Positions 1 to 64,000 of a stretch of 64,000 bases of DNA are shown in pieces. The notes beneath the pieces were generated by a model, which saw nothing but the letters and a program-made list of their open reading frames with translations, was not told the DNA's origin and searched no databases. This DNA comes from Promethearchaeota archaeon (GTDB taxonomy: Archaea > Asgardarchaeota > Lokiarchaeia > Sigyniarchaeales > SOKP01). The position numbers and the translations under genes were made by a program. Position 1 is the first letter of the stretch. Each line of letters starts with the position of its first letter. Where the stretch lies: the NCBI GenBank assembly GCA_048940925.1, contig JBHLOC010000024.1, forward strand, positions 1 to 64,000, read 5' to 3'.

Positions 1-527
1 TCTACGGGTAAAGATTCTCCTGTTAATACAGATTCATCTACCTGTAAATAATTTCCATTTATAAGTTTAATATCAGCGGGTATAATATCCCCCAATCTTA
101 CACGAACAATATCTCCAGGTACAATATCTTTTGCAAATAATTCTCTCCATTCTCCATCACGTAATACTCGAGCTTTGAGAGCTAATTTCTGCTTTAACAA
201 TTCGACTGCATTATCTGCTTTAAATTCTTCCCAAAATCTCACAATAGCATTTATAAGTAACATTGCTATTATTATAGCAAAATCATCATATTCTTCTATA
301 ACCAAAGAAAGTATTGCAGCGATTTCAATCATCCAAGGAATGGGTCCCCAAAAATTTCTCAAGAATTTTAAAAAAAGACTTTCCTTTTTTTCGGGAATTT
401 CATTTGGACCATACTTTTGAAGACGATTTAATGCTTCTGAACTTGAGAGTCCATTTTCATTTGTTGCTAACTTTTCATAAAGGTTATCAATCGATGTTTT
501 TTTTGCTTCCTCAATACTTAAAGTCAT
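1..527 (-). CDS. P-type (P3A) plasma-membrane-type H+-ATPase, copy 2 (5' part; runs off window edge)
   Basis: Not in ORF track. ATG at 525-527 reads MTLSIEEAKK...FWGPIPWMIE...DIVPGDIV...DESVLTGESLPV, a close paralogue of 675..3131. Confidence 0.93.
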   Translation of the reverse strand, partial: MTLSIEEAKKTSIDNLYEKLATNENGLSSSEALNRLQKYGPNEIPEKKESLFLKFLRNFWGPIPWMIEIAAILSLVIEEYDDFAIIIAMLLINAIVRFWEEFKADNAVELLKQKLALKARVLRDGEWRELFAKDIVPGDIVRVRLGDIIPADIKLINGNYLQVDESVLTGESLPV

Positions 528-674
528 ATCATCCTTATAATTAATAGAACTTTTTAATCATTTCTTTTATATTTTAAGTTATTAAAATCAAGAAAGGTAT
601 AAACTAAATAATCGAATAAAGAGAATTGTTTGTCTTATAATATAAACAAAAAAAAAAAAATTTAAATTTAAAAT

Positions 675-3131
675 TTAAAACATCCTGCCTCTTTTTCGCA
701 AAAACTTATAGAAATAATATTTAATGAAATCTGTTATTAAAAACCATATAAAGGCATATACTAACACGAATATAACATATACCCAATCTAATCGTGGAAG
801 TAGAATTCCAAAGAGAACAAAGATTACTGCTAAAATTTGAGTAGTTGTAGTTGCTAAGAATAATAATTTTGCCGGTCTTCGCTCCCAGAAATGACCTTTA
901 GTTCGTGCTACGTACACAGTCAGCGATGCTGCAACAGATAATTTTAGAAAAATAAACGCCTGGATGGGACCGCCTTGCTCGGGTGAAAAACCAAAGACAG
1001 TAAGTCCAATATAATACAATGAGAATGAGGCTACTACTCCAATAACGCCGAGAATAGTACTGATCATTAACATAACACTCATATTCCAGCGTTCTGGTTT
1101 TTTAGAGTATCCCACATTATCAACTGCGATAGTCATAATAGGAGCATCATTTAAGAGGGCTAACAATACAATCATAAGAGCAGTTACAGGATAAAAACGA
1201 ATAATTACAATCGATAGGGTGATGAAAATAATTACACGAATTGTTTCTGAGATTCTATATATTGAATAATTAAGCATTCGGTGGAAAATTTTACGACTTT
1301 CTATTGTACCATCAATTATAACCGATAAACCTGGTTTTGTGAAAGTTATTTCTGCAGCCGATTTTGCAGCATCCGTCGCATTCGAAACAGCAATACCAAC
1401 ATCTGCTTTCTTCAAGGCAGGAGCATCATTAACTCCATCTCCAGTCATTCCCACAATATGATCTTTCTTTTGTAACAATTCTACAATTCGATATTTATGT
1501 TCAGGAAAAACTTGAGCAAATCCATCAGCTTCTTCAACGACTTTTTCAGCTTCATCATCAGGCTTATCAAGAAAAGCTGATACAGGTTTTATATTCGTAC
1601 CTAATCCTAAACTTAATGCTGTTTCTTTGGCAATTGCGACATGGTCTCCTGTTACCATTTTAACATTCATACCCATATCTTGGGCAGTTTTAATTGTCTC
1701 AGCAGAATCTTCTCGAGGAGGATCGAATAATCCTATAAGGCCAATAAATTGAAAGTCTTCTTTCCCATTTGAAGTTTTTGCGACCCCTAAAGCACGATAA
1801 CCTTTTGAAGCATACTCATCAACAAATTTATTTACTTCCATTTCTACAGCGTCTTTATTAACTGAAAGCGATAAAATTACTTGAGGTGCTCCTTTTATCA
1901 CATTAATGGATTTTCCTGTAGTGTCTTGTACCAATACTTCAGTGCGTTTTATAACAGGATCGAATGGTGTGAACTTTTCCACAGTGTAACCTTTAATTAT
2001 TTTACTAAGATCCTCATAATCTTTACCCTTAACAATAATTGCATTATCAATTGGATCTTGATCTTCTTCTCTAGATGCGAGAATTCCATTTAATATAACA
2101 TCTTCTTCATTACTATCTCCGAATGACTTGATAGTAGCAACAGATATCTCATTTTTAGTGAGGGTTCCCGTTTTATCTGAGCATAGTATCTCAACACCAG
2201 CTAATTCTTCTATAGAAATTAACTTGCTAACTATTGCATTCTTTTTTGCCATATTAATAGCTCCGATCGCCATAGTAACTGATAGAACTGCCGGCAGTGC
2301 GACAGGAATAGACGCTACAACTAGTACTAAGATAAACTCAAGAAGATCAAAAAAGCTGGTTTCAGGATTTAACACTGAAACAATTATAATAATTCCAACC
2401 ATACATAAAGCAAAAATAATTAAAAAGTTCCCTATTTTTACTACAGCTTTCTGAAAATGGCTATGAGTTTTGGCTTTTTCTACTAATTCTGTTGTTTTTC
2501 CAAAATAAGTCTTCATACCAGTACTAACTACTATTCCATCCATCTCTCCTTGTTTAACGATAGAACCAGAATAACCTATATCACTTACATGTTTTTCAAC
2601 TGGTAATGATTCACCAGTTAACGCAGATTCATCTATCTGTAAATAATCCCCTTTTATTAACTTTAAATCTCCAGGAATAATATCACCTAATCGTATACGA
2701 ATAATATCTCCTGGTACTAACTCCTTTGCAGGCACAGTATGCCATACTCCATCACGTAAAACTCGTGCTTTAACAGCCAATTTACTCTTTAAAAGTTCGA
2801 TGGCGTTATCTGCTTTATTTTCTTCCCAGAATCTTACAACTCCATTAACCATCAGTAAAATAAGTATAATCCAAAAATCTTCCCAGTGTCCTATAATTGC
2901 TGAAAGAACAATAGCAACTTCAATCATCCATGGAATTGGACCCCAAAAATTTTTTAAAAATTTTATAACAGGATTTACTTTTTTCTCAGGGATTTCATTA
3001 TAGCCAAATCTTTCTAATCTCTCTTTAGCCTCATTTTCATTTAAACCGTTTTTACTTGCTTTAAGTTGTGAATATACTTCGTCTACACTAAACTTTTTTA
3101 CTTTTTCAGTAGTTAAAATATTATTAACCAT
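675..3131 (-). CDS. P-type (P3A) plasma-membrane-type H+-ATPase
   Basis: TGES, DKTGTLT, KGAP and MTGDGVNDAP motifs; P3A-type IPVALP (TM4) and ALLND (TM6). Confidence 0.95.
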   Translation of the reverse strand: MVNNILTTEKVKKFSVDEVYSQLKASKNGLNENEAKERLERFGYNEIPEKKVNPVIKFLKNFWGPIPWMIEVAIVLSAIIGHWEDFWIILILLMVNGVVRFWEENKADNAIELLKSKLAVKARVLRDGVWHTVPAKELVPGDIIRIRLGDIIPGDLKLIKGDYLQIDESALTGESLPVEKHVSDIGYSGSIVKQGEMDGIVVSTGMKTYFGKTTELVEKAKTHSHFQKAVVKIGNFLIIFALCMVGIIIIVSVLNPETSFFDLLEFILVLVVASIPVALPAVLSVTMAIGAINMAKKNAIVSKLISIEELAGVEILCSDKTGTLTKNEISVATIKSFGDSNEEDVILNGILASREEDQDPIDNAIIVKGKDYEDLSKIIKGYTVEKFTPFDPVIKRTEVLVQDTTGKSINVIKGAPQVILSLSVNKDAVEMEVNKFVDEYASKGYRALGVAKTSNGKEDFQFIGLIGLFDPPREDSAETIKTAQDMGMNVKMVTGDHVAIAKETALSLGLGTNIKPVSAFLDKPDDEAEKVVEEADGFAQVFPEHKYRIVELLQKKDHIVGMTGDGVNDAPALKKADVGIAVSNATDAAKSAAEITFTKPGLSVIIDGTIESRKIFHRMLNYSIYRISETIRVIIFITLSIVIIRFYPVTALMIVLLALLNDAPIMTIAVDNVGYSKKPERWNMSVMLMISTILGVIGVVASFSLYYIGLTVFGFSPEQGGPIQAFIFLKLSVAASLTVYVARTKGHFWERRPAKLLFLATTTTQILAVIFVLFGILLPRLDWVYVIFVLVYAFIWFLITDFIKYYFYKFLRKRGRMF

Positions 3132-3493
3132 ATATTACACCAAGTTAATTTACGATTTGTAAATTCTCTATTTTGATTAGAAAAATATTAAAAATACTAG
3201 GTGTTAAAGATACAAGACACTTTATAAATATTTTTTATAAATTTTATAAATAAGTGTAAAAAAAATATATGAAGATTCTTCTATTGAATTATTTATCCAA
3301 TTTTAGTATGATTTTTTCATTTTAATTCCATTTTATATTTGCTGATAAAAAATTCTCCCAAACTTTATTAAAACAATAATTTCTTCAAACCTTTCTTCAA
3401 TAAGTATACTTTTATTTTATTAGAAAAAAAATTATGATAATGTAAAACATATTCTTATAAATTTTTAAATATTAATTTAAAAACAGTTAAACT

Positions 3494-5203
3494 CTAAGAA
3501 ATCTTACTTTTCCACATTGGTTGTTTTTCTAATTTATAAGATTTCAAAGCATATTCTTCCATCATGCGATTTGTATTAAAATAAGCACCTAACTTTATTG
3601 CATATTTCATTCTTTCTTGCCACTCACTCTTATTTTTGTAAAATAGAGGTATTATTTCTTTTTCTAATTTAGAATATAAATCTTCGGCATCAAGAGAATC
3701 ATCTACAATTTGTGCTTTTGGATCAGTAGGTTCAGGACCTATCGCCCATCCTGCCTTCTTATCAGACATATAATAACCCTCTATCCACCATCCATCTAAT
3801 GTAGAAAAGTTTAGTACCCCATTGATAGCGGCTTTCATTCCACTTGTCCCACTTGCCTCTAAATATCTTCTAGGATTATTTAACCATAAATCAACTCCAC
3901 TCACCAATAATTTAGCTAATGAAATTTCATAATTTCCTAAAAATACAAGCCCTATGCCATATGAATTCCATAAATAATTACTATATTCATAAATTTTTTT
4001 TATATAATCTTTAGATTGCAAATCAGCAGGATGAGCTTTTCCAGCAAAAATTAATTGTGCTTTTTTCTTGATAATTTTAGCTAGTCGTTCAAGATCATTG
4101 AAAATTAATAGAGGTCGTTTATATTCAGCTATTCTCCGGCAAAATCCTATTGTTAATAAGCGTTTATCAAATAGAATCCATGAGTGCGAATTTTCATATT
4201 GAATAAGACGATTTTTTGCTTTATTATGCACTCTCCACAACTCGTAACTATCTAAATCTAAAGCTTTTTCAAATAGATTTAAGTTATGGTGCCAATCTCT
4301 TGTTAATTCCTCATTAAAAAAATTTCTCATATATGGAGATAACCAATATCCTACATGAACTCCATTTGTTATAGGATTAATTTTATAGTTCGGAAACATT
4401 TTATTTGAGACTTCAGAATGTTTTTTTGAAACTGCATTAATATAACCACTTGCGTTTAAAGCTAAGATGGTCATATTTAGTGCATTTTTTCCCGCAAATT
4501 CATGGATTTGATCTGGTAAGCGATTTCGAAAGACATCATTTACTAAGTTATAATTAAATTCCTCAAGTCCTGCCCTTACAGGAGTATGAGTTGTAAATAC
4601 ACAGTGTTTTTTTACTTCCTCTAAATTTTTATATTTCTTTAAAAGTTCAAAAATTAAAAAAGCTGCATGCCCTTCATTAAGATGATAGGTTTTTATGTTA
4701 TAATATCCAAGTCTTTCTAACATTCTATATCCACAAATACCAAGAACCATCTCTTGAGCTATTCGCTGAAATGGATTTGCGTCATATAGCATATGAGTTA
4801 ATTTTCTCTGCCATAGCTCATTTTCATCAAGATCAGTGTCTAACAATATTACTGGTATTTTATGACCGTTTCTACCTACAATTTCATACTTCCAAGCTTC
4901 AACGTGAAATGATTTATCTTGTAGTTCAAGAGTTACTTTTTGATCAATTTTTTCAAAATCATCGCTAAAATCCCATTCCATTTCTTTTTCGACTTGTTCA
5001 CCATTTGAACCAAATTGTTGATAAAAATAACCTGCATCGTATGTTAATGTTATAGCAATTATTGGTAACCCCATATCACTTGCAGATCGAAGGGCATCTC
5101 CCGCTAAAATACCTAATCCTCCAGAATAAATAGGAAGACTACTCTCTAAAGCGATTTCCATAGAAAAATACGCAATTTCTTGATTTTTTTTATCCTCTTT
5201 AAT
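3494..5203 (-). CDS. glgP: alpha-glucan (glycogen) phosphorylase
   Basis: YSGGLG, NEGH, TNGVH, EASGTSGMK (PLP lysine) and DGWW. The conserved IAYFSME lies upstream of the track ATG (5161). An in-frame stop at 5207-5209 leaves ATT at 5203 as the likely start. Confidence 0.93.
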   Translation of the reverse strand: MKEDKKNQEIAYFSMEIALESSLPIYSGGLGILAGDALRSASDMGLPIIAITLTYDAGYFYQQFGSNGEQVEKEMEWDFSDDFEKIDQKVTLELQDKSFHVEAWKYEIVGRNGHKIPVILLDTDLDENELWQRKLTHMLYDANPFQRIAQEMVLGICGYRMLERLGYYNIKTYHLNEGHAAFLIFELLKKYKNLEEVKKHCVFTTHTPVRAGLEEFNYNLVNDVFRNRLPDQIHEFAGKNALNMTILALNASGYINAVSKKHSEVSNKMFPNYKINPITNGVHVGYWLSPYMRNFFNEELTRDWHHNLNLFEKALDLDSYELWRVHNKAKNRLIQYENSHSWILFDKRLLTIGFCRRIAEYKRPLLIFNDLERLAKIIKKKAQLIFAGKAHPADLQSKDYIKKIYEYSNYLWNSYGIGLVFLGNYEISLAKLLVSGVDLWLNNPRRYLEASGTSGMKAAINGVLNFSTLDGWWIEGYYMSDKKAGWAIGPEPTDPKAQIVDDSLDAEDLYSKLEKEIIPLFYKNKSEWQERMKYAIKLGAYFNTNRMMEEYALKSYKLEKQPMWKSKIS

Positions 5204-5559
5204 TTTTTAATTGCACCCTAGTCGCTGTTTAGTTGATAATGTGTAATATTGTTTTTAATATTATAAGGATATCCCTTAAAAAACATTAATTTTAAAAACC
5301 TTTATTACGGGAATTTTTAAAACATGATTATTATATTTATTTTTTATAATAAATCAGTAGGACATATCAAAAAGGATTTTTCATCAAAATCATAATTATT
5401 GTAGCCTTTTAGTCAAATCTAGACTGTCACTTGAAAAATAATTAACATCAAAGAAATATCAATTATTAGATTATTTTATCTTTATAAAATTTTATAGAAA
5501 TCTTTAAAAGGGAAATTATCTGAATGACAATAAAAATAAATTTGAGATTGTAATAAACA

Positions 5560-7659
5560 ATGACAGAAGATTTTAACTTAAATAATGTAAGTATTCATAT
5601 CGCTTTATTATATTGGATATTTTTTATTTTAGTAATTATACTTTCTATTCTTGGATTATTTTATATATTATGGATTATGAGAAAGCTGTCAAAATTAGAT
5701 GATGGATCTGAAGATATGGTAAAAATACATGATTTAATAAAACTAGGGTCTAATGCTTATCTTAAAAGACAATTTAAGACAATTAGCATAGTTTTAATAA
5801 TACTTTCTGGTTTACTTTTTATTTTTGATATACCACTAGCAATTTCTTTTATAATTGGTGCAGTAACATCTCTGATTGCTAGTTATATCAGTATGGTTGC
5901 GTCAACTCTATCAAATGTTAAAGTGACACAAGCATGTAAAAGTGACTTGAATAGCGCTTTAAAAATAGGATTTAATGCAGGATTGATTATTGGCGTTTCA
6001 GTAATATCTATTTCTTTATTAGGAATTAGTATATTGTACATTATATTTAATTTCAGTATTCAAAATATTGTTGGTTTTGCATTTGGAGCCTCCTTCTCAG
6101 CACTCTTTGCTCAATTAGGGGGTGGAATATATACAAAAGGAGCAGATATTGGAGCGGACTTAGTAGGAAAATTAGAACATGGATTACCTGAAGATGATAT
6201 AAGAAATCCTGCAGCAATAGCTGATAATGTTGGAGATAATGTTGGAGATTGCGCAGGAAGAGGTGCAGATCTCTACGAGTCATCTTCAGCAAATAATATT
6301 GCTGCTATAATAATCGGAGTAACATTAAGCGCAATTACCAACAATCCCTTGTTCATTATATTTTCTCTAATCACAAGAGCTCTTGGTAATTTTGCTGGCA
6401 TATTTGCAGGATATTTTGTAAATGTTAGAGAAAAGGATAAATCCCCTATAGCAGCATTCGCTAGAAGCTTAATTGCTACAGCGGTGATTAATGTAATTTT
6501 CTTTTTAATATTGACATTGATTTGTTTTCCGAAAGGTTGGGGATTTTTATTCGTTTGCTCCGTACTAGGAATATTATTAGGATTATCAACTTATACCCTA
6601 GTAGATTATTATACTTCTTCAAGATATAGACCAGTAAAAAATGTAATAAAAAGTTCAGAAACTGGTGCTGCTACCAACGTAATAAGTGGTTTTTCTTTAG
6701 GTCTAGAATCACCTACAATACCAGTAATCTCATTTGTTATAGGAATTATTATAACTTTTCTCCTTGGCGAACAATATGGTAAAGTGAACAATTTTAATCC
6801 ATACTTAGGAGGAGTATTTGGGATAACTGTTGCGACAATGGGTTTATTGTCAATTACAACCATAATTTTGGCTTTTGATGGCTTTGGTCCAGTATCTGAT
6901 AATGCTGCTGGAATAGCAGAAATGTCACATCAAGGAGAAGAAGTACGATATAATTTAGATAAATTAGATGCCGTGGGTAATACAACTAAAGCATTAGCAA
7001 AGGGTTTTGGCATCACTTGTGCTGCATTATCCGCTATAATATTATTTGAAGCGTATTTAGAAGAAATTAAGACAATTGATGTTAATATATATCATCCTGT
7101 AATTTTATGTGCATTATTGATAGGAGCAGTGATACCTTTTATTTTTTCCGCATTTGCAATTAGATCTGCAGGAGTAGCAGCATATGGCATGATTAAAGAA
7201 ATTCAACGACAATTTAAAGAAGATCCCGGAATACTTGAGAATAAATCATTACCGAACTATGAAAAATGTATTGATACTGGTACAAAAGTAGCTTTAAAAC
7301 AAATGATTTTTCCTGCATTACTACCTACTTTAACGCCTCTCATTCTTGGTTTTTTATTTGGTCCTGTCGCATTAGCTGCATTTTTAATATCTGGAACAAT
7401 ATCTGGGATAATTTTAGGATTTGTTTTGAATACTGGTGGAGGGGCTCTTGACAATACTAAAAAAGCAATTGAAGGAGGTCTTTTAGGAGGAAAGGGCTCT
7501 GAAGCTCATTCTGCTTCCATCGTTGGAGATACTTTCGGTGATCCGTTAAAAGACACTGCTGGGCCATCTCTCCATATTCTTGTTAAAGTAATAAATACTG
7601 TTTCAATAGCTTTTGCTCCTATTTTTCTAAGTTTTCCAGCATTGATAATTTTAGCTTAA
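5560..7659 (+). CDS. hppA: membrane H+-translocating pyrophosphatase, probably K+-independent
   Basis: GGIYTKGADIGADLVGK, EDDIRNP, DNVGDNVGD and GDTFGDPLKDTAGP; GNTTKA has Lys at the K+-dependence position. Confidence 0.95.
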   Translation: MTEDFNLNNVSIHIALLYWIFFILVIILSILGLFYILWIMRKLSKLDDGSEDMVKIHDLIKLGSNAYLKRQFKTISIVLIILSGLLFIFDIPLAISFIIGAVTSLIASYISMVASTLSNVKVTQACKSDLNSALKIGFNAGLIIGVSVISISLLGISILYIIFNFSIQNIVGFAFGASFSALFAQLGGGIYTKGADIGADLVGKLEHGLPEDDIRNPAAIADNVGDNVGDCAGRGADLYESSSANNIAAIIIGVTLSAITNNPLFIIFSLITRALGNFAGIFAGYFVNVREKDKSPIAAFARSLIATAVINVIFFLILTLICFPKGWGFLFVCSVLGILLGLSTYTLVDYYTSSRYRPVKNVIKSSETGAATNVISGFSLGLESPTIPVISFVIGIIITFLLGEQYGKVNNFNPYLGGVFGITVATMGLLSITTIILAFDGFGPVSDNAAGIAEMSHQGEEVRYNLDKLDAVGNTTKALAKGFGITCAALSAIILFEAYLEEIKTIDVNIYHPVILCALLIGAVIPFIFSAFAIRSAGVAAYGMIKEIQRQFKEDPGILENKSLPNYEKCIDTGTKVALKQMIFPALLPTLTPLILGFLFGPVALAAFLISGTISGIILGFVLNTGGGALDNTKKAIEGGLLGGKGSEAHSASIVGDTFGDPLKDTAGPSLHILVKVINTVSIAFAPIFLSFPALIILA

Positions 7660-7702
7660 AATAAAAAAATATTTTAAAACTTTATAAAGGTGGTGAAAAA
7701 AC

Positions 7703-8341
7703 ATGACAGATAAAATAAAAGATCTATTAATTGAAATGCTCATTGACCATTCAAGAGCTATGTATTCTACCATTTGCGATATGGGAGTATTTTATATAGC
7801 TTGGGTAGAAAATTCAAAAGTCAGTAAAGAGATATTGGAAAAGAAGGCAAACAAATTAAAATTTGATATAGAAAAAGCAACATCGATAAAAAATCAAACA
7901 ATTAAAGATTTTTCTGAAGTATTAACATTAGGATCGGGAGATTGGGTTATATTAATTCAAAAAATGGATAATTTGTCAAATCTAGCATCAAAATTTGTTG
8001 ATTTATTAATATACATTAAATTGAGTGATTTAAATTCTGAAATGAAAAAAATGTATCATAAATCAATCAATACAATATTAGAAATGACAGAATTAATAAA
8101 AGAATCAATTAAATTATTGCGAGAAAACCCAACTAATATAATTTACAATATAAACAAGATTCATGAACTTGGCAACTCAATAGAGATAATATTCCATCAT
8201 TTTCTGAATTATCTTTATAAAGATAAAGAGTTGAATATAAGAAATTTATTGATAATTCGAGATAGTGTTATTACATTAGAACATTTTGTTGATAAAATTA
8301 ATCATATAGCAGAGATCATTAGAGTTTTACACTATGAATAA
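7703..8341 (+). CDS. DUF47/PhoU-like phosphate transport regulator
   Basis: About 210-aa helical bundle with DUF47-like pattern (IHELGN...LEHFVDKI); directly follows hppA. Confidence 0.6.
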   Translation: MTDKIKDLLIEMLIDHSRAMYSTICDMGVFYIAWVENSKVSKEILEKKANKLKFDIEKATSIKNQTIKDFSEVLTLGSGDWVILIQKMDNLSNLASKFVDLLIYIKLSDLNSEMKKMYHKSINTILEMTELIKESIKLLRENPTNIIYNINKIHELGNSIEIIFHHFLNYLYKDKELNIRNLLIIRDSVITLEHFVDKINHIAEIIRVLHYE

Positions 8342-8425
8342 AAAGATAATTATAACTAACCAATCAAATTGAATGAAAAATAGCGGATTTTTCGCTAATA
8401 GTAATGAAAAAATATTACTATTTTT

Positions 8426-8971
8426 TTAATAGATATGAGTCTTATCTAAGATAGTATATATTGTGCTCTTATAAATTTCATGAAAAGCTTCTAGGGGGAT
8501 AATTTGTTTTATTTTTCCTATAAGACTATCAACTACTTCGATATTTATTTCTGGAAACTGTTCAAAAAGATCAGGATCATATTTATGAAGAAAGAATGTA
8601 AACTCTGTCTTTAAATTGAGTTTCTTTAGTTTTTCTATAATTTGTTGTAAAAAATTTAATGTTAATTCATAATTCTTAATGTCTTGGATATCAATCACAT
8701 AAAAGATTTCTTTTGTACCATCGATTAATTCATTAAAATTTTTTAAAAATTCATATCTATCAACTTCTTTTCCTCTAAAGTCCCAGATTTTAAATATTAA
8801 ATTATCCCTCTCAAAAGTAACTATATTAGGACTTTTGCTTTCTTTCAAAGAGATGAAATTAGATAAATTATCTTTTCCAATAACATTTAAGACGATAGAA
8901 GTTTTACCACTTTTTTCTAATCCTAAAACTAAGATTTTCCTCTTTTTTGATTCAATATTAGGTGACATCAT
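8426..8971 (-). CDS. small GTPase, Rag/Gtr- or Arf-like (G domain only)
   Basis: G1 GLEKSGKTS, G3 WDFRG, G4 HKYD, G5 STI. Confidence 0.85.
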   Translation of the reverse strand: MMSPNIESKKRKILVLGLEKSGKTSIVLNVIGKDNLSNFISLKESKSPNIVTFERDNLIFKIWDFRGKEVDRYEFLKNFNELIDGTKEIFYVIDIQDIKNYELTLNFLQQIIEKLKKLNLKTEFTFFLHKYDPDLFEQFPEINIEVVDSLIGKIKQIIPLEAFHEIYKSTIYTILDKTHIY

Positions 8972-9008
8972 TAAATTTAAATTAATGTAGATTCGAAAGT
9001 TGTTTTCC

Positions 9009-9344
9009 TTATTTTAATTTTTCAATATTATCTGAAGTTACTAACTTTTGAAACTTCTTTTTATGTAGTTCAATAACAAATGAGTTAATCGCAGAAATTA
9101 CTCTGAAAATATTATAATTTTTTATAAAATATTTTTTAATACTCCCATTTCGTTTATATAAAATTATACCTGTTTTTTGTAATTGTTTTAATTGTTGAGA
9201 AGTGTAAGACTGACTAATTTGCAAAGAATCTTCGATTTCTTTTGATGTTTTTTCACCATTTTTTAAATATTTAATGATTTCTAATTTATATGGATCACTC
9301 AATATTTTTAGAAATTCTGATGCAGCTTCTGTTAAATCATCCAT
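9009..9344 (-). CDS. ArsR/SmtB-family transcriptional regulator
   Basis: LKILSDPYKLEII...ISQSYTSQQLKQL..GII winged-HTH pattern. Confidence 0.88.
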   Translation of the reverse strand: MDDLTEAASEFLKILSDPYKLEIIKYLKNGEKTSKEIEDSLQISQSYTSQQLKQLQKTGIILYKRNGSIKKYFIKNYNIFRVISAINSFVIELHKKKFQKLVTSDNIEKLK

Positions 9345-9587
9345 CTTTAAATCCCAAGTATCAATTATTCTTAATCTTTAAGAAATAAATTTTTCTAAAC
9401 CATATTCAAATTCTTCTCTATATAAATAATATCATTTATATATTTAAATATAATGAATATATAATATCATGATATCAAAAAATCGCAATATTTAAATATT
9501 ATAATATTATATCTTTATAATAATATACTATAATTATAAAATTTCTAAAAATAATCCGCAACACAAAACAAAAAAATAGGAGAATAA

Positions 9588-10079
9588 GTGATTATGATTA
9601 ATGGAACGTTTATTTTGGATGATATTGATAGAAAAATCGTCCAGTTTATCCAAAGGGATCCTAATTCAACTCATACACAAATAGCTAAAAAAATAAATAG
9701 AAGTCAGCCTACAGTCGGAATGAGAATAAAAAAACTAGAGGAATCTGGAGTATTGCAATTTCAAGCGGGCCTTAATTTGAAAAATATGAATTGCTATCTT
9801 GCTAAGGTAAGCCTACAAACTTGTAACCCTAAACTTATTTCAGAGATATTCAAATCTTGTCCTTATCTGATCCATGGATATAGAGTAAGTGGTGCTTCAA
9901 ACTTTGTTATCATAATTGGCGGTTTTACCTTAAAAGATATAGATAAAACTATAAATTATCATTTTAGAAATAATCCTGAAATCAAAAATGTTAAAACTGA
10001 AATCATTACGGACATAATTAATGAATTTGTCATCCCGATTAATTTAAAGATTGGTACATGTAATTGTCTTAAAAAATAA
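9588..10079 (+). CDS. Lrp/AsnC-family transcriptional regulator
   Basis: LDDIDRKIV...IAKKINRSQPTVGMRIKKLEESGV HTH followed by a RAM-like domain. Confidence 0.9.
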   Translation: MIMINGTFILDDIDRKIVQFIQRDPNSTHTQIAKKINRSQPTVGMRIKKLEESGVLQFQAGLNLKNMNCYLAKVSLQTCNPKLISEIFKSCPYLIHGYRVSGASNFVIIIGGFTLKDIDKTINYHFRNNPEIKNVKTEIITDIINEFVIPINLKIGTCNCLKK

Positions 10080-10308
10080 TAAAATATATATCAAAACATC
10101 TGTCAAAAAAATGGTGTTGGAATCGAAAATTTTTATGGATTATGATAAATCTAAGTCTAACTTCTATATTAACTACTTTATAGAAGATACAAAAACTGTA
10201 GTAGAAATGCCGATAAAAAAAGCTAATATGAATGAAGAAGATTGTATTATTTCGAGCAAATTTGATCTTTCTAATAAAGTATACTTAATTGATATAAATC
10301 AATATTAA
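10051..10308 (+). CDS. small hypothetical protein (true start may be the internal ATG, MVLESK)
   Basis: ORF fills the gap between Lrp and TFB on the same strand; no motif recognised. Confidence 0.4.
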   Translation: MVHVIVLKNNKIYIKTSVKKMVLESKIFMDYDKSKSNFYINYFIEDTKTVVEMPIKKANMNEEDCIISSKFDLSNKVYLIDINQY

Positions 10309-10331
10309 AATGACACTGCTGATTACAAAAA

Positions 10332-11246
10332 ATGGCATTTTTAAGAAGATCTAAAAGTTATGATGAAACTTATTTAGAAGAGAATAAAGAAAATTGTTGT
10401 TTATCTCCAAATATTAATTCATGTGATGGTTATAATGTTTGCATCAATTGTGGTGTAATTAGTTCAAGAATTTTCTCCTATGAACCGAGAAAAAGATATT
10501 TTTTAAATGAAAAAGTTAATTATTGCAATACTGAGCCTGTACGTAATCCATTCGGTCCACGCACTACTTTGAGTGATAATCGAGACTATAAAGGTGGTTA
10601 TTTATCTCCTAAAGCTTCAAATAATTATGATAGATTAGCAAGAATAAATAACGGTTTAATAAGTGGATTTGAAAGAAATTTGTCGATTGCATTTCCAAAA
10701 TTTAATCATATGAAATCCCAATTAAATATCCCAAATTATATCGCTGATGAGGCAATCAGAATTTATTTATCTGCTGCAAAATTAAAATTAACCCTTGGAA
10801 GATCAATTGATGGAATTCTAAGTGTAGCTATATATTGTGCATTGAAACTTTACGGAGTACCCCGATCTATTGAGGAAATTCTTTCCTTATCTCAAGTTTC
10901 AAGAAAAAAATTTATGAATTGTTATAAAGCAGTTTTCAATGAAATAATTCCGTCTATAGAATTGAAACTATCCAATTTTACACCTCAACAATACATAGAG
11001 AGATTTTATGAAGAATTGGAGTTATCTATGAGTTGTCGGAATTTAACGATAGAAGTCATAGAGAAATGTAAAAGAAAAGGATTAAAATTTTCAGGAAAGG
11101 ATCCAAAAGGAATCGCCGCAGCCTCATTATACTTAAGTTCAAAACAAAGTAATGAATTTCGCACTCAAAAACAAATCTGTGATGTTGCTAATGTTTCAGA
11201 AATTACCTTAAGAATGAGATTAAAAGAGATCGTTAGCCTGATTTAA
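10332..11246 (+). CDS. tfb: transcription initiation factor B paralogue
   Basis: N-terminal Zn ribbon (CC...CINCG), cyclin repeats (GRSIDG, GKDPKGIAAASLY) and C-terminal HTH TQKQICDVANVSEITLR. Confidence 0.93.
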   Translation: MAFLRRSKSYDETYLEENKENCCLSPNINSCDGYNVCINCGVISSRIFSYEPRKRYFLNEKVNYCNTEPVRNPFGPRTTLSDNRDYKGGYLSPKASNNYDRLARINNGLISGFERNLSIAFPKFNHMKSQLNIPNYIADEAIRIYLSAAKLKLTLGRSIDGILSVAIYCALKLYGVPRSIEEILSLSQVSRKKFMNCYKAVFNEIIPSIELKLSNFTPQQYIERFYEELELSMSCRNLTIEVIEKCKRKGLKFSGKDPKGIAAASLYLSSKQSNEFRTQKQICDVANVSEITLRMRLKEIVSLI

Positions 11247-11338
11247 CTTTTCATTATTAAAAATAATCATATGGAATAAGATTAATATTTTGGTTTAATA
11301 AGATTAAGATATAAAAATGAAAATTTGATGATTTTTTC

Positions 11339-12706
11339 TTGATGTATGAAAAATATAAAGATAATATTGAAGGAAATTGGCAAGGAAATCTTAATGTTGG
11401 AAAGATCGAATTACCTATTACATTTATAATAAAGAAAGATGATATAGGAGATTTTACTGCAAAATTATTTAGTCCTAAACAAGGGCAAACAATAGAAGCA
11501 AATGTTATTACTTATAAAAATAAAGAACTTCAAATCGATTTTAATACTATTGGAGGAAAGTTCAAAGGAACATATCTACCCTCTTTTCAAAAAATTGGAG
11601 GTAAGTGGTATCAAAGAGGTCAAAAATTTGATGTCATTTTAGAACAAATAGCTAATGTTAACGAAATAAAACGTTCCCAAGAACTTCATAAACCATATCC
11701 TTACGTAGAAGAACAAGTTGCTTATAATAGTACTGAAGAAAATATTACATTGGCAGGCACTTTAACTTATCCTCGAAACAAATCACGTTTTCCTGCAACT
11801 ATTCTAATTTCGGGTTCTGGTGCTTTAGATCGAGATGAAACTATATTTGGACACCATCCTTTCTTAGTATTGGCAGATAATCTCACTCGTAGAGGTATTG
11901 CTGTTTTGCGAGTAGATGATAGAGGTGTTGGCGGATCTACTGGTAATTATATGAAATCAACAAGTATCGATATTGCCAACGATGTGATTGCAGGAATTAA
12001 TTATTTGAAAAGTCGTAAAGAAATAGACCCAAGAAAGATTGGATTAATTGGGCATAGTGAAGGTGGAGTTATTGCTCCCATCGTTGCAAATTTATCCCCC
12101 GATGTTGCATTTATTGTGCTCATGGCTGGACCTGGTTTACCTTTAGAAGAAATTCTTTATAAGCAAGCAGAATTAATTGGTAGAGGGGAAAATTTAAGCG
12201 AAGATTTAATTACTATGGAACGATCCTTACAGGAGAAATTGTTCTCTATCATAAAAAAAGAGAGCAATAATGTTTTAGCAAAATCAAAGCTAGAAAAAGT
12301 TATATCTAAAGCATTAAATAAGATGAAAGACCAAAATTTGCCAATTTTGTCCCAAGGCTCTATTGAAGCTCAAATTGAATTTATGTTATCTCCATGGTTT
12401 CGGGATTTTCTAAAATATGACCCTAGAATAGCATTAAGTCAAGTAAAGTGCCCTGTCTTAGCACTTAATGGAGAAAAAGACCTCCAGGTGCCTTCAAAAG
12501 AAAATCTATCTGCGATTGAACTAATACTTAAAAGTAATGGTAATACTCATTATGAAGTGAAAGAATTACCAAACTTAAATCATTTATTTCAGACCGCTCA
12601 AACAGGAGCTTTAAGTGAATATGTTAACATCGAGGAGACTATCTCTCCTATTGCATTAAAAGTGATAGGAGATTGGATTTTAGAACAGAGCAGGAATCTA
12701 ACTTAA
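11339..12706 (+). CDS. alpha/beta-hydrolase-fold serine hydrolase with N-terminal beta domain
   Basis: GHSEG nucleophile elbow, DDRGVG, GEKDLQV and NHLFQ. Confidence 0.88.
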   Translation: MMYEKYKDNIEGNWQGNLNVGKIELPITFIIKKDDIGDFTAKLFSPKQGQTIEANVITYKNKELQIDFNTIGGKFKGTYLPSFQKIGGKWYQRGQKFDVILEQIANVNEIKRSQELHKPYPYVEEQVAYNSTEENITLAGTLTYPRNKSRFPATILISGSGALDRDETIFGHHPFLVLADNLTRRGIAVLRVDDRGVGGSTGNYMKSTSIDIANDVIAGINYLKSRKEIDPRKIGLIGHSEGGVIAPIVANLSPDVAFIVLMAGPGLPLEEILYKQAELIGRGENLSEDLITMERSLQEKLFSIIKKESNNVLAKSKLEKVISKALNKMKDQNLPILSQGSIEAQIEFMLSPWFRDFLKYDPRIALSQVKCPVLALNGEKDLQVPSKENLSAIELILKSNGNTHYEVKELPNLNHLFQTAQTGALSEYVNIEETISPIALKVIGDWILEQSRNLT

Positions 12707-13191
12707 TACAATTCATTAATTCCTTTACATTTTGAATATTTGAAGTAAAATAATTGAACTTTTATTTTCTTCTATGTGAGTCTCTTGCGAAAAATGCTTT
12801 TATACTAATTGCAAATACATTTATTAAAATTAATATCTCAAAGTATAAAATGATTAATTTCTTTAAAAAAATTATTTAATATGTATCCCAATTTAAAAAA
12901 TTTAGATGTTAAAGTCTTAACTTTTTATTGAATCTAATTTTAGATCTAATAATTCTTCCCTTTCTTAAATTTAATAGAGCAATTTAATTTAGAATAAAAC
13001 GATAAAAAGTCTTTCTTGATATTCACAAATTTATTTATAAAATTTTCTTATGTTTCTAGAGTTTGAAAATCTAGATAAAATTCTCTTTTAGTTTATGTAA
13101 TATTAATTTGGAAGTTAAATTATATTATATTTTGTAAAGTGTATCCTTATCTAATCTTTTTGATGTACAATAATTAATAAACAATATCGAA

Positions 13192-13662
13192 ATGATGCGA
13201 TCTATTTTGTATAAGAAAATTTTAGTAGGTGTTGATGAATCACAAGATGCAATGGATGCAGTGAAAAAAGCCTTAGAACTTGAAAAAGGAGAAAATAGTG
13301 AAATAGTAGTGTTTCATTCTGTAGTGCACAATTTAGCGGAGGTTAGTCCAAGTTTTTCACTTGTTGGCCCTTCAAATGCTTCAGTATCTCTAATAATTCA
13401 TGAAGATAATGTAAATCAAGGGAAGAAAACTCTAAAGGAAGTAGAAAGATTATTTAAGGATGCCAATCTCGCTGTTGAGACGAGACTAATCTTTGATATT
13501 CCTCCTGAAGATTATATTAAAAATAAAATTGAAGAAGAAAAGTTTGATTTGGTAATATTAGGTTGTAAAGGAAAACATTCAAAACTAAAGCGTGTACTTT
13601 TGGGGACAATACCCACTAAAGTGATTAATAGTGCAGATTGCGATGTATTAATAGTAAGATAA
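13192..13662 (+). CDS. universal stress protein
   Basis: KILVGVD...DLVILG.KG...LLGTIPTKV...CDVLIVR. Confidence 0.93.
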   Translation: MMRSILYKKILVGVDESQDAMDAVKKALELEKGENSEIVVFHSVVHNLAEVSPSFSLVGPSNASVSLIIHEDNVNQGKKTLKEVERLFKDANLAVETRLIFDIPPEDYIKNKIEEEKFDLVILGCKGKHSKLKRVLLGTIPTKVINSADCDVLIVR

Positions 13663-13766
13663 GTTTAATAATTGGAGGATTAGAATAATCAAAAGTATGT
13701 TTTTTTGTATTTTTAATGTTTTACTAAATATGAATTAATAAATCACTAACCGAAGGAGAATTTTAA

Positions 13767-14882
13767 ATGAAAATTGGCAAGATTAAAGGAATTGTAATTT
13801 CATTACATCTTAGCACTTTACTTATAGTAGGATTAATAGGATTTTACGCTGCCGACTTATATGCCACTCTTGTTCCAGGAAGTAGCATTATTATTTTAAT
13901 CGTAGTTGGTCTAATCAATGGTTTAATCATTTTATTTTCAATTTTTCTTCATGAATTGACTCACTCTTTAATTGCTCAAAAATATGGATTAAAAGTTTCA
14001 GAGATAGAAATTTATCTCTTTGGTGGTGTTTCAAAAATAGAACAGGAACCACAAAATCCAAAGAGTGAGTTTATAATTTCTATTTTCGGTCCAATTTCTA
14101 GCTTAATTATAGGTGCTATTTTATTGATTTCTTTATTTTTAACACCATTTATTCCTTCACCTATTCTTAAGGTTACCCTATTCTATTCTGGAATATCAAA
14201 TATTGGATTAGGGATATTTAATTTAATTCCGGCATATCCTATTGATGGTGGAAGAGCATTACGAGCAATATTATGGAAAAAAAGACATGATATGCTTTCT
14301 GCAACAAAAACAGCAACAAGGGTTGGAAGTTTCATCGCATATGGTTTGATGGCTTATGGATTTTTGTCAATGTTTTTTTTTGGAATTCTTAATGGTTTAT
14401 GGTTTGTAATAATTGCTTCCTTTTTAAATAATCAGTCAAAACATGCATATCGTCAGACTTTAAACGAAATTACTTTATCGAAATTAAGTGCAAAAGAATT
14501 AAAAACGATGCCAGAAGTAGCAATTCCATTTAATAAGACCGTAAATGATGCTATTAAAAATTATTTTATTCCATATAAAAAAGTCTATTTTCCAGTTATA
14601 CAAGGAAGAAATGTGGTTGGAATTATACATCTTGAAGATATACAAAAAATTCCCATAACTCAGAGGAACGAAATTATTATTGGGTATTTAATGAAAAAAA
14701 TTTCACAATTTCCAAGAATAAGTCAAAATAACACAGGTAAGGATGCATTAAATAAATTAAGTCAAATGAAAGATAGACCACATTTAGTTGTTGTTGAAGA
14801 TATTAATCATAATGATATTATAGGCTTTATAGGAGAAGAGGATCTTTTAACCTCTTTGAAGTTTTTTCAAAATAATATTTAA
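13767..14882 (+). CDS. site-2 (M50) intramembrane zinc protease with CBS domains
   Basis: HELTH and NLIPAYPIDGGR; C-terminal CBS pair. Confidence 0.92.
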   Translation: MKIGKIKGIVISLHLSTLLIVGLIGFYAADLYATLVPGSSIIILIVVGLINGLIILFSIFLHELTHSLIAQKYGLKVSEIEIYLFGGVSKIEQEPQNPKSEFIISIFGPISSLIIGAILLISLFLTPFIPSPILKVTLFYSGISNIGLGIFNLIPAYPIDGGRALRAILWKKRHDMLSATKTATRVGSFIAYGLMAYGFLSMFFFGILNGLWFVIIASFLNNQSKHAYRQTLNEITLSKLSAKELKTMPEVAIPFNKTVNDAIKNYFIPYKKVYFPVIQGRNVVGIIHLEDIQKIPITQRNEIIIGYLMKKISQFPRISQNNTGKDALNKLSQMKDRPHLVVVEDINHNDIIGFIGEEDLLTSLKFFQNNI

Positions 14883-14898
14883 AATATACAGGTGGAAA

Positions 14899-15318
14899 AT
14901 TATATCACTTCAAATAAATAGAATAGTAAATCAAGGATACACATCAATAGATACTGTTTATCCACTGCAGAATAGAGGGTCAGCTATAACAATACTTATT
15001 ATACTTATAATCTCTCTCCTTATTTGGTTTGGCTGTGGCTTAATTTTAGCATACTGGGTTAAAAAAGATATGGAAAAAAAAAATTTAGAAAGACCGATAT
15101 TACCATTTGTAATTTTTTTTACAAGTATTATTGGATTTATAATTTACATAACAGTTAGATATGGTGAAGTAGAAATTTCTGAAAATGGTGAAAAATTCTC
15201 TAATTTCGACGATTTTATTAAAGAAGAGGAAGAATCAGAATTTAAAGATGAAATTGAAGAAGTCATCGAAGAAGAAATCGAGGACGATATAGAGAATTTT
15301 TTGGACGATTCTAAATGA
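14899..15318 (+). CDS. small membrane protein with PLDc_N-like motif and acidic tail
   Basis: Frame is open upstream of track ATG 15070 and encodes a TM helix plus AYWVKKD; GFIIYITVR follows. AGGTGG precedes ATT/ATA at 14899/14902. Confidence 0.7.
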   Translation: MISLQINRIVNQGYTSIDTVYPLQNRGSAITILIILIISLLIWFGCGLILAYWVKKDMEKKNLERPILPFVIFFTSIIGFIIYITVRYGEVEISENGEKFSNFDDFIKEEEESEFKDEIEEVIEEEIEDDIENFLDDSK

Positions 15319-15539
15319 ATTTAAAAGATGATTATGAAAATTAAAATTTTTGGTTGTAAGATATCCATAATATTTATCATATCGAAAGGTTATGATAATC
15401 TAATTAGAATTTAAAAATAAAATCAAAATTCAATAAAATATATTATATAATTTTAATATAAATATGAGAATTATTAATTTGACTTGTTATATAAGAGTGT
15501 TTCAATATTAATAATTAAAAAATAAGAGTTGAATATCAT

Positions 15540-16160
15540 ATGGAAAAGCTTTTTAACCTTAATTTAAAAGCACAAGAGAATATAATAATTGCTAAAAAAG
15601 AAAAACTAGTTGCATTGGAAATAAAAAAATTAGCAAAAAATCTTTTGAAAAAAGCGAAAAGTAGAGAGGAATTTGTTGAAAAAGAGTTAAATTTAGCGCA
15701 AGTAAGAAAGAAATTGGTGGATAATAATGAAAAATTATTAGAAAATAGGATTAAATCCAAGGAACTATTAAAATTCCCTGAAGAAGTAATTAATAATGAA
15801 AGGGATTTTATAAGGTATCATGAGAAGGTCGCTGAAAACCAATTAGAGATAGCAAAACATCATAAAGAAATAGCAAAGCTTGAAGAAAAGTTAGCTAAAA
15901 GCAAGATTTTACTAGCTAATTCTAAAATAGATGTTTCAAAAACTCGAATTAAATTAGGAAAACTGCAATTAAAATATGTAAAAGAAATTCAAAAAAAATC
16001 CTCCAAAAAAGCTTACTTAATAAAATCACTTTATAAACTAAAACAAGAAGACTTAGAACATCAATTGAAAGAGTTAATAGACAAAGAAAGAAATGTTAAA
16101 ATATTTCAAAACGATATTGCAAATTTAACATCTGAGCTTTCCCAGACATTAACAAAATGA
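15540..16160 (+). CDS. coiled-coil hypothetical protein
   Basis: K/E/L-rich heptads throughout. Confidence 0.7.
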   Translation: MEKLFNLNLKAQENIIIAKKEKLVALEIKKLAKNLLKKAKSREEFVEKELNLAQVRKKLVDNNEKLLENRIKSKELLKFPEEVINNERDFIRYHEKVAENQLEIAKHHKEIAKLEEKLAKSKILLANSKIDVSKTRIKLGKLQLKYVKEIQKKSSKKAYLIKSLYKLKQEDLEHQLKELIDKERNVKIFQNDIANLTSELSQTLTK

Positions 16161-16383
16161 AAAAATATAAAATTTAATCTAAGTAATGATTCTTAAAAAG
16201 ATACTAAATATTAAAGCAAAAAAGTATGAAACATAAGTATTAAGTAATAGTGACTAATTATTTCTTTTTATTAATTAATTATCTGTTCCTATTGGATTAA
16301 TGAGCTATTTTCTTAGGTAATTTTCTAATTCCATTTATAATTCTTAGCCATCACGTATTTATATTCGATTATTTTCCTATCAA

Positions 16384-17298
16384 ATGATAAAAATGTCAAC
16401 ATATAATAAATCAAGTTTAATTGGTGGTGGCGTAATACGAGGAATAGGATATTTCGTCTTTATTTTGGGGATTATAATATTGTTTGGTATCATAATTGCA
16501 TTGAATCTTTTTGGAATCCCACTTGATCTGGCTTTACTTATCGGAATTACTATAATGACTTTTGTAGGATTTATTTTTATGGGATTATATATTATACCTG
16601 AATGGATTAAAATTCCCACATTACTATTAGGAAAGTTTAAAAAAATGCGGGGTCCAGGAGTTATGTGGCTTTTCCCATTTATTTATCGGATACCATTTTC
16701 ACTTGATATGCGAATAATTACAACAACTTTTTCAGCGGAACAAACTTTGACAAAAGATAATGTACCTGTAAATGTTGATGCTGTATTATTTTGGAAAGTT
16801 ATAGACTCGTATAAAGCTTCGCTCCGTGTCCAAGATTATAAAACTGCGATTTCATGGGCAGCTCAGACTTCATTAAGAGATATAATTGGAAAGACGGAGT
16901 TGAGTCAGATGCTTGCAGGAAGAGAAGAGATTTCACATGATCTTGAAAGAATAATTGATGAGCGTACTGAAGAATGGGGGGTTAAGTCTATCTCAGTAGA
17001 AATTCGCGATGTGATAATTCCAACCGCATTACAAGATGCAATGAGTCGACAAGCACAAGCTGAAAGAGAACGTCAGGCGAGGGTTATTCTAGCAGGTTCT
17101 GAGGAACAAATAGCAAATAAATTTCTTAATGCTGCTCATATTTATGAAAGTGATGAGGTTGCTTTAAATTTAAGAGCAATGAACATTCTTTACGAAGGTA
17201 TGAAAGAAAAGGGAGCATGGATTATTGTTCCTTCAGATATGGTAAATATATTAGGGGGTAGATTCAAGCATCTTAAAGATTTCATAACAGATAAATAA
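16384..17298 (+). CDS. SPFH/stomatin-family protein
   Basis: TKDNVPVNVDAV, AQTSLRDIIG and QAQAERERQA. Confidence 0.93.
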   Translation: MIKMSTYNKSSLIGGGVIRGIGYFVFILGIIILFGIIIALNLFGIPLDLALLIGITIMTFVGFIFMGLYIIPEWIKIPTLLLGKFKKMRGPGVMWLFPFIYRIPFSLDMRIITTTFSAEQTLTKDNVPVNVDAVLFWKVIDSYKASLRVQDYKTAISWAAQTSLRDIIGKTELSQMLAGREEISHDLERIIDERTEEWGVKSISVEIRDVIIPTALQDAMSRQAQAERERQARVILAGSEEQIANKFLNAAHIYESDEVALNLRAMNILYEGMKEKGAWIIVPSDMVNILGGRFKHLKDFITDK

Positions 17299-17524
17299 TC
17301 TTCATTAAAATTATAACCCTAAAGATAAAATAAATATAAAAAATCCAATATGTCCTCATGAGTTATTACTTCTTTAGTTTAAAAAATGAAAAATTAATTT
17401 GATTTTAAATTAAAGTAAATGAAACAAATGAACACATCATTAATGATTTGTTAGCCATGTCTTTATAATTATAATTTCAGAATTTACTATTAGAACAAAA
17501 AAATTATCTAAGAAGTGGTTTAAA

Positions 17525-17980
17525 TTGTATAATAAAATTTTAGTTGGAATGGATAAATCGGATGATTCAATGCGCGCAGCAAAAAAAGCAATTGAATTTC
17601 AAAAAAGAGACAATAGTGAAGTGGTGGCTTTTCATTCTGTTCTACACCATTTTTCGGAGCTGAACTTAAGTCCTTTATATCCAACAGGAGCAAATGGTCT
17701 TATGGCATTAACTATACATGATGACTATATCAAGAGGGGTGAAGATATTTTAGAGGAAGTGGATACATTATTTAAAGAATCTAATGCAAAGGTAGAAACT
17801 CGGTTAATTTTTGATATTCCCCCAGAAGATTACATAGAAAAAACAGTTGAAGAGGAAGATTTTGATTTAGTAATTTTAGGATATAAGGGACATCATTCAA
17901 AACTAAACAGAATATTACTTGGAACTGTACCAGATAAAGTTATTAATAAAGTAGCTAGTGATGTTTTGGTTGTGCGATAG
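17525..17980 (+). CDS. universal stress protein (close paralogue of 13192..13662)
   Basis: USP motifs; shares VETRLIFDIPPEDYI with the first copy. Confidence 0.93.
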   Translation: MYNKILVGMDKSDDSMRAAKKAIEFQKRDNSEVVAFHSVLHHFSELNLSPLYPTGANGLMALTIHDDYIKRGEDILEEVDTLFKESNAKVETRLIFDIPPEDYIEKTVEEEDFDLVILGYKGHHSKLNRILLGTVPDKVINKVASDVLVVR

Positions 17981-18043
17981 AAATTTTTTAAATTTTACTT
18001 AAAATATAAATTTTTTCATTTTATCTTAGCGTATTTTTGATAT

Positions 18044-19123
18044 ATGAAATTAAAAATTAAGAAGGATATTATTATAATGAAAAAACACAATGTTGGGGAA
18101 CCACCAGGAGCCTTAGTATATACGGGGAAGAGAGATTATTTACAAACCAAGATTAAAATAATAGACTACAATAAGGAGGACTATAATCTATTAGAATTAG
18201 AAAGCATCGATCAAAACTTATCAAGTTTTGATAAATCAAGAATTAGATGGATTAATATAATAGGGTTGCCTCATATTGAAATAATTGAGGAAATAGGAAA
18301 TCAATTCAATCTACACGCTTTAGTTTTGGAAGATATCCTAAATACTAATCAAAGACCTAAAATAGAGAATTATGGAGAATATCTTTTCATAGTATTGAAA
18401 AATGTAGTTTATTTTGAAGAAATGAAAAGGTTTGAAATTGAGCAGGTTTGTTTAATCTTAGGAAAGAATTATGTAATATCTGTTCAAGAACATGAAGATG
18501 ATGTTTTTAACCCCATCATAGATAGGATTAAATATTTAAAAGGAAATATTCGAGATATGGGTCATGATTATCTTCTATATTCCTTAATTGACCTCATAAT
18601 TGATAATTACTTTATTATATTGGAAATTGTTGCTGAAAAAATAGAAAATATAGAAGATAGCTTAGTAGAAAATCCAGAACCAGAGATATTGAAACTTATA
18701 TATTCACTGAAAAGGACAATGTTAAATATACGCAATTCAATCTGGCCCACAAAAGAACTTATTACTAAATTGCAAAGAGAAAAATATCTATTAATAAGCG
18801 ACAATTTGGATTTATATCTCAGAGATCTCAATGATCATGTTTTTATAATAAATGATTTACTTGAAACTCAACGCGACGTCATTTTTGGCATGTTAGATAT
18901 GTATTTATCAAGCATGAATAATAAAATGAATGATATCATGAAAATTCTAACAATTATTGCAACAATATTTATACCTTTATCATTCTTGGTAAGCTTTTAT
19001 GGTATGAATTTTAAATATATACCTGAATTATCATATCCCTTTGCTTATCCTATATTAATTTCTATCATTATAACTATTGCAATAATTATGATACTATTTT
19101 TCAAGAAGAAAGGGTGGTTATAA
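18044..19123 (+). CDS. corA: CorA Mg2+/Co2+ transporter
   Basis: GEPPG, QRPKIE, YGMNF and KKKGWL. Confidence 0.95.
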   Translation: MKLKIKKDIIIMKKHNVGEPPGALVYTGKRDYLQTKIKIIDYNKEDYNLLELESIDQNLSSFDKSRIRWINIIGLPHIEIIEEIGNQFNLHALVLEDILNTNQRPKIENYGEYLFIVLKNVVYFEEMKRFEIEQVCLILGKNYVISVQEHEDDVFNPIIDRIKYLKGNIRDMGHDYLLYSLIDLIIDNYFIILEIVAEKIENIEDSLVENPEPEILKLIYSLKRTMLNIRNSIWPTKELITKLQREKYLLISDNLDLYLRDLNDHVFIINDLLETQRDVIFGMLDMYLSSMNNKMNDIMKILTIIATIFIPLSFLVSFYGMNFKYIPELSYPFAYPILISIIITIAIIMILFFKKKGWL

Positions 19124-19334
19124 TATATTAATCCTTTACATTAGAAGAATATAGGGGAACTCTCCGATAAAAGTTAAAAATCTACTAATAAAGCTTCCTT
19201 ACTTTTTAGTTTAAATTTTATGGTTTTTACTTGCTTAATATTTGATTTTCGCAAAAAAGTTTTTCTTAAAATTTATAGACAATAAATTTTAATACGTAAT
19301 TATGAGAATAGATATTAAACTTCAAAAACGGTGA

Positions 19335-19823
19335 TTGATAATTTTCAAAAAAATTTTACTTGGTATAGATGGATCAGAGCATTCATATAAAGCTATAATG
19401 AAAGTAATTGAACTCCTTGAATTACATAAAAGTGAAATAATTGTCTTCCATTCAGTAGAACACTACTCAATACCAGGTAGTAGTGCATTTATGGGCCCAT
19501 CGTTCACAATTGGTACTAGTCGTGTATATAGTATTTCAGATCCAGATTTAGAAAGAATAAAAATGGTATATGAGAAGAATGCTCAAGCTATTATAGATAG
19601 AGCTGCTGAGATTTTCATGGAGGCAGGAATTAAAGTTGAACCTCGTTTAGTTTATAGAGAACATCCTATGTCTTACATTAAAAAGACAGTAGAGGAAGAA
19701 AATATTGATCTTGTTGTAATTGGGAGTAAAGGAGTCCATTCACTTCTTGAAGAAGTTTTGTTAGGGTCTGTAGCAGAGAAAGTCCTAAGACATGTTCCCT
19801 GTGATATTCTAGTGGTCAGATAA
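19335..19823 (+). CDS. universal stress protein
   Basis: KILLGIDGS...GSKG...LLGSVAEKV...PCDILVVR. Confidence 0.93.
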   Translation: MIIFKKILLGIDGSEHSYKAIMKVIELLELHKSEIIVFHSVEHYSIPGSSAFMGPSFTIGTSRVYSISDPDLERIKMVYEKNAQAIIDRAAEIFMEAGIKVEPRLVYREHPMSYIKKTVEEENIDLVVIGSKGVHSLLEEVLLGSVAEKVLRHVPCDILVVR

Positions 19824-20314
19824 AAATATATAATTTTATTTTTTCCTTTTTTTTCTAAATATCATGGAATATGATTTTTTTAGAATTTTTTTTATTCCTT
19901 TACATTCGTGGCAATTGATAGCTTCATGGTCATAACCAATATTGTTTAAATTACTTTAACTAAATATTTTAGTCACTTTAAAAATTGTAATAAACTACAA
20001 AATCATTGTGAAATTTCTAAATTAGATTTATATAATTCCATTTTTGTAGTAATAAACTTCTTAGTTATTTTTAGTATATTGATAATAAATCAAATTAAGC
20101 CTACGATATTGTTTTAAAAACAAATTACAAAATTCTATTTGCAAATTGCTAAATTTTAATATTTGGTTTCTAGAAACTATATTATAATCTATAAGCCCAA
20201 AAAATTATAAATTTCTATTTATTTAGCAATAAATAATTCACCCATCAGGAAGAATGATAGTAAATCCTCTCGTAAATACTCCTTTTATATAGTAGTATTT
20301 TTTCAATTTAGATT

Positions 20315-22111
20315 TTATTTACTTTTCCCTTTTTTATGGATTTTTGTTTTTTCCCTTTCTTTATCAATTTTGATAGGTTTTGAATAGTCAATCGGTCTAT
20401 TGCATACCCAACATGCATTTTCTAAATTAGTTAATGCCCGAGCACAGTTTTCGCAATAAATTGCTCCACATTCACATATATATGAATATTTTAATACTTC
20501 ACCCCTACATACTAGGCAAATTTTCTTCTCTTTATGAATTACTACTTTTTCTTCTTTAATATTGGCAGTTAATATAGTACGTCTTCGAATAATGCTTTCA
20601 AATTCTGGATCTAAACGAATTAATTTTAGACGATCTGAAAGAGGAGCTTCAATTTCTTTTAAGTGTTCCCATAAATCTACTTTTTCTATAAATTCCTTGT
20701 TTTCATCGCTAATTTTCTGTATTAACTGTTTAAGTTCATATCTTTTAGCTATTTGTGTTGATTGGGTGAATAATCGCCTCGCAGTATTTATATCTAGTTC
20801 TAATAAAGCAAATTTAGCTTGTAGCAAATAACTTTCACATAAGGTCCTATATGAATTTGATTTTTCAGCAATCTCCCGTAATCGTGTAATCAATGGTTTA
20901 ATCTCTTGTACTATTTCTATTTCATTTGTAATCCTTAATTCAGTGAAAAGTAAGTCACATAGATGAGTTAGAGTATACACTTCAAATAAATATGACAAAT
21001 TCTCTTCCTTTAGTATTTGTCTAAGTTTTTCTTGTGCTCGTATTTTATCTCTGAATTTAGAACTCGCTTCTAATAATAATGCATTATATAAAAGAACCAC
21101 CAAATTTATCCATTTATCGTTTGTTTGTTTACTGATATATTCTATGTGTCGAAAATATTCTTGCGCTTGCTTACGATCACTTTTTGCTAGAAACAAGTCA
21201 ATTGCAGTTGCGTATAGAGCGACCAAATCTCTTTGATTCTCTATTTCCTCACATTTGGTTATAGCTTGTTCCAGATAATCTAAAGCTAAATCGAATTCAC
21301 ACTTTTCTCGATATAGATCTGTTATATCCATAAGAAGGTACATAACTAAATTGATATTGTTAATTTCTTTAGCACGTTCTAATCCATCCTTATAATATCC
21401 AATTGCACGATCTAATTCACCTTTAGAACTATATAAATTACCTAAAACATTTAAAATCATAATAATTGCCCATTTATTCCCACTTTCATATGCGAAAGTT
21501 AAACCTTGCTCTAAATATTCAAGAGCACGATTAAATTCCCCTGTATGCCCATAGAGAACGCTACCAACACCATAGAAACCCATAGCAATTTCTACCTTAC
21601 TGCTATATATTTTTCGCAACGAAAGACTTTCTTCTAGATATTTTAATCCTAGATCTCTATTTTCCAATGACCAAAAATAGTAATATCCCTTATTTTGAGC
21701 AATTAATGCTTTAAGCATATTATAATGTGGTGAATTTTTTTTTTGGAATGTTTTCAGATGAATTTCTGCTTGGTGTACCAAATTAAATCCTTCATTAAAT
21801 TTTCTTAAAATAAGTAAAGAAAGCGACATTAAACTTAATGCTTCAACTGTTCTTAAATCTTTGTCTAACCCTAAACTCTTCTTATAAGCTAATTCAGCTA
21901 CTTTATAACAATCATTATATTTCCCTTGCCATATAAAAATTCGACATTGAAGGAGATGGCATGAAACTTTGTAAAAAAGAGGAGTATTTTCATTTTTACT
22001 TAATTCTGTGAGTACCTGATATGCTTCAGTAAACCGACTTTCATTGATAAGTTGCTCAGCATATTCTAAATCTTTTGGTTTATCATTTATTGTTAATTCT
22101 GAGTCATCCAA
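20315..22111 (-). CDS. TPR-repeat protein with C-terminal Cys-rich zinc finger
   Basis: Multiple TPRs (e.g. LGNLYSSKGELDRAIGYY); CLVC...CECG...CENC...CWVC. Confidence 0.85.
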   Translation of the reverse strand: MDDSELTINDKPKDLEYAEQLINESRFTEAYQVLTELSKNENTPLFYKVSCHLLQCRIFIWQGKYNDCYKVAELAYKKSLGLDKDLRTVEALSLMSLSLLILRKFNEGFNLVHQAEIHLKTFQKKNSPHYNMLKALIAQNKGYYYFWSLENRDLGLKYLEESLSLRKIYSSKVEIAMGFYGVGSVLYGHTGEFNRALEYLEQGLTFAYESGNKWAIIMILNVLGNLYSSKGELDRAIGYYKDGLERAKEINNINLVMYLLMDITDLYREKCEFDLALDYLEQAITKCEEIENQRDLVALYATAIDLFLAKSDRKQAQEYFRHIEYISKQTNDKWINLVVLLYNALLLEASSKFRDKIRAQEKLRQILKEENLSYLFEVYTLTHLCDLLFTELRITNEIEIVQEIKPLITRLREIAEKSNSYRTLCESYLLQAKFALLELDINTARRLFTQSTQIAKRYELKQLIQKISDENKEFIEKVDLWEHLKEIEAPLSDRLKLIRLDPEFESIIRRRTILTANIKEEKVVIHKEKKICLVCRGEVLKYSYICECGAIYCENCARALTNLENACWVCNRPIDYSKPIKIDKEREKTKIHKKGKSK

Positions 22112-22177
22112 AATAATTTCTCCTCAAAATTTTCCATAAATTGAAGTATATGTTCATTAATTTTTAGAATAGATTAA

Positions 22178-23002
22178 CTATCCAAGATTTTCTTTAATGA
22201 AATCCCAAATCAGATTGTTTATTATCTCTGGCGCTTCTATTGTTAAACCATGTTTCAAATTTTCAAGAATTTTTAATTTTGAGTTCGGAATTTTTTCATG
22301 TATTAATTTAGATCTGTCTGGGGGATTTCTAACATCCTTAGAACCAACTATAATTAAAGTAGGTTGTGTAATTTGATTTAATAAATCACGCGTATCGAAA
22401 TCGGCTAATGCACTAAATTGGTTAATTAAATCTTTTAATTGAGGTGCATATTCATTCGTAACCATGAAATTCATTTCTTTTTTAAGCCGTTCATACAATT
22501 CTATATCTCTTCTCAATTTTCTTTTGAAAGTAGTAGTATATAATATCGGTAAAAGTAACTTGAATCTTTGGTCAAAATTCATTTTGTCCATCTCATGATA
22601 AGCTTTAATTGTTTGATCGAATTCAATTGGACCTATGTTTGTTTCCGTCGCTATTAAGATTAAAGTTTTAACTTTTTCAGGATATTTTAAAACAAATTCT
22701 TGAGCTATTTCTCCGCCCATACTTATTCCGCAGAGATGAGCTTTTTCTTGAATGTTTAAGTAATTGAGAAGGTTTTTAGTATCCTCAACATACATATCCA
22801 TTGTATATGGATAATCTGGTCGAGAACTTTTTCCAGCTCCTCGATTATCAAAAGCTATAATGGTCATTACATTTTTAAAAAATTCAATTTGATAATTCCA
22901 CGCTTCTAATCTTGAATTTGAACCTTGAATTAAAACAAGAGGTTCTCCTACGCCCTCTTTAATATAATTAATTTCAATATCATCATACTTAAATTTTGGA
23001 AT
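22178..23002 (-). CDS. alpha/beta hydrolase
   Basis: DNRGAG and GISMGG. The N-terminal strand GEPLVLIQG lies upstream of the track start; ATT at 23002 follows GGTG. Confidence 0.9.
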   Translation of the reverse strand: MPKFKYDDIEINYIKEGVGEPLVLIQGSNSRLEAWNYQIEFFKNVMTIIAFDNRGAGKSSRPDYPYTMDMYVEDTKNLLNYLNIQEKAHLCGISMGGEIAQEFVLKYPEKVKTLILIATETNIGPIEFDQTIKAYHEMDKMNFDQRFKLLLPILYTTTFKRKLRRDIELYERLKKEMNFMVTNEYAPQLKDLINQFSALADFDTRDLLNQITQPTLIIVGSKDVRNPPDRSKLIHEKIPNSKLKILENLKHGLTIEAPEIINNLIWDFIKENLG

Positions 23003-23343
23003 ACTTAAACACCAATTTTTTCAACATTAGCTTCTAGGTGAATAAATATACAATTTTTATTTATATCATTTTCGAATTCTTAACGTTTTTAACAAATTCC
23101 GCTAATGGTTGGCACTACAAATTTAGTCTTTTTTTAATACTAATTATAAATCCTTGAATATCCAATCATGAAGACTGCTACAATAACAATCTACAAGGCA
23201 TAGTTAGAAAAACAGATGTTTTAAGTTCCCCATCAGATGTAAAATTCCAAATTCTAACTCATTTAAAATAGATAGTATAATACTAAAAAAATCCAGTATT
23301 AGTTCAAATTAACTCAAGATTTAAAAAAAAAAGGGATTTAAAA

Positions 23344-23775
23344 TTAAGGGGAGACCATTAACTGTTTCTTATCAAAATCGTCTGCATTCCCGCCTTCTTC
23401 AAGAAATTCTGCATAACTTTTTAGACTCTCTAACAGTATTTCTCCCGCCTTCGCAAGGACTCCCTCGTTTTTTTCGTCATCAAAGTCTCCCCATATTGTC
23501 GTTTCAACCATATCTCCTTTTGGGTTTAAAATATATCCCATTGAATTAAAAATTCCGCCTTCTATACTCATTGAAAATTTCTCAGGTTCTACTGTTTCAG
23601 TTCTGATTAATGTAAAATCTCCAACGGTTGACTTTACTGAAAATTTATCCTTAGAGATTTCAGTTATTTCATTTACTGGTAAAGACCATTTAGCTGAATT
23701 AGAAACATCATCTAAAATATCAAAAATCCGGTTTGGTGGTGTGTGGATTTCTATTTTCCTCTCTACATGTGGCAA
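23344..23775 (-). CDS. SRPBCC/START-like protein
   Basis: VERKIEIHTPPNRIFDILDD...W pattern. Confidence 0.75.
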   Translation of the reverse strand: MPHVERKIEIHTPPNRIFDILDDVSNSAKWSLPVNEITEISKDKFSVKSTVGDFTLIRTETVEPEKFSMSIEGGIFNSMGYILNPKGDMVETTIWGDFDDEKNEGVLAKAGEILLESLKSYAEFLEEGGNADDFDKKQLMVSP

Positions 23776-24658
23776 TTTCTCAGCCTCTCTTTTCTTTTTT
23801 GGATTAATTTTTAGGTATTATAATTTATGATAAATTCATTTATATACATTTGTGTATGAATAAGACTGAAGACGAGAAGGATAAAAAATATTAGATGTAG
23901 ATAAGCTAGATATTTTTATTCATACTAACAAAAATTTAAATAATTTCTTAAAAAAGGGATAATTGCACATTAAATTGTGGAATTAATGAGCATATATAAT
24001 GAGAAGAGAAGCTAAGGGAGTAATTTTATTAATTATTGGTTTTTTATAAAAATCAATATGATGAATCCATAAGATCTACTTTTGAAATAAAACTTATTTC
24101 TAGTGAATTCTTCTTTTATTCCTTTAAATTATTTAATAGAGCTGAAAATTTATTACTGGAAGTAATTATTTTAGCAACTAAATTGAAAGTCGTAAAAGAA
24201 TCAAATAATAAAACTTTGCATTCTAATCTTCAGGAATAAATTTTGAGGATTTTAGAAAATATAAGAAGATTTTGAAAAAATCTAAATGCTCTGCATGCTC
24301 TTGATATAATAGAAATGTATGTTGAACTTATGAAATTTAAATCTCTATCAGCTTCACTATAGAAAAATGTTTATAAGTATTTTAACAACTTTTCAAATAA
24401 AGCAATTTAATAAATCTGATAATTGATCTATTTTAACCCCCATCTTATATAATATTCATATTCATTCAATATTCTATTTGTAAATTATTATTAAATAGCA
24501 AAAATTAATAAACCCAGATGTTTCTTAAATCTAATTTACCGAATTAAATTTTCTTATCTAAATATAGTAAATTTATTTTTAATAGTTGATAATTTATTTA
24601 TAATTAAATACATTGAAATAATGATTAAATAAGAAAAATAAATAAGGAGGTAATTCCA

Positions 24659-25177
24659 ATTCCACCACATTGCGATACCTTGGATGGACCAGTTGTTATG
24701 GCTGCGAAAAAGGCCTTAAATGAAAAAATTATTAACATTATTCTTCCATGGATACCTGAAGAAGCTGAAGAAGAATTAGAACAAGTATTTAAAAAGACTC
24801 TTATTACACGGGAAAAAGGCAAAGATTCTGCTGAAATAGCAGATCGTTGGTTTTTTGAAAATGTTGTCCGATTACATAGAATGGGAGAAGGAAAAGGATT
24901 CACAGGCTTAAAACCAGCGGGATTAGATTGGGGGCCTGTTGTACCAAAGGCAGATAAAGCTATAGAACATGAAAATCCTGATGAAGTAGTTGATTTCATC
25001 AAAACAACAGTCGAAAACAAATTAAGAGAAAAATTTCAAAAAGTCATGGATAGAAAAAATTATGATAAGTACAATGTAAAAAACGCTAGAAAATATGTTC
25101 ATGCAATGTTAGATTTTATATTATTTTCAAATCATTTATATAAGTTTATCATAGCTGGAAAATCCCATGAGGATTAG
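24659..25177 (+). CDS. DUF6448-like protein
   Basis: PPHCDTLDGPVV, FFENVVRLHR.GEG..FTGLKP; likely ATT start 8 nt after GGAGG. Confidence 0.75.
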   Translation: MPPHCDTLDGPVVMAAKKALNEKIINIILPWIPEEAEEELEQVFKKTLITREKGKDSAEIADRWFFENVVRLHRMGEGKGFTGLKPAGLDWGPVVPKADKAIEHENPDEVVDFIKTTVENKLREKFQKVMDRKNYDKYNVKNARKYVHAMLDFILFSNHLYKFIIAGKSHED

Positions 25178-25209
25178 CAATTAAAAAAGTAGTTAATCTC
25201 TAAATATTT

Positions 25210-26466
25210 TTACATTTGAATTTCGATATTATTAAATATTGCACTCAAATCAATATCATCTTTTAAAAGGAAATGTTTATGGTCATCCAAATTAATATTG
25301 TTAAAGACTGCTTTTTTTAATATTGGTTTTAAAAATTTCTTATCAATATCTTTACCTAAAATTAATGCTCCTACTAGATTGTTATTTTTTAGAGTAAATT
25401 TCCTACATAAATCTTTATCAAAAGAAACCCATGAGATTTCATCAAAGTTTTTCTTTGAGTGTGTAATGCCCACAGCTATAGCAGTGAATCCAAAAATTTT
25501 AATAGTTTGAATAGGGATTGTTCCTTTATATTTAACATTCCTCCCTGTCATATTTTTTGCGGCGATTTTACCTTGCGTTTTCGCATTTCCCCAAGTAGGG
25601 TGAAGTATTGGTTTATCATAAAGAGGGTCATAAATTTGAGCAACGTCACCTGCAGCAAAAATATTTGAGATATTGGTTCGCATAAACATATCCACTAATA
25701 TCCCCTTTTCTGTTTCAACACCACTTTCCTTAAGAAAATCGATATTAGGGTTTATCCCAATTGTTATAACTGCTAAATCTGCAGCAATTTCTCGTCCACT
25801 CTTTAAAACCACGGAAGATAATTTTTTATTTTCACCCTTAAATTCAACAACTTCTTCATTTAAATACACATTAACTCCATGTTCTTTTATCTGTTTTTCC
25901 ACAATTCGAGCAACTTTTCTATCAAAACCGATTGGCCATAAATGAGATGCTTTTTCTATAATTGAGATTTTTAAGCCAATCTTTTTAAGATTTTGAATGA
26001 CTTTCATAGCAATGGACCCTCCTCCGATTATAACAGCATTTTTAGCATAACAAGCTTGTTTCGCAACTTTTTTGGCATCATCAAGTCTATAGAGAGTGGA
26101 AACTCCTTCAAGTTCGATCCCCCTCCACTGTAGTGTTCTAGGACTACCACCTGACGCTATTAAAAGAAAATCATAATCCAAAATTTCTCCATTTTTTAAT
26201 AGAATTTGTTGTGTTTCGGGAAGAACTTTTTTAACATCCTTATAAATAAAATTAATATTATTTTTATCATAGATTTTTTTCCCTTTTAAAAATAGCTCAT
26301 CTTCAGAACAACTTGCTGAAACTAAATTGATAATTTTACTTCTTTTATAGAATTGATAATTCTCATTAGAGATTAGAAAAATATCTGCCTTTGAATCTAA
26401 TTTCCTTATTTCTAATGCCGCTGTAGCACCCGCTGGACCTCCACCAATAATAACATATCGAGTTAT
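25210..26466 (-). CDS. FAD/NAD(P)-dependent oxidoreductase (NADH oxidase / rubredoxin reductase / NirB N-terminal-like)
   Basis: First dinucleotide motif YVIIGGGPAG lies about 90 codons upstream of the track start; second IIGGGSI; FAAGDVA. Likely ATA start at 26466. Confidence 0.88.
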   Translation of the reverse strand: MTRYVIIGGGPAGATAALEIRKLDSKADIFLISNENYQFYKRSKIINLVSASCSEDELFLKGKKIYDKNNINFIYKDVKKVLPETQQILLKNGEILDYDFLLIASGGSPRTLQWRGIELEGVSTLYRLDDAKKVAKQACYAKNAVIIGGGSIAMKVIQNLKKIGLKISIIEKASHLWPIGFDRKVARIVEKQIKEHGVNVYLNEEVVEFKGENKKLSSVVLKSGREIAADLAVITIGINPNIDFLKESGVETEKGILVDMFMRTNISNIFAAGDVAQIYDPLYDKPILHPTWGNAKTQGKIAAKNMTGRNVKYKGTIPIQTIKIFGFTAIAVGITHSKKNFDEISWVSFDKDLCRKFTLKNNNLVGALILGKDIDKKFLKPILKKAVFNNINLDDHKHFLLKDDIDLSAIFNNIEIQM

Positions 26467-26939
26467 TTTATTATCAACTCAATTCATAATTTTTTTATTA
26501 TTTTAATGATCTAACATTCTAGACAATTCTTAAGATTAAAATCTAAGGATTAAAATACATTAAATTCTAACAAGTTTATATTTCAAAATTATTTTAATTT
26601 GAAGCAAATACATTTAAAATATAAATTTCGTTAAATAATTTTTTCATACAGAATTTAATTTTTGAATTTGATTTAAAAATCTAAAATTCACTAAAATTCT
26701 GACTAATATTATTGAGTAATATGTTATTTGAAATTTTGGCGTTTCATGATTGAGGACAAAATCCATAATTAACAAGACAAGAGCTTCCTCTATATGCCTT
26801 TCATAAGCAAGTCATGGGAGGATTTTTAAAAACTTTAGAATTTAAGCTCAATACCGAAGCAGATCCAATGGATTTTCTAATTTTGTTTACTTTCATTAAG
26901 TATCACTTCAATAGCTTTAAGAAAGAATAATTCAAATCT

Positions 26940-28085
26940 CTAAACTGCCATGTATGCTTCGTTTATAGCGGAACAACCCCCACATCTCACGCATCCGGCT
27001 TTATGTTCAAGGGGATTGACGTTAAATTCTTTCATCATTTTTGCCGCTTTTTGGTAAATAAAGATCAGATCTTCTTGATTAGGGACAGTTAAAAGCGATT
27101 TCTTTCCTGGAATTGCTCTAACAGGTGTTATATAGGGAATGACTCCTAGAGCAATGATTGCTTCCATATCCTCAATAAATTCATCATTATTTTTTCTAAA
27201 TCCATATAGAAGGTAAGTTTCTACTTGATTTTTCCCAAAGACTTCAATAGCTTCCTTCCAATTATCTTCAAACGTCATATATGGGATCTTGCTTTTTCCC
27301 GGAGTAAATATTTTTCTCAAGCTTTCCTTAATCAACTCAATGTGGATCCCAATAGTATCTGCGCCAGCTTCTTTTAATAACTGAATATACTTTAAGTCCT
27401 TCATAGGCTCAATCTGGATGTGAATGGGGATATCTGGATGATTATTTCTAATTCCATTTAAGAGTTTAATGTACTTTTTTGAACCTTTATCTTCATCATT
27501 TACGGTTCCTGTCGTTAAAGTAATGTGTTTGCATCTATTTTCTCTCTTGGCTGCTGAGATTACTTCTGATAACTGTTGAGAATTTTTTTCAAGGATTGTC
27601 GTCTCTTGTTTGAGACTCAATTCGATGCCACAAAACTTACAAGCTTCTCCACAAGCCCAATATCTACATTTTTGATAAATTGTGCTTGCCAAACAATCTA
27701 TTCCATGCACTAAGGCAATTTTCTCCATCGGTACATTGTCAGAAGTCTTTAAATCATAAAATCTTGGATTTTCGACTAACTTCAATGTATTAAATGATTC
27801 ATTATAATTTTTATCATAAACATTGAAATAAGGACCTTCCAAGTGTCTTAACTCTAAATCTGACGAATAATGGATTCCATCCTTCAAGGGAACATTGACT
27901 AGAGTTGAATCATCACTTAGAATGAAATATCTCCCGCCTAATGGTCCTGCTCCCCCTTTTCGTCCAAAATCTATGTCGAAATCTACCAACTTCCTTGAAT
28001 CAAACGTTTTTTCCGTTAAATTAACGCCCTTTAGTAATAATGCGGTTTTTTTACGAAAGATTTGAATTTTATTGATACATTCCAT
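26940..28085 (-). CDS. radical SAM protein resembling the MSMEG_0568 family
   Basis: CRYWACGEACKFC (includes CxxxCxxC) and C-terminal AGCVRCGGCSA. Confidence 0.8.
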   Translation of the reverse strand: MECINKIQIFRKKTALLLKGVNLTEKTFDSRKLVDFDIDFGRKGGAGPLGGRYFILSDDSTLVNVPLKDGIHYSSDLELRHLEGPYFNVYDKNYNESFNTLKLVENPRFYDLKTSDNVPMEKIALVHGIDCLASTIYQKCRYWACGEACKFCGIELSLKQETTILEKNSQQLSEVISAAKRENRCKHITLTTGTVNDEDKGSKKYIKLLNGIRNNHPDIPIHIQIEPMKDLKYIQLLKEAGADTIGIHIELIKESLRKIFTPGKSKIPYMTFEDNWKEAIEVFGKNQVETYLLYGFRKNNDEFIEDMEAIIALGVIPYITPVRAIPGKKSLLTVPNQEDLIFIYQKAAKMMKEFNVNPLEHKAGCVRCGGCSAINEAYMAV

Positions 28086-28149
28086 TGAGTGAAATAAAAA
28101 AATTATGTCTTTAAATTTATTCTGGCAATTATTGCACTTTTTTAAGACT

Positions 28150-28400
28150 TAAATCATAAAATCTTAATGCTTTTATCTCTATTATAGGTTTTATTAACTT
28201 TATCTTCCTTGAATACCCCTTAAACTTTTAACTAATACAGCTTTTTTAAATCCAAAAGAAACTTTTCTAGAAAATTTTGAGGGATACTTTGCGCCTTAGC
28301 AATAGGTTTTATCTGAATATAACCTTTAAGCTGATTTTTTTACCAACTCAAACATTGTTGTTAATCCATAATTGATTTTTTCTGAAAATAAATTATATAC
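28150..28400 (-). pseudogene. degraded Rrf2 (IscR/CymR-like) regulator
   Basis: Across frameshifts reads FSEKINYGLTTMFEL / KGYIQIKPIAKAQSIPQNFLEKFLLDLKK / AVLVKSLRGIQG, then stops. Confidence 0.72.
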
Positions 28401-28484
28401 CTTATCCATAATGTTCATATATGATTTCAAAATCATCTTTTTCTATTTATCAATTAATTTTCGTTTATTCTCCAATTTGCTTCC

Positions 28485-29465
28485 TCATTTTTGTATATTT
28501 AAAACTATTGATTTAAATTTACAAAAGATACATATATCCTGTTTACTTGGATAACCACATTTAACACAATCTTTCAAAGTTTTTTCATCTCCCGTAAAGT
28601 GAAGTTTAGAAAGCAAAACTAAATCATTATACAAATTAGATTCGATTTCTGGAAGATCTTGCTTACAATCTTGAATAAAATTTAAAACTCTCCGACGTAA
28701 AATTGGTTCTTTAACAGAATAAGGACAATGGGATGGATAATAAGGGATTTGTTTAATATTGATATACAAAAAGATATCCTCTTCAGGAATTTCCATGAGT
28801 GGTTTTATCCTTTTAGGAAATATACTTTTAAATTTGGTTTGGGAGATCTTTTCTGGATTTTGACCTGAAATTAATCCTAACCTATTATGAAGAATATTCA
28901 TTATGAAAGTTTCAGAAATATCAGTTAAGTTGTGCCCTAAAGCTAAAACTGTTCCTCCTAATTCTTTAACTCCTTCATTTAATAATCTTCTTCTAAAAAT
29001 GGCGCAATAATTGCATAAATATCTGGAATTTTCCAATTTATTTTTAAGAAGAAAAATTTCATCTATGGATTTTCCAATTCTTTCCTTAAAAGAAATAATT
29101 TTAAAATTTATATCATTTTTTTTACAAAATTTTTTTCCTAAGGCGACACTTCTATTTCTATATCCTTTTATACCCTCATCTATTATTAAAGCTGTGATTG
29201 GTTTGGATAACTCCCCGTCCTTATATAAGATATTTAGATAATGGAGTAAAGTCATCGAATCTTTACCACCAGATAAACCGACGACAATTTTATCTTTCTT
29301 CTTAAACAAATGATATTTAGAAATTGTTTTGGATATTTTAGCTTCTATTTCTTTAATAAAACAGTCTATACATAATTTTTTCTGAGATGATTTACGAAAA
29401 ATAATTGCGGGTTCACTACAGAAAGTACATATCCCTATTTTTAAATAAATTTTGAAAGAACTCAT
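28485..29465 (-). CDS. tRNA 2-thiolation protein, TtuA/Ncs6 family
   Basis: N- and C-terminal CxxC pairs, PP-loop SGGKDS, CNYC, GHNLTD and CPY. Confidence 0.88.
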   Translation of the reverse strand: MSSFKIYLKIGICTFCSEPAIIFRKSSQKKLCIDCFIKEIEAKISKTISKYHLFKKKDKIVVGLSGGKDSMTLLHYLNILYKDGELSKPITALIIDEGIKGYRNRSVALGKKFCKKNDINFKIISFKERIGKSIDEIFLLKNKLENSRYLCNYCAIFRRRLLNEGVKELGGTVLALGHNLTDISETFIMNILHNRLGLISGQNPEKISQTKFKSIFPKRIKPLMEIPEEDIFLYINIKQIPYYPSHCPYSVKEPILRRRVLNFIQDCKQDLPEIESNLYNDLVLLSKLHFTGDEKTLKDCVKCGYPSKQDICIFCKFKSIVLNIQK

Positions 29466-29809
29466 CTATAAATTAACTATACAAGTTTCTTAATTTGTCT
29501 ATACTAATTTTTTTCCGTAATCATTGCTATAAAGTAATAGAAATAAAAATATTGTCATAAATCCTTTATCTTATGAATAATAAAGAAATTATAAATTTGG
29601 ATGCAATTTTTACATCCTTTGAGATAGAAAACCTATTTTGAACTCTTATTATTTATACTCCTATAATATTTACATCATGTTCGTATTTAAGTCTCTGATA
29701 AATCTTTAAAGGAATAAAATTAATCTCTATAAAAAAAGAGTCACAACAATTTTAATGACTCCATAAGAGAATTATTTAAAATCTAAAGTTAAAAAATTTT
29801 TTAAGAATT

Positions 29810-30736
29810 TTATATCATTTGATGGTATTTTTCTTTTTTCAAATCTCTTAAAGCTATTACCAATTTAGAACGATTCCATAATTTCAATGAGATACTTCCT
29901 ATTAACAGTAGCATTCCGGGGTATATTAGAATTTCTAGTAAGGAAGGATTTGCGTTGTATCCAAATAGTACTTTTAATAGAGATCCGATTATCTCAAGCC
30001 ACTCTGGAGTTCTAGGATTTCCGTCAGGAAAATTTTCTGGTAAAATTTGTTTAATATTCCATACTTCTTCTATTATGGGATTTATTATATTAGCTTCTAT
30101 TAATTCATGAATTCCGTATGTGATTAGACCAGCAGCAAATAATATGAGCATTACATTCGATATCTTAAAAAATTTTGAAAAATTAATTGTTCTGATCCCG
30201 TAAAACAGAAGTAAACCGATAGCTATAGAAATTCCAAATCCAATTGAGGATCCAGAGATAACACCTATTTGATTAAGAGAACCTACTGATGATACACCTA
30301 TTAATAGTAATACTAATTCAATTCCCTCTCTTATGATTATTATATATGTGAGAATAGTAATTGAAAAAATTTTTCCTGTTTCAATTGAAAACTTAACCTT
30401 CTCTTCTAGATGTGTCTTCATTTTAGGACCTTCATTGCTCATCCATAAAACTAAGGTTATTATAAATATTCCAGAAATTATAAAAGTAAATCCTTCAAAA
30501 ATTTGCTCTATAATGCCCGTGAATCCGCCAAATATTAATGTGAAGACAATTGCAAATATTATACTTGAAATAATCGCTAGAATAGCACCAAGATAGACGA
30601 ATTTATAATAAAAACGCTGATCTGTATTTTTTAAATATAAGAGTATAATAACAATTACTAAAACTGCCTCTAATCCTTCACGAAATGCTAAAAACGTTGG
30701 AACTAATAAATCCACAAATGATACCTGTAAAATCAA
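29810..30736 (-). CDS. FTR1/EfeU-family iron permease
   Basis: Two REGxE motifs (REGLE, REGIE), GIHE and LFGY. Confidence 0.92.
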   Translation of the reverse strand: MILQVSFVDLLVPTFLAFREGLEAVLVIVIILLYLKNTDQRFYYKFVYLGAILAIISSIIFAIVFTLIFGGFTGIIEQIFEGFTFIISGIFIITLVLWMSNEGPKMKTHLEEKVKFSIETGKIFSITILTYIIIIREGIELVLLLIGVSSVGSLNQIGVISGSSIGFGISIAIGLLLFYGIRTINFSKFFKISNVMLILFAAGLITYGIHELIEANIINPIIEEVWNIKQILPENFPDGNPRTPEWLEIIGSLLKVLFGYNANPSLLEILIYPGMLLLIGSISLKLWNRSKLVIALRDLKKEKYHQMI

Positions 30737-30773
30737 TATGATTACCTTTTATTATTCATATTTTCTAATGTTA

Positions 30774-30787
30774 TTAGTTATATCTAA
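30774..30787. promoter_or_regulatory. TTAG-N6-CTAA palindrome upstream of FTR1 (candidate DtxR-family metal operator)
   Basis: TTAGTTATATCTAA; second copy at 30941-30954. Confidence 0.45.
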
Positions 30788-30940
30788 CATTACTGATATA
30801 ATTCTAAACGAGATTCTTTAATTTTTACTATTCTCTTCCAATTTTGATTAAAATAAAATTATTTAATATAATTTTCTTTTTCTATTGTTTATATTATAAT
30901 TTTATTCCAAAAAATAATTATCTGATATCATTTTTAAATT

Positions 30941-30954
30941 TTAGGGTTAACTAA
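30941..30954. promoter_or_regulatory. second TTAG-N6-CTAA palindrome upstream of FTR1
   Basis: TTAGGGTTAACTAA. Confidence 0.45.
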
Positions 30955-31191
30955 TAAAAGTAATTTAATTTTTTAATCTGACAATCAAAATTAATAAAAA
31001 GTAAAAGATATAAGAGGAATTACAAAACTATAATATTATCTAAACTAAAAATATTGAAAATCCGATAATATTTATAAATATATATTGTACTCCCTTGAGC
31101 TTGATCTTACAACAAAAGAAGGAATGCTCAAAGTCAAAATACTATCTTTTTAATTCCTGCCTCAATCAAATTATGATCATATCTTTTATTC

Positions 31192-31297
31192 TGATTAAGG
31201 ATATCATTGAAATCACAACTGAGAAAAAGTTGATTATAATTTCTACGGTTTCATTATCTATATAATCGTAGATATATTTCCTCATATAATTTAATTC
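31192..31297. repeat. dispersed ~110-bp intergenic repeat, copy 1
   Basis: Exact 29-mer TAGATATATTTCCTCATATAATTTAATTC (31269-31297) plus TGATTAAGGATAT shared with 49929-50041. Confidence 0.8.
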
Positions 31298-31456
31298 ATT
31301 GGAAAAAAAAAAATATAAGTAATCAAGAAGTTGAATTTTAATATCATAAATCGGGATTTAGAAATCTGGAAGCAATACTAGGTTATTTTTATTCCAGATT
31401 ATGAAGCAATAGTAAAGAAAGGACTTAAATAAAGATACAAAAAAGCTCGAAAAACC

Positions 31457-32650
31457 ATGAAAGATTTAAAATACAGATTTTTTCCTGTGCTTGCTTTAGG
31501 ATTTTTTAGAGTTGCTAATGTTACATCAATCAGTCTGGCAATTCCTTTATATTACTATCAACTCGGATATCCTCCCAGTATGATTGGTCTAATTAGTTCT
31601 GCTTTAACATTTACATACATTTTTTCGCCTTTAATATTCAAAAATATACCTGACCGTCTTGGTAAAAAGAAATCTCTGGTAATTTCCGTTGGAGCTATAT
31701 TCTTGATTCAAACTGTGTTTCAATTCTCTTTGGAACCGCTTCTTTTTTCCGTTTTAAGGATGGCAGAAGGGATTTTTCTAGGTTTGTTTTGGCCAGCTCT
31801 TGGCGCCTCTATCTCATCAATCTCAGCCATGGATGAGGTAAAATATAATGATTTATTAAAAGATAAAATAATGAAGAATTATAGCTTATCTTGGAATTTG
31901 GGGGGAATATTTAGCTTTCTTCTTGGAACATTCGTATTATTTGTAATATCAGACCTCAACTTAATTTTTGATTTTACATTGATATTCATGGGAATAGCAT
32001 TTATAGCTTCACTACTTTTTATTGAACCTACTAATAATGGTAAAGAGAATGAAAATTTTGTTCCTTTGAATGTAAAGAAAATTAATAACGTAGCAAGGGA
32101 ATATATCAAGTTTCCCTTATACATTCCTTTATTTATTTTAATCATATATGGATTCTTATCAAATGCTTATACTTTTCTTTATCCGCTAAAATCTGAGTAT
32201 CTTGGATTTCCATTATTTACAAATTATTTTATTATTTTTATTTTAAGCACTTCAAGATTGATTTTTATCGCCAAATTTATGACTTTATCAATCCAACATC
32301 TTAAAAAATTTGTTATCTCTTCTCTTTGCATTCTTATTATTGTTTTCGTACTAATGGGTATTAGCCAAAATTTAATTATCTTTGGTATTCTTTCTGGAGT
32401 TATTGGATTTTGTCTCTCCATTCTCTATTGTCTATCATTTAAATTAATAATGTTCAAAAATATCGCACAAAATACTTCAAAATATAGTTCTTATTTTGAA
32501 AGCACTCTAGGATTTAGCTTCTTTCTAGGTCCCGTTATATCTGGATTTATAGCAGGTACCAGTATAGATATTGGTTATTTCTTTTTAACTGTCCTCTCGA
32601 TGATCGCTTTCATTATATTCATTATTTTAAAAAATAAGATTGAAAGTTGA
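31457..32650 (+). CDS. MFS transporter
   Basis: About 12 TM helices; motif A-like PDRLGKK; RMAEG. Confidence 0.88.
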   Translation: MKDLKYRFFPVLALGFFRVANVTSISLAIPLYYYQLGYPPSMIGLISSALTFTYIFSPLIFKNIPDRLGKKKSLVISVGAIFLIQTVFQFSLEPLLFSVLRMAEGIFLGLFWPALGASISSISAMDEVKYNDLLKDKIMKNYSLSWNLGGIFSFLLGTFVLFVISDLNLIFDFTLIFMGIAFIASLLFIEPTNNGKENENFVPLNVKKINNVAREYIKFPLYIPLFILIIYGFLSNAYTFLYPLKSEYLGFPLFTNYFIIFILSTSRLIFIAKFMTLSIQHLKKFVISSLCILIIVFVLMGISQNLIIFGILSGVIGFCLSILYCLSFKLIMFKNIAQNTSKYSSYFESTLGFSFFLGPVISGFIAGTSIDIGYFFLTVLSMIAFIIFIILKNKIES

Positions 32651-32806
32651 TCTATTTTTCAAAATAGCCATCTCCTAATTAATTAACTGCTCAGACCAAC
32701 TATCAATCAAATTAAATATTTTAAAAAATATAATCCAAAGATATATTAAAGTAATAAATAAATTCATGGGTAATATTACTCAATATTTAGATAATTTCGA
32801 AGAACT

Positions 32807-33199
32807 ATGATTGAAATAAAAACCCATCAACAAATAAATCAAAGTTATAGTGGAATTCCATTGGTATTAAGAAAGAATTATAGTAAAGTGCAATTAAAGA
32901 CAACAAAAGAAATGATATTAGATAATAGTGGATTGATTCACGGAGGTTTTATATTTAGTTTAGCGGATTACGCTGCAATGTTAGCAATTAACCATCCTTT
33001 TGTTGTTTTAGGTGGTGCTAACGTGAGATTCCTCTTGCCCGTAAAAATTGGTGATATAATTATTGCAGAAAGTAAAGTGGCTCAAATAAAAGGTAAAAAA
33101 CATATTGTTGATGTCATAATACAGAGAAATACAGATATAATTTTTAAAGGTGAATTTTATTGTTTTATTCCGCAAAAACATATTTTAGAGAGGAACTAG
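32807..33199 (+). CDS. PaaI/hotdog-fold thioesterase
   Basis: [13 protein letters not shown] and FLLPVKIGD. Confidence 0.88.
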
Positions 33200-33205
33200 A
33201 GAATC

Positions 33206-34942
33206 ATGAACAGTGGTGAACTAATCGCAGATGTCTTAAAAAAACAAAATGTTAAATTTTTATTTACGCTTTGCGGAGGACATATTTCTCCTATAATTGT
33301 AGGAGCAAAAAAAGAGGGTTTGAGAGTCATAGATGTTAGACATGAAGCAACTGCTGTATTCGCTGCAGATGCGATTTCACGATTAACGGGGATCCCTGGT
33401 GTAGCAGCAGTTACGGCAGGACCCGGAGTTACAAATTCCATTACTGCTGTTAAAAATGCTCAAATGGCTCAATCTGCTATAATCATTCTTGGAGGTGCTG
33501 CGGCAACAATGTTAAAGGGAAGGGGTGCTTTACAAGATATTGAACAAATCGAATTATATAAAACTATAACAAAATGGGTTGTGTCTATTGAACAAGATTG
33601 TGATATCGTTCCAATTTTAGAAGAAGCATTTGATGTAGCAATGTCAGGAATTCCCGGACCTGTGTTCATTGAATGTCCTATTGATTTACTCTATGATGAA
33701 CAACTTGTTAAAAAATGGTATGGGATATACACGCGAAATGCACACTCAGATAGCATAAAAGATAAGATAACTAATTTGTATGTAAGACGTCATATCGATA
33801 AACTTTTTGCTTGTTCACCAAAAAAAACTGAAATTCCTGAACCCTCAGAAATAACTCCTTTTTTAATAGATCAACAGAAAATTCAAATAGCTGCTTCTCA
33901 AATTAATAATGTTTCGAAACCTCTATTAATAATAGGAAGTCAAGCGATGTTACGAATTGAAGAGATTTTTAGGTTAAAAAGTGCAATAAATAAAATGGGA
34001 ATTCCCACATACTGTACTGGAATGGCTAGAGGACTTTTAGGCGATCACAATCCATTGCAATTTCATCATAAACGGACTTCTGCACTGAAAAAAGCAGATT
34101 TAGTTATTTTAGCTGGAGTGCCTCTTGATTTTAGATTAGATTATGGACGATCAATTAATGAAGATGCTTTTTTAATAACTATTAATAGGGATAAAGAGGT
34201 ACTGTCTAAGAATAAGAAAGCAGACCTAGGAATACAAGCAGACCCTTCGATATGCTTTCAAGAAATAGCTAAAATTTCTACTCATGAGGCTAAATATAAT
34301 TCATGGATAAAGATTTTGAACGAAAATGAGGGAGAAGGCGAGAAGAAAATTCAAAAATTTTTAGAGATCCAAACTAATTTTATTAATCCCTTAATTTTAT
34401 GCCAAAAAATCAATAAATATATAGATGATAATAGTATAATTATCGGCGATGGAGGAGACTTCATCGCTACTGCATCATATATGGTTAAACCTAAAAAACC
34501 CTTAGGTTGGCTCGATCCCGGTCCATATGGAACATTAGGTGTTGGAGCAGGATTTGCGCTTGCGGCAAAATTGACACATCCTGACACTGAGGTCTGGTTA
34601 TTATATGGTGATGGTGCTGCTGGATATAGCATCATGGAATTTGATACTTTTTGCCGTCACAATATTCCAATTATTTCTGTAATAGGAAACAATGCTTGTT
34701 GGGGACAAATCGCTAGAGATCAAATTAGTTATTTGAATGATGACGTAGGTACTGTCTTAAAATATTCAAATTATGATCTTGTTGTACAAGGTTTAGGTGC
34801 TAAAGGATTTTCTATTGATAATGAAAATCAAATAGATAAATTTCTAAAACTAGCAAAAAATCACGCAAAAGAGGGTTATCCAACACTTATCAACGCCTTA
34901 ATTGGAAATACAGGTTTTAGAAAGGGATCAATTTCTATGTAA
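33206..34942 (+). CDS. ThDP-dependent enzyme, ILVBL/2-hydroxyacyl-CoA lyase-like
   Basis: [35 protein letters not shown] ThDP motif and C-terminal FRKGSISM. Confidence 0.85.
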
Positions 34943-35105
34943 AGGAAATAAGATAAAAAGGATTAATCAATTCCAATCAATGAATATCTCTTTTTCTCTT
35001 AAGTTAAGATTAGTCTTGTAATTTTAGATGAATTCAAAAATGTTCTATAATTTTTTCATTTTGAGAAATACTTCAGTAATTAAGCTATTCTTTTAGTGGT
35101 GATTT

Positions 35106-35522
35106 CTAGCTCACTTCAACGAGCGCAGCGAGTTTCGCGAGTGCCTCCCGCCAACCCACCTCATTGTCGATAGTTGAAAGACCACTTGGTAATTCTTCAT
35201 GTACAGCTATGATTTCGGTGCCATTGCCAGCATCAGTGAGTGTGGTTGTAACCTTCATCTCACCCTGTAATGTTGGATCTTCTGTTTCGAATTCGATCAT
35301 TTCAACAATCTGCTCATTCGGCACAATTTTAACGAAATGACCATGATATGTGTCTGTGTGTGCAGTTGTCTTACCGATACTCGTTGGGTTGTCATATGTG
35401 AGCGAGATCCGGTACAAACCGCCTTCGCGGGCATCGAAATTATGCACATGAATGGTCATACCTGTTGGCACCTTCCATTTACTAACCATGTTTGCATTGA
35501 TAAGAGCTTGGTAGACTTTTTC
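35106..35522 (-). pseudogene. SRPBCC (AHSA1-like) domain, in frame with the upstream VOC gene behind a TGA
   Basis: ...STSVNHHINAP*EKVYQALINANMVSKWKVP...; DAREGG and GW..AL motifs. Confidence 0.75.
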
Positions 35523-36443
35523 TCAGGGCGCGTTTATATGGTGATTTACACTGGTTGACTTTTTTTCTGCGAATGCATTTTTTAATTTTGCGATATCAAA
35601 TTTTTTCATTTTAAGAAATGCTTCTGTTACCCGTGCGATTTTCTTTTTATCTTTATCTCCCAACATCTCATCCATAACAATAGGAACAATTTGCCATGAG
35701 AGCCCATACTTGTCCTTTAGCCAACCACACTGTTCTGCCTTTGGGTCAGCAGAGAGCTTTTCCCAATAATAATCTATCTCATCTTGGGTATTGCAGTGAA
35801 CTATAAATGAAATTGCCTCGTTGAAAGTAAAATTATGTTCACGAGCACTATCCATGGCTGCAAACTCCTGGTTTTCAAGTATGAATGAAGCGTGCTTAAT
35901 TGTTCCTTCTTTGTCGGGTTCCTCACCATCGTTGTAGTAGAGGATATCACCTACTTTTGCTTTATGAAACACCGATACGTAAAAATTAACTGCTTCTTCC
36001 GCTTTTCCGGAAACATTTCCAACAAACATAAGAGTTGGGGTAATTCTCTGCTTTATCTCACCCTCATCGATAAGCATTACCTGCCAAGAGAGTCCATACT
36101 TATCCTGCACCCATCCGTATTTTTTGCTGAATGGGTATTCATCAAGTTCCATAAGTACCATACCTCCTTCTAAAAGTTTTCCCCATATAGTATTGACTTC
36201 TTCTTTCGTCTTACAGGCAATAAGAAATGATATAGATGGAGTGAATTTAAAAAGAGGACCTGCACTGATAAGTGTGAATTCCTGCCCAAAAAGTTCAATA
36301 GTAATCATATCTACTGAGCCGGAAGGGGTATTATGAAGCGTTGTTGTGTTCTTAATCTCTGAGTTTTTGAATATAGATGTGTAAAACATAGCTGCCTCTT
36401 TAGCTTCTTTATCAAACCATAAATGTGGCGTTACTTTTTGCAT
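35523..36443 (-). CDS. VOC/PhnB-like (3-demethylubiquinone-9 methyltransferase-like) tandem-domain protein
   Basis: KVTPHLWF, GWVQDKYGLSWQ and CGWLKDKYGLSWQ. Confidence 0.9.
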   Translation of the reverse strand: MQKVTPHLWFDKEAKEAAMFYTSIFKNSEIKNTTTLHNTPSGSVDMITIELFGQEFTLISAGPLFKFTPSISFLIACKTKEEVNTIWGKLLEGGMVLMELDEYPFSKKYGWVQDKYGLSWQVMLIDEGEIKQRITPTLMFVGNVSGKAEEAVNFYVSVFHKAKVGDILYYNDGEEPDKEGTIKHASFILENQEFAAMDSAREHNFTFNEAISFIVHCNTQDEIDYYWEKLSADPKAEQCGWLKDKYGLSWQIVPIVMDEMLGDKDKKKIARVTEAFLKMKKFDIAKLKNAFAEKKSTSVNHHINAP

Positions 36444-37064
36444 TTTATTCCTCCTATTTTTAATTATTTTTCATTTTTTTTTATATAAAATTATTGGAAT
36501 ATAATATAACTGAAGAAAAGTTGGATTCAAAAAGTTATATTTTATACTTTTTAAGATATATACAAAGATCGAATAATTGATAAAGGTGAATTATGATTAT
36601 TAATTACAAATTATTGAAGAAATTTCACTAACTAAAAAACCCAAATTTAATAAAAGACTTTATTTGCTTAACTAAAATTTGATTAAAATAACCTTAGACA
36701 TTTTTGAAAAGAATTTTAGATGAAAATATAATAAGAAATTCCTATTGCATTTAATACACCAGCGTTAATTATCCTCATCTTTAACAGAGTTTTGCTTATC
36801 CAGTGCAATTGAACTTCGATTGAAACCATATAATGAGAATTTATACATCTTTTAAAAGAAAATTATGGATTTCTTATACTTTAATCCTTCTTGATAAAAA
36901 GTCTATTTCATATTTATTACGTGAATTCCTCTCAAAATAGATATTTTCCAATAAATTTTTAATATTGAACTTATAATATTTTATCGACAGTGTTTATCTA
37001 ATTATAGGATAGATAAGGTTGAAGATCAGATCTTTTACATAAAATAGTCTAAAAAAGTGAAGTC

Positions 37065-37481
37065 ATGAATATTAAGAAGATACCAATTAGACCAGATAAA
37101 ATAGGAATAGACCTGGTATTATGTCCAAAGACTAATTTATATTTACAGGATTTATTTTGTAAAAGATGTGGGTATTATGAGGCGGATAACGAAAGATTTG
37201 TCCTGTGCGGGTTTACAGGTCATCATTATGGCAAGGCAGATCCTGTAAAAGATAAATTGATTAAAGATCTCTCCAACAAATTTATTACGGAACTCCCAAT
37301 TGACGAGACGAAGCGATCAGAAATTAATTTTGCCCAACGATTAAAAACGGCTACTCCAATAAAATCCGATAAAGAATTACTACAGCAAGAACTTTCTGAT
37401 TACATGCGTACGCAAAATTTAGCCACACGACTAGAGAATAATAAAAAGAAGACCTCTAAAGAATCTAACTCTTTTAATTGA
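37065..37481 (+). CDS. hypothetical protein with N-terminal four-Cys metal site
   Basis: CPK...CKRC...LCG. Confidence 0.65.
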   Translation: MNIKKIPIRPDKIGIDLVLCPKTNLYLQDLFCKRCGYYEADNERFVLCGFTGHHYGKADPVKDKLIKDLSNKFITELPIDETKRSEINFAQRLKTATPIKSDKELLQQELSDYMRTQNLATRLENNKKKTSKESNSFN

Positions 37482-37773
37482 TTTGTAGGGTTCTTGAGCT
37501 TTTTTTCAACTATTAAATTTTATCATATAGTTAATTATTCTGCAGAAGCTAAAAAATGTTATTCGAGAAATTATGTGCATCCATTTAGATATCATTATAA
37601 AAAATTTCTTCTAAAATCTTGATTTTGGTCTTTAAAATGATTTTTTCTTCCTCAATATAATAGTTTATATTAAAGTTCGAAGTCTCCTTAGTATGACTTA
37701 TGAAAATCTCTAGGGATACACAGAAATTTTAGTTAGAGTTAAGATTTTTGAATTTATGATATTTTTAATATTC

Positions 37774-38430
37774 TTAAGAAACTATTACACCTTCGTATTG
37801 AGGGATAAAAATCATAAGGACATCTAGATTATGGCTTAACACGAGAAATTGATCGATAGAGTACCATAACCCACATACATTCCCACAATAATAACCATAA
37901 TCTAAATACATTTCAATAAAAATAACATTGCTCAATAATATAGTAGTAGTATCACTATAGACATTTGATAGTTGCGTGAAATTCAAATACCACGCAATAT
38001 CAGCGCTAAGATAACTTTCTACTGATAACAATGATTGATTGTTTTGATCTTTTACATTAAATATTGTATTGTTATTATAAGACAAATATAATTCAGAATT
38101 TTCCTCTGCGATTACAACATATCTTAAAAAATGTTTATAAAACATTTCCCAATGGAATTTCGTGTCATTCTCTATTCGACCTTTCAGAAAACATATAAAA
38201 TCCACATCAATTATATTTTTAAATTCATCATCTCGTTCTATATAATTATTCAAATACGCTGTATAATTTAATGTTTCGACTTTATGTATGATTTCCTCTC
38301 TATTTGAACCTTGTACATCATATACAATAAAGTAATAAATTCTTGATTTAATTGCAGTTAAATTTAAAATTATAGGAAAAAAAATAAGTCCTAATACAAG
38401 AAGACTGATTAATAATAACCTTATTTTCAT
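37774..38430 (-). CDS. membrane-anchored hypothetical protein
   Basis: N-terminal hydrophobic helix; YYCGNVCG. Confidence 0.65.
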   Translation of the reverse strand: MKIRLLLISLLVLGLIFFPIILNLTAIKSRIYYFIVYDVQGSNREEIIHKVETLNYTAYLNNYIERDDEFKNIIDVDFICFLKGRIENDTKFHWEMFYKHFLRYVVIAEENSELYLSYNNNTIFNVKDQNNQSLLSVESYLSADIAWYLNFTQLSNVYSDTTTILLSNVIFIEMYLDYGYYCGNVCGLWYSIDQFLVLSHNLDVLMIFIPQYEGVIVS

Positions 38431-38472
38431 TATATTATCTATTTTTTTTTTAACTTACTGTTTGTTCTCTTA

Positions 38473-39186
38473 TTAAACAATTACTTTTTTGTCTTTAACA
38501 TTATATATTTTAGAAATCTTTCTCCTCCCATATATAGCATAAATAATAAATAGGAAAATTGATACTACGAAAACTGGAAAGCTTGATTCGATTAAATAGT
38601 CTACAGGAGGGATAGATGATAGATTCATTAAATTTAGAATAAAACCAGTAAAAGGTATATATAGATAGTAAATTATTGGAATTAATATGATTGTTCCAAG
38701 AGAGATAATAACGTAATGTCTATAGCATCGTTCACAAAAATATCCCTTTACGTTAAATATTTTAATGGGTGTTAATCCTGACCTATTTTTTGTAAATATT
38801 TTCGTTGGTATATGAGTTTGACACTTATAACATATCGTTTCATTATCACTGATTTTTTCACTGAATTTTTGGGTTATTGCTGTTTTTTTGATTAAATCAT
38901 AAGATATATAATACCATATAATAGTATTCATAAAAATGAATGAAATTAATAAAATTATCAACCAGAATATTTCAATTAAAGCTAACTCTTGATAAATTGG
39001 AACTAAAGAACCAGGAAAAAAGTCTGGACCTAAAGGACCAGAATAATTCTCTTTAATTAAATTTAGATAATAAGCTGTCATTATGATTATTACGACAAAA
39101 CATGATAAAAATCCTAGAATTAAAAACTTTAATAATAAAAGTGTTCGGTTTTTTGTCCTCTCCAATTCATTAGATAGACCATGCAT
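38473..39186 (-). CDS. membrane protein with cytoplasmic CxxC...CxxC zinc finger
   Basis: Four TM segments flanking CYKC...CERC. Confidence 0.65.
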   Translation of the reverse strand: MHGLSNELERTKNRTLLLLKFLILGFLSCFVVIIIMTAYYLNLIKENYSGPLGPDFFPGSLVPIYQELALIEIFWLIILLISFIFMNTIIWYYISYDLIKKTAITQKFSEKISDNETICYKCQTHIPTKIFTKNRSGLTPIKIFNVKGYFCERCYRHYVIISLGTIILIPIIYYLYIPFTGFILNLMNLSSIPPVDYLIESSFPVFVVSIFLFIIYAIYGRRKISKIYNVKDKKVIV

Positions 39187-39363
39187 ATAATCTAGATTCG
39201 GTATAAATTGTAATTAAAGTCTTTAGTTAGAAATATGAATAATATTATTTATTAAATTTTTCTTTTAATGAATTCTCCATTATATTTATTAATTAGACTT
39301 AGAAAAGAAATATAAGAACAGAAATGTAAGAAGAAATAACAAGTAAAACGAAGAAATAAAATT

Positions 39364-39570
39364 ATGTTAATTAGCATGGGAATAGTTGGATTAATTTTCA
39401 TAATAATTGGAATTAACTTAATATTTCTTGAATATCCCCCATATTCACCAATTAACGCGTTAGCAATAACATTTATTATATTAGACTCTATATTTTTAGC
39501 CTTAAGCTTATCTATTCCTATGGAAAATAAATTTGGATGCTCAAGATGCTGGTATTGTATAGAGCTGTAG
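39364..39570 (+). CDS. small two-TM protein with Cys-rich tail
   Basis: Two hydrophobic helices then CSRCWYC. Confidence 0.45.
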   Translation: MLISMGIVGLIFIIIGINLIFLEYPPYSPINALAITFIILDSIFLALSLSIPMENKFGCSRCWYCIEL

Positions 39571-39581
39571 AGGTTACAATC

Positions 39582-40202
39582 TCATCTTAATCTATCTAAT
39601 TTTTCATTTTTCTGATCTTTTTGTATACAAGGATGTGCTCGAATATTAGTAGAATAAGGGTTTGAAGATGCATCTGAATATTGATTTTTGGTTAAATCTC
39701 TCAATTCACCCATAAGATCATACATCCAATCTGCCAATTTAACATCTATAGGGGAATCATAATAAGGTAAATGGGGTTTTATGTCGATTACAGGAGTTCC
39801 ATCAATCGCATCTAATTGTTCCACAAATAATATATTTCCTTTTCTTTCTATTAGTTTAACTGTGGTCATACAAATCGGATTTGGTCTTGCTGGAGATCGG
39901 GTAGCAAAGATTCCTTTCAGAGGAAATTTCCGTATGCCTGCTGGATGTACTTTTTTAATCTGTCTGGCTTTATCCGAGATTTTATGTGTCCAAAATAAGA
40001 TATTAATGTGAGAAAAATCCTCAATTCCATCTAAACAATCAATATATTCATCGTTTATTATAATCTTAGACTTCATCAAATCTGCACCTTGATTACGTGC
40101 TACTTTACCATCAAGTTTTAGATCATTTTTTGAAACCCTAAGAACTTCTTTTTTAGCATCATTTTTTACAATTCCAATTGGAGTTAGAGTAAAATCTGTC
40201 AT
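39582..40202 (-). CDS. tsaA: tRNA m6t6A37 methyltransferase TrmO/TsaA family
   Basis: PIG, GIEDFSH, GIFATRSPARPNPI and LDAIDGTPVIDIKP. Confidence 0.92.
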   Translation of the reverse strand: MTDFTLTPIGIVKNDAKKEVLRVSKNDLKLDGKVARNQGADLMKSKIIINDEYIDCLDGIEDFSHINILFWTHKISDKARQIKKVHPAGIRKFPLKGIFATRSPARPNPICMTTVKLIERKGNILFVEQLDAIDGTPVIDIKPHLPYYDSPIDVKLADWMYDLMGELRDLTKNQYSDASSNPYSTNIRAHPCIQKDQKNEKLDRLR

Positions 40203-40417
40203 TATATAAATTTTGAATGTTTTATTATGATCAGTAAATCATACTATTTTATAATATAGTATGAAATAAATATTTATTATATGGACTCGAATCTCGACTT
40301 CTTTTTGGTAAAATTTGTACTTTCTACATTGATTATCTTATTTCATTTAAACAGCTGTCAATATCTTCTTTTATTGTGTCTTAATATTCTTATTTTAAAA
40401 AATTTAAAAAGAAAAAA

Positions 40418-41641
40418 TTATTTCTTAACTTTTCCTAAAAACCTTTGAAATAAATTGAGACAATTTTTTTCTCTGTCTATAATCAAATCCACTAAATCTA
40501 AATTATAATTTCTGCGCCTTGGATTATCTAATATTACTGTAAATCCCCATAGAGTTTCCATAATAGGTAAAATTCTACAGAGTTGATTAATGTCATCCCT
40601 CTTTAGATTTGATATATTATATACAAAAGATTTACCTTTCTTTAGTTTTACCACTAACTCTTCTATTTTAGTTATTTTATTTAATCTCTCATCCCAATAT
40701 GATTGTTTTAGAAGATTTGCTGCATTAATTATCTCTTCATAATAGTCTGCTATTTTAGCTAACATAAAATATTGTGAATATTTTTCAGCGGCTTTTTTTA
40801 AAAATTTAGAAGCATTAGAACGATCATATAAAAGTTGTCCACATTGAGTAGTAATACTCCAAATAACAGGCCAAGTAATTTCTGAGTTTTTTATTTCATC
40901 TTTTAATTCATTAAAAGCGGTTATCCCTTTGTTTACTGTTTTTCCTTTTAGTAGAGGTGTACTGTATTTCTGAGCACCAACGTGATCTTTATAAGGCAAT
41001 GATTCTCCTTGATATATATCTATAACTCTAGCTATTGATTCAACAATAATTTTTTCTTCCTCAGGTTGAGAAGTTTTATTTTTTAAAATAAAAATAGGAT
41101 TATCTGCCCAAATAATAGACCCTGGAACAGGGCCATCCCATTTTTCTGGGATATGAATCTTTTTGTAATTATAAGATTTTGAGATATCCTCGTGCCCAAT
41201 TTGTAAAAAAAGTTCATTTGTATCTTCATTTATACCAGTAATAATATTAGCGCCATGGTACCATCGAGTACCTAAATTAGATGTGATAACTGGATAACCT
41301 TGTTCTAATGAGTGCTTAATTCGATTTCTTACTTTATCTATCGTCTCATTGATATACCATTTTCCCTCCCAACCAAGTGAAGAACATGCTAATGAAACTG
41401 TATCAATCGGGACTCGATCACGCATGGGTTCACGCACATCTTTTTTATCATACATAAATTTAAAAGCATCTCCAGATATACCCGCCAACCACCAAGAATT
41501 AACATTTTGATCTAAATACTTTAAACAAGATTCAAGTGCAAGCATTAACATGTCTCCAGCATCCCAATTGAGATGAAAGATTGGAACATCTGGAATAACT
41601 AATTCATTTTTATGTCCTTCACTTTTCATATGAATCCTCAA
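40418..41641 (-). CDS. hypothetical protein, possibly BtrH/papain-like N-terminal fold
   Basis: Long ORF; LAGISGDAFKF and IKHSLEQGYPVI resemble that fold, weak assignment. Confidence 0.6.
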   Translation of the reverse strand: MRIHMKSEGHKNELVIPDVPIFHLNWDAGDMLMLALESCLKYLDQNVNSWWLAGISGDAFKFMYDKKDVREPMRDRVPIDTVSLACSSLGWEGKWYINETIDKVRNRIKHSLEQGYPVITSNLGTRWYHGANIITGINEDTNELFLQIGHEDISKSYNYKKIHIPEKWDGPVPGSIIWADNPIFILKNKTSQPEEEKIIVESIARVIDIYQGESLPYKDHVGAQKYSTPLLKGKTVNKGITAFNELKDEIKNSEITWPVIWSITTQCGQLLYDRSNASKFLKKAAEKYSQYFMLAKIADYYEEIINAANLLKQSYWDERLNKITKIEELVVKLKKGKSFVYNISNLKRDDINQLCRILPIMETLWGFTVILDNPRRRNYNLDLVDLIIDREKNCLNLFQRFLGKVKK

Positions 41642-41668
41642 CCTTTTAAAATATTTGGATTAAGATTC

Positions 41669-41905
41669 TTATTTTTTCCATAGAATAAATAGTCGTTCAC
41701 CTTCGATATGCCTTAATCGGGAAAGTTCTTGAGTAGCTTCAAGTGTTCCCACATATTTTTCATCGTCTCGCATAATGAAATATCTATTCATTATATACTT
41801 CTCTTCTAATAAAATCCAAAATTCTGCTAAATTTTCTTTGACTGATATGAATTTTTCTAATGGTTTCTTCCGCGATATGTATAATTTTAAGACGTAATTT
41901 TTGAG
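41669..41905 (-). pseudogene. remnant of DUF438/PAS_10-type C-terminal domain
   Basis: AEFWI...RYFIMRD..KYVGTLEATQELSRLRHIEGER; a frameshift separates it from upstream IHIAEET. Confidence 0.7.
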
Positions 41906-42019
41906 TAAAAATATTATCTAATAATCAATCCACAACTAATTATATATTGCAATAATTTTCAAATTTCATATAATTTAAATTATTTTTATAATTTAACTCA
42001 ACAATAATAAACTTAGTTT

Positions 42020-42397
42020 ATGATTAATATGATTTTTCAGACATTTGAAGAAGTTATGTGGTTATTGGTATTTTATCTTATAGTTTTATTGATAATGGCG
42101 ATATTTCTGAAAGTAGCTTTAAATCTCTTTAGTAAAGCGAAAAACACTGAGTTTGGACGCGTATTTTTAACCGCGTTTTTGATTACATTAACTTTCGCAT
42201 TAGTTTTTTATTTTATAGGAGGTTGGATTGCATGGGTGATTGCTTTGGTTATAACTTGGATACTTATAAGTGCTAGCCATAACACAGGATTTTTGCTTGC
42301 AATTGTTATCACAGTTATAGCTTTCTTAATATATGTTCTTGTTGTTATTTTGCTAAGTGCTTTATTACAAGTCACAATTAATATATTACCGTTCTAG
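42020..42397 (+). CDS. small four-TM membrane protein
   Basis: Hydrophobic ORF followed by T-runs. Confidence 0.7.
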   Translation: MINMIFQTFEEVMWLLVFYLIVLLIMAIFLKVALNLFSKAKNTEFGRVFLTAFLITLTFALVFYFIGGWIAWVIALVITWILISASHNTGFLLAIVITVIAFLIYVLVVILLSALLQVTINILPF

Positions 42398-42616
42398 ATT
42401 CTTTTTTTTAAATTCTATTTTTTTTTTTGAATATAAATTTAGAACTGATCTGAGTTTTTAAGCAGTTTAATTATAGCAATAGTTCTGATGCTTGGAATAG
42501 AATTAATTCATTAGGTATTACATTTCATATTATTTTGCAATACCACTACGATATTTATCTATATTTTACCTTTGAAATATGTTAAATTGCTTTTTAAAAA
42601 ATACGCTATAAGAATC

Positions 42617-43489
42617 TCAGATATTACTCTTATAATTTAAATCCCATTCTCTAATTGCTGAGACGAGGTTTAAAAAATGCTCTTTGAAATTTATTGGAGT
42701 TGAATATTCACGAAGATATAAATTGGGGTTATAAAGGGAAGAGGGGAGCGTAAATCTACCTTTTCTAGGAAGCCATCTTTTTTCAGATATTTCTTTATAG
42801 AGGTTAAATCCATCTGGATCCGACTTTAAACTCAATTTATTTGAAACCATATAAATTCTGACCATTTGAGATTCAATCTCTTTACGTTTTATTAATTTTA
42901 TTTGAATTTCGAGTTTAATATAATAGGATTTACGAAATATTACAATGAGTGTATCATGGAATAAACCTCTTAGGATAGGGATAGATATTCCTAAGATCAT
43001 ATAGATTATAACTAATCTTATAATGAGAGAGGTAGTATAATAATTGGAAGAAAGGTAAAATCCAAAATTTATAAAGATAAGGAAAATGATTGACAAAATA
43101 ACAAAAACCAAAAAGTTAAAATCTGCTTTAAATTTCCTTTGAGCTTTAAATCCTAAATAGTTTAATTCTTTTTTAAGGTACTTTAACAAGGTAGGACAAA
43201 ATTTGGTGTGAGATAGTAAAAAAGAATGTAAAACAATATAGATAAAAAAAAAACTCCATGTAAGAATTTGATTTAAAACCATTTTTAAATAAATCTGTGT
43301 ATAAAGACTAATCAAAAATTGATGCATCAAATACAAAATAATTAGCAATATTATCATTATATAGACTTTGGATAAAGTGTTCAAATATTCAGCTTTTACT
43401 TTACTAAAAAAAGGGGGAATACTATATTCCTCCTCATAATTTGCATCATATTGTGGCTTATCATAGTTTTTCATTTTAGAGCACTCCAC
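42617..43489 (-). CDS. membrane hypothetical protein
   Basis: Four TM segments plus soluble C-terminus; overlaps the upstream gene end. Confidence 0.65.
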   Translation of the reverse strand: MECSKMKNYDKPQYDANYEEEYSIPPFFSKVKAEYLNTLSKVYIMIILLIILYLMHQFLISLYTQIYLKMVLNQILTWSFFFIYIVLHSFLLSHTKFCPTLLKYLKKELNYLGFKAQRKFKADFNFLVFVILSIIFLIFINFGFYLSSNYYTTSLIIRLVIIYMILGISIPILRGLFHDTLIVIFRKSYYIKLEIQIKLIKRKEIESQMVRIYMVSNKLSLKSDPDGFNLYKEISEKRWLPRKGRFTLPSSLYNPNLYLREYSTPINFKEHFLNLVSAIREWDLNYKSNI

Positions 43490-43932
43490 CTTTTCGATTT
43501 ATGTTTTTCTTCTTCTGGAGAAGTCCAATATTTCTGTACAATTTCTCGAAATAATATAAAATCTGGATTATCTTTTTCATTCAATTTAACCATATGAAAT
43601 TTACTTGTCTTTTTCTTGATTTTAATGAAATTTTGTTCACTCAAAAAATCAAAAGCATGGATTAATTTCTCTCGTCTATCTATATTCAAACAATTCATGA
43701 TATCTGTTTTAGTAATCACATCTTTAGAAAGTGGTAATTTTGCCAAACTCATTAAGACTTGTCCCCCTCTGAGAGAAAATATAGTAGTTAATCTATTAAA
43801 AATTCGACAAATTGACTTCAATAAATCGTTTAAATCATTATAAAAGTCGATTTTCTCACGACTATTTAGCTCTAAAACCTCATCAAAATTATCTAAACGA
43901 TATTTTTTAATAAAATCATTAATTGAATTCAT
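43471..43932 (-). CDS. putative winged-helix DNA-binding protein
   Basis: ITKTDIMNCLNIDRREKLIHAFDFLSEQNFIKI..beta hairpin. Confidence 0.6.
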   Translation of the reverse strand: MNSINDFIKKYRLDNFDEVLELNSREKIDFYNDLNDLLKSICRIFNRLTTIFSLRGGQVLMSLAKLPLSKDVITKTDIMNCLNIDRREKLIHAFDFLSEQNFIKIKKKTSKFHMVKLNEKDNPDFILFREIVQKYWTSPEEEKHKSKRWSALK

Positions 43933-44020
43933 GCTATGTATAAAACAGAGAACATTTATTATTAAAACCTTCTATACTGTATTTTTATGATTTTATGAAT
44001 ATATTTTAATTATACAAGGA

Positions 44021-44060
44021 TTATGTCTTTTAAGACATAAAATATGCCATCTAAGACAAT
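44021..44060. promoter_or_regulatory. palindromic operator pair in a divergent promoter
   Basis: TTATGTCTT-TT-AAGACATAA (44021-44040) and a degenerate copy ATATGCCATCTAAGACAAT (44042-44060). Confidence 0.6.
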
Positions 44061-44156
44061 AGTTAAATAATAATTTTTTTAAAGCAATTAAATAATGGGA
44101 ATTAATAGAGATCTATTAGTAAGATCTATAAATTAAATTGAAAAATTAGAAAGATA

Positions 44157-45587
44157 ATGGATAAAAATATAAATAAATTAAATTTACCAAATTCTTACTT
44201 AAAATTGTTTGGATTTGAATTGAATTATGCTCAGGCTAAATCATTTCTAATTCTTTCCTTAATAGGAATTTTCCTACTCCCGCTCTTCTTAGCGATAGAA
44301 ATTTTCGTGAACTTATTCTGGGTAATATTCATTCAAATTCCTTTTTATATGTCCCTCCCCGCAATTTATAAGCAGTGGCCTTTATCGTGGGTAATTTTTT
44401 GGTATTTTGCTCCGGTTGTTATAAGAATAATTGTAGTTTTTATACTGCTTTATCTGAGTATTTATACTCTGAAAAAGATTTTTAAACCAACAAAAGTAAA
44501 GGATGAACGCAAAAAGAAAAAAATTCAGCAGGGAAGAATCATAAAATGGCTCGGTTTAAAATTAACTTATGGCCAATCTTTATTTTTATTTAGTATCTCT
44601 CTAACCGGTATTTTATATACTGTAAAATTTCTTTTTGATTCATTTGAGATCCCTGATTTTATACTGTCTGGCTTTTGGGAAATTGGCGGTGTCTTTAATC
44701 GAAAGGTATTACATATTATTATTTTTATTCTCAGCGTTATATTTGTTTCATTTTTTCTATATAACATATTAGTAATTTGGAGAAAAAAATTCTTACATCT
44801 TTCAAAGAAGACCGTGAAGAATCATGGATTGATCATTTTTATTATATTCTTCATCATATTTTTATTCTTTCTTGGGCGAATTTTTTATCATATTATCCTC
44901 TTTACAAATTTAGCGTATATTTTTGGTGTTTCTCCTGCAGTAACTAATCCATCCCAAGCGATTGATTTAATTATATCAGTTATTATATTAACTATTTCCG
45001 TAATTATAATAAGTGTTACCTATTTCATGAGGGAGAATACTTATAGACAATTAAAAAAGGAAAATGATCTCACATGGTTTCATATTAAATTAACACCGAA
45101 AAGAACTATAATTTTGCTCTCATTGGCGATGCTTTTTATTAGTTTTCTTATCTATACTTTTTTGACATTAATTTTAACACTAGGGATGGGGATCATTCTA
45201 ATCTCGTTCTCCTTTGTATTTATTCCTCCTATTTTTTTATGTTATTACTCAATCAATAAAATTTTAAAAAGCAATTGTCTCAGTAATGCTTTAAATTCAA
45301 TAGAAAGCTCTAATGAAATCATAACAAATTGGTTTAAGCTAAATTTGAAAAAGTTGGATTCAGTAATATTTCTTTCAATAAGTAGCGGAGTTATAATAAT
45401 TTATGTTTTTTATTTGATAGGGATTAATTCTAATCTTAAAGAAGATTTGTTAAATGTTAAATTTGAGGCTGTGGGTTTCTATGATTTACTCAGTTTTCTA
45501 CTTGTAACGATCGTTTTAATCTTAATGGTAAGTATTGCTGTATATACAATAAAAAAAACTATTCCTTCAATCAAATCTCGTGTGTAA
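44157..45587 (+). CDS. polytopic membrane protein with four internal repeats (paralogue A)
   Basis: LFGFELN, WLGLKLT, WFHIKLT and WFKLNLK each precede a TM helix. Confidence 0.75.
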   Translation: MDKNINKLNLPNSYLKLFGFELNYAQAKSFLILSLIGIFLLPLFLAIEIFVNLFWVIFIQIPFYMSLPAIYKQWPLSWVIFWYFAPVVIRIIVVFILLYLSIYTLKKIFKPTKVKDERKKKKIQQGRIIKWLGLKLTYGQSLFLFSISLTGILYTVKFLFDSFEIPDFILSGFWEIGGVFNRKVLHIIIFILSVIFVSFFLYNILVIWRKKFLHLSKKTVKNHGLIIFIIFFIIFLFFLGRIFYHIILFTNLAYIFGVSPAVTNPSQAIDLIISVIILTISVIIISVTYFMRENTYRQLKKENDLTWFHIKLTPKRTIILLSLAMLFISFLIYTFLTLILTLGMGIILISFSFVFIPPIFLCYYSINKILKSNCLSNALNSIESSNEIITNWFKLNLKKLDSVIFLSISSGVIIIYVFYLIGINSNLKEDLLNVKFEAVGFYDLLSFLLVTIVLILMVSIAVYTIKKTIPSIKSRV

Positions 45588-45615
45588 ATAAATTAAAAAA
45601 ATATATAAAAAACCA

Positions 45616-47121
45616 ATGTTAAAGATGAAAGTTAAAGAAGAAAATGAATCAAATCAAAAGAAGACTTCCTTAATTTTATTTCGATTTGAGTTAAATCGCA
45701 CTCAGACTACATTATTCCTAATTCTTTCCTTGATAGGTATTTTTTTGTTCCCTTCGATATTAGCAGGAATTATTTTCTATGATTTATTTCAATCAATTTT
45801 CGTTGAACTACCTTCTTATGATAAGCTATATCGCTATTATCACTTTATTTATAAAGATTATGAGCATTTTCTCTTTGGTACTTTCGCACCTGTAATTACA
45901 AATATAATTATTCACACTATACTTCTTTTTTTAAGTATTTATATCCTTAAAAAAATATTAAACTCTAGAAAATTCAAGGATGAATATAAGAAGAAAATTA
46001 TCCCACAAAACAGAATTTCAAATTGGCTTGGTTTCAAATTATCACACAGTCAAGCAGTATTTATGTTTATTTTTTCATTTGTGGGGATATTATTTACTAT
46101 TCACAGTTTTTTTAATAATTATATTCCTGCTAATGAATCTGATTTATTTGAAATTATTTGTTATATTCCTACTTCTTCAGAGGGAGCATTAGTATCAATT
46201 GAGTCACATGAAATATTATTGAAAAATGTTCCACTCGGGATTAATGCGACATTTCTGATTTTCTGTCTTTATAGTCTTATTGCCACTCGAAGAGGAGAAG
46301 CTATAACTCCTTCAAAAAAAGTAGTAAAGACTTATGCGCTTCTAATTTTCATTCTTTCTATGGTTATATCTATATTCCTCTTAGCTAGACTTTTTTGTCA
46401 TGTTGCTCTTTTTAATTATGAGATCTCATATGTCTTAGGAATCCCTCCCCATACTCCTACCTCAGAACAGAACATAGATTTTATTATAACGTTTGTTCTT
46501 TTAATTATATGTTTTATTCTTATAATTGCCAGTTATTTTATAAAAAAAAATTCTCCTGAAACGACAGGAATCAACAATGAAGTCTCATGGTTCCATATAA
46601 AATTAACCCCTAATAGATCAATAAGTTTACTATCATCATCAATTTTCACTCTTATTGTTATTAGTTATGGTTTTTTGCCAGTGTTCATAATATTTACAGG
46701 GAATTTCATTTCTTTCTATTGGAACTCTGATTTTTTTGCTATTTCATTTCTGGGCATATACATAATAATTCTTATTTTATGTTATTATTCAATTGAAAAA
46801 GTATTAAAGAAGCGAGGTTTAGATAATGTTATTAATGAGATTGATACTTTGGAGGAATTTGAAACCAACTGGTTTAAATTCAGATTAAATAGGCTTTATT
46901 CAATCGTATTTTTATCAGTAAGCTGTGGATTCATTGTTTTTTATGTTTTTCAGCTGATAACTTTCAATATGAATTTTAGATATTTTGTATCCGAAGATGA
47001 AATATATACTGATTCATTCACGTTATTTAGTTATCCAATAATGATTTCAATTTTAGTAGTGTTAATAGCAATTAATATACATACGATAAAAAGAACGCTC
47101 CCATCGCTTAAATATAATTAA
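45616..47121 (+). CDS. polytopic membrane protein with four internal repeats (paralogue B)
   Basis: LFRFELN, WLGFKLS, WFHIKLT and WFKFRLN; collinear with paralogue A. Confidence 0.75.
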   Translation: MLKMKVKEENESNQKKTSLILFRFELNRTQTTLFLILSLIGIFLFPSILAGIIFYDLFQSIFVELPSYDKLYRYYHFIYKDYEHFLFGTFAPVITNIIIHTILLFLSIYILKKILNSRKFKDEYKKKIIPQNRISNWLGFKLSHSQAVFMFIFSFVGILFTIHSFFNNYIPANESDLFEIICYIPTSSEGALVSIESHEILLKNVPLGINATFLIFCLYSLIATRRGEAITPSKKVVKTYALLIFILSMVISIFLLARLFCHVALFNYEISYVLGIPPHTPTSEQNIDFIITFVLLIICFILIIASYFIKKNSPETTGINNEVSWFHIKLTPNRSISLLSSSIFTLIVISYGFLPVFIIFTGNFISFYWNSDFFAISFLGIYIIILILCYYSIEKVLKKRGLDNVINEIDTLEEFETNWFKFRLNRLYSIVFLSVSCGFIVFYVFQLITFNMNFRYFVSEDEIYTDSFTLFSYPIMISILVVLIAINIHTIKRTLPSLKYN

Positions 47122-47164
47122 ACTTAAAAAGTTTGATTTCATAGTTTATAAAAAGGAGAACACA

Positions 47165-47548
47165 ATGATTTTTACATTTGAAATAATCAGATATATCCTT
47201 TTTTTAATAGTAGGGATTATATTAATTGAATGGTATATCAAGAAAAAGGGATGGGAAAATTCAATTAGTAAGTCATCATTCTATGTTTTTACTTGGAAAA
47301 CTCTAATGTTGTTTATTTATATAGGAATTGGATTTATAATAAATCCTGAATCAATTATTTACTCATCTATTATAATGTTATTGATATCATTTTTTATCAA
47401 TATATTTTTAGCAGTTATCTTTTTTAAATTGTTTTTTAAACAGAACACGATTGAATCTATAGTGATTATTCTCATAATTGTCATTATAGAAATAATTTTA
47501 GAGAGTATCCTCTTATATGCATTCCTAATTCCAGAATCTTTAACCTAA
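47165..47548 (+). CDS. small four-TM membrane protein
   Basis: Hydrophobic ORF with AGGAG RBS. Confidence 0.65.
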   Translation: MIFTFEIIRYILFLIVGIILIEWYIKKKGWENSISKSSFYVFTWKTLMLFIYIGIGFIINPESIIYSSIIMLLISFFINIFLAVIFFKLFFKQNTIESIVIILIIVIIEIILESILLYAFLIPESLT

Positions 47549-47730
47549 AACTTTAATCTCTAATTTAATAAATGGCAAACGGAATTAAGTAATAATAATA
47601 AAAATTTACAACATAAGGTAATTTAATCTCTATTAGAATGGTTAATAGAGAGGAAAAATTAAAAGAAATATTAAGAAAAGAAATAATATTAAGTAAAGAA
47701 TCTCAAATTGTTAATAATTTTTTAGATCTT

Positions 47731-47758
47731 TATAGATGACTCTATAAAGAGTTCTATA
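47731..47758. promoter_or_regulatory. tandem TATARR-N4-YYTATA boxes
   Basis: TATAGATGACTCTATA and TATAAAGAGTTCTATA share a TATA (12-bp period). Confidence 0.65.
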
Positions 47759-47906
47759 CAAATAAAAAGATCTACCGCCAAAATTTAATTCTTTACTTTG
47801 TTCTGAAGTCAAAAACAATTCACATTTCTACAAATATTTAAAACCGAATCACCAATTATTAATAATAGATAAATGTTTGGGTAAAAAAGCAAGAAGAGGG
47901 TAATAA

Positions 47907-48446
47907 ATGTCAGAAGTCAAAAATAATGAAGAACTTTCAACAAAACTAAAGGATGAGTCTTTTCTCCGATTTGCAGATAATTCTAAGATGGGAGTATTAA
48001 TAATCCAGAAAGGGTTTTTAAGATATTTTAATAAACAATTTATGGAGATTTTTGGTTATCCTAAAGAAGATATTTTACAGTGGAAGAAACGAGAATTCTA
48101 TAAAATTGTTCATCCTGATGATCTATCTAATCTCATAAAACAGTTTAAGATTGAAAATGGTAAAAAGACTGTATCAGTACGATTTAGAGGTGTAAAAAAA
48201 GATGAAACAGTCATTCCAATCGAGAATTATAATTGTCAAATTAAATATAATAATAAATTTGCAGTTTTATCTAGTTATATCCAATTAGAAGAACTTATTG
48301 ATGAGACGTATCTTCCTAAGATAATCAAAATCAAAGAAGAAAAGAAAATAATATTAGGTTATCATCCAAATGTAGTTAAAATTTTAGAAGATAATAACAT
48401 AGACTTCGATATTATTCATCATTGTTCATATCGAGAAGAAAACTAA
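47907..48446 (+). CDS. single-PAS-domain protein, copy 1
   Basis: YFNKQFMEIFGY, IVHPDD and RGVKKD; short C-terminal extension ending SYREEN. Confidence 0.85.
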   Translation: MSEVKNNEELSTKLKDESFLRFADNSKMGVLIIQKGFLRYFNKQFMEIFGYPKEDILQWKKREFYKIVHPDDLSNLIKQFKIENGKKTVSVRFRGVKKDETVIPIENYNCQIKYNNKFAVLSSYIQLEELIDETYLPKIIKIKEEKKIILGYHPNVVKILEDNNIDFDIIHHCSYREEN

Positions 48447-48448
48447 TC

Positions 48449-48619
48449 TTATTCTTTTTGATCTATATCTCCAATTTCTTCAAAATGAATATTATAGATC
48501 TTATTAGGATCAAGAACTTTATGCTTTATCAATGCTCGTGGGATATATACTATTGTATCCGGTCCCATTGAAGATAATTTCACATTTTCTAACGTGAAGA
48601 TTTTCTTCTCTTTATTCAT
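48449..48619 (-). CDS. 56-aa AbrB/SpoVT-like (swapped-hairpin) protein, copy 1
   Basis: Not in track: MNKEKKIFTLENVKLSSMGPDTIVYIPRALIKHKVLDPNKIYNIHFEE...; near-identical copy at 51995..52171 differs largely at synonymous sites. Confidence 0.8.
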   Translation of the reverse strand: MNKEKKIFTLENVKLSSMGPDTIVYIPRALIKHKVLDPNKIYNIHFEEIGDIDQKE

Positions 48620-48656
48620 ATTTTATCACTTTAAGTTTCTTTTCAAATATCGATAT

Positions 48657-48672
48657 TATAAGGAACCCTATA
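48657..48672. promoter_or_regulatory. TATARR-N4-YYTATA box upstream of AbrB-like copy 1
   Basis: TATAAGGAACCCTATA. Confidence 0.6.
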
Positions 48673-48883
48673 GAAGATATGCAAAATTAAGATTAAAAAA
48701 AGAATTATTAACATATTTAATTAAATTTACGCTTTAACAATTGATATAGTCCGATGTATTTAAAAATTATAACTCTTCCGATTCAAATGAAATTAGAATG
48801 CTGATTTTTTTAAATAATTATATCTTTAATATTTTTTTAGAATTAGTTTTTAATGAACTGAAAATTAATCTTAACAGAATTAA

Positions 48884-49537
48884 TTATTTTCTCTCTTCAA
48901 TTTCCCTTAATTTTTTATCTTTTTCGAGTTTGTCCTTATAATATCTGATTGAATCTTTCAATTTGAGTGATTCTTCTTTCCAACCAATATTTTCAAATCT
49001 TTTTTTAGCTTTTTTGTAAATTTCTATTATTTTTTCATACGGACAATCAAACTGAAGAACATTATTTATTTTTATTTCTTGTTCGTATTCTTTTGCCATT
49101 CCTTCAGCATTACTAATCATATCAAATATTTCTTGAGATCTTTTAAGATTTTCTTCTTTTTTCTCTTCAAAATTTAAAAGCTGCTCTTCTTTATTAAGAG
49201 AGCGGATTACCGCTTTAATTGACTCTATTTCCTTGATTTTATGCAATTCTTCAAATTCTTTCTGTTTTTGCATTTTTTGAGCTTCAATTTCGCGTAATTT
49301 TTTATCTTTCTCTAATTTTTCATGATAAAATTTAATTTGTCCATTAAAAATTATGGTTTGCTCATTCCAACCACAACTAATGAGTATTTGTCTTATATTT
49401 TCATAGATTTTAATTATTTTAGGATAAGGACATGCAGTCCCAAATTTTCTTTTTTTAATGGCTAACTCATAATCTCTTGCCATTTTTTCTGCAATATCTA
49501 TCATTTTTGTAATTTGATCTTCAAATTTTGCATTCAT
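48884..49537 (-). CDS. helical protein of two ~80-aa repeats
   Basis: Twice AE.MA..YE...CPY.KII.IY...GW.E...KLEKDKKLREIE. Confidence 0.75.
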   Translation of the reverse strand: MNAKFEDQITKMIDIAEKMARDYELAIKKRKFGTACPYPKIIKIYENIRQILISCGWNEQTIIFNGQIKFYHEKLEKDKKLREIEAQKMQKQKEFEELHKIKEIESIKAVIRSLNKEEQLLNFEEKKEENLKRSQEIFDMISNAEGMAKEYEQEIKINNVLQFDCPYEKIIEIYKKAKKRFENIGWKEESLKLKDSIRYYKDKLEKDKKLREIEERK

Positions 49538-49837
49538 ACTTTTGTTTTCTCCTTGATATAAAGCATACTTTCCATAAATAACGAATTTTCATAAAATTAT
49601 TAATTAAATTTCTAGTACATTTTATGAAAAAAGATAGATGAAATTTTCTTGAATCACCCTATCGATTGTTTTTCTTTTATGGGATTTTGAAAAAGCAATA
49701 CTGAAATCTATGCATCAAAGGATTTCTTTTTAAAAAGGGAAACTAAAATATCTCCGGTTTGATCTCTAGGCTCTCCTTCTTTATAAAAATATGTGGGTTC
49801 CTAACAATTATTTATATAATATCCTATTTCTATTCCC

Positions 49838-49905
49838 CATAGAGTTCTCTATAAGGAATTTCATATAATACAATAATTAAATAAATATAATTTAAATCTT
49901 CACTT
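49838..49905 (-). promoter_or_regulatory. BRE/TATA-like promoter with downstream tandem boxes
   Basis: CATAGAGTTCTCTATAAGGAATTTCATA (49838-49865); ATTTAAATCTTCACTT (49890-49905) is identical to 51274-51289. Confidence 0.6.
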
Positions 49906-49928
49906 TTATCTTTAAATGGTTATTATAA

Positions 49929-50041
49929 TGATTAAGGATATAGTTTATATCTACCCTGGAAAAAGGTTAGATTATAAATTCCCATGTTCCAAGAATGGTA
50001 TCTAAATGATCATAGATATATTTCCTCATATAATTTAATTC
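49929..50041. repeat. dispersed ~110-bp intergenic repeat, copy 2
   Basis: Exact 29-mer at 50013-50041 shared with 31269-31297. Confidence 0.8.
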
Positions 50042-50068
50042 TTTTTTAGGCTAGAAAGGTACTTTATA

Positions 50069-50302
50069 TTACTCTTCTTCATTCACGTCCGATACACATT
50101 TATAAACAATGTCAGTGGGGGATTTTGACTTTAACTCATCAAGAGTTATTATTTGAGTTCTATGCCCACGATGAGTTTTCTCAAATTGCTGTAATAATTG
50201 TATGGCGTGATAATTAATAACATCAATGATGCAATACACATGACAATCAAAACACACTCTCACTCTTGTTTCTTTTAATTTATTATTTATAGATTCATTC
50301 AG
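50069..50302 (-). CDS. small CxxC...HxxH zinc-binding protein
   Basis: CFDC...HRGH; probable CTG start at 50302 after AGGTGG (track start 50263). Confidence 0.7.
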   Translation of the reverse strand: MNESINNKLKETRVRVCFDCHVYCIIDVINYHAIQLLQQFEKTHRGHRTQIITLDELKSKSPTDIVYKCVSDVNEEE

Positions 50303-50540
50303 CTTAATTCCACCTGTTGCTTTTTAATTTGTATCTAATGTAGTCCATCCTTGAAGTATAAATATGGTAACTTTAGAGTCCTTATTAATAGAGAAATCAT
50401 CTTTGAAATTAATGATAATTTTGAGAAAAATAGACAATCTGATACAACATTTATATCCATTTTGAAGTTCATTAGAAATTTCATAAACTCTATTCCAATA
50501 AATAATTATATTTAGATTATCCTTCAATTCTTTAAAATAG

Positions 50541-51086
50541 TTAAATATTCTTTTCAAATTTCAATATAGATCTTGTCAAAAATTCAAACATTTCTTTTAC
50601 ATTTTCTCCAGTTTTAGAAGAACATTCGAAATATTCGAGGAAGTCATATTTTTTTGAGAGTTTCTTAGCAGATCTTCGAGATACCATTCTTTCTTTAGAA
50701 AGATCTAATTTCCCACCGATCATTACTATTGGGATTTCCTTTTTATCATCCCCTAGACTTTCTTTAAATGCTAGTAGCCAATCATTTATATTCCTCAGAC
50801 TAGAATATGTAGTAAGATCAAACATAAAAATTCCTCCTGATGCCCCTCTTGTAAATGCAGAAAAAATAAATTTAAAACTTAATTCAGTTCCCAGAATCCA
50901 AATTTGAAGTGTTACTTCTGAAGAGCCTAGTATTACTTTCTTCACTGCAATATCAATACATACAGGTGGTTTAATTCTGTTGTTAAACATTTCAGGAGTA
51001 AAAGTGCGAATTAATGATGATTTTCCAACATTTTTTTCGCCAAAAATACATATTTTGAAAATTAAATCCTTGGGAATTTCTTGCAC
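50541..51086 (-). CDS. Rab-like small GTPase with degenerate G3/G4
   Basis: FKICIFGEKNVGKSS, LQIWILG (Asp missing), GGKLD and CSSKTGENV. Confidence 0.88.
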   Translation of the reverse strand: MQEIPKDLIFKICIFGEKNVGKSSLIRTFTPEMFNNRIKPPVCIDIAVKKVILGSSEVTLQIWILGTELSFKFIFSAFTRGASGGIFMFDLTTYSSLRNINDWLLAFKESLGDDKKEIPIVMIGGKLDLSKERMVSRRSAKKLSKKYDFLEYFECSSKTGENVKEMFEFLTRSILKFEKNI

Positions 51087-51217
51087 CTCTAACTATATAA
51101 AAATTTCCAAATTTTATTTTGACTATAGCACCTATTAATCATTTCTATAAACACTTTCCATCTAATTTAGTTTTAAAAGTAAATGCTTATACCTTATTTT
51201 ATTATTTTGGGATTTTA

Positions 51218-51289
51218 TATAGATAAGTTCTATAGATATCCCTATATAACAATAAACTAATCATATATTTTCTATTTAAATCTTCACTT
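51218..51289 (-). promoter_or_regulatory. BRE/TATA-like promoter with downstream boxes, upstream of the Rab-like GTPase
   Basis: TATAGATATCCCTATA (51231-51246), an N5 variant at 51218-51234, and ATTTAAATCTTCACTT (51274-51289). Confidence 0.6.
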
Positions 51290-51455
51290 CTTTATTTTTT
51301 CTTTAAATTATTTCACTCTTATTGATGAGATTCTCCATTTTATATAGTAAAAAATACCTAAATGATTAATTTAAAAAAAAATAAATACTATAATTTTATT
51401 TATAATGAGATGAACAACATAAAAATAGAATTTTTATTTCAGGTGTAGAATATAA

Positions 51456-51998
51456 TTGTCAAAAGCAAAAAATGATAATGAATTCACTACAAAATTGAAA
51501 AATGAACAATTTCTTTATTTTGCCGAGAATTCTCGTTTAGGAATAGTATTAATCCAAAGAGGAAATTTAATATATTATAATAAAAAATTTGGGGAGATCT
51601 TTGGCTATTCTCAAGAAGAGATCTCAAAATGGAAAAAGAGAGAATTTTATAAAATCGTACATCCTGAAGATTTAAAACATTTAGTAGAAACATTTAAGAT
51701 TGAAAATGATAAAAGGACAATTACTATACAATTTAGAGGTATAAGGAAAGATAAAAAAATAATTAATATCGAGAATTATAATTGCCCAATTAAATATAAT
51801 AATAAGTTTGCAGTTCTATCCAGTTATATTCCAATAGAAAGAACTTTTAAAGAAGAACCCTATGCTCCTAAAATAAAAAAGACAAAAGAAGAAAAATTAA
51901 TTATGTTGAAATTTACGCCACTTACTGAAAAACTCCTAAGAGATAATAATGTAAAATTTGACATTTATAACCAGTCTTCATATCGAGAAGAAAATTAA
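51456..51998 (+). CDS. single-PAS-domain protein, copy 2
   Basis: Paralogue of 47907..48446 (WKKREFYKIVHP, IKYNNKFAVLSSYI, SYREEN). Confidence 0.85.
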   Translation: MSKAKNDNEFTTKLKNEQFLYFAENSRLGIVLIQRGNLIYYNKKFGEIFGYSQEEISKWKKREFYKIVHPEDLKHLVETFKIENDKRTITIQFRGIRKDKKIINIENYNCPIKYNNKFAVLSSYIPIERTFKEEPYAPKIKKTKEEKLIMLKFTPLTEKLLRDNNVKFDIYNQSSYREEN

Positions 51999-52171
51999 CG
52001 CTTATTTTCCCGTTTTTTATTCGAGAGTTCTTCAAAATAAATATTATATCGTTTCTTAGGATCAAGAACTTTATGCTTAATCAACGCTCGTGGGATATAT
52101 ACTATTGTATCTGGTCCCATTGAAGATAATTTAGCATTCTCTAGAGTAAAAATTTTCTTCTCCTTATTCAT
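51995..52171 (-). CDS. 58-aa AbrB/SpoVT-like protein, copy 2
   Basis: Not in track: MNKEKKIFTLENAKLSSMGPDTIVYIPRALIKHKVLDPKKRYNIYFEE... Confidence 0.8.
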   Translation of the reverse strand: MNKEKKIFTLENAKLSSMGPDTIVYIPRALIKHKVLDPKKRYNIYFEELSNKKRENKR

Positions 52172-52578
52172 ACATTATCGCATTAAATTTTACTTTAAAT
52201 GTTTTGTATTATATTTTATTGAACATAAACAATTTCTCAATAAAGATTATTATTTTATCAAACCAATTTCCATTACAAATTCGCCTAACATTATACTTAA
52301 TGTGTTACGTATATTTAATCTTTTATATCTCTATCAAGATAGTATAACTTTATTCATAATAAAGAGTTTGATTCTAAAATATTAGTAGATATTAAATTTA
52401 TTTTATTTAAAGCGACAGAATTTGTGAATATTTCACTTTTCGGGGAGTTTACCACAGGTTTTTATAATTTCGTGCCCCTTTTCATTCTATTATTCTTTCT
52501 TTTTCTTAACAATTTTTGACCATCCATAAATGTTATCGATGTCAGAATAAAAGTAAAAATTTAAATTCTGTTGGGTGA

Positions 52579-52618
52579 TCTAGATATCTATATAGGAATA
52601 CCTATAAAACACCCTATA
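52579..52618. promoter_or_regulatory. triple TATARR-N4-YYTATA array
   Basis: TCTAGATATCTATATA, TATAGGAATACCTATA and TATAAAACACCCTATA at 12-bp period. Confidence 0.65.
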
Positions 52619-52707
52619 AATAAAGACATTTATTTTAAAAAAATTAGAAATAAATAATTTTAAGGATGGAAAGTACAAAAAAGATACTACAACAAACCAA
52701 AAAATAA

Positions 52708-52831
52708 GACTCCTGCCTATCGACCCTGAATTTTTATCTTATGGTGGTGTAAAATTTCTACACGCTGTTTCCGCCCTCCTCTTCCTATTGTATCTTTTTG
52801 ACGCATTCTTGCGTCTATTTTGGCAGGAGTC
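52708..52831. other. GC-enriched element with 10-bp terminal inverted repeat and two internal hairpins (candidate ncRNA or MITE-like element)
   Basis: GACTCCTGCC...GGCAGGAGTC; GTGTA-N7-TACAC; GACGCA-TTCT-TGCGTC. Confidence 0.45.
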
Positions 52832-53002
52832 ACCTTTAAATTATTGATCACTTGCTTTTATCTTTATGAATTAGATAATATAATGAAAATAGAGATTGAA
52901 AAAGCAATGAAAACATATTCAATTTCTTTATTGATACTTTTTTATATTTGAAAAGCTCTATATATTACTAAATTTGAAATGTTTGTCCATATATCTTAAA
53001 AA

Positions 53003-55237
53003 TTAACTAAAATATTTTTTAATTAAAAATTCAAGGCTTTCCCACTTTTCAATAACACTACAAGTATCTTTTATATTTTTAACTAAAACCTTATACTCAT
53101 TATCAAATTCCTTGACTATAGCTTCAAGTTTTCTTTGAATTATTAATAGATCTTCTTTAACTACAAGTGCAAAAATAATATCATTTGTATTGTTGGTTTG
53201 AAAAATTATTTTACGATCTCCATGATCTACTGTCCTTATCTGTTTTTCGCCTTGAGCAACTAGTTTTAATATTGATAACATTCCAATTATTCCACCTGAA
53301 ATTAAAACAGAGTCATATTTCTCTTTTGTGCCTTCTACAAAAGGATGATCATAAAGCAGAATTCCTGATTTATAAATAATATAAATATAAATTAATGAAT
53401 TGATCCAATTTTTTAAAGGTAATCTTATAATAAATTTAGCTCCTTTATCTTTTCCTTTTGATTCAAAAATAATTTGACCTCCATGTAGATCAATGATTTC
53501 ATTTGAAAATTGTAATCCAAGTAAAGATTCTTGCGAATTCAATAAATTTCTTTTTAAATAGATTCTATTTTTTTCTAGTTCTGTTAATCCAACACTATTA
53601 TTTTTTATAGTTATTTGAGCAAAATTATTACTTTTTTGTAAACATATTGATATATCAACTTTCTTAGAAGTATTTTTTATTATATACAGTAATAAATCTT
53701 TAATCACGTGCACCATTCTAACCTTATCGACCTCTGAGTACAAATCTTCTGATATATCTAATGCAAGATTAAATTTTCGCTTATTTATATTACTCATTAT
53801 ATCATCTATCGATTCTCTAATTATCTCGATTATACTCTCTGTTTGCTTTTTTAATTTTAATTTATCAGATTCAATTCTAGAAATATCTACAATTCTTTCA
53901 ACCAAATTTATTGATTTTTCTCCTCCACTTTTAATTAATTCTAACAGTTGTATCGCATTTTGATCTAATTTATCTTTATATGAGTTTAAAAGAATTTTGG
54001 ATGCATTAGACATAACATTTAATGGTGATTTCAATTCTTTTGAGGTTTGGGCAGTTAATTCCTTTTTAACTTGATCCAATTTCCTTAACCTCTCATTTTC
54101 TTCTTTAATAATCTTTTCTGCTAATTTCTTTTCAGTTATATCCTGCACAATAACTTGAATATATTTTTTACTCCCAATTTTTAATGATGAGAAAAAACAT
54201 TCAACCCAAGCTATATTATAGTCTTCATCATGATACATAAAATCTATAATTTCACTTAAATCATAATCAAAAGCATTTTGAATTATTTCTTTAACTGAAT
54301 CAAGTTGGTTTTCATTTATTTGGAAAATATCAAAAAAAGATTTACCTTTTAATTCCTCTTTAGGTTTATTTAAATAGATTTTAGCAAGGCTATTGCAATC
54401 ATGAACATTTTTGTTCAAATCTAATAAAATTATAGGATAGGGAAAGTTTTCAACCAGATTTCGAAATTTTTCTTCGATATTTTTACGATCTGTTATATCC
54501 CTTATTATATCTATTATTGCTTGTTGACCGTTAAAATTAAATGTCGGAGTACAATTATATTCAAAATATTTTTTCTCATATGTCATAGGATCTATAAATT
54601 CTTTTTCAAATCTAATAACATCATAATTATTTGTTAATTTATTAAAAGTACAATGTTCACACACATTTTCTCTATTCATTAAAACATTATAACAAATATT
54701 TCCACTAAGATGAGATCCAAATTCTTCTTCTGCTTTTCTATTCAGGTATAAAATTCTGTGATCTTTCGAGATGACTATAATTGAATCATTAACATTTGAT
54801 AATATTAAATTTAATTTTGCTTCTGATTCTTTGATTTCTTGCTCGATTTTCTTACGTTCGGTTATATCTCTTCCAATTTTAACTATCTCCTCTATCTTTC
54901 CATCTTTAGTCTTGAGTGGGTACGCTAAAAGTTCCACATACGCTTCTTCTCCGTTTATATGATGAGTATGGATAACCTCACAAAATTGCCCAGTTCTTAA
55001 TACACTCTCAACTGGACATTTACATTCTGGTGGTCTACAAATCTTTTTTCGATTGTGAGTTAATTTATAACATTTTCTTCCTATAGCCTCTTTTTTAGAC
55101 ACACCATATTTTAAACAAAAAGTTTTGTTTACATCTATTATTCTATAATTTTTATCTAAAACCGTTATTTCATCGAATATAGAATCAAAAATTAACGTTA
55201 AATAATCAATGTCTTGAATTCTTTTGTTTTCCAGCAT
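53003..55237 (-). CDS. PAS-PAS-PAS pseudo-histidine kinase with C-terminal longin-like domain
   Basis: H-box SKELKSPL (His replaced by Lys); degenerate N/G1/G2 boxes; tail YIIYKSGILLYD...LISGGIIG...IRTVDHGDRKIIF. Confidence 0.85.
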   Translation of the reverse strand: MLENKRIQDIDYLTLIFDSIFDEITVLDKNYRIIDVNKTFCLKYGVSKKEAIGRKCYKLTHNRKKICRPPECKCPVESVLRTGQFCEVIHTHHINGEEAYVELLAYPLKTKDGKIEEIVKIGRDITERKKIEQEIKESEAKLNLILSNVNDSIIVISKDHRILYLNRKAEEEFGSHLSGNICYNVLMNRENVCEHCTFNKLTNNYDVIRFEKEFIDPMTYEKKYFEYNCTPTFNFNGQQAIIDIIRDITDRKNIEEKFRNLVENFPYPIILLDLNKNVHDCNSLAKIYLNKPKEELKGKSFFDIFQINENQLDSVKEIIQNAFDYDLSEIIDFMYHDEDYNIAWVECFFSSLKIGSKKYIQVIVQDITEKKLAEKIIKEENERLRKLDQVKKELTAQTSKELKSPLNVMSNASKILLNSYKDKLDQNAIQLLELIKSGGEKSINLVERIVDISRIESDKLKLKKQTESIIEIIRESIDDIMSNINKRKFNLALDISEDLYSEVDKVRMVHVIKDLLLYIIKNTSKKVDISICLQKSNNFAQITIKNNSVGLTELEKNRIYLKRNLLNSQESLLGLQFSNEIIDLHGGQIIFESKGKDKGAKFIIRLPLKNWINSLIYIYIIYKSGILLYDHPFVEGTKEKYDSVLISGGIIGMLSILKLVAQGEKQIRTVDHGDRKIIFQTNNTNDIIFALVVKEDLLIIQRKLEAIVKEFDNEYKVLVKNIKDTCSVIEKWESLEFLIKKYFS

Positions 55238-55251
55238 TTTTTCGCTTTTTT

Positions 55252-56838
55252 TTAATAGATATTTATATTTATTCCATTTAGAATATCCTTATTAATATTG
55301 GGAAAGCTAAGTTCAATTAGGATGATAAACTTACTTCCTTCTCGATAATCTCCTTTAGCCCTATCCTCAACCCAAATTTGTCCATTATATTCTTCTATTA
55401 TTTTTTTTACCAATGATAGCCCCAATCCCATGTTAATGCTATTTCTCACTTTTTTTTCTGCACGCAGAAAAATTTTTTCTTTCATATTATCTGGTACCCC
55501 CATCCCATTATCAATAAATTCTAATTTGAGATATTTAATGTTATTTTTTTGTTCTTTAGAGATCTTGATAATTATTTCTATTATTTGATGGTTGTTATGT
55601 CTTATAGCATTTATTAAAATATTTTCAAATACGTCAAGTAAGAGGTCGTTTGCTTTAACATAAAATTTTTTGTTAGGGGGATAAACTTGAATATTAATTT
55701 TTTTACCTTTGTAACTTTTGATTACATACTGAATTGAACGTTTTAATACTTCATTAACTTCGATTGATGTTATAGATAATCCAGTTTCTTCAATCTCAGA
55801 AAGTTTTCTTACATTAGAAACTAAATTTGCCCCTCTGATAACCTGCTCTATAGCAATATTTATCAATTCATCTACATTTTCATTTCCTTTAAAATTTTTT
55901 AAATATAAAGATAGAAGCTCCAATGATGATTCTATACTTTGAAAAATATTATTAATGTCGTGAGCAAAGAGATCCTTATAGAAATTCGCACGGTTATAAG
56001 CTTCGCGATATTTTTTTTCTGAATCAATTAAAATTTTTTCCGCATTTTTCCTATAGGTTATATCTCTTACAATATCTACTATTGCTGGTTGGCCATTAAA
56101 GTTTTCAATTGGTGTACATCTGTATTCATAAAATTTATTATCATTAGTTAAAGGTTTGATAATTTTAGATTCAAAACTAATAACTCTATTATTTGTATTA
56201 ATAAATTTAGTAAAAGTACAATTTTCACATACATTATCTCTATTCATTAGAACATCATAACAAATATTTCCACTAAGATGAGATCCAAATTCTTCTTCTG
56301 CTTTTCTATTCATGTATAAAATTCTGTGATCTTTTGAAATGACTATGATGGAATCATCCACATTTGATAATATTGTATTCATATTTGATTCGGATTGTTT
56401 AATTTCTTGCTCAATTTTCTTGCGTTCGGTGATATCTCTTCCAATTTTAACTATCTGCTTTATCTTACCATCTTTTGTCTTGATTGGATAGGCTAAAAGT
56501 TCGACATACATTTCTTCACCATTTATATGATGAATATGAATAGTCTCACTGAATTGCCCAGTTTTTAATACATCTTCAACGGGACATTTACATTCTGGTG
56601 GTCTACAAATCTTTTCTCGGTTGTGAGTTACCTCATAACATTTTCTTCCTATTGTTTTATCTCTAGAAACACCATATTTTAAGCAAAAAGTTTTATTTAC
56701 ATCCATTATTCTATAATTTTTATCTAAAACTGTTATTTCATCAAATATAGAGTCAAAAATTGATAATAAAGGATCCTCTTCTTGATCTTTTTGTTTTTTT
56801 CTAATAATGTTCACCTTTTTTCTTAAAAAAACTATCAT
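55252..56838 (-). CDS. PAS-PAS sensor histidine kinase
   Basis: H-box AHDINN, N-box ENILINA, G1 DNGMG and G2 GLGL. Confidence 0.92.
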   Translation of the reverse strand: MIVFLRKKVNIIRKKQKDQEEDPLLSIFDSIFDEITVLDKNYRIMDVNKTFCLKYGVSRDKTIGRKCYEVTHNREKICRPPECKCPVEDVLKTGQFSETIHIHHINGEEMYVELLAYPIKTKDGKIKQIVKIGRDITERKKIEQEIKQSESNMNTILSNVDDSIIVISKDHRILYMNRKAEEEFGSHLSGNICYDVLMNRDNVCENCTFTKFINTNNRVISFESKIIKPLTNDNKFYEYRCTPIENFNGQPAIVDIVRDITYRKNAEKILIDSEKKYREAYNRANFYKDLFAHDINNIFQSIESSLELLSLYLKNFKGNENVDELINIAIEQVIRGANLVSNVRKLSEIEETGLSITSIEVNEVLKRSIQYVIKSYKGKKINIQVYPPNKKFYVKANDLLLDVFENILINAIRHNNHQIIEIIIKISKEQKNNIKYLKLEFIDNGMGVPDNMKEKIFLRAEKKVRNSINMGLGLSLVKKIIEEYNGQIWVEDRAKGDYREGSKFIILIELSFPNINKDILNGININIY

Positions 56839-56856
56839 ATTTGAGCTTTAAACTCT

Positions 56857-56985
56857 TTATATCTTGAGCGAAGTGTAACCACATTGATTACAAACAATTT
56901 CACCCATTTGTTTTATTGAAATTATATCCCTGGCACATTCCGGACATGAATTAAAGGTATTAATCTTTTCCTTTATTATTACCAA
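56857..56985 (-). CDS. 42-aa stand-alone TFIIB-type zinc ribbon
   Basis: Not in track: MVIIKEKINTFNSCPECARDIISIKQMGEIVCNQCGYTSLKI (TTG start). Confidence 0.72.
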   Translation of the reverse strand: MVIIKEKINTFNSCPECARDIISIKQMGEIVCNQCGYTSLKI

Positions 56986-57077
56986 TTTTTTAAATCACTT
57001 TTTTCAAATTCTCGTTTTCTTTTCTCAATCATATAATAGGCTTGCTTTTTCTCTTCTGAGTTAAGTTCTGCAAACAT
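56979..57077 (-). CDS. possible 32-aa microprotein coupled to the Zn-ribbon gene
   Basis: MFAELNSEEKKQAYYMIEKRKREFEKSDLKNW; AGGGG upstream; its end overlaps the next TTG. Confidence 0.3.
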   Translation of the reverse strand: MFAELNSEEKKQAYYMIEKRKREFEKSDLKNW

Positions 57078-57245
57078 ACCCCTTTATTTCATTAATTACT
57101 TTGTTCATTTTTTCTTTTTTTTGATTTTATTGTTTCTAAAAAGAAATTGAAATTATAATATAATTATATCGAGACAAAGCTCAAAGTTATTACATTTATT
57201 TATGGATATATACATTCTAATCCCATTTTACAAAATTTTTAATTT

Positions 57246-57911
57246 TTACTTCAATTGTTGTATTTTTTTTATAATTTCTTTAAGGTATAAATCTCCCATC
57301 CCTAAACGAACAGTATTAGAAAGAATTAATGTAATTATAAGTGATACATTACTAATTTGAATAAATTGGGAAAAAATTTTTTGATCATTTTCTAGAACTA
57401 AAAAATATTTTTTCACCATTATTAGATTTTTCTCATTTCTTACTTCGAATTCTCTGATCGTGTGAAATAATGTTTTCAATGGTAAAGATGAGTATAGAAC
57501 TTTTCCTTCTAATGTAAAGAGAGAACTTCCAAGAATATTATTTCCATCTACATAGTTTCTTAAAAGCCTAATTAAATCTTGAGAAAACGATAACATATTA
57601 AAAAATGAATTTTTATTTTTCTCCTGTGTTCCTTTAAATTCTAAGGATTCAATTGTATCATCATAAAATTCTATTCTCGATAATTCAAAATCAACTTTTT
57701 GATATCCTCTAACTTTAAAATTTTTATCTACAAATAATTGAAAGGTGTGTTTACAAACTAATCCAGAAGGGACAGAAACTGTAGTTAATCGCTTATTTTG
57801 GTTTATTATTTGAAATGGAATTTTCAAAATTTTCTTTTGATTACATAAGGGACACTGTATTAGAACATTTTGAGTATAATTTTCGTAACCAATATTTTCT
57901 TTATTAATCAA
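57246..57911 (-). CDS. Zn-ribbon plus roadblock/longin-like domain protein
   Basis: CPLC...CKH..VDKNFKVRGYQ; C-terminal ILGSSLFTLEGKVLYSSLP. Confidence 0.7.
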   Translation of the reverse strand: MINKENIGYENYTQNVLIQCPLCNQKKILKIPFQIINQNKRLTTVSVPSGLVCKHTFQLFVDKNFKVRGYQKVDFELSRIEFYDDTIESLEFKGTQEKNKNSFFNMLSFSQDLIRLLRNYVDGNNILGSSLFTLEGKVLYSSLPLKTLFHTIREFEVRNEKNLIMVKKYFLVLENDQKIFSQFIQISNVSLIITLILSNTVRLGMGDLYLKEIIKKIQQLK

Positions 57912-57940
57912 CTCAACACACTTGTTTTTTATAGGTTATA

Positions 57941-59401
57941 TTAAATTTTATTATGAGTTTTACTTAGATCAAGAAATTTTTCTTCAAAATACAATTCCTT
58001 TTCCTTCACATAATACTGACAATTTTGCTTTTCTAATCCAGTTACATAAATATTTTTTCTGGTACACCAATAAAGCCCTGTTGGATTTGGATTATATGCA
58101 TATTTACAATCCGAAGAAATAAACTCCTTTTTTTCTTCCCTCCAATTAAAAAATTCAAACAATTTTTGGCAGTGTCTTCCAGAGTTTTTATCAAATGGAT
58201 AACTCATTATACAATGAGTTCCAGTTCCCGTTTTTCTAAGTTTTACAGGAACAAATCCTAATCTAGTAAAAAATTTTAATTTATATGGAATACATTTCGC
58301 AACTAATAAGAAGACATTAAATTTATCATATTTTTCTAGTTCATGGTGAAACATAAATTCAACAAATTTTGATCCTAATCCCATTCTCCTATAATTCTCT
58401 TGAACTTCTAATGTGTCGAAATAAAAAATATACGTATTGTTATGTTTAAATAAAAATATTAAATTTAAACAGCCAATAATTCTATTAGTACCATTTATGA
58501 TATAATGTGAGTGATTCAAATAACCAAAATGCCAAATCCCTGGATTTTTAATATTTTCAAAAAATTTCTGCGGTAAATTTTCTCTTCGAACCATTTTAAA
58601 TATATAATCTTTTAAGAGTTTTCTCAAATGAGGTGATAGTTTACCAAAGATTTTTTCATTTCGTTCCTTTAAACGCCATAATGGAATTATGTTCTTTTCA
58701 ATTATTGGATATAACTCATTCCTTTCGATGACACTCTCTAAAGCTGACGAAACATAATCTTCTAAACCAAAATGTTGATCTTTTAACATATTTATAAGGA
58801 TCTCTACTGCTTTTTTATCACCTATACTTCCTAATGCTTCAATAATGTTTTTTTTAATTAGGAATTTCAAATTTTTTTTTGACAGCATTTTAATTAACTT
58901 ATCCACACATCGATAATCACCTATTATTCCAAGAGTCCATATAATATCTTTCTTAATCCAATCGTTTTCTCTTTCCAATAGGTTTAGTAAAATTTCTACT
59001 GAATGATTATCCCCAATATAAGCAAGTGCTAATATAACACTTTTCCTAATATAAATATTATTGTCTTTTAATAATTCAAATAAGTCTTTTAAAGTATTAT
59101 TATCTCCAATTCTCCCCAATCCTTCAATGGCATATTGTCGAATTCTTACTTTAATATCCTCATTAGAAGCGATTTTAAGTAATAATTTGACATTATCTTT
59201 TCCAATTTTCCCAATTATTTTTGGAACTAAATATGAAGACCCTTTAAAGTAAGTGTTTAACAAAGAAATAAGAGTTTCATAATTGCCATTTTTTTCTAAA
59301 GCTAAAACTGCCTTTCTTCTAATGCTAGGATCATCATGATTTAAATTTTCAAGTAAAACTTCATTAATTATTCTTTCATTAATCTTCTTTTTCCCCAACA
59401 T
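57941..59401 (-). CDS. HEAT-repeat / GNAT acetyltransferase / three-Cys domain fusion
   Basis: PBS-lyase-type HEAT repeats (ALGSIGD), GNAT motif A VQENYRRMGLGSK and FFTRLGF, C-terminal C-x13-C-x14-C. Confidence 0.85.
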   Translation of the reverse strand: MLGKKKINERIINEVLLENLNHDDPSIRRKAVLALEKNGNYETLISLLNTYFKGSSYLVPKIIGKIGKDNVKLLLKIASNEDIKVRIRQYAIEGLGRIGDNNTLKDLFELLKDNNIYIRKSVILALAYIGDNHSVEILLNLLERENDWIKKDIIWTLGIIGDYRCVDKLIKMLSKKNLKFLIKKNIIEALGSIGDKKAVEILINMLKDQHFGLEDYVSSALESVIERNELYPIIEKNIIPLWRLKERNEKIFGKLSPHLRKLLKDYIFKMVRRENLPQKFFENIKNPGIWHFGYLNHSHYIINGTNRIIGCLNLIFLFKHNNTYIFYFDTLEVQENYRRMGLGSKFVEFMFHHELEKYDKFNVFLLVAKCIPYKLKFFTRLGFVPVKLRKTGTGTHCIMSYPFDKNSGRHCQKLFEFFNWREEKKEFISSDCKYAYNPNPTGLYWCTRKNIYVTGLEKQNCQYYVKEKELYFEEKFLDLSKTHNKI

Positions 59402-59476
59402 TTACTCCAAAATATAACCTCTGTTCATGCAATTAATGTTGTTTTTCAATCTTATGCTGTTTAAATTTTTGATAAT

Positions 59477-59926
59477 TCAATGTAATGAACTTATATTACC
59501 TAAACTTTCATTTTGCTCATGATCGGAAAAATATTTTGATAATTTTCGAATCGTTTGATTTAATTCAAATAGAATTACACCTAAGTTTAAATAAATTGGA
59601 AATATAACTGAAAGCCTTATATCGTATGTGACTGATTCAAGAACAATGATAAATCCGTCATTATCTAGTTGATCCCCTGCTTGAATTAAAACCTGTTTTA
59701 TTTTATTGTTTTCTTTTAATATCTCGACACAGTTTTCAGCCAAAGAGACAATGCCAGCACTCAATGCACTAATAGATTGATGATAATTTTCATCTTCGTT
59801 GAAATTTATGCGATCTACTGTAATTAAAAAACCATCTTCAGTAAATAAGGTGGAACTCACTATACCTGTCCTATCTCTAAACGATTTTAAAATATTTTGG
59901 ATTTCTTTTTCCTGCATACTAACCAT
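59477..59926 (-). CDS. roadblock/LC7 (MglB-like) protein
   Basis: STLFTEDGFLI, ISALSAGI and NLGVILFE. Confidence 0.85.
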   Translation of the reverse strand: MVSMQEKEIQNILKSFRDRTGIVSSTLFTEDGFLITVDRINFNEDENYHQSISALSAGIVSLAENCVEILKENNKIKQVLIQAGDQLDNDGFIIVLESVTYDIRLSVIFPIYLNLGVILFELNQTIRKLSKYFSDHEQNESLGNISSLH

Positions 59927-60590
59927 CTTGGACGACTACCTCCTTTTCACCAATATTATTTTCATTCGTTTCATTACTTACAAATTTTAGTATTTGTATA
60001 ATCGCATCTTTTATCCCTATATTATATTTCGCAGATCCTTTGAATACTCGTTCACCTATCATATTTGAAATCATATCACAACCATGGTAATCATCTCTAT
60101 CTGATTTATTTGCAATAATCCTCATGGGAATAGTATTTCCTAAATTAACTTTAGTTTCTTCTAAAATTACTAATGCATTTCCAATATTCGCTAAATCACA
60201 ACCATCTATTAAAAAGATTACACCATCACTTCCTTTTGCTAAAATTTTTCGAACAGCAGAAAATTGAATTTGACCAGGACATCCTTTTAATTCAAGTTCA
60301 TTTATAAACCACCCTAAATATTCATCTCTATCTCTTAAATATTCACTCTCACTCATTATTACTCCTTCCGTTTCATAATTTAAATTTGGTCTCGCCCATA
60401 TCAGTCTTCCTAAATCAAAACCTGTAGTAGTATGCGTTTTATCTTCGTCATATGCTTTATGTAATTCTTTTTCAACATGGATTGCCTTCCCATCAAGAGT
60501 GTGCACTAAGGTACTTTTTCCAGAATTAAAGAATCCTGTTATGAAAATTTTTACCTTTTTGTCATTCAATTTATAATTCCCACATCCCAA
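59919..60590 (-). CDS. MglA/CvnD-type small GTPase
   Basis: GFFNSGKST, TTTGFDLG, GCPGQ, NKSD and SAK; overlaps the roadblock gene. Confidence 0.88.
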   Translation of the reverse strand: MGCGNYKLNDKKVKIFITGFFNSGKSTLVHTLDGKAIHVEKELHKAYDEDKTHTTTGFDLGRLIWARPNLNYETEGVIMSESEYLRDRDEYLGWFINELELKGCPGQIQFSAVRKILAKGSDGVIFLIDGCDLANIGNALVILEETKVNLGNTIPMRIIANKSDRDDYHGCDMISNMIGERVFKGSAKYNIGIKDAIIQILKFVSNETNENNIGEKEVVVQDG

Positions 60591-60905
60591 TTTTTAAAAT
60601 GAAATTTTAATAAATGATAATTTAATAAATTTTTCTAAAAATTTATATTATTTTTATATATAATCTTATTATTCTAATCCCTTTCCATATAAATCTCTAA
60701 TAATAATAATGTTTCCTCTATATATTTAAATCTTTAGATTAAATATTATTATAGAAATTTTCCTAAAAAAGAACCTTTTTATAAAAACATTTAAATATAA
60801 ATTTTTTTATAATCTTTCTATATAAAAATCTAATAAGAAAATAATTTTTATATAAAAAACGCCAAAAAATATAAAAAATAAAATAAAGTATATAGATGAT
60901 ATATA

Positions 60906-61382
60906 ATGGCTAATTATAAACAATTATCTGATTTTTTAAATGCCATGACTGGTGTAACTGTTGAATCTTTATTAAATATGGGACTAAATATTCCCTTAAT
61001 TTGGAATGAATTTGCGAATTCATTTAATAAAGATGGAGTCAAGGGCTTTCTAAAGGATTGTGGATTGGTGATCGATGGCTCTGATGTTAAATCGATAACA
61101 GAAGATTTTGCAAAAAAAGTAAAGGAGGTTGGTTTTTGTCAAAGGGCAAATATCATAGAAGCTAATGACAATAAAGTTGTTTTAGATCTTGGAGAATGTG
61201 TTTTAGCTCCTGTAACAAAAGTTATAAGAGGTACTGATTTGAACATGATACCTCCTTGTCCAATGATGGCTCTTTTATATGGTACGATAGAAACAAAAAC
61301 AGGAAAAAAGGGATCTATTGAGAAAGCAGAGTGGAAACCTGAAGAAAATACAACAATTTTTACATTGAATTTGGAGGGATAA
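60906..61382 (+). CDS. V4R / methanogen-output-domain-like small-ligand or metal-binding protein
   Basis: GFC...LDLGECVL...PPCPM..L pattern. Confidence 0.6.
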   Translation: MANYKQLSDFLNAMTGVTVESLLNMGLNIPLIWNEFANSFNKDGVKGFLKDCGLVIDGSDVKSITEDFAKKVKEVGFCQRANIIEANDNKVVLDLGECVLAPVTKVIRGTDLNMIPPCPMMALLYGTIETKTGKKGSIEKAEWKPEENTTIFTLNLEG

Positions 61383-61386
61383 AGAA

Positions 61387-61512
61387 ATGGCCAAATCAGA
61401 CTGCATTCATGCTGGAGATGAAAATTCTGAAGGTTTAGTTTGGTGTAATAAAAAAAATATTTATGTTTCAGCAAAAGAGAAGGACACATGTCCCGATTAT
61501 AAACCAAAATAA
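61387..61512 (+). CDS. 41-aa three-Cys microprotein
   Basis: Not in track: MAKSDCIHAGDENSEGLVWCNKKNIYVSAKEKDTCPDYKPK; GGAGG upstream; fits between neighbours; homologous to 58010-58114. Confidence 0.88.
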   Translation: MAKSDCIHAGDENSEGLVWCNKKNIYVSAKEKDTCPDYKPK

Positions 61513-61528
61513 AATCAGGTGTAAAAAA

Positions 61529-61894
61529 ATGAGTGCAAAAGAACAAAAAGTGAAGGATATATTATTTGACCTAGAAAAAAATTCAGAAGTGTCTAATAGT
61601 GCTCTTGTATCGTTAAAAGGACAGATGATGGCGAGCGCGTTACATAAAGACGTTGACGATAGAGCTGTAGCAGCAATGACTGCAGCATTAACATCAGTTG
61701 GAGCCAGAGTTGCCGAGACACTAAATTCCGGAAAAACAGGATCTATTTTCATTACCGGAGATAGTAGATTAATTGTATTGCACCAATTGGCTCAAGCAGT
61801 ACTAATTGCGATAGCTCCTGCTGATGCAAAAGTAGGTTTAATTGATTTCGAAGTAAATGCTGCTCTGGATAAAATAAAAATGGTTCTAGGATAA
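61529..61894 (+). CDS. roadblock/LC7 (MglB-like) protein
   Basis: Start corrected to MSAKEQ after AGGTG; SALVSLKGQMMAS, VAAMTAA and KVGLIDFE. Confidence 0.9.
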   Translation: MSAKEQKVKDILFDLEKNSEVSNSALVSLKGQMMASALHKDVDDRAVAAMTAALTSVGARVAETLNSGKTGSIFITGDSRLIVLHQLAQAVLIAIAPADAKVGLIDFEVNAALDKIKMVLG

Positions 61895-61999
61895 ATAATT
61901 ATATAATTAATTAATTTTTATTTTTTTTATTTTTTAAATTTCATAGTTTAGAATTAAAATTAACAAAATTAGAAGAATTATTACATAATAACATGGGAG

Positions 62000-62455
62000 A
62001 TGATTTTGTTAGAAATAAAAGAAAAGCTAATAAAATTATTAGATGATCTTATTACCAACACGAATATAAGTAGTACTAGTTTAATAACAGAAGATGGTTT
62101 AGTTATTGCTGTAAACAGTGAACAAGACATTGACGATGAGGAAATTAACTATAATTTTGCGGCAATTTCAGCTAGTATGTTGTCAATGGCAGAAAGAGGG
62201 ATAGAAATTATTAATGCAAATAAAATACTAGAACAAATTAAAATTGATGCTGGTTTAAACGAAAATATTGACGCTGATTTTACAATCTTAATCACGAGAG
62301 TCTTTTCTAATGTACTTTTACAATTAATTTTTCCTAAAAGAATTAATATTGGATTAATTCATTTCGAAACTAACAAGATCATTAAAGAAATAAGAAATGT
62401 AGTTCAGGAAGATACTTCTAGAGAACTTTTTACAAGTCTAGGTTCTCTTACATAA
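62000..62455 (+). CDS. roadblock/LC7 protein (paralogue of 59477..59926)
   Basis: SLITEDGLVIA, FAAISASM and NIGLIHFE. Confidence 0.88.
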   Translation: MILLEIKEKLIKLLDDLITNTNISSTSLITEDGLVIAVNSEQDIDDEEINYNFAAISASMLSMAERGIEIINANKILEQIKIDAGLNENIDADFTILITRVFSNVLLQLIFPKRINIGLIHFETNKIIKEIRNVVQEDTSRELFTSLGSLT

Positions 62456-62515
62456 ATTTGAATCCAAAAAATTAAGTATTCAATCAAATAATATAATTTA
62501 CAATGGTAATTAAAC

Positions 62516-64000
62516 TTGAATAATGATAAAAATCACGAAAATGATAATAAAGTTAATGAGAATGATATAAAAAAACATTCTATAAAAGATTATAATTCCT
62601 ATGGGTTAAAAGAAAAAGTAAAATTTTATGAAGAAGAAGATCTTAGCTCAGAAGTAAAAAACGTTCTTAATGAAGTTTTTACAGATATGAATAAAGTTGA
62701 TGACAATGTTGAGACAAAAATCAGTGATGAATATGAAGAGTCAAAAACTGAGCCTTCTATTACTGATGAAAGTACAATTAGAGTAAGTAAAAACGATTTG
62801 AAAAAAGAAATAGGTCAACAAAATATTGGACTTTTTAATAATATCGAAGAATTAAAAGAGACACCAGAAAAGATCTTAGAAAACCTAAAGAAAGAGGATT
62901 ACAGTTCTTTTAAACATAAGTTGACCCTATTAAAAGAATTGGAATCGTTTCACGAGAATAAATTAAAAGAATTAGAAGAAAAAATTAAAGTTTATAATGA
63001 GAAACATAAAAAATTAGAAAAAACAATTGAAGAATATGATGAGAGAAACAATGAACTAGTAGAAAAGAGAAAAGAATACGAAGAGAGAGTAAAAGAATTT
63101 GAAGAAAAAAGCAAATCAATGGAAGAAAGTAAAGAAGAATTAATGCAACGCGTTAAACAATTAGAAGAAAGTAAAGAAGAATTTACAGACCGAAATACAA
63201 AATTAAAGGAAGCAAGAGAACAATTTATGGAATTGAGTAAGCAAATGGAGGAGAAAAAGAGAGATCTGGAGAAATGGGAAAGAAAATTGGAAAAATTGCA
63301 GAAAAATTTGGAAAAAAGTAAATTTGACTTAGAAAGAAACAAAATAGAATTTGAGAAGAATAAGTTAGAATTTGAAATAAGCAAATCAGAATCTGAAAAA
63401 AGCATAGATGTCTTAAGTACAAAAGAAGTTCCAATGGAAATTAAGAGAGAAGAAGACAGAATTACTATATTGGATAAAAAGGAGAAGAAAAAAGGTAGAG
63501 CGGCAATTTTGCAAGATATGCTAGAAGAATTATCATATAAAGGAGATTTTCAATCATGTCTTTTAATAGATGGGAAGGGAATGTTAATTTCGGAACATTC
63601 TAAGAAAAAATTGGATGAGATGGCAATAGGCGCAATGTTTTCATTAGTTTGCACAAATATATTAAGAGCTATTAAAAGTTTAAATTTACAAGAATTAGAA
63701 TATTTTAAAATGGCCTCTACTAATGGAGAATTTATGCTTAAAAATATCGATATCACAAATTATGAGAGAAATTTTATACTTATAGCACATTATATTAAAT
63801 CAGACTCAATTCTCCCAGATATTACGCAGAAAATAAATAAGAAAGCAATTAAGAAAATTTTGGATAGTGTAAAAAGGGATTTTAATGAATTTGGAAGAGG
63901 AACCAAAATTTCTTGGGTTTTTGATAATTTAGAAAATAAAGTTAATTTTTTAAAAGAAACATATAAAACACCAGAAAAAGATGTAGAATTAATAAGAAGA
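62516..64000 (+). CDS. acidic region + long coiled coil + roadblock-like domain protein (3' truncated by window)
   Basis: Not in track (no stop). TTG at 62516; E/K heptads ~62880-63400; CLLIDGKGMLISE...IGAMFS at ~63490-63800. Confidence 0.8.
   Translation, partial: MNNDKNHENDNKVNENDIKKHSIKDYNSYGLKEKVKFYEEEDLSSEVKNVLNEVFTDMNKVDDNVETKISDEYEESKTEPSITDESTIRVSKNDLKKEIGQQNIGLFNNIEELKETPEKILENLKKEDYSSFKHKLTLLKELESFHENKLKELEEKIKVYNEKHKKLEKTIEEYDERNNELVEKRKEYEERVKEFEEKSKSMEESKEELMQRVKQLEESKEEFTDRNTKLKEAREQFMELSKQMEEKKRDLEKWERKLEKLQKNLEKSKFDLERNKIEFEKNKLEFEISKSESEKSIDVLSTKEVPMEIKREEDRITILDKKEKKKGRAAILQDMLEELSYKGDFQSCLLIDGKGMLISEHSKKKLDEMAIGAMFSLVCTNILRAIKSLNLQELEYFKMASTNGEFMLKNIDITNYERNFILIAHYIKSDSILPDITQKINKKAIKKILDSVKRDFNEFGRGTKISWVFDNLENKVNFLKETYKTPEKDVELIRR

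Follow-up and report, generated by a model that had tools for sequence, protein, structure and literature searches.

Streptomyces conservons encode a sensor kinase-like protein (CvnA), a roadblock protein (CvnB), a DUF742 protein (CvnC), and a GTPase (CvnD). Caulobacter DivL is a His-less kinase homologue that works in the reverse direction; it still has an ATP-binding domain and lacks a longin output. Asgard genomes encode dozens of small GTPases and of longin and roadblock proteins. Pairing Asgard GTPases with their regulators has been difficult, as the genes concerned mostly lie outside operons (PMC10933270). Longin and roadblock dimers are GTPase platforms, and the longins of TRAPP, Mon1-Ccz1, and Fuzzy-Inturned form dimeric platforms that bind a small GTPase; longin roles apart from GTPases, such as SNARE regulation, also exist (PMC10933270). 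Asgard fusions of longin and two-component domains have been reported in outline in the text on Fig. 5c of Liu et al. (bioRxiv 10.1101/2020.10.19.343400).

A pseudo-histidine kinase with a longin tail lies beside an intact kinase

We analyzed a 64,000-nucleotide stretch (the window) comprising positions 1 to 64,000 of contig JBHLOC010000024.1 of a Promethearchaeota archaeon (GCA_048940925.1). The original prediction described two adjacent, co-oriented genes, an active histidine kinase and its dead copy, and both open reading frames were found on the minus strand with 14 nt between them (Table 1). The 744-amino-acid product (P0001) has the order PAS1-PAS2-PAS3, DHp-like hairpin, CA-like domain, longin. 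It matches PAS_4 (2.6e-30) and passes the Pfam gathering scores for HisKA (30.8 bits; cut-off, 26.9) and HATPase_c (41.9 bits; cut-off, 26.4), which identifies it as a histidine kinase homologue. All four degenerate motifs that had been listed (SKELKSPL, KDLLLYII, KNNSVG, and ESLLGL) are present in it, and the proposed His-to-Lys change at 54038-54040 corresponds to K400 (codon 54040-54038). A single-sequence model of residues 380 to 744 reached a pLDDT of only 38.

Table 1. Features of the pseudokinase-longin locus and its surroundings
Feature	Position	Strand	Description
Ras/Rab-like GTPase	50541..51086	-	181 aa; Pfam Ras E 3e-33; secondary candidate partner
Pseudo-histidine kinase with longin tail (P0001)	53003..55237	-	744 aa; ORF and translation
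Longin domain	53006..53416	-	aa 608-744 (137 aa); AF2, Foldseek, VIA, profile matches, conservation
Degenerate CA (HATPase_c-like) domain	53417..53857	-	aa 461-607; N-box, G1, and G2 residues replaced
DHp-like (HisKA) hairpin	53858..54100	-	aa 380-460; K400 at phospho-acceptor His site; E401-L-K-S-P405-L406 kept
PAS3 of P0001	54140..54469	-	aa 257-366; common to orthologous pseudokinases, absent from sister kinase
PAS2 of P0001	54488..54820	-	aa 140-250; conserved C-x10-C-x2-C motif
PAS1 of P0001	54851..55189	-	aa 17-129; Cys/His-rich; 82% identical to sister-kinase PAS1
Intact sister histidine kinase (P0002)	55252..56838	-	528 aa; PAS1-PAS2, H293 kept in DHp, CA domain complete
Asgard-only family protein	57246..57911	-	221 aa; C-terminal half resembles roadblock models
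HEAT-repeat and GNAT acetyltransferase protein	57941..59401	-	Variable middle gene of array
Roadblock/LC7-like protein	59477..59926	-	149 aa; Pfam Robl_LC7 E 1.8e-4, below cut-off
Asgard small GTPase	59919..60590	-	216-223 aa; G1 GFFNSGKS/T, G3 KGxPGQ, G4 NKSD, G5 SAK; first gene of array
First gene of divergent array	60906..61382	+	158-aa protein
Roadblock/LC7 protein	61463..61894	+	143 aa; Pfam Robl_LC7 3.6e-9; 70-92% identical in other loci
Roadblock-like protein	62000..62455	+	151 aa; Pfam Robl_LC7 E 0.0017, below cut-off; conserved
Coiled-coil protein	62516..64000	+	536 aa; runs on to contig position 64126
HisKA-REC regulator	contig 64447-65325 (beyond window)		REC at 64945-65274; after coiled-coil gene

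The sister kinase (P0002) keeps its H, N, G1, and G2 boxes as described (H293, N406/N410, D443-x-G-x-G447, and G471-x-G473), and five orthologues do likewise. The claim of nearly identical sensors was also borne out: the first ~250 residues of the two proteins are 77% identical (192/250; E 3e-137). The term "twin" is correct for PAS1-PAS2 but not beyond, since identity drops to about 24% in the kinase cores. At four loci, PAS1 identity between kinase and pseudokinase was 82, 82, 81, and 75%; in every case this within-locus value exceeded the identity between orthologues, and same-locus pairs grouped together in the tree. PAS1 of the two kinases is thus evolving in concert, a pattern of sequence relationships that points to gene conversion.

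Kinase residues are lost throughout a conserved Asgard family

Homologues covering the last 365 residues of P0001 formed 76 clusters, with 46 to 90% identity over this length, in records labeled Promethearchaeota/Lokiarchaeota and Thor-, Hod-, and Hermodarchaeota. P0001 belongs to a conserved Asgard family. Its members combine a variable sensor, made of one to three PAS domains and sometimes a REC domain in front (P0033, P0035, P0052, and P0063), with a fixed 365-residue module consisting of a HisKA-type hairpin that lacks the His, a HATPase_c-like domain devoid of the ATP-binding residues, and a C-terminal longin. The whole 365-residue module is under purifying selection; dN/dS is 0.21 to 0.39 for the PAS, the DHp-CA, and the longin regions.

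Catalytic sites were compared in an alignment of P0001 and the 76 family clusters with 43 bona fide kinases. These canonical kinases have H in 43/43, the two N-box Asn residues in 42/43 and 43/43, D in 43/43, and each of four Gly residues in 43/43, while P0001 has K400, D514, Y518, N546, S548, G550, L572, and G574 at these positions. At D514, Y518, N546, S548, E570, and L572, 40 to 43 of the 43 canonical kinases have N, N, D, G, G, and G, respectively; G550 and G574 are the only G1/G2 residues left. The phospho-acceptor His occurs in 0/76 family clusters, where E (67), K (6), and A (1) are the three most frequent residues at its site. Replacement extends to the N-box, G1, and G2 residues across the 76 aligned members, with the second N-box Asn retained in 15, and the ATP-lid region is partly deleted in many relatives. 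Among 15 species-representative loci the His site is E, K, or D; matches that lack the tail keep H. Measured against what defines a histidine kinase enzyme, P0001 has no H-box His and has most of its N-box/G1/G2 Mg-ATP residues replaced. We infer that it would be unable to autophosphorylate, and its residues suggest that ATP binding has been lost too.

The tail is predicted to be a longin resembling the TRAPP/Mon1/Fuzzy class

The ~130-amino-acid tail that had been called longin-like comprises 137 residues. Its AlphaFold2 model (pLDDT, 95.3) has the topology beta2-alpha-beta3-alpha2, and the DSSP assignment (E8-15, E20-25, H36-54, E62-64, E69-74, E80-86, H91-107, and then C-terminal helices) is that of a longin. 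The best Foldseek matches were Bet5, Trs23, and TRAPPC1 (probability, 1.00). VIA alignment to solved longins (Fuzzy, Mon1, Ccz1, TRAPPC1, Bet5, VAMP7, Sec22, AP sigma subunits, and SRX) gave Z scores of 10.4 to 13.3 over 115 to 131 aligned residues, led by Fuzzy (13.3), Mon1 (11.6), TRAPPC1 (11.4), and the VAMP7 longin (11.4); the Loki roadblock-longin 8yqg scored 10.6. The P0001 tail alone had no Pfam match. Among 82 tail members there were weak, sub-threshold matches to Sybindin (16/82), Fuz_longin_1 (9/82), and Intu_longin_1 (8/82), and a PDB search with the tail profile matched Trs23 (E 0.007) and TRAPPC1. On balance, the matches by fold and by profile tend toward the TRAPP/Mon1/Fuzzy (exchange-factor) class. 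Conserved residues are W611, G625, S647-G648, G652, D671-H-G-D-R675, F679, F689, F711, and W732. By itself the tail has 306 representative clusters, which include stand-alone forms and C-terminal domains of other proteins whose unrelated N-terminal regions belong to putative membrane proteins or to giant proteins with a winged-helix domain.

The pseudokinase-longin gene closes a conserved GTPase/roadblock array

In 16 of the 18 loci that could be judged, the pseudokinase-longin gene closes a co-oriented array headed by a small GTPase and a roadblock gene, with a divergent array of two roadblocks, a coiled-coil protein, and a HisKA-REC regulator alongside (C82, C51, L003, L005, L010-L015, L019, L022, L025, L026, L028, and L030). 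L001/L002 and L024 have ample flanks and lack the GTPase array; in L001, the 221-residue protein is encoded directly upstream of a pseudokinase-longin gene. At our locus the roadblock gene begins within the last 8 nt of the GTPase gene upstream of it, and the locus encodes four or five roadblock-type proteins besides the longin tail. The GTPase is 67 to 91% identical across loci; its MglA match is weak (E about 2e-8), on par with Sar1, and Rab21 matches better (4e-13).

Two GTPase targets had been proposed. Conserved synteny favors the GTPase/roadblock locus at 59477-60590. The Ras-family GTPase is real, but its orthologues lie near the pseudokinase only in the closest relatives (260 nt downstream in L013, with a second copy on C51 near the locus). 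There is no REC domain within positions 1 to 64000, as had been noted, but the conserved HisKA-REC gene starts just 447 nt past the window end. Because this regulator is part of the conserved locus, the system, judged by gene content, is not cut off from phosphorelay.

Proposed mechanism and alternatives

A link of the pseudokinase-longin to small-GTPase signaling, as originally predicted, is plausible because the gene ends a conserved array begun by a small GTPase and a roadblock protein; the argument is one of synteny (guilt by association) and predicted fold. The premise of a dead copy does not stand, as only PAS1-PAS2 is shared with the neighbor. The best explanation as a whole, to which we give an even chance, is that a dead kinase scaffold relays a PAS signal to a longin pair acting on the GTPase of the locus. 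The kinase core would persist as a dimeric transmission device, with the hairpin carrying the PAS-sensed signal on to two paired longin domains. This pair may be a platform that binds or regulates the small GTPase and roadblock proteins of the same locus, as modeled on longin/roadblock dimers elsewhere (TRAPP, Mon1-Ccz1, MglB, and folliculin), and might serve as exchange factor, GTPase activator, or adaptor. Its most likely GTPase partner would be the conserved one that heads the array. Alternatively, the actual regulation of the GTPase could fall to the other roadblock-type proteins, and the longin tail would do no more than dock to these. Since PAS1 is kept alike by putative gene conversion, the sister kinase would read the same stimulus as the pseudokinase. 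Its probable phosphorylation target is the HisKA-REC regulator encoded in the divergent array, so that a single stimulus may act on a phosphorelay and on a GTPase switch.

The neighboring paralogue and the loss of every catalytic motif could also mark P0001 as a decaying duplicate of the sister kinase with no function of its own. We consider this next to impossible. The reading frame is intact, the low identity of the kinase cores shows that this part was not derived from the sister kinase, and family conservation, family-wide residue replacement, and the dN/dS values contradict it. Strain-specific decay, in which orthologues would keep the His, is likewise excluded by the loss of kinase chemistry in every relative across the 76 clusters. 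A more serious alternative, though still an unlikely one, is that the wiring runs backward, as in DivL: the longin tail would be the input, docked on a GTPase in one nucleotide state or on a roadblock complex, the pseudokinase would modulate the active sister kinase via PAS1 or hairpin contacts, and the final output would be HisKA-REC phosphorylation and transcription. The 14-nt gap places the two proteins translationally close, homogenization of PAS1 in 4/4 loci is expected if the two copies have to pair or to recognize one ligand, and the conserved locus includes a HisKA-REC protein. The E-L-K-S-P-L segment after the His site is still HisKA-like, so a receiver-docking surface may persist. 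However, at five loci (L010, L011, L012, L025, and L026) a single-PAS pseudokinase sits in the same GTPase locus with a TFIIB paralogue upstream in place of the sister kinase, so kinase modulation cannot be the general role of the family, and the divergence of the cores is unfavorable to hairpin heterodimers.

The tail may instead be unrelated to GTPases, as a small-ligand binder or as a dimerization/adaptor domain tying the sensor to a roadblock, coiled-coil, or other partner. Its attachment to many unrelated N-terminal regions, the known longin functions outside GTPases (PMC10933270), and the supply of roadblock-type partners in the locus would fit, but the most faithful companion of the family, with the roadblock gene, is the highly conserved small GTPase, and the nearest structural matches are GTPase-binding longins of TRAPP, Mon1-Ccz1, and CPLANE; we regard this reading as improbable. 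The same holds for a variant of the main model in which the tail is a GAP-type longin of the folliculin/NPRL2/SMCR8 class that promotes GTP hydrolysis through R675 of the DHGDR hairpin. This residue is present in 69/76 members within a strongly conserved loop and is a candidate equivalent of the catalytic arginine. The fusions outlined in the Fig. 5c text of Liu et al. were termed "NPRL2-like," and G-x-P at the beta1-beta2 turn in 29/76 members resembles the GP motif of GAP longins as defined in PMC12290439. That motif, however, is absent before the second strand of P0001 (S-G625-I-L), and G-P occurs in 0/76 relatives; GAP longins also score lower in the fold search (C9orf72-SMCR8, Z 8.2; Lst4, Z 8.5; versus 11 to 13 for longins of the exchange-factor class), and the profile matches are to the Sybindin and Fuz/Intu families.

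Discussion

The pseudokinase-longin family is an exception to the dispersal of Asgard GTPase genes: a sensor-longin, one highly conserved GTPase, and several roadblocks travel together across Loki-, Thor-, Hod-, and Hermod-labeled genomes, which yields a small, well-defined set of proteins for joint testing. A histidine kinase scaffold stripped of all its chemistry has been retained through divergence amounting to hundreds of millions of residue changes, apparently to act as the transmission element of a eukaryote-type domain. If the proposed relay from dead kinase scaffold to longin pair and GTPase is real, it shows how prokaryotic sensing joined GTPase switches in the lineage ancestral to eukaryotes. 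More tentatively, and with doubts that outweigh our belief, the locus may be an archaeal counterpart of the eukaryotic roadblock/longin assemblies that regulate GTPases (Ragulator/TRAPP-like). Acting via the dead kinase, a PAS sensor would directly gate an assembly of one longin tail, four or five roadblocks, a coiled-coil scaffold, and a private GTPase, and the same stimulus would also set off a phosphorelay that runs from the sister kinase to a HisKA-REC regulator that binds DNA. Such an assembly would be a defined, testable Asgard GTPase-regulator pairing and a bridge between bacterial-style and eukaryote-style signaling.

The value of these observations is tempered by the prior outline of the architecture in Liu et al., whose fusions have the same general architecture and come from the same group of organisms. 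The Fig. 5c text, however, treats architecture only, and its longin is "NPRL2-like," whereas the P0001 tail is closer to the TRAPP/Mon1/Fuzzy longins. That text makes no mention of family-wide loss of the His and ATP residues, a sister kinase with homogenized PAS1, a conserved GTPase/roadblock/HisKA-REC locus, or TRAPP/Mon1/Fuzzy likeness. The best structural and profile matches of the tail are Bet5/Trs23 of TRAPP (TRAPPC1/C4) and the first longins of Mon1-Ccz1 and of Fuzzy-Inturned, at 10 to 16% sequence identity. Each of these is a stand-alone subunit that forms heterodimers within a large complex, whereas the P0001 longin, with its putative exchange activity, terminates a sensor scaffold of the homodimer type.

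Like MglA-MglB of Myxococcus/Thermus and the conservons, our locus is a prokaryotic cluster of a small GTPase and roadblock proteins, and it shares with the conservons a histidine kinase-like sensor. DUF742 (PF05331), which marks conservons, had no match in the whole genome (listed as 100% complete), and the P0001 sensor differs in being a soluble, catalytically dead protein with a fused longin. A parallel for the scaffold itself is DivL, in which a DHp/CA scaffold without the phospho-acceptor His is used for protein-protein signaling; P0001 differs in that its nucleotide-binding residues have been lost as well.

Pseudokinase-longin and its sister kinase are twins in the sensor only

The two co-oriented open reading frames are separated by 14 nt. 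Pfam assigned 2 PAS domains, HisKA, and HATPase_c to the sister kinase and 3 PAS domains, HisKA (30.8 bits), and HATPase_c (41.9 bits) to the longer protein, here called pseudokinase-longin, whose final ~137 residues had no Pfam match even when searched alone. The adjacent, sensor-sharing pair is thus as first described. The first 250 residues of the two proteins are 77% identical, while their kinase cores share only ~24% identity, so the earlier description of twin kinases holds for the sensor and not for the cores. Pseudokinase-longin is not a recently killed copy of its sister.

Coordinates of the genes, domains, and sites discussed (window positions unless the contig is named)
Feature	Coordinates	Strand	Length	Placement
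Ras-like gene	50541-51086			
GC-rich inverted-repeat element	52708-52831			gap downstream of pseudokinase
Pseudokinase-longin ORF	53003-55237	minus	744 aa	last of array
K400 codon	54040-54038			pseudokinase-longin
PAS2	54488-54820			pseudokinase-longin
PAS1	54851-55189			pseudokinase-longin
Sister kinase ORF	55252-56838	minus	528 aa	
PAS1	56419-56757			sister kinase
Asgard-only protein	57246-57911		221 aa	fourth of array, before active kinase
Roadblock	59477-59926			second of array
Small GTPase	59919-60590			first of array
HisKA-REC protein	contig 64447-65325			447 nt past window; ends divergent array

The lost kinase chemistry is a family trait maintained by selection

We aligned the HisKA hairpin (DHp) and HATPase_c-like domain (CA) of 43 canonical kinases, taken from the homology search, with 75 relatives of pseudokinase-longin. 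The phospho-acceptor His is replaced by Lys exactly where the original prediction placed it, and none of the 76 family clusters has H at this position (E in 67, K in 6, A in 1). The N-box, G1, and G2 positions are as unconserved in the family as position 400, and the ATP-lid region is partially deleted in about one-third of it; the E-L-K-S-P-L stretch directly after the lost His is still HisKA-like. The sister kinase, as described, has its boxes intact (H293, both N-box Asn residues, D-x-G-x-G, and G-x-G), and so do five orthologues.

Catalytic positions in the DHp-CA alignment
Position	Element	Canonical kinases	Pseudokinase-longin
400	phospho-acceptor	H 43/43	K
514	N-box	N 42/43	D
518	N-box	N 43/43	Y
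546	G1	D 43/43	N
548	G1	G 43/43	S
550	G1	G 43/43	G
572	G2	G 43/43	L
574	G2	G 43/43	G

The 365-residue module of hairpin, dead CA, and longin tail spans these 76 clusters at 46 to 90% identity, preceded by 1, 2, or 3 PAS domains and, in four clusters, by an additional REC domain. Source labels are Promethearchaeota, Lokiarchaeota, Thorarchaeota, and Hermodarchaeota, to which a scan of species-representative genomes added Hodarchaeota. The same scan provided the survey of His loss against longin fusion that had been suggested: the His site is E, K, or D in every locus with the tail and H in tail-less hits. For the PAS, DHp-CA, and longin parts taken separately, dN/dS against two orthologues is 0.21 to 0.39. 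The dead core is therefore maintained by selection, which refutes strain-specific decay, named at the outset as an outcome that would count against the proposal; the module identity and dN/dS likewise rule out a decaying duplicate. What persists is a dimer-type kinase scaffold without its chemistry, with purifying selection on the entire module.

PAS1 evolves in concert within each locus

Kinases carry PAS1-PAS2 as their sensor unit, three-PAS pseudokinases carry PAS1-PAS2-PAS3, and two-PAS pseudokinases carry PAS1-PAS3 or PAS2-PAS3. At the four loci where both proteins have PAS1, the kinase and pseudokinase copies are 82, 82, 81, and 75% identical, always closer than orthologues from different loci, and the PAS1 tree groups the same-locus pairs of the window (support, 89/91) and of locus L003 (94/92). 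PAS1 has therefore been homogenized, evolving in concert between kinase and pseudokinase; PAS2 shows no such pattern. The concerted evolution argues that the two need either to sense one common signal or to pair by way of PAS1. A conserved Cys/His set, FC..KC....H.....C....C.C followed by H.H, is present in PAS1 of both kinases, and PAS2 has a conserved C-x10-C-x2-C (each in 10/10 sequences compared), which hints at metal or redox sensing.

The tail is predicted to be a longin domain nearer to the exchange-factor class

AlphaFold2 modeling of the tail (residues 608 to 744; 82-row alignment) gave a pLDDT of 95.3 and the order strand-strand-helix-strand-strand-strand-helix-helix, which is that of longins and not of roadblocks. 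Single-sequence modeling of residues 380 to 744 reached a mean pLDDT of only 37.7. Foldseek with the tail model ranked Bet5, Trs23, and TRAPPC1 first, and exhaustive structural comparison was led by the first longin of Fuzzy (Z = 13.3), Mon1 (11.6), TRAPPC1 (11.4), and VAMP7 (11.4); a solved Lokiarchaeota longin scored 10.6, and C9orf72-SMCR8 (8.2) and Lst4 (8.5) fell below the top longin matches. Independently of fold, the tail's sequence profile matched Trs23 and TRAPPC1 in the PDB, and individual tail-family members gave weak matches to Sybindin, Fuz_longin_1, and Intu_longin_1. By its modeled fold and profile, then, the tail is a longin domain, as the original prediction proposed, and by these measures it lies closer to the exchange-factor class than to that of folliculin/NPRL2. 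GAP-type longins are marked by a GP motif (PMC12290439), which this tail lacks; G-I-L stands in the window protein and G-x-P in 29/76 relatives. R675, in a conserved DHGDR hairpin, is kept in 69/76.

A search of the tail against 1.8 billion representative proteins returned 306 clusters, C-terminal in most, with bearers of very different length classes and stand-alone forms of 120 to 160 residues. No two-component domains were found in the larger bearers sampled, some of which are membrane protein-like and some of which have a terminal winged-helix domain. Among non-kinase bearers of the longin-type tail (P0130, P0146, P0198, P0207, and P0243) are 540- to 630-residue proteins in which Pfam finds no domain (one is weakly transporter-like) and giants of 1,000 to 2,600 residues, with a wHTH-PRTase-associated domain after the tail.

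A conserved locus links the pseudokinase to a small GTPase and roadblock proteins

The co-oriented array of the window reads GTPase, roadblock, HEAT-GNAT, 221-residue protein, active kinase, and pseudokinase-longin. A divergent array encodes a 158-residue protein, two roadblock proteins, a coiled-coil protein, and HisKA-REC. This layout recurs in 16/18 loci with enough flank (the window, C51 [another contig of the same assembly], L003, L005, L010-L014, L015, L019, L022, L025, L026, L028, and L030; exceptions, L001/L002 and L024); linkage to a small GTPase, several roadblocks, a working kinase, and HisKA-REC is conserved. In the middle of the array the genes differ between loci (GNAT, HEAT, or a TFIIB paralogue), and the active kinase occurs only beside two- and three-PAS pseudokinases. 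Single-PAS forms have a TFIIB paralogue before the gene (L010, 6411-7313, overlapping it by 4 nt; L012, 9100-9996); TFIIB genes are in the arrays of L013 (5871-8400) and L015, close relatives of the window, which has none.

The locus GTPase is 67 to 91% identical across these loci and 67 to 85% across Asgard groups, with G1 GFFNSGKS/T, G4 NKSD, G5 SAK, KGxPGQ replacing DxxG at G3, and a ~40-residue insert between switch I and G3; the database form has the shorter, 216-residue start. Its MglA label was not confirmed: Rab21, Sar1, and MglA are modest, about equal PDB matches, so "MglA-like" is a loose label, and the resemblance lies only in the PGQ form of G3. For the Ras-like gene, the other candidate target, an orthologue immediately follows the pseudokinase in L013, the closest relative, and a copy is situated near the C51 locus; none was found in the other loci examined. 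None of 21 REC matches genome-wide lies inside the window, in agreement with the original prediction. DUF742 is absent from the whole genome; the locus is therefore not a conservon.

Several neighboring features were recorded. The Asgard-only 221-residue family has five further copies in this genome, and its homologue in L001 lies directly upstream of pseudokinase-longin, outside the GTPase locus. As leads only, ESM Atlas models give it a roadblock-like C-terminal half and give the 158-residue protein RdxA_C-like features. On C51 (~3900-18600) the entire locus is present again in diverged form (pseudokinase-longin, kinase, GNAT, roadblock, GTPase, divergent array, and HisKA-REC; proteins 44 to 81% identical), and the Ras-like GTPase and the 217-residue protein of 48884-49537 are duplicated there too. 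Contamination of the assembly is given as 8.4%, so another organism could be the source of this copy. Past the window on its own contig (65364-67292 and 69484-71385), a duplicated cassette adjoins the locus: two HisKA-REC genes, each convergent with an intact soluble kinase that has three PAS domains. L025 (JAUVAE010000024.1; GTPase, roadblocks, TFIIB, and pseudokinase-longin) is labeled Candidatus Komeilibacteria bacterium and is most likely mis-binned. Downstream of the pseudokinase, a gap of 1 kb without genes contains a GC-rich element whose ends form a perfect 10-bp inverted repeat; Rfam gave no match at E ≤ 0.1 across 51900-53100.

Proposed mechanism and alternatives

We propose that the PAS state would be passed through the hairpin to a pair of longin domains, and that these would act, by binding or regulation, on the GTPase of the locus, on its roadblock partners, or on both. 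The sister kinase would feed the same signal into a phosphorelay. We give this relay, taken whole, roughly even odds of being correct. The idea that a sensor was rewired to GTPase signaling is supported in part, by the longin fold and the 16/18 GTPase/roadblock synteny. The main rival, at perhaps half that likelihood, reverses the flow as in DivL, with the longin as input acting on the sister kinase; the absence of a sister kinase beside many family members weakens this reading. Less probable still is an adaptor role of the longin independent of GTPases. Complex prediction for a pair of longin tails and the locus GTPase gave a score of 0.08 (mark, 0.32), which speaks neither for nor against binding.

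Comparison with known systems

The relevant passage of Liu et al. reports many NPRL2-like longin fusions with two-component domains in Asgard archaea (bioRxiv 10.1101/2020.10.19.343400), and the kind is therefore already known; a literature search on longin, Asgard, and histidine kinase returned no matching paper, the fusion statement sitting in that preprint. Galperin et al. list a ribbon-helix-helix-HisKA-REC architecture in Lokiarchaeum. The fusion is thus not a first sighting; new here are the family-wide count of lost residues, the synteny count, concerted PAS1 evolution, the longin fold class, and the occurrence of the tail in REC-fused and non-kinase proteins. As a rule, GTPase genes of Asgard archaea are not found in one operon with roadblock or longin genes (Tran et al., PMC10933270), and this locus therefore offers a good starting point for experiments on how Asgard GTPases are regulated.

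Follow-up and report, generated by a model that had tools for sequence, protein, structure and literature searches.

The divergent gene cluster at the end of the window, as we call the whole 64,000-nucleotide stretch of DNA analyzed here, is probably a conserved archaeal G-protein signaling cassette, one of two paralogous copies in its genome. This view builds on what we observed directly, namely the gene content, the folds, the family relationships, the conserved order, and the inheritance of the genes as a unit. The host belongs to the Promethearchaeia, which are Loki-type Asgard archaea. Contigs C82 and C51 of its genome (G000) each carry a complete cassette, and the two paralogous sets share 50-81% amino acid identity. 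All compared genomes are metagenome-assembled genomes (MAGs), with an estimated contamination of 8.4% for G000.

The open reading frames of the nine-gene locus lie exactly where a preliminary description had placed them, on both sides of the spacer at 60591-60905. The locus and its neighbors are as follows:

53003..56838, minus strand, two PAS histidine-kinase-type genes (Pfam PAS, HisKA, and HATPase_c)
56857..56985, minus strand, cassette-linked remnant of a TFB paralogue, Zn ribbon only
57246..57911, minus strand, ZnRbl, a Zn-ribbon-like N-domain with a C-terminal roadblock (221 aa)
57941..59401, minus strand, HEAT repeats, GNAT acetyltransferase, and C-terminal Cys3 microdomain (486 aa)
59477..59926, minus strand, roadblock RblC, core cassette member (149 aa)
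59919..60590, minus strand, MglA-type small GTPase (223 aa)
60591..60905, no strand, AT-rich divergent intergenic spacer with the presumed promoters of both arms
60906..61382, plus strand, TRAPPC3/Bet3/V4R-fold protein (158 aa)
61387..61512, plus strand, Cys3 microprotein (41 aa)
61529..61894, plus strand, roadblock RblG, core cassette member (121 aa)
62000..62455, plus strand, roadblock RblH (151 aa)
62516..64000, plus strand, coiled-coil and roadblock protein, running on beyond the window

The spacer comprises 315 bp with a GC content of 17.6%, and the many TATA-like runs seen in it are consistent with its presumed promoter function for both arms. The genes for the GTPase and RblC share 8 nt, and the gap between the Bet3-fold gene and the microprotein gene is 4 nt; both features look like operon signals, and RblC is translationally coupled to the GTPase. 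For RblG, we adopted the start at 61529, as the orthologues begin at MSAK and the alternative start at 61463 is thus an over-extension. The coiled-coil gene continues for about 126 nt beyond the end of the window and is cut by a run of N at about position 64126 of the contig.

The recurrent gene order is a Bet3-fold protein and a 41-aa Cys3 microprotein, both optional, followed by a roadblock, the MglA-type GTPase, and two further roadblocks, and this order is kept in MAGs labeled Loki, Hel, Thor, Hermod, Heimdall, and Hod. We counted the components in 32 loci that had been found by the GTPase alone and whose flanks measured 2.5 kb or more on either side. All 32 loci contained RblG, and 31 each contained RblC and the roadblock of the fourth gene; at least three roadblock genes were found in 31/32 and at least four in 14/32 loci. 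The nearest relative of every cassette component is in the same foreign locus, and the pairwise distances of the GTPase correlate with those of RblG (r 0.91) and RblC (r 0.90). The earlier idea of a dedicated, co-conserved system of one GTPase and several roadblock paralogues thus held across Asgard classes when synteny was examined. Because paralogues of roadblocks and small GTPases number in the dozens in Asgard genomes, with 44 small-GTPase-like and 23 RblG-like ORF matches in G000, a mere chance neighborhood could be considered, but we regard this as very improbable: several classes share these families in an identical order, so that the synteny counts already contradict it, the genes overlap or nearly abut, and the two paralogous cassettes were each inherited as a block.

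An orthologue of the GTPase was found in 55 of 400 genomes of the phylum; within the genus to which the window belongs, 6 of 53 genomes had one. This patchy distribution indicates that the cassette is accessory. Ancestrally, the cassette was one co-linear operon. The two divergent operons that had been described are present in the window, but this two-arm layout is derived, and the divergent layout, the fourth roadblock, the coiled coil, ZnRbl, and the GNAT are additions confined to the window's family.

All motifs of the GTPase are conserved, namely G1, G2 with TTT(T/V)GFD, G3 with (K/R)G-x-PGQ lacking the Asp, G4 with ANKxD, and G5 with SA(K/Q), and G2 and G3 are separated by an insertion of about 28 aa, which is conserved as well. 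The protein is matched by Arf and small_GTP models (Pfam/NCBIfam), and MglA was the top PDB match in a single-sequence search (1.3e-4). As its profile matches Asgard Arf-like GTPases and Arf slightly better than MglA, the designation "MglA-type" relies on the coupling to roadblocks and on the G3 motif without Asp, which is a hallmark of the MglA family (Wuichet and Sogaard-Andersen, 2015, PMC4316618). Both features are shared with the MglA-MglB systems of Myxococcus and Thermus and with the archaeal "group 4" MglA, for which no conserved neighbors had been found (PMC4316618); for Thorarchaeota, AF3 modeling of an MglA/MglB pair is mentioned in the literature (PMC13408092). The insertion of bacterial MglA is located between G1 and G2, but that of the cassette GTPase between G2 and G3, and no motility genes are near the cassette.

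The locus encodes five roadblock domains, each backed by sequence or fold evidence (Pfam, hhalign, Foldseek), where four or five different ones had been proposed. RblG, the most conserved core member, was detected by Pfam Robl_LC7 at 2e-9, and its profile matches the Asgard roadblock structures 9jue, 7f8m, and 7yh1 (5e-18 to 6e-12), followed by CvnB5 (3leq, 1.3e-6), MglB (5e-5), and LAMTOR2 (0.02). The same Pfam model detected RblC at 1.8e-4 and RblH at 1.7e-3. RblH, which also matches the MglB model NF052242 of NCBIfam (9e-4), shares 32% identity with RblC and is a duplicate of it that is found in Loki-type cassettes. Both have short conserved C-terminal tails at the position of the regulatory Ct-helix of MglB, with the tail of RblH ending in (L/I)GSL. 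The coiled-coil protein has a Glu/Lys-rich N-terminus of about 330 aa with ERM_helical and SMC-like coiled-coil matches (Pfam, NCBIfam), and its C-terminal domain aligned with the RblG profile in hhalign (probability 97%, E 9e-11); that of its Heimdall orthologue passes Pfam Robl_LC7 with 27.8 bits. Short orthologues of 140-220 aa without the coiled coil constitute the fourth core gene in the 31 loci mentioned above. The fifth protein, ZnRbl, has an N-domain with a C-x2-C...C-x-H pattern (C20, C23, C53, H55), and its AF2 model (pLDDT 76.9) has an a-b-b-a-b-b-b-a topology in residues 105-221. The best Foldseek matches of this model were the MK-D1 roadblocks 7yh1 and 9jue, MglB, and LAMTOR2, with TM scores by target of 0.6-0.7, and hhalign related ZnRbl to RblG at E 9e-4. 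All 312 homologues of ZnRbl are annotated as "hypothetical"; the family is multi-copy with paralogues elsewhere in G000, and ZnRbl, which is present in 3/32 seeded cassettes, all of the window's own family, is a lineage-specific accessory.

The presence of 4-5 distinct roadblock paralogues devoted to one GTPase system resembles Ragulator (LAMTOR1-5) with the Rags, and it might be argued that the roadblocks, stacked as heterodimers into a tether that the coiled coil lengthens, merely localize the GTPase and the kinases as a passive scaffold that has no GAP or GEF activity. Besides the paralogue number, the LAMTOR2 match of RblG, the match of the ZnRbl model to LAMTOR2/3, and the presence of the coiled-coil extension would fit this explanation. 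However, the single-domain GTPase does not have the C-terminal roadblock by which Rags dock on Ragulator and is not part of a Rag heterodimer, a LAMTOR1-like wrapping subunit was not found, and the nearer sequence relatives CvnB and MglB regulate the nucleotide state, so that a passive scaffold appears unlikely.

We class the cassette with the G-protein modules of the MglA/MglB or conservon-like type, as a variant of these. Conservons encode the histidine kinase CvnA, the roadblock CvnB, the DUF742 protein CvnC, and the MglA-group-2 GTPase CvnD (Wuichet and Sogaard-Andersen, 2015, PMC4316618). As in these systems, the genes for a histidine kinase, a roadblock, and a GTPase of the MglA family occur together in multiple copies, with two copies in G000, and RblG matches CvnB5 better than MglB. 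In contrast to the actinobacterial conservons with their single roadblock, the archaeal cassette has 3-5 different roadblocks, its kinases are soluble PAS proteins and not membrane HAMP kinases with an LPxR tail like CvnA, and it additionally has the Bet3-fold protein, the Cys3 microprotein, the GNAT, and the coiled coil; Pfam revealed no DUF742/CvnC homologue at the locus. MglB is a homodimer of one gene product, whereas heterodimers are to be expected from the several roadblock paralogues of the cassette.

The 158-aa protein had been described as V4R-like, and its AF2 model (pLDDT 93.7) confidently predicts a TRAPPC3/Bet3/V4R fold. Foldseek matched it to 6aq3 (E 4.5e-5), and VIA gave Z scores of 10-11 to Bet3/TRAPPC3, including Thor-TRAPPC3 (7yh3), with 141-149 aligned residues, and of 9.5-9.9 to the V4R sensors MopR and PoxR. 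C98, P116, and C118 are near-invariant among the orthologues. As the top fold matches are TRAPPC3/Bet3 and Trs31 of TRAPP complexes and the Bet3 fold covers the whole length of the protein, as in the TRAPP core (Bet3/TRAPPC3, Trs31, Trs33, longins) and Thor-TRAPPC3 (7yh2/7yh3; PMC10933270), one may think of a proto-TRAPP-like GEF, in which the Bet3-fold protein and a roadblock heterodimer would serve membrane or vesicle targeting and not signal transduction. The tight linkage of the Bet3-fold gene to the roadblock and GTPase genes would suit such a function, since TRAPP joins Bet3-fold subunits to a Rab-contacting longin heterodimer, and longins and roadblocks are related platforms (Levine, 2013, PMC3747258; Tran, 2024, PMC10933270). 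Still, we consider it improbable: the V4R ligand sensors score within one Z unit of Bet3, which is a tie, there is no match to Pfam or PDB sequences, so that the protein's sequence is linked to neither TRAPP_Bet3 nor V4R of Pfam, and the two conserved Cys differ from the four-Cys Zn site of Thor-TRAPPC3. Moreover, the platform proteins are roadblocks and not longins, the GTPase is MglA-type and not a Rab, the Bet3-fold pair is absent from 13/32 cassettes, and the cassette neighbors are PAS kinases and HTH-PAS proteins, not membrane proteins.

The sensor-fold protein and the cysteine microprotein do stand at the input end of the cassette, as had been noted. They were found in 19/32 seeded loci, always together, and due to their absence from the other 13 they cannot be essential to the switch. 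The microprotein has the invariant residues C6, W19-C20, and C35 (47 orthologues). In 71/76 cases it is encoded directly 3' of the Bet3-fold gene, three of the five exceptions being at a contig or locus end, and none of the 76 lacked a Bet3-fold gene. The 486-aa protein was assigned by Pfam to HEAT_2 (7e-30), Acetyltransf_7 (4e-6), and Acetyltransf_1 (3e-5), and an R-x-x-G-x-G motif is visible in its translation. Its C-terminus (about 58004-58129) is 45-48% identical to the microprotein and retains the C, W-C, and C residues, so that it is a copy of the microprotein. GNAT orthologues without HEAT occur on C51 and in other genomes; the HEAT fusion is limited to the window's orthologue group and thus narrower than the GNAT-Cys3 gene. 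As the latter is present in only 5/32 seeded cassettes, all of the window's own family, protein acetylation is not the core output that had been proposed, but accessory. The fusion of the microprotein domain to the GNAT, and the presence or absence of the Bet3-fold/microprotein pair as a block, could also indicate that these three components work apart, as an acetylation unit that senses metals or redox state and has nothing but the promoter region in common with an ordinary MglA/MglB pair. We find this improbable, as outside the window's family the pair is directly upstream of RblG and the GTPase in a co-linear operon without a GNAT, and as every microprotein seen in the loci fetched was accompanied by roadblock and GTPase genes.

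The PAS histidine kinases are conserved next to the Loki-type cassettes; their orthologues adjoin the C51 cassette and those of at least nine other genomes. A kinase core is within 6 kb of 13/32 seeded cassettes, compared with a density of 2.5 per Mb in G000. A winged-helix-PAS protein flanks the cassette in Thor-type genomes. The distal PAS kinase gene encodes a 135-aa C-terminal domain with no assigned fold. The TFB of the orthologous locus has 291 aa, and the remnant matches it with 81% identity over 36 aa; the DNA alignment revealed an internal deletion of about 740 bp. The C51 cassette, the PAS kinases as conserved neighbors, and the TFB remnant had been passed over in the preliminary description.

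For a signaling cassette, we consider the following contacts, signaling direction, and ligand most likely. In the core, the GTPase is bracketed by RblG before and RblC after it, with the third roadblock next. The roadblock paralogues would pair as heterodimers to form a platform that binds the GTPase and sets its nucleotide state, for which the MglB dimer on MglA, CvnB with CvnD, and Ragulator with the Rags are precedents. The Bet3-fold/microprotein pair may sense a small molecule, a metal, or the redox state and thereby bias the platform, and the GTP-bound GTPase would act on the adjoining PAS proteins, either kinases or pseudokinases. In the window's family, a split of the operon into two divergent arms probably preceded the gain of RblH, the coiled-coil extension on the last roadblock, ZnRbl, and the GNAT, and the GNAT of this lineage may dock via its microprotein-like domain at the site normally held by the free microprotein.

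That this architecture had not been recognized as described agrees with our finding no published description of the cassette in the papers searched. According to Tran et al. (2024, PMC10933270), the GTPases of MK-D1 cannot be assigned to regulators by their arrangement in the genome. By joining one MglA-type small GTPase to five roadblock domains, a Bet3-fold protein, and the microprotein, the cassette nominates partners of an archaeal G-protein switch for testing.

The 79.7-kb contig C82, whose bases 1-64000 form the window, belongs to the draft genome G000 (4.8 Mb, 29.6% GC, 90 contigs), and public records of its close relatives are labelled Promethearchaeota or Promethearchaeia, which are Loki-type Asgard archaea. 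When the open reading frames of the window were checked, all nine frames of the cassette were recovered at the positions given in the preliminary description. Its assignments of HEAT repeats, a GNAT domain, a G domain, and three roadblocks were supported by Pfam and NCBIfam models, with two of the roadblocks just below the curated cut-off. The two arms of the cassette are separated by a spacer of 315 bp with 17.6% GC and contain the following genes:

57246-57911, minus strand: ZnRbl, a zinc-ribbon roadblock protein of 221 aa, after the HEAT-GNAT gene in the minus arm
57941-59401, minus strand: HEAT-GNAT protein, after RblC in the minus arm
59477-59926, minus strand: roadblock RblC, overlapping the GTPase gene
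59919-60590, minus strand: MglA-type GTPase, with an 8-nt overlap with the RblC gene
60906-61382, plus strand: Bet3-fold protein of 158 aa, first gene of the plus arm
61387-61512, plus strand: Cys3 microprotein of 41 aa, starting 4 nt later
61529-61894, plus strand: roadblock RblG
62000-62455, plus strand: roadblock RblH
62516 onward, plus strand: long Glu/Lys-rich coiled-coil roadblock protein

The last gene runs about 126 nt past the window end and stops at a run of N. The coiled-coil roadblock gene is truncated at its 3' end by this scaffold gap of 10 N, which lies at about 64100-64126 of contig C82 (L001:4100-4126 of the fetched locus).

The GTPase is a single G domain of 223 aa that matches Pfam Arf and TIGR small_GTP, and the motifs G1 GxxxxGK(S/T), the G2 Thr run, G4 ANKxD, and G5 SA(K/Q) show little or no variation among 22-33 orthologues. 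Its G3 motif reads (K/R)-G-x-P-G-Q, with G103, P105, G106, and Q107 invariant and without the Asp of DxxGQ. A G3 motif without this Asp, which is present in nearly all P-loop GTPases, is a mark of the MglA family (Wuichet and Sogaard-Andersen, 2015, PMC4316618). In a single-sequence search of the PDB, MglA was the best match (1.3e-4), and with a GTPase profile, an Asgard Arf-like protein (8oun, 7.8e-13) and Arf ranked slightly above MglA (1.2e-9). Between G2 and G3, the GTPase has a conserved insertion of about 28 residues, for which we recognised no described family with a matching feature. The N-terminal MGCG was considered as a lipidation signal and rejected, as it is not conserved among the GTPase orthologues.

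The preliminary description had counted four or five roadblock domains, and Pfam, hhalign, and AF2/Foldseek together identified five, since each of five domains has either a Robl_LC7 match or a roadblock fold. RblG matches Pfam Robl_LC7 with 37 bits, over the cut-off, and RblC (21.6 bits, cut-off 23) and RblH (18.5 bits) fall under it. RblC and RblH are 32% identical and match each other at about 1e-17 to 1e-19; RblH and RblG match at 2e-6. The C-terminal domain of the coiled-coil protein aligns to the RblG profile with an hhalign probability of 97%, and a Heimdall orthologue of this protein matches Robl_LC7 above threshold (27.8 bits). The AF2 model of ZnRbl (pLDDT 76.9) consists of a beta-rich N-domain with C20, C23, C53, and H55, followed by a disordered linker and, at the C-terminus, a domain of roadblock topology. 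Foldseek matched it best to the MK-D1 roadblocks 7yh1 and 9jue, MglB, and LAMTOR2.

ZnRbl is a multi-copy family in G000 (C22:38752-39402, C86:60581-61261, C39:29375-30355, and others) with 312 homologues in public data, none of which is annotated or carries a Pfam domain. RblH has a conserved C-terminal tail, LF-x-x-(L/I)GSL, and the RblC proteins of Hel-, Heimdall-, and Thor-type cassettes end in a conserved ...E(S/T)(V/M)(L/T) tail. These short C-terminal tails occupy the position of the regulatory Ct-helix of MglB.

The 158-aa protein had been described as V4R-like, a view that holds for its fold and finds no counterpart in a sequence match to the V4R model. A structure model from an alignment of 36 orthologues (pLDDT 93.7) had its best Foldseek matches among TRAPPC3/Bet3 chains, including Thor-TRAPPC3 (7yh3), and VIA-align gave Z-scores of 10-11 to Bet3, TRAPPC3, and Trs31, 9.5-9.9 to the MopR/PoxR V4R sensor domains, and 7.5-8.5 to H-NOX. 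The predicted two-layer fold of four helices and four strands extends over the whole domain, with 130-149 residues aligned. As VIA-align Z differences of less than 1 unit were treated as ties and the gap between Bet3 and V4R lies within this range, we speak of a Bet3/V4R fold and not of a TRAPP subunit.

Searches by sequence found no Pfam V4R (PF02830) or TRAPP_Bet3 (PF04051) match at E up to 1, and a profile search of the PDB found no V4R or Bet3 chain. A transitive link to these Pfam families was also sought through 33 remote relatives, none of which matched either model at 0.01 or below, and was dropped. At this level the family thus stands alone. It comprises only 78 representative clusters among 1.84 billion proteins, and the homologues in public records are annotated as 'hypothetical protein'. 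C98, C118, and P116 are near-invariant, and both cysteines are also invariant in the remote relatives. In Thor-TRAPPC3, four cysteines form a zinc site that tethers the sheet to helix D, whereas only C98, at a strand end, and C118, at a helix start, are near-invariant here. A variant cassette in a Baldrarchaeota MAG (L152:5392-7807) has the order GTPase, roadblock, Bet3-fold-like, roadblock, Bet3-fold-like, and its Bet3-fold HMM scores are weak, at 30-46 bits.

The 41-codon frame downstream of the Bet3-fold gene is a real gene. We gathered 47 orthologues, in which C6, W19-C20, and C35 are invariant. In 71 of 76 cases, the microprotein gene came immediately 3' of the Bet3-fold gene, and three of the other five cases were at the end of a contig or locus. 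Among the loci fetched, it was never seen without a Bet3-fold gene. The microprotein profile had no match in the PDB, and an Atlas features search returned 'hypothetical' clusters only. A complex prediction for the Bet3-fold protein, the microprotein, and zinc scored 0.16 against a mark of 0.32 and thus speaks neither for nor against binding. Thor-type loci have, besides the downstream gene, a second, free-standing microprotein gene located about 200-300 nt 5' of the Bet3-fold gene (L060:2075-2191, L064:1729-1854, L066:2845-2964, and L070:9126-9278).

The C-terminus of the GNAT protein is itself a microprotein domain, with 45-48% identity and all invariant residues kept. Its GNAT domain matches Acetyltransf_7 (27.5 bits) and Acetyltransf_1 (24.7 bits), each over its cut-off, and the acetyl-CoA motif (Q/R)-x-x-G-x-(G/A) is seen as R-R-M-G-L-G in the translation. 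A PDB sequence search for the GNAT subfamily gave only weak matches, to Hpa2 and Naa50, at E of at least 0.1. With the full-length HEAT-GNAT protein as a query against 41 related genomes, the GNAT-Cys3 part was matched only on contig C51 of G000 and in genome G024, both without HEAT, and HEAT-GNAT orthologues do occur in a few other cassettes (G221, G197, and G203).

Synteny across Asgard genomes, which the preliminary description had named as a check, revealed a co-conserved gene set. About 120 loci were fetched and their ORFs classed by family HMMs; the presence of each cassette gene was counted in the 32 loci with enough flank that had been seeded by the GTPase alignment. RblG was present in 32/32 of them, and RblC and the fourth-gene roadblock, a short orthologue of the coiled-coil protein, in 31/32 each; the Bet3-fold/microprotein pair was found in 19/32, GNAT in 5/32, and ZnRbl in 3/32. 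The cassette GTPase thus shares with the MglA family the gene coupling to an MglB-type roadblock, along with the Ras-like G domain with G1-G5 and the missing G3 Asp. The cassette is widespread yet patchy: the GTPase orthologue was found in 55 of 400 genomes of the phylum (24 of 85 genera) and in just 6 of the 53 genomes of the window's own genus, and the Bet3-fold protein in 40 of the 400.

The two divergent operons of the preliminary description hold for the window's own family, whereas the recurrent layout elsewhere is one co-linear operon of Bet3-fold, microprotein, RblG, GTPase, RblC, short fourth-gene roadblock, and sometimes another roadblock. This operon was seen in MAGs labelled Helarchaeota, Thorarchaeota, Hermodarchaeota, Heimdallarchaeota, and Hodarchaeota and in Candidatus Harpocratesius repetitus, and remoter GTPase relatives in Nitrososphaerota and Thermoproteota MAGs have the GTPase-roadblock pair only. 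Several features are seen only in the window's own family, namely the arrangement in two divergent arms, RblH, the coiled-coil extension, the GNAT-Cys3 protein, and ZnRbl, and the window shows the most elaborate, lineage-specific form of the cassette. From this distribution alone we infer the order of events, namely the split, the duplication, and the gains.

A second complete, paralogous cassette with 50-81% amino-acid identity to the window's set lies on contig C51 of G000 (L014:3942-12809). Its order is two PAS kinases, GNAT-Cys3 without HEAT, RblC, and GTPase, then Bet3-fold, microprotein, RblG, RblH, and coiled-coil roadblock, and it has no ZnRbl. Every component of the window's cassette has its nearest relative in one foreign locus (genome G221), and the nearest relatives of the C51 copy are in a separate group of genomes. 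Pairwise distances of RblG and RblC correlate with those of the GTPase at 0.91 and 0.90, values that kinship alone could yield; they show inheritance as a block and not co-evolution.

Kinase genes accompany many cassettes. In the window's family, these are two PAS kinase-type genes located after the minus arm; Thor-type operons have a winged-helix-PAS protein in front and a PAS-HisKA-HATPase_c kinase behind, the latter on the same strand. A kinase core lies within 6 kb of 13/32 cassettes, compared with 2.5 per Mb in G000 (by one detection method). The distal kinase-like protein of the window (744 aa) has a 135-aa C-terminal domain (53003-53425, minus strand) that is conserved in nine cassette-linked kinases. 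This domain (53006-53425) gave no hhalign roadblock signal and no Pfam or PDB match; an Atlas features similarity of 0.83 to a 'Roadblock/LAMTOR2, Fuz_longin_1 22%' cluster is a tentative lead. Near the minus arm, a 42-aa ORF (56857-56985, minus strand) corresponds to the zinc ribbon of a TFB paralogue that is also present in the orthologous loci of two genomes. The orthologous locus of G221 (L048:14305-15180) encodes a full 291-aa TFB (Pfam TFIIB, 1e-34), and the window's remnant has lost about 740 bp internally, which has fused codon ~37, out of frame, with the last codons of the gene.

The actinobacterial conservon is the closest described system in logic, but the cassette lacks two of its defining features, CvnC and a CvnA-type kinase. 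CvnC (DUF742) had no match at E up to 1 among ten locus proteins, and whereas CvnA is a membrane HAMP histidine kinase with a C-terminal LPxR, the cassette neighbours are soluble PAS-HisKA-HATPase_c proteins, one of which ends in an unrelated domain of 135 aa. In Ragulator, the partner Rag GTPases carry C-terminal roadblock domains, whereas the cassette GTPase is a lone G domain, and a Pfam scan found no LAMTOR1-like wrapping subunit among the locus proteins. The coupling of GTPases to roadblocks in archaea goes back in the literature to Koonin and Aravind (2000) and Wuichet (2015, PMC4316618), AF3 models of a Thorarchaeota MglA/MglB pair were mentioned in a 2026 paper (PMC13408092), and Asgard roadblock and TRAPPC3-like structures have been solved (Tran et al., 2024, PMC10933270). 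The latter study noted that GTPase genes of MK-D1 do not generally share operons with genes for roadblock, longin, or TRAPPC3 proteins, which makes the pairing of GTPases with regulators hard to predict. Liu et al. listed only a few conserved ESP neighbourhoods and described the ESCRT neighbourhood and a LAMTOR1-like/Rab/DENN operon; the cassette is not among them. A full-text literature search with incomplete coverage of journals found no published description of the cassette. We consider it a real and conserved elaboration of the MglA/MglB-type G-protein module that appears not to have been described.

As to the mechanism, we infer that, by analogy with MglB-MglA, CvnB-CvnD, and Ragulator-Rags, the roadblock paralogues should form heterodimers that would bind the GTPase and set its nucleotide state, while the Bet3-fold/microprotein pair may act as a separable input unit. 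The pattern of invariant cysteines, two in the Bet3-fold protein and three in the microprotein, suggests a putative shared or adjacent metal site. The GNAT-microprotein fusion in turn suggests the binding site of the free microprotein as the place at which the acetyltransferase would dock. A bolder reading, which we ourselves consider improbable, is that the cassette would be a surviving archaeal forerunner of the eukaryotic roadblock/longin and Bet3 GTPase regulators, in which a Bet3-fold subunit, sharing a metal site with the Cys3 microprotein, and a heteromeric roadblock platform would serve one small GTPase as its GEF/GAP, the whole having built-in links to two-component kinases and, in the window's lineage, to a protein acetyltransferase docked via a microprotein copy.

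Asgard genomes encode dozens of small GTPases, roadblock/longin proteins, and Bet3-like proteins, which have been interpreted as forerunners of the eukaryotic machinery for trafficking and nutrient signalling; to our knowledge, the regulators have not been assigned to individual GTPases. The cassette provides a defined, conserved set for joint testing, with one GTPase, three to five roadblocks, a Bet3-fold protein, a Cys3 microprotein, and kinases. The natural fusion of GNAT and microprotein in the window's lineage points to a docking site, and two diverged paralogous cassettes in one genome are suited to tests of partner specificity.

Follow-up and report, generated by a model that had tools for sequence, protein, structure and literature searches.

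A three-cysteine microprotein paired with a TRAPPC3/V4R-fold protein in Roadblock and GTPase operons of Asgard archaea

A microprotein of 41 residues with three cysteines, encoded in a 64,000-nucleotide stretch of the genome of a Promethearchaeota archaeon (hereafter referred to as the window), is obligately paired with one family of TRAPPC3/V4R-fold proteins across Loki-, Thor-, Hermod- and Helarchaeota, and the pair usually forms part of an operon that also contains Roadblock genes and an MglA-like GTPase gene and is flanked by PAS kinases. Judged by its pattern of substitutions, the open reading frame (ORF) is a genuine gene under purifying selection, and the sequence searches made place the microprotein in the Asgard archaea, to which it is specific within those searches. 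Comparison of its copies indicates that a second copy of the domain was fused once to a GNAT acetyltransferase, in one Lokiarchaeial family. In its predicted fold the microprotein resembles a mini-domain of the high-potential iron-sulfur protein (HiPIP) type, and it may function as one.

Organisation of the locus

The features of the locus are as follows, with the basis of each assignment in brackets.

53003-56838, minus strand: two PAS histidine-kinase-type genes flanking the module (ORFs)
57246-57911, minus strand: final gene of the leftward operon, for a protein of 221 aa that has a CxxC motif at its N-terminal end (ORF)
57941-59401, minus strand: HEAT-repeat and GNAT acetyltransferase protein, 486 aa, with the tethered domain at its C-terminal end (Pfam HEAT_2 E 7e-30, Acetyltransf_7, Acetyltransf_1)
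57998-58123, minus strand: tethered three-Cys domain, core 58010-58114 (BLASTP; HMM match E 4e-28)
59477-59926, minus strand: Roadblock/LC7 protein C, 149 aa (Pfam Robl_LC7 E 1.8e-4; synteny)
59919-60590, minus strand: small GTPase, MglA-like, 223 aa, first gene of the divergent operon (NCBIfam small_GTP E 9e-8)
60906-61382, plus strand: TRAPPC3/Bet3/V4R-fold protein, 158 aa, invariable upstream neighbour of the free microprotein (AF2, Foldseek)
61373-61378, plus strand: Shine-Dalgarno-like GGAGGG, located inside the upstream gene close to its 3' terminus (8 nt ahead of the ATG)
61387-61512, plus strand, stop codon included: free three-Cys microprotein, 41 aa, with C6, C20 and C35 (ORF, conservation, dN/dS, AF2)
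61529-61894, plus strand: Roadblock/LC7 protein A, 121 aa, directly after the microprotein (Pfam Robl_LC7 E 2.3e-9; position kept in nearly all loci)
62000-62455, plus strand: Roadblock/LC7 protein B, 151 aa (Pfam Robl_LC7 E 1.7e-3, which does not reach the gathering score; synteny)
62516-64000, plus strand: coiled-coil protein, continuing beyond the window (open frame; orthologues in the same place)

The GTPase also has weak Pfam matches to Arf and Ras and its nearest PDB sequences are those of MglA (E 1.3e-4, weak), Roadblock B has a weak match to MglB in NCBIfam, and the orthologues of the coiled-coil protein in relatives carry a weak Roadblock-like stretch. The Pfam matches bear out the description of the large protein as HEAT-GNAT in a first-pass annotation of the window, and an acetyl-CoA-type motif, RRMGLGS, is seen in its translation. 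The 221-aa CxxC protein, which matches no Pfam family, is conserved only in HEAT-type loci, with orthologues in three of them (L041, L048 and L066).

The microprotein gene

The frame of the microprotein starts with ATG, runs for 41 codons and ends with TAA; the ATG begins 4 nt past the stop codon of the upstream gene (61380-61382), and GGAG(G/T)G is present at an equal distance before the ATG in most of the orthologues inspected. The three cysteines have the spacing C-x13-C-x14-C that had been read from the sequence at the outset. Comparison with orthologues gave dN/dS values of 0.05-0.24 where these were computable: the closest orthologue has five synonymous and no non-synonymous differences, while in more distant orthologues the synonymous differences (pS 0.6-0.99) are near saturation against pN values of 0.06-0.25. 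The first-pass annotation had named a lack of conservation of the short ORF as evidence against its reading; the ORF is strongly conserved. The same annotation had called the ORF unannotated, which is inaccurate, since public records do call the gene, though with no function or family assigned: the exact sequence is found, unnamed, among the NCBI entries of the protein collection, 'hypothetical protein' is the label given to close relatives (e.g. MEJ2249822.1 and MFX1445106.1) and the gene is called in many metagenome-assembled genomes (MAGs).

Copies of the domain, distribution and the GNAT fusion

Residues 4-38 of the microprotein align gaplessly with residues 430-464 of the 486-aa HEAT-GNAT protein, with 18 of the 35 positions identical (BLASTP E 1e-11) and all three cysteines retained in both copies; the position of the tethered copy on the minus strand is as first reported. 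A six-frame search of the 4.8-Mb genome yielded exactly four copies of the domain, namely the two in the window and another free and tethered pair on a second contig, C51 (E 1e-16 and 5e-8). The match between the free and tethered forms is far beyond chance, given its E-value and the recovery of exactly four copies genome-wide. On C51 the whole nine-gene arrangement is repeated with diverged sequences, the two free forms being 73% identical. The proposal that the domain ties the two divergent operons together is upheld, because the arrangement recurs both on C51 and in many relatives.

A profile built from the four copies, along the lines of the HMM search that the first-pass annotation had proposed, detected the domain in 40 of the 400 genomes of the phylum, which represent 20 of its 85 genera. 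A scan of 185,579 prokaryote genomes, one per species, returned 28 loci, every named one of which belongs to an Asgard MAG (Promethearchaeota/Lokiarchaeia, Thor-, Hermod- and Helarchaeota); the scan used one narrow peptide pattern and is therefore not proof of absence beyond Asgard. When 1.84 billion representative proteins were searched exhaustively with HMMER, only 32 matched; they are either free forms (39-77 aa) or fusions to GNAT (156-475 aa).

Phylogenetic analysis was based on an alignment of the domain comprising 51 distinct sequences. In the tree, the copies tethered to GNAT group in one clade (UFBoot 99, SH-aLRT 96, recovered in 98% of the bootstrap trees), and a single fusion event is therefore suggested. 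Wherever a tethered copy could be assigned to a family, it was the Lokiarchaeial family of the window itself. The fusion proteins occur either with HEAT repeats, at about 490-510 aa as in the window, or without them, at about 200-320 aa as on C51. Within this family, the genomes whose contigs span the whole module carry both forms, free and tethered, at a separation of about 3 kb.

Conservation of the gene neighbourhood

In every locus inspected, the free gene sits between a gene of about 156 aa, which in the window encodes the TRAPPC3/V4R-fold protein, and, nearly always, a Roadblock gene. The Lokiarchaeial loci read leftward in the order kinase(s), (HEAT-)GNAT-domain gene, Roadblock C and GTPase, and rightward in the order 156-aa gene, microprotein, Roadblock A, Roadblock B and coiled-coil protein. 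The genes are all co-directional in Thor-, Hermod- and Helarchaeota, in the order 156-aa gene, microprotein, Roadblock, GTPase and Roadblock, and in Thorarchaeota the 156-aa gene is itself preceded by another free copy. Most of the related loci have kinase-like genes on the flanks of the module.

All 44 matches to the 156-aa family at E <= 1e-45 are followed on the same strand, after 9-40 nt, by the microprotein (one truncated), and the distant microproteins that carry a CxxC motif follow the same gene family too (E 5e-44, 3e-49 and 4e-23). The family occurs in 43 of the 400 genomes, 38 of which also carry the microprotein domain; the five genomes with the family and no domain have weak or partial matches to the family, and the two with the domain and no member of the family hold a tethered copy only, near a contig end. 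In one lineage (L072 and L073) the pair is found with neither Roadblock nor GTPase genes, adjoining an aquaporin and a response regulator. As the pair stands alone there, the TRAPPC3-like gene and the microprotein gene constitute the conserved core unit.

The TRAPPC3/V4R-fold partner

The AF2 model of the upstream neighbour (pLDDT 93) matched in Foldseek the TRAPPC3 structure 6aq3 (E 4.5e-5), TRAPPC3/Bet3 of Naegleria and of the TRAPP of yeast and fly, the TRAPP cores 7e2c and 7b6d, the Thorarchaeota TRAPPC3 crystal structures 7yh3 and 7yh2, the sensor (V4R) domains of PoxR, DmpR and MopR, and H-NOX, with a probability of 1.00 against TRAPPC3 (6aq3, 7b6d_G, 7yh3_C), PoxR/DmpR and H-NOX. The model has the two-layer alpha/beta fold that is common to Bet3, V4R and H-NOX, and the earlier description of the protein as V4R-like therefore holds at the level of the fold. 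At the level of sequence, no Pfam family was matched at E <= 0.1 save for one chance match, the V4R and TRAPP_Bet3 models not being matched, and a search of PDB sequences with the profile of the family found no V4R or TRAPPC3 chain, 7yh2 and 7yh3 included. The neighbour thus belongs to a separate sequence family with the TRAPPC3/V4R fold.

Only C98 and C118 are invariant among the cysteines of this family, and the Thorarchaeotal orthologues have two extra cysteines near the C-terminus that the window copy does not have. The V4R/TRAPPC3 fold is that of a zinc protein in solved Asgard and bacterial examples, and the crystallised Thor-TRAPPC3 has a four-Cys Zn site and not an Fe-S cluster (Tran et al. 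2024, PMC10933270); by analogy with these structures, C98 and C118 would correspond in position to the intramolecular Zn site of V4R proteins. The present locus shares with the proteins treated in that study the same folds (TRAPPC3/V4R, small GTPase and Roadblock) and the same organisms, whereas the neighbour family is distinct in sequence from the crystallised Thor-TRAPPC3. The GTPase genes of strain MK-D1 generally lie outside operons with Roadblock, longin or TRAPPC3 genes (PMC10933270), unlike the TRAPPC3-fold family described here, which lies in a conserved operon with Roadblock genes, a GTPase gene and an obligate microprotein. A term search of Tran et al. 2024 yielded no mention of a small Cys protein. 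A prediction of the complex of the TRAPPC3-like protein with the microprotein scored 0.30 against a mark of 0.32 and is given no weight on either side of the question of binding.

Conserved residues and predicted fold of the microprotein

C6, C20 and C35 are invariant in all 51 sequences of the alignment. A9, G16, W19, K22 and V27 are nearly invariant (W19 in 49 of 51), and the four aromatic sites, 8, 19, 26 and 38, vary little or not at all: all 51 sequences have Y or F at position 38, position 8 is occupied by Y, H, F or W throughout, and residues at positions 8, 26 and 38 are aromatic almost without exception. A fourth cysteine, 2-4 residues before C6, is present in 11 of the 51 relatives as CxC, CxxC or Cx3C; the window microprotein has Lys-Ser-Asp there, with Ser/Lys at the place of the first ligand. 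Its ligands are single cysteines 13 and 14 residues apart with no CxxC knuckle, and some relatives have one CxxC at most, not the two knuckles of a zinc ribbon or rubredoxin. With three cysteines alone in the window protein, a Zn, a single-Fe or a 3Fe site is equally allowed by the sequence.

An AF2 model of the microprotein, built on the 51-sequence alignment, has a pLDDT of 82. When it was compared with 48,161 representative chains, eleven matched at Z >= 2, of which nine are Fe-S proteins of the HiPIP fold (Z 2.2-4.3) and none is a zinc-ribbon or rubredoxin chain. The best match is the C-terminal domain of 2y8n_B, the small (gamma) subunit HpdC of 4-hydroxyphenylacetate decarboxylase (HPAD; Z 4.3, rmsd 1.8 A over 38 of the 41 residues, 24% identity). 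The other HiPIP-fold chains are the beta subunit of benzylsuccinate synthase (BSS; 4pkf_B and 9pzj_E), the small subunit 9o8u_F of (1-methylalkyl)succinate synthase (MASS), with Z of only 2.2-2.8 for the BSS and MASS matches, and five HiPIPs, for which the scores are low and obtained with a predicted model (Z 2.4-2.7, rmsd 1.5-2.0 over 34-37 residues). The Z scores as a whole are low in absolute terms, which is in line with a length of 41 residues, and were obtained with a model that is itself a prediction. Foldseek, run independently, also placed 2y8n_B first (TM 0.66, E 0.35, probability 0.80) and listed the HiPIPs 1pih and 2hip. As judged from alignment ranges only, C6, C20 and C35 would correspond to the HiPIP ligands 2, 3 and 4 in 3h31_A and 1hpi_A, and the additional cysteine carried by the CxxC relatives lies where ligand 1 would be.

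The first-pass annotation could not name the domain, and the sequence methods agree with it, as none of the sequence families in Pfam, NCBIfam and the PDB gave a match. Scans of the microprotein and the 51 family members against Pfam and NCBIfam assigned no family, a PDB sequence search with the family profile gave a chance match alone (E 2), and the stray, sub-threshold Pfam zinc-finger matches each concern one of the 51 members. The HIPIP family (PF01355) was not matched at E <= 1 by any of the 51 members, nor did PF01355 match the domain copies when scanned across the genome. Alignment by hhalign against 31 HiPIPs gave a probability of 0.3-0.5% (P 0.12), and the local, low-mact and global modes were not significant. 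Feature and shape searches of the ESM Atlas returned only the domain's own nameless clusters and uninformative rows. Since the sequence methods are negative, the Z scores low and the model a predicted one, the microprotein is not filed here as a member of the HiPIP family.

The putative metal site and alternative explanations

The reading that we favour, for which and against which we find the case about equally balanced, is that the microprotein is a HiPIP-like metal-cluster mini-subunit that would act with the upstream TRAPPC3/V4R-fold protein. The suggestion in the first-pass annotation of an Fe-S or Zn module with an open fourth ligand is consistent with the HiPIP-like AF2 model and with the fourth cysteine of 11 of the 51 relatives, metal binding, the type of cluster and the partner all being predicted.

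The strongest alternative, which we consider rather unlikely and yet well worth weighing, is a structural zinc or single-iron mini-domain, in which the three cysteines together with Ser4, Asp5 or a residue of a partner would bind one ion, and which would serve purely as a docking tag for itself or for the GNAT enzyme on the TRAPPC3-like/Roadblock complex and would take no part in redox chemistry. Most small Cys domains of archaea bind Zn, and a GNAT fusion that arose once and persisted would fit a docking module. The neighbouring V4R/TRAPPC3 fold is itself that of a Zn protein (PMC10933270), and among the small subunits of glycyl radical enzymes (GREs) MASS-delta is rubredoxin-like with a single Fe (PMC13450708). 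Against this alternative, the cysteines are single and widely spaced rather than paired in CxxC knuckles, and the matches at Z >= 2 are dominated by cubane-binding HiPIP folds. The invariant aromatic residues beside the cysteines also speak against it, as we take them to resemble the cluster cage of the HiPIP type.

A metal site completed in trans, by a cysteine of the TRAPPC3-like protein or by a second microprotein so that the metal bridges two chains, is improbable. It would account for the want of the fourth cysteine in the window protein and for the usual presence of two domain copies per module (free and tethered here, two free in Thorarchaeota), and the TRAPPC3-like partner keeps C98 and C118 and has lost the two further cysteines of its Thor orthologues. 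However, the partners of the three-Cys and four-Cys microproteins show no complementary gain or loss of cysteines, and the positions of C98 and C118 would, on comparison with V4R proteins (PMC10933270), place them in an intramolecular Zn site. The idea in the first-pass annotation that the V4R-like protein completes the site is accordingly not borne out: no cysteine pattern in the neighbours tracks the three-Cys or four-Cys state of the microprotein. The further proposals of that annotation, that the free form dimerises with the tethered form or competes against it, are conjectural.

It is highly improbable that the microprotein is a trans-encoded small subunit of a GRE of this genome, comparable to HPAD-gamma or BSS-beta, with its place in the GTPase cluster incidental. 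The best structural match is to a GRE small subunit and the genome has six PFL-like GRE genes, but none of the six lies on C82 or C51, the two contigs that hold all four domain copies; the adjacency to the TRAPPC3-like gene is strict (44 of 44), and the fusion partner is a GNAT and not a GRE. Known GRE small subunits, moreover, are encoded beside their catalytic subunit. A GRE small-subunit identity was rejected, the PFL-like genes lying on other contigs and the domain copies all in GTPase/Roadblock loci.

That the frame is a chance ORF or a non-coding inter-gene spacer, as its very short length and the lack of a family assignment might suggest, is virtually inconceivable and is refuted by conservation, with dN/dS well under 1 and synonymous sites saturated, the three cysteines invariant across four Asgard classes, the Shine-Dalgarno site conserved and a second copy of the domain inside a long protein.

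Proposed role of the microprotein

If the microprotein is a HiPIP-like subunit of the TRAPPC3-fold protein, C6, C20 and C35 would hold a [4Fe-4S] or [3Fe-4S] cluster, the fourth site of which would be non-Cys or exchangeable in the window protein and Cys in some relatives. The holo-microprotein would dock on the TRAPPC3-like protein as an accessory subunit, in the manner of HPAD-gamma and BSS-beta on their catalytic subunits, and the state of the cluster, as set by oxygen, redox or iron, could modulate the Roadblock/GTPase switch. The tethered copy would subject the acetyltransferase to this signal or bring it to the shared docking site, in possible competition with the free form. In its fullest version, which we regard as doubtful and put forward as speculation, the microprotein would be an obligate Fe-S subunit of an Asgard TRAPPC3/Bet3-fold protein, and the pair would sense oxygen, redox state or iron and set the MglA-like GTPase via Roadblock.

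Comparison with known systems

According to a 2026 review (PMC13450708), the small subunits of GREs resemble HiPIPs and bind [4Fe-4S] clusters, with three cysteines and a histidine as the ligands of one cluster in HPAD-gamma; their roles appear to be structural or regulatory. The HPAD small subunit (HpdC, 2y8n chain B) resembles the microprotein in its domain of about 40 residues, serves a larger protein as an accessory subunit, as is proposed for the microprotein, and has no detectable sequence similarity to it; HpdC is bacterial and has two domains, whereas the microprotein is archaeal and has one, and the partner of the former is a GRE whereas the predicted partner of the latter is a TRAPPC3/V4R-fold protein in a GTPase/Roadblock operon. 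The beta and gamma subunits of BSS and MASS are likewise HiPIP-like mini-subunits with one [4Fe-4S] cluster and a non-catalytic structural or regulatory role (PMC13450708); unlike the microprotein, the small subunits of both enzymes are bacterial, have four Cys ligands and are encoded beside the GRE.

With the HiPIPs (PF01355) the microprotein would have in common the core fold, as predicted. The HiPIP spacing CxxC-x12-16-C-x13-C resembles the CxxC-x13-C-x13/14-C of the four-Cys relatives, and both families have an aromatic residue two positions past the second cysteine and another three past the last. HiPIP has four cysteines in the pattern CxxC...C...C, whereas the window microprotein has three, the first being absent. 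The HiPIP precursors in the HiPIP alignment carry SRRDA leaders of about 35 residues, in contrast to the microprotein, which has no Tat signal peptide and no N-terminal half, its ORF beginning five residues before C6 with no leader. HiPIPs are bacterial periplasmic electron carriers, whereas the microprotein is a cytoplasmic archaeal protein encoded in a signalling operon. A search of the full-text literature found no paper joining Asgard with HiPIP.

The bacterial MglA/MglB modules encode a sensor kinase, Roadblock and an MglA-like GTPase together, as does the present locus, and the actinobacterial conservons consist of a sensor kinase, Roadblock, DUF742 and a GTPase; we know of no TRAPPC3/V4R-fold protein or Cys microprotein in either. 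The HiPIP fold class and the idea of HiPIP-like accessory mini-subunits are already known; the novelty lies in the microprotein family, its archaeal host, the three-Cys form and the association with a TRAPPC3-fold protein within a GTPase operon.

Conclusions

The small GTPases, Roadblock/longin proteins and TRAPPC3-like proteins of the Asgard archaea are read as forerunners of the control of membrane traffic in eukaryotes. To our knowledge, nobody knows which of these proteins cooperate or what signal they answer. The locus described here provides a concrete and conserved set of partners, namely a TRAPPC3-fold family, the microprotein, Roadblock proteins, an MglA-like GTPase and kinases, and adds to it an overlooked component of 40 residues with, as the structural model suggests, a probable metal cluster. 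The microprotein is also a clear example of a functional microprotein left nameless by annotation. Should the cluster exist, redox state, oxygen or iron would provide the module with an input open to testing, and HiPIP-like mini-domains would be used beyond bacterial electron transport and glycyl radical enzymes. If the sensor reading is true, archaeal relatives of the TRAPP core subunit would have sensed signals with a metal-cluster partner that was later lost in eukaryotes, and in one lineage the same tag would also recruit a protein acetyltransferase.

Second copy of the module in the same genome

The entire module is duplicated in the genome of the window, on contig C51, with the sequences of the two copies having diverged. 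Relative to the window copy, the C51 module lacks the HEAT repeats as well as the 221-aa CxxC protein, and its two sides are organised as follows.

L006 3942-12809, one side: two kinases, GNAT-domain protein, Roadblock protein and GTPase
L006 3942-12809, facing side: TRAPPC3-like protein, free three-Cys microprotein, two Roadblock proteins and coiled-coil protein

Cysteine motifs in the associated proteins

The PAS kinase-type proteins of both modules and a small neighbouring ORF also carry cysteine motifs.

Window 55252-56838 and 53003-55237, minus strand: PAS kinase-type proteins
L006 3942-7356: PAS kinase-type proteins of the second module
Window 56857-56985, minus strand: 42-aa ORF with two CxxC knuckles (CPEC ... 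CNQC)

An N-terminal C-x10-C-x4-C-x-C motif (...KCY..THN..KICRPPECKCPVE...) is common to all four of these kinases, and with it the first PAS domain could bind a metal or a cluster. The 42-aa ORF, located between the kinase and the 221-aa gene, was matched in Pfam to the TFIIB-type zinc ribbon, weakly and under the cut-off (E 0.0017).

In the TRAPPC3/V4R-fold neighbour of the microprotein (window 60906-61382, plus strand), comparison with the aligned orthologues identified C98 and C118 as the only invariant cysteines, while two more are present near the C-terminus in the Thorarchaeotal orthologues and one more in the C51 paralogue; the presumed Zn site of the window copy thus looks degenerate.

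Glycyl radical enzymes

The Lokiarchaeial genome of the window contains six genes for PFL-like glycyl radical enzymes, all of full length (contigs C78, C63, C55, C35, C32 and C39; E 1e-147 to 1e-226), and none of these genes is close to the microprotein loci.

Variant forms and copy number of the microprotein

The 90%-identity cluster of the window microprotein in the protein collection (cluster 1) also contains 474-aa bacterial mannose-1-phosphate guanylyltransferases, whose inclusion seems to be an artefact of how the collection was clustered and not biology. In L072/L073 (2521-4814), the TRAPPC3-like gene is followed by a 77-aa CxxC form whose C-terminal tail is long and charged; the next genes encode a MIP channel and a response regulator, in place of Roadblock and GTPase genes. 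Protein P0029 (115 aa) carries the first half of the domain at its N-terminus, as far as the WC motif, and runs on into a glutaredoxin-like CPYC motif; it may be a fusion protein or result from a frameshifted gene call. In six Thorarchaeotal loci (L052, L053, L057, L059, L060 and L061), the TRAPPC3-like gene has a second free microprotein gene ~220-260 nt upstream of it. Both copies are thus free in Thorarchaeota, whereas the family of the window combines a free copy with a GNAT-tethered one.
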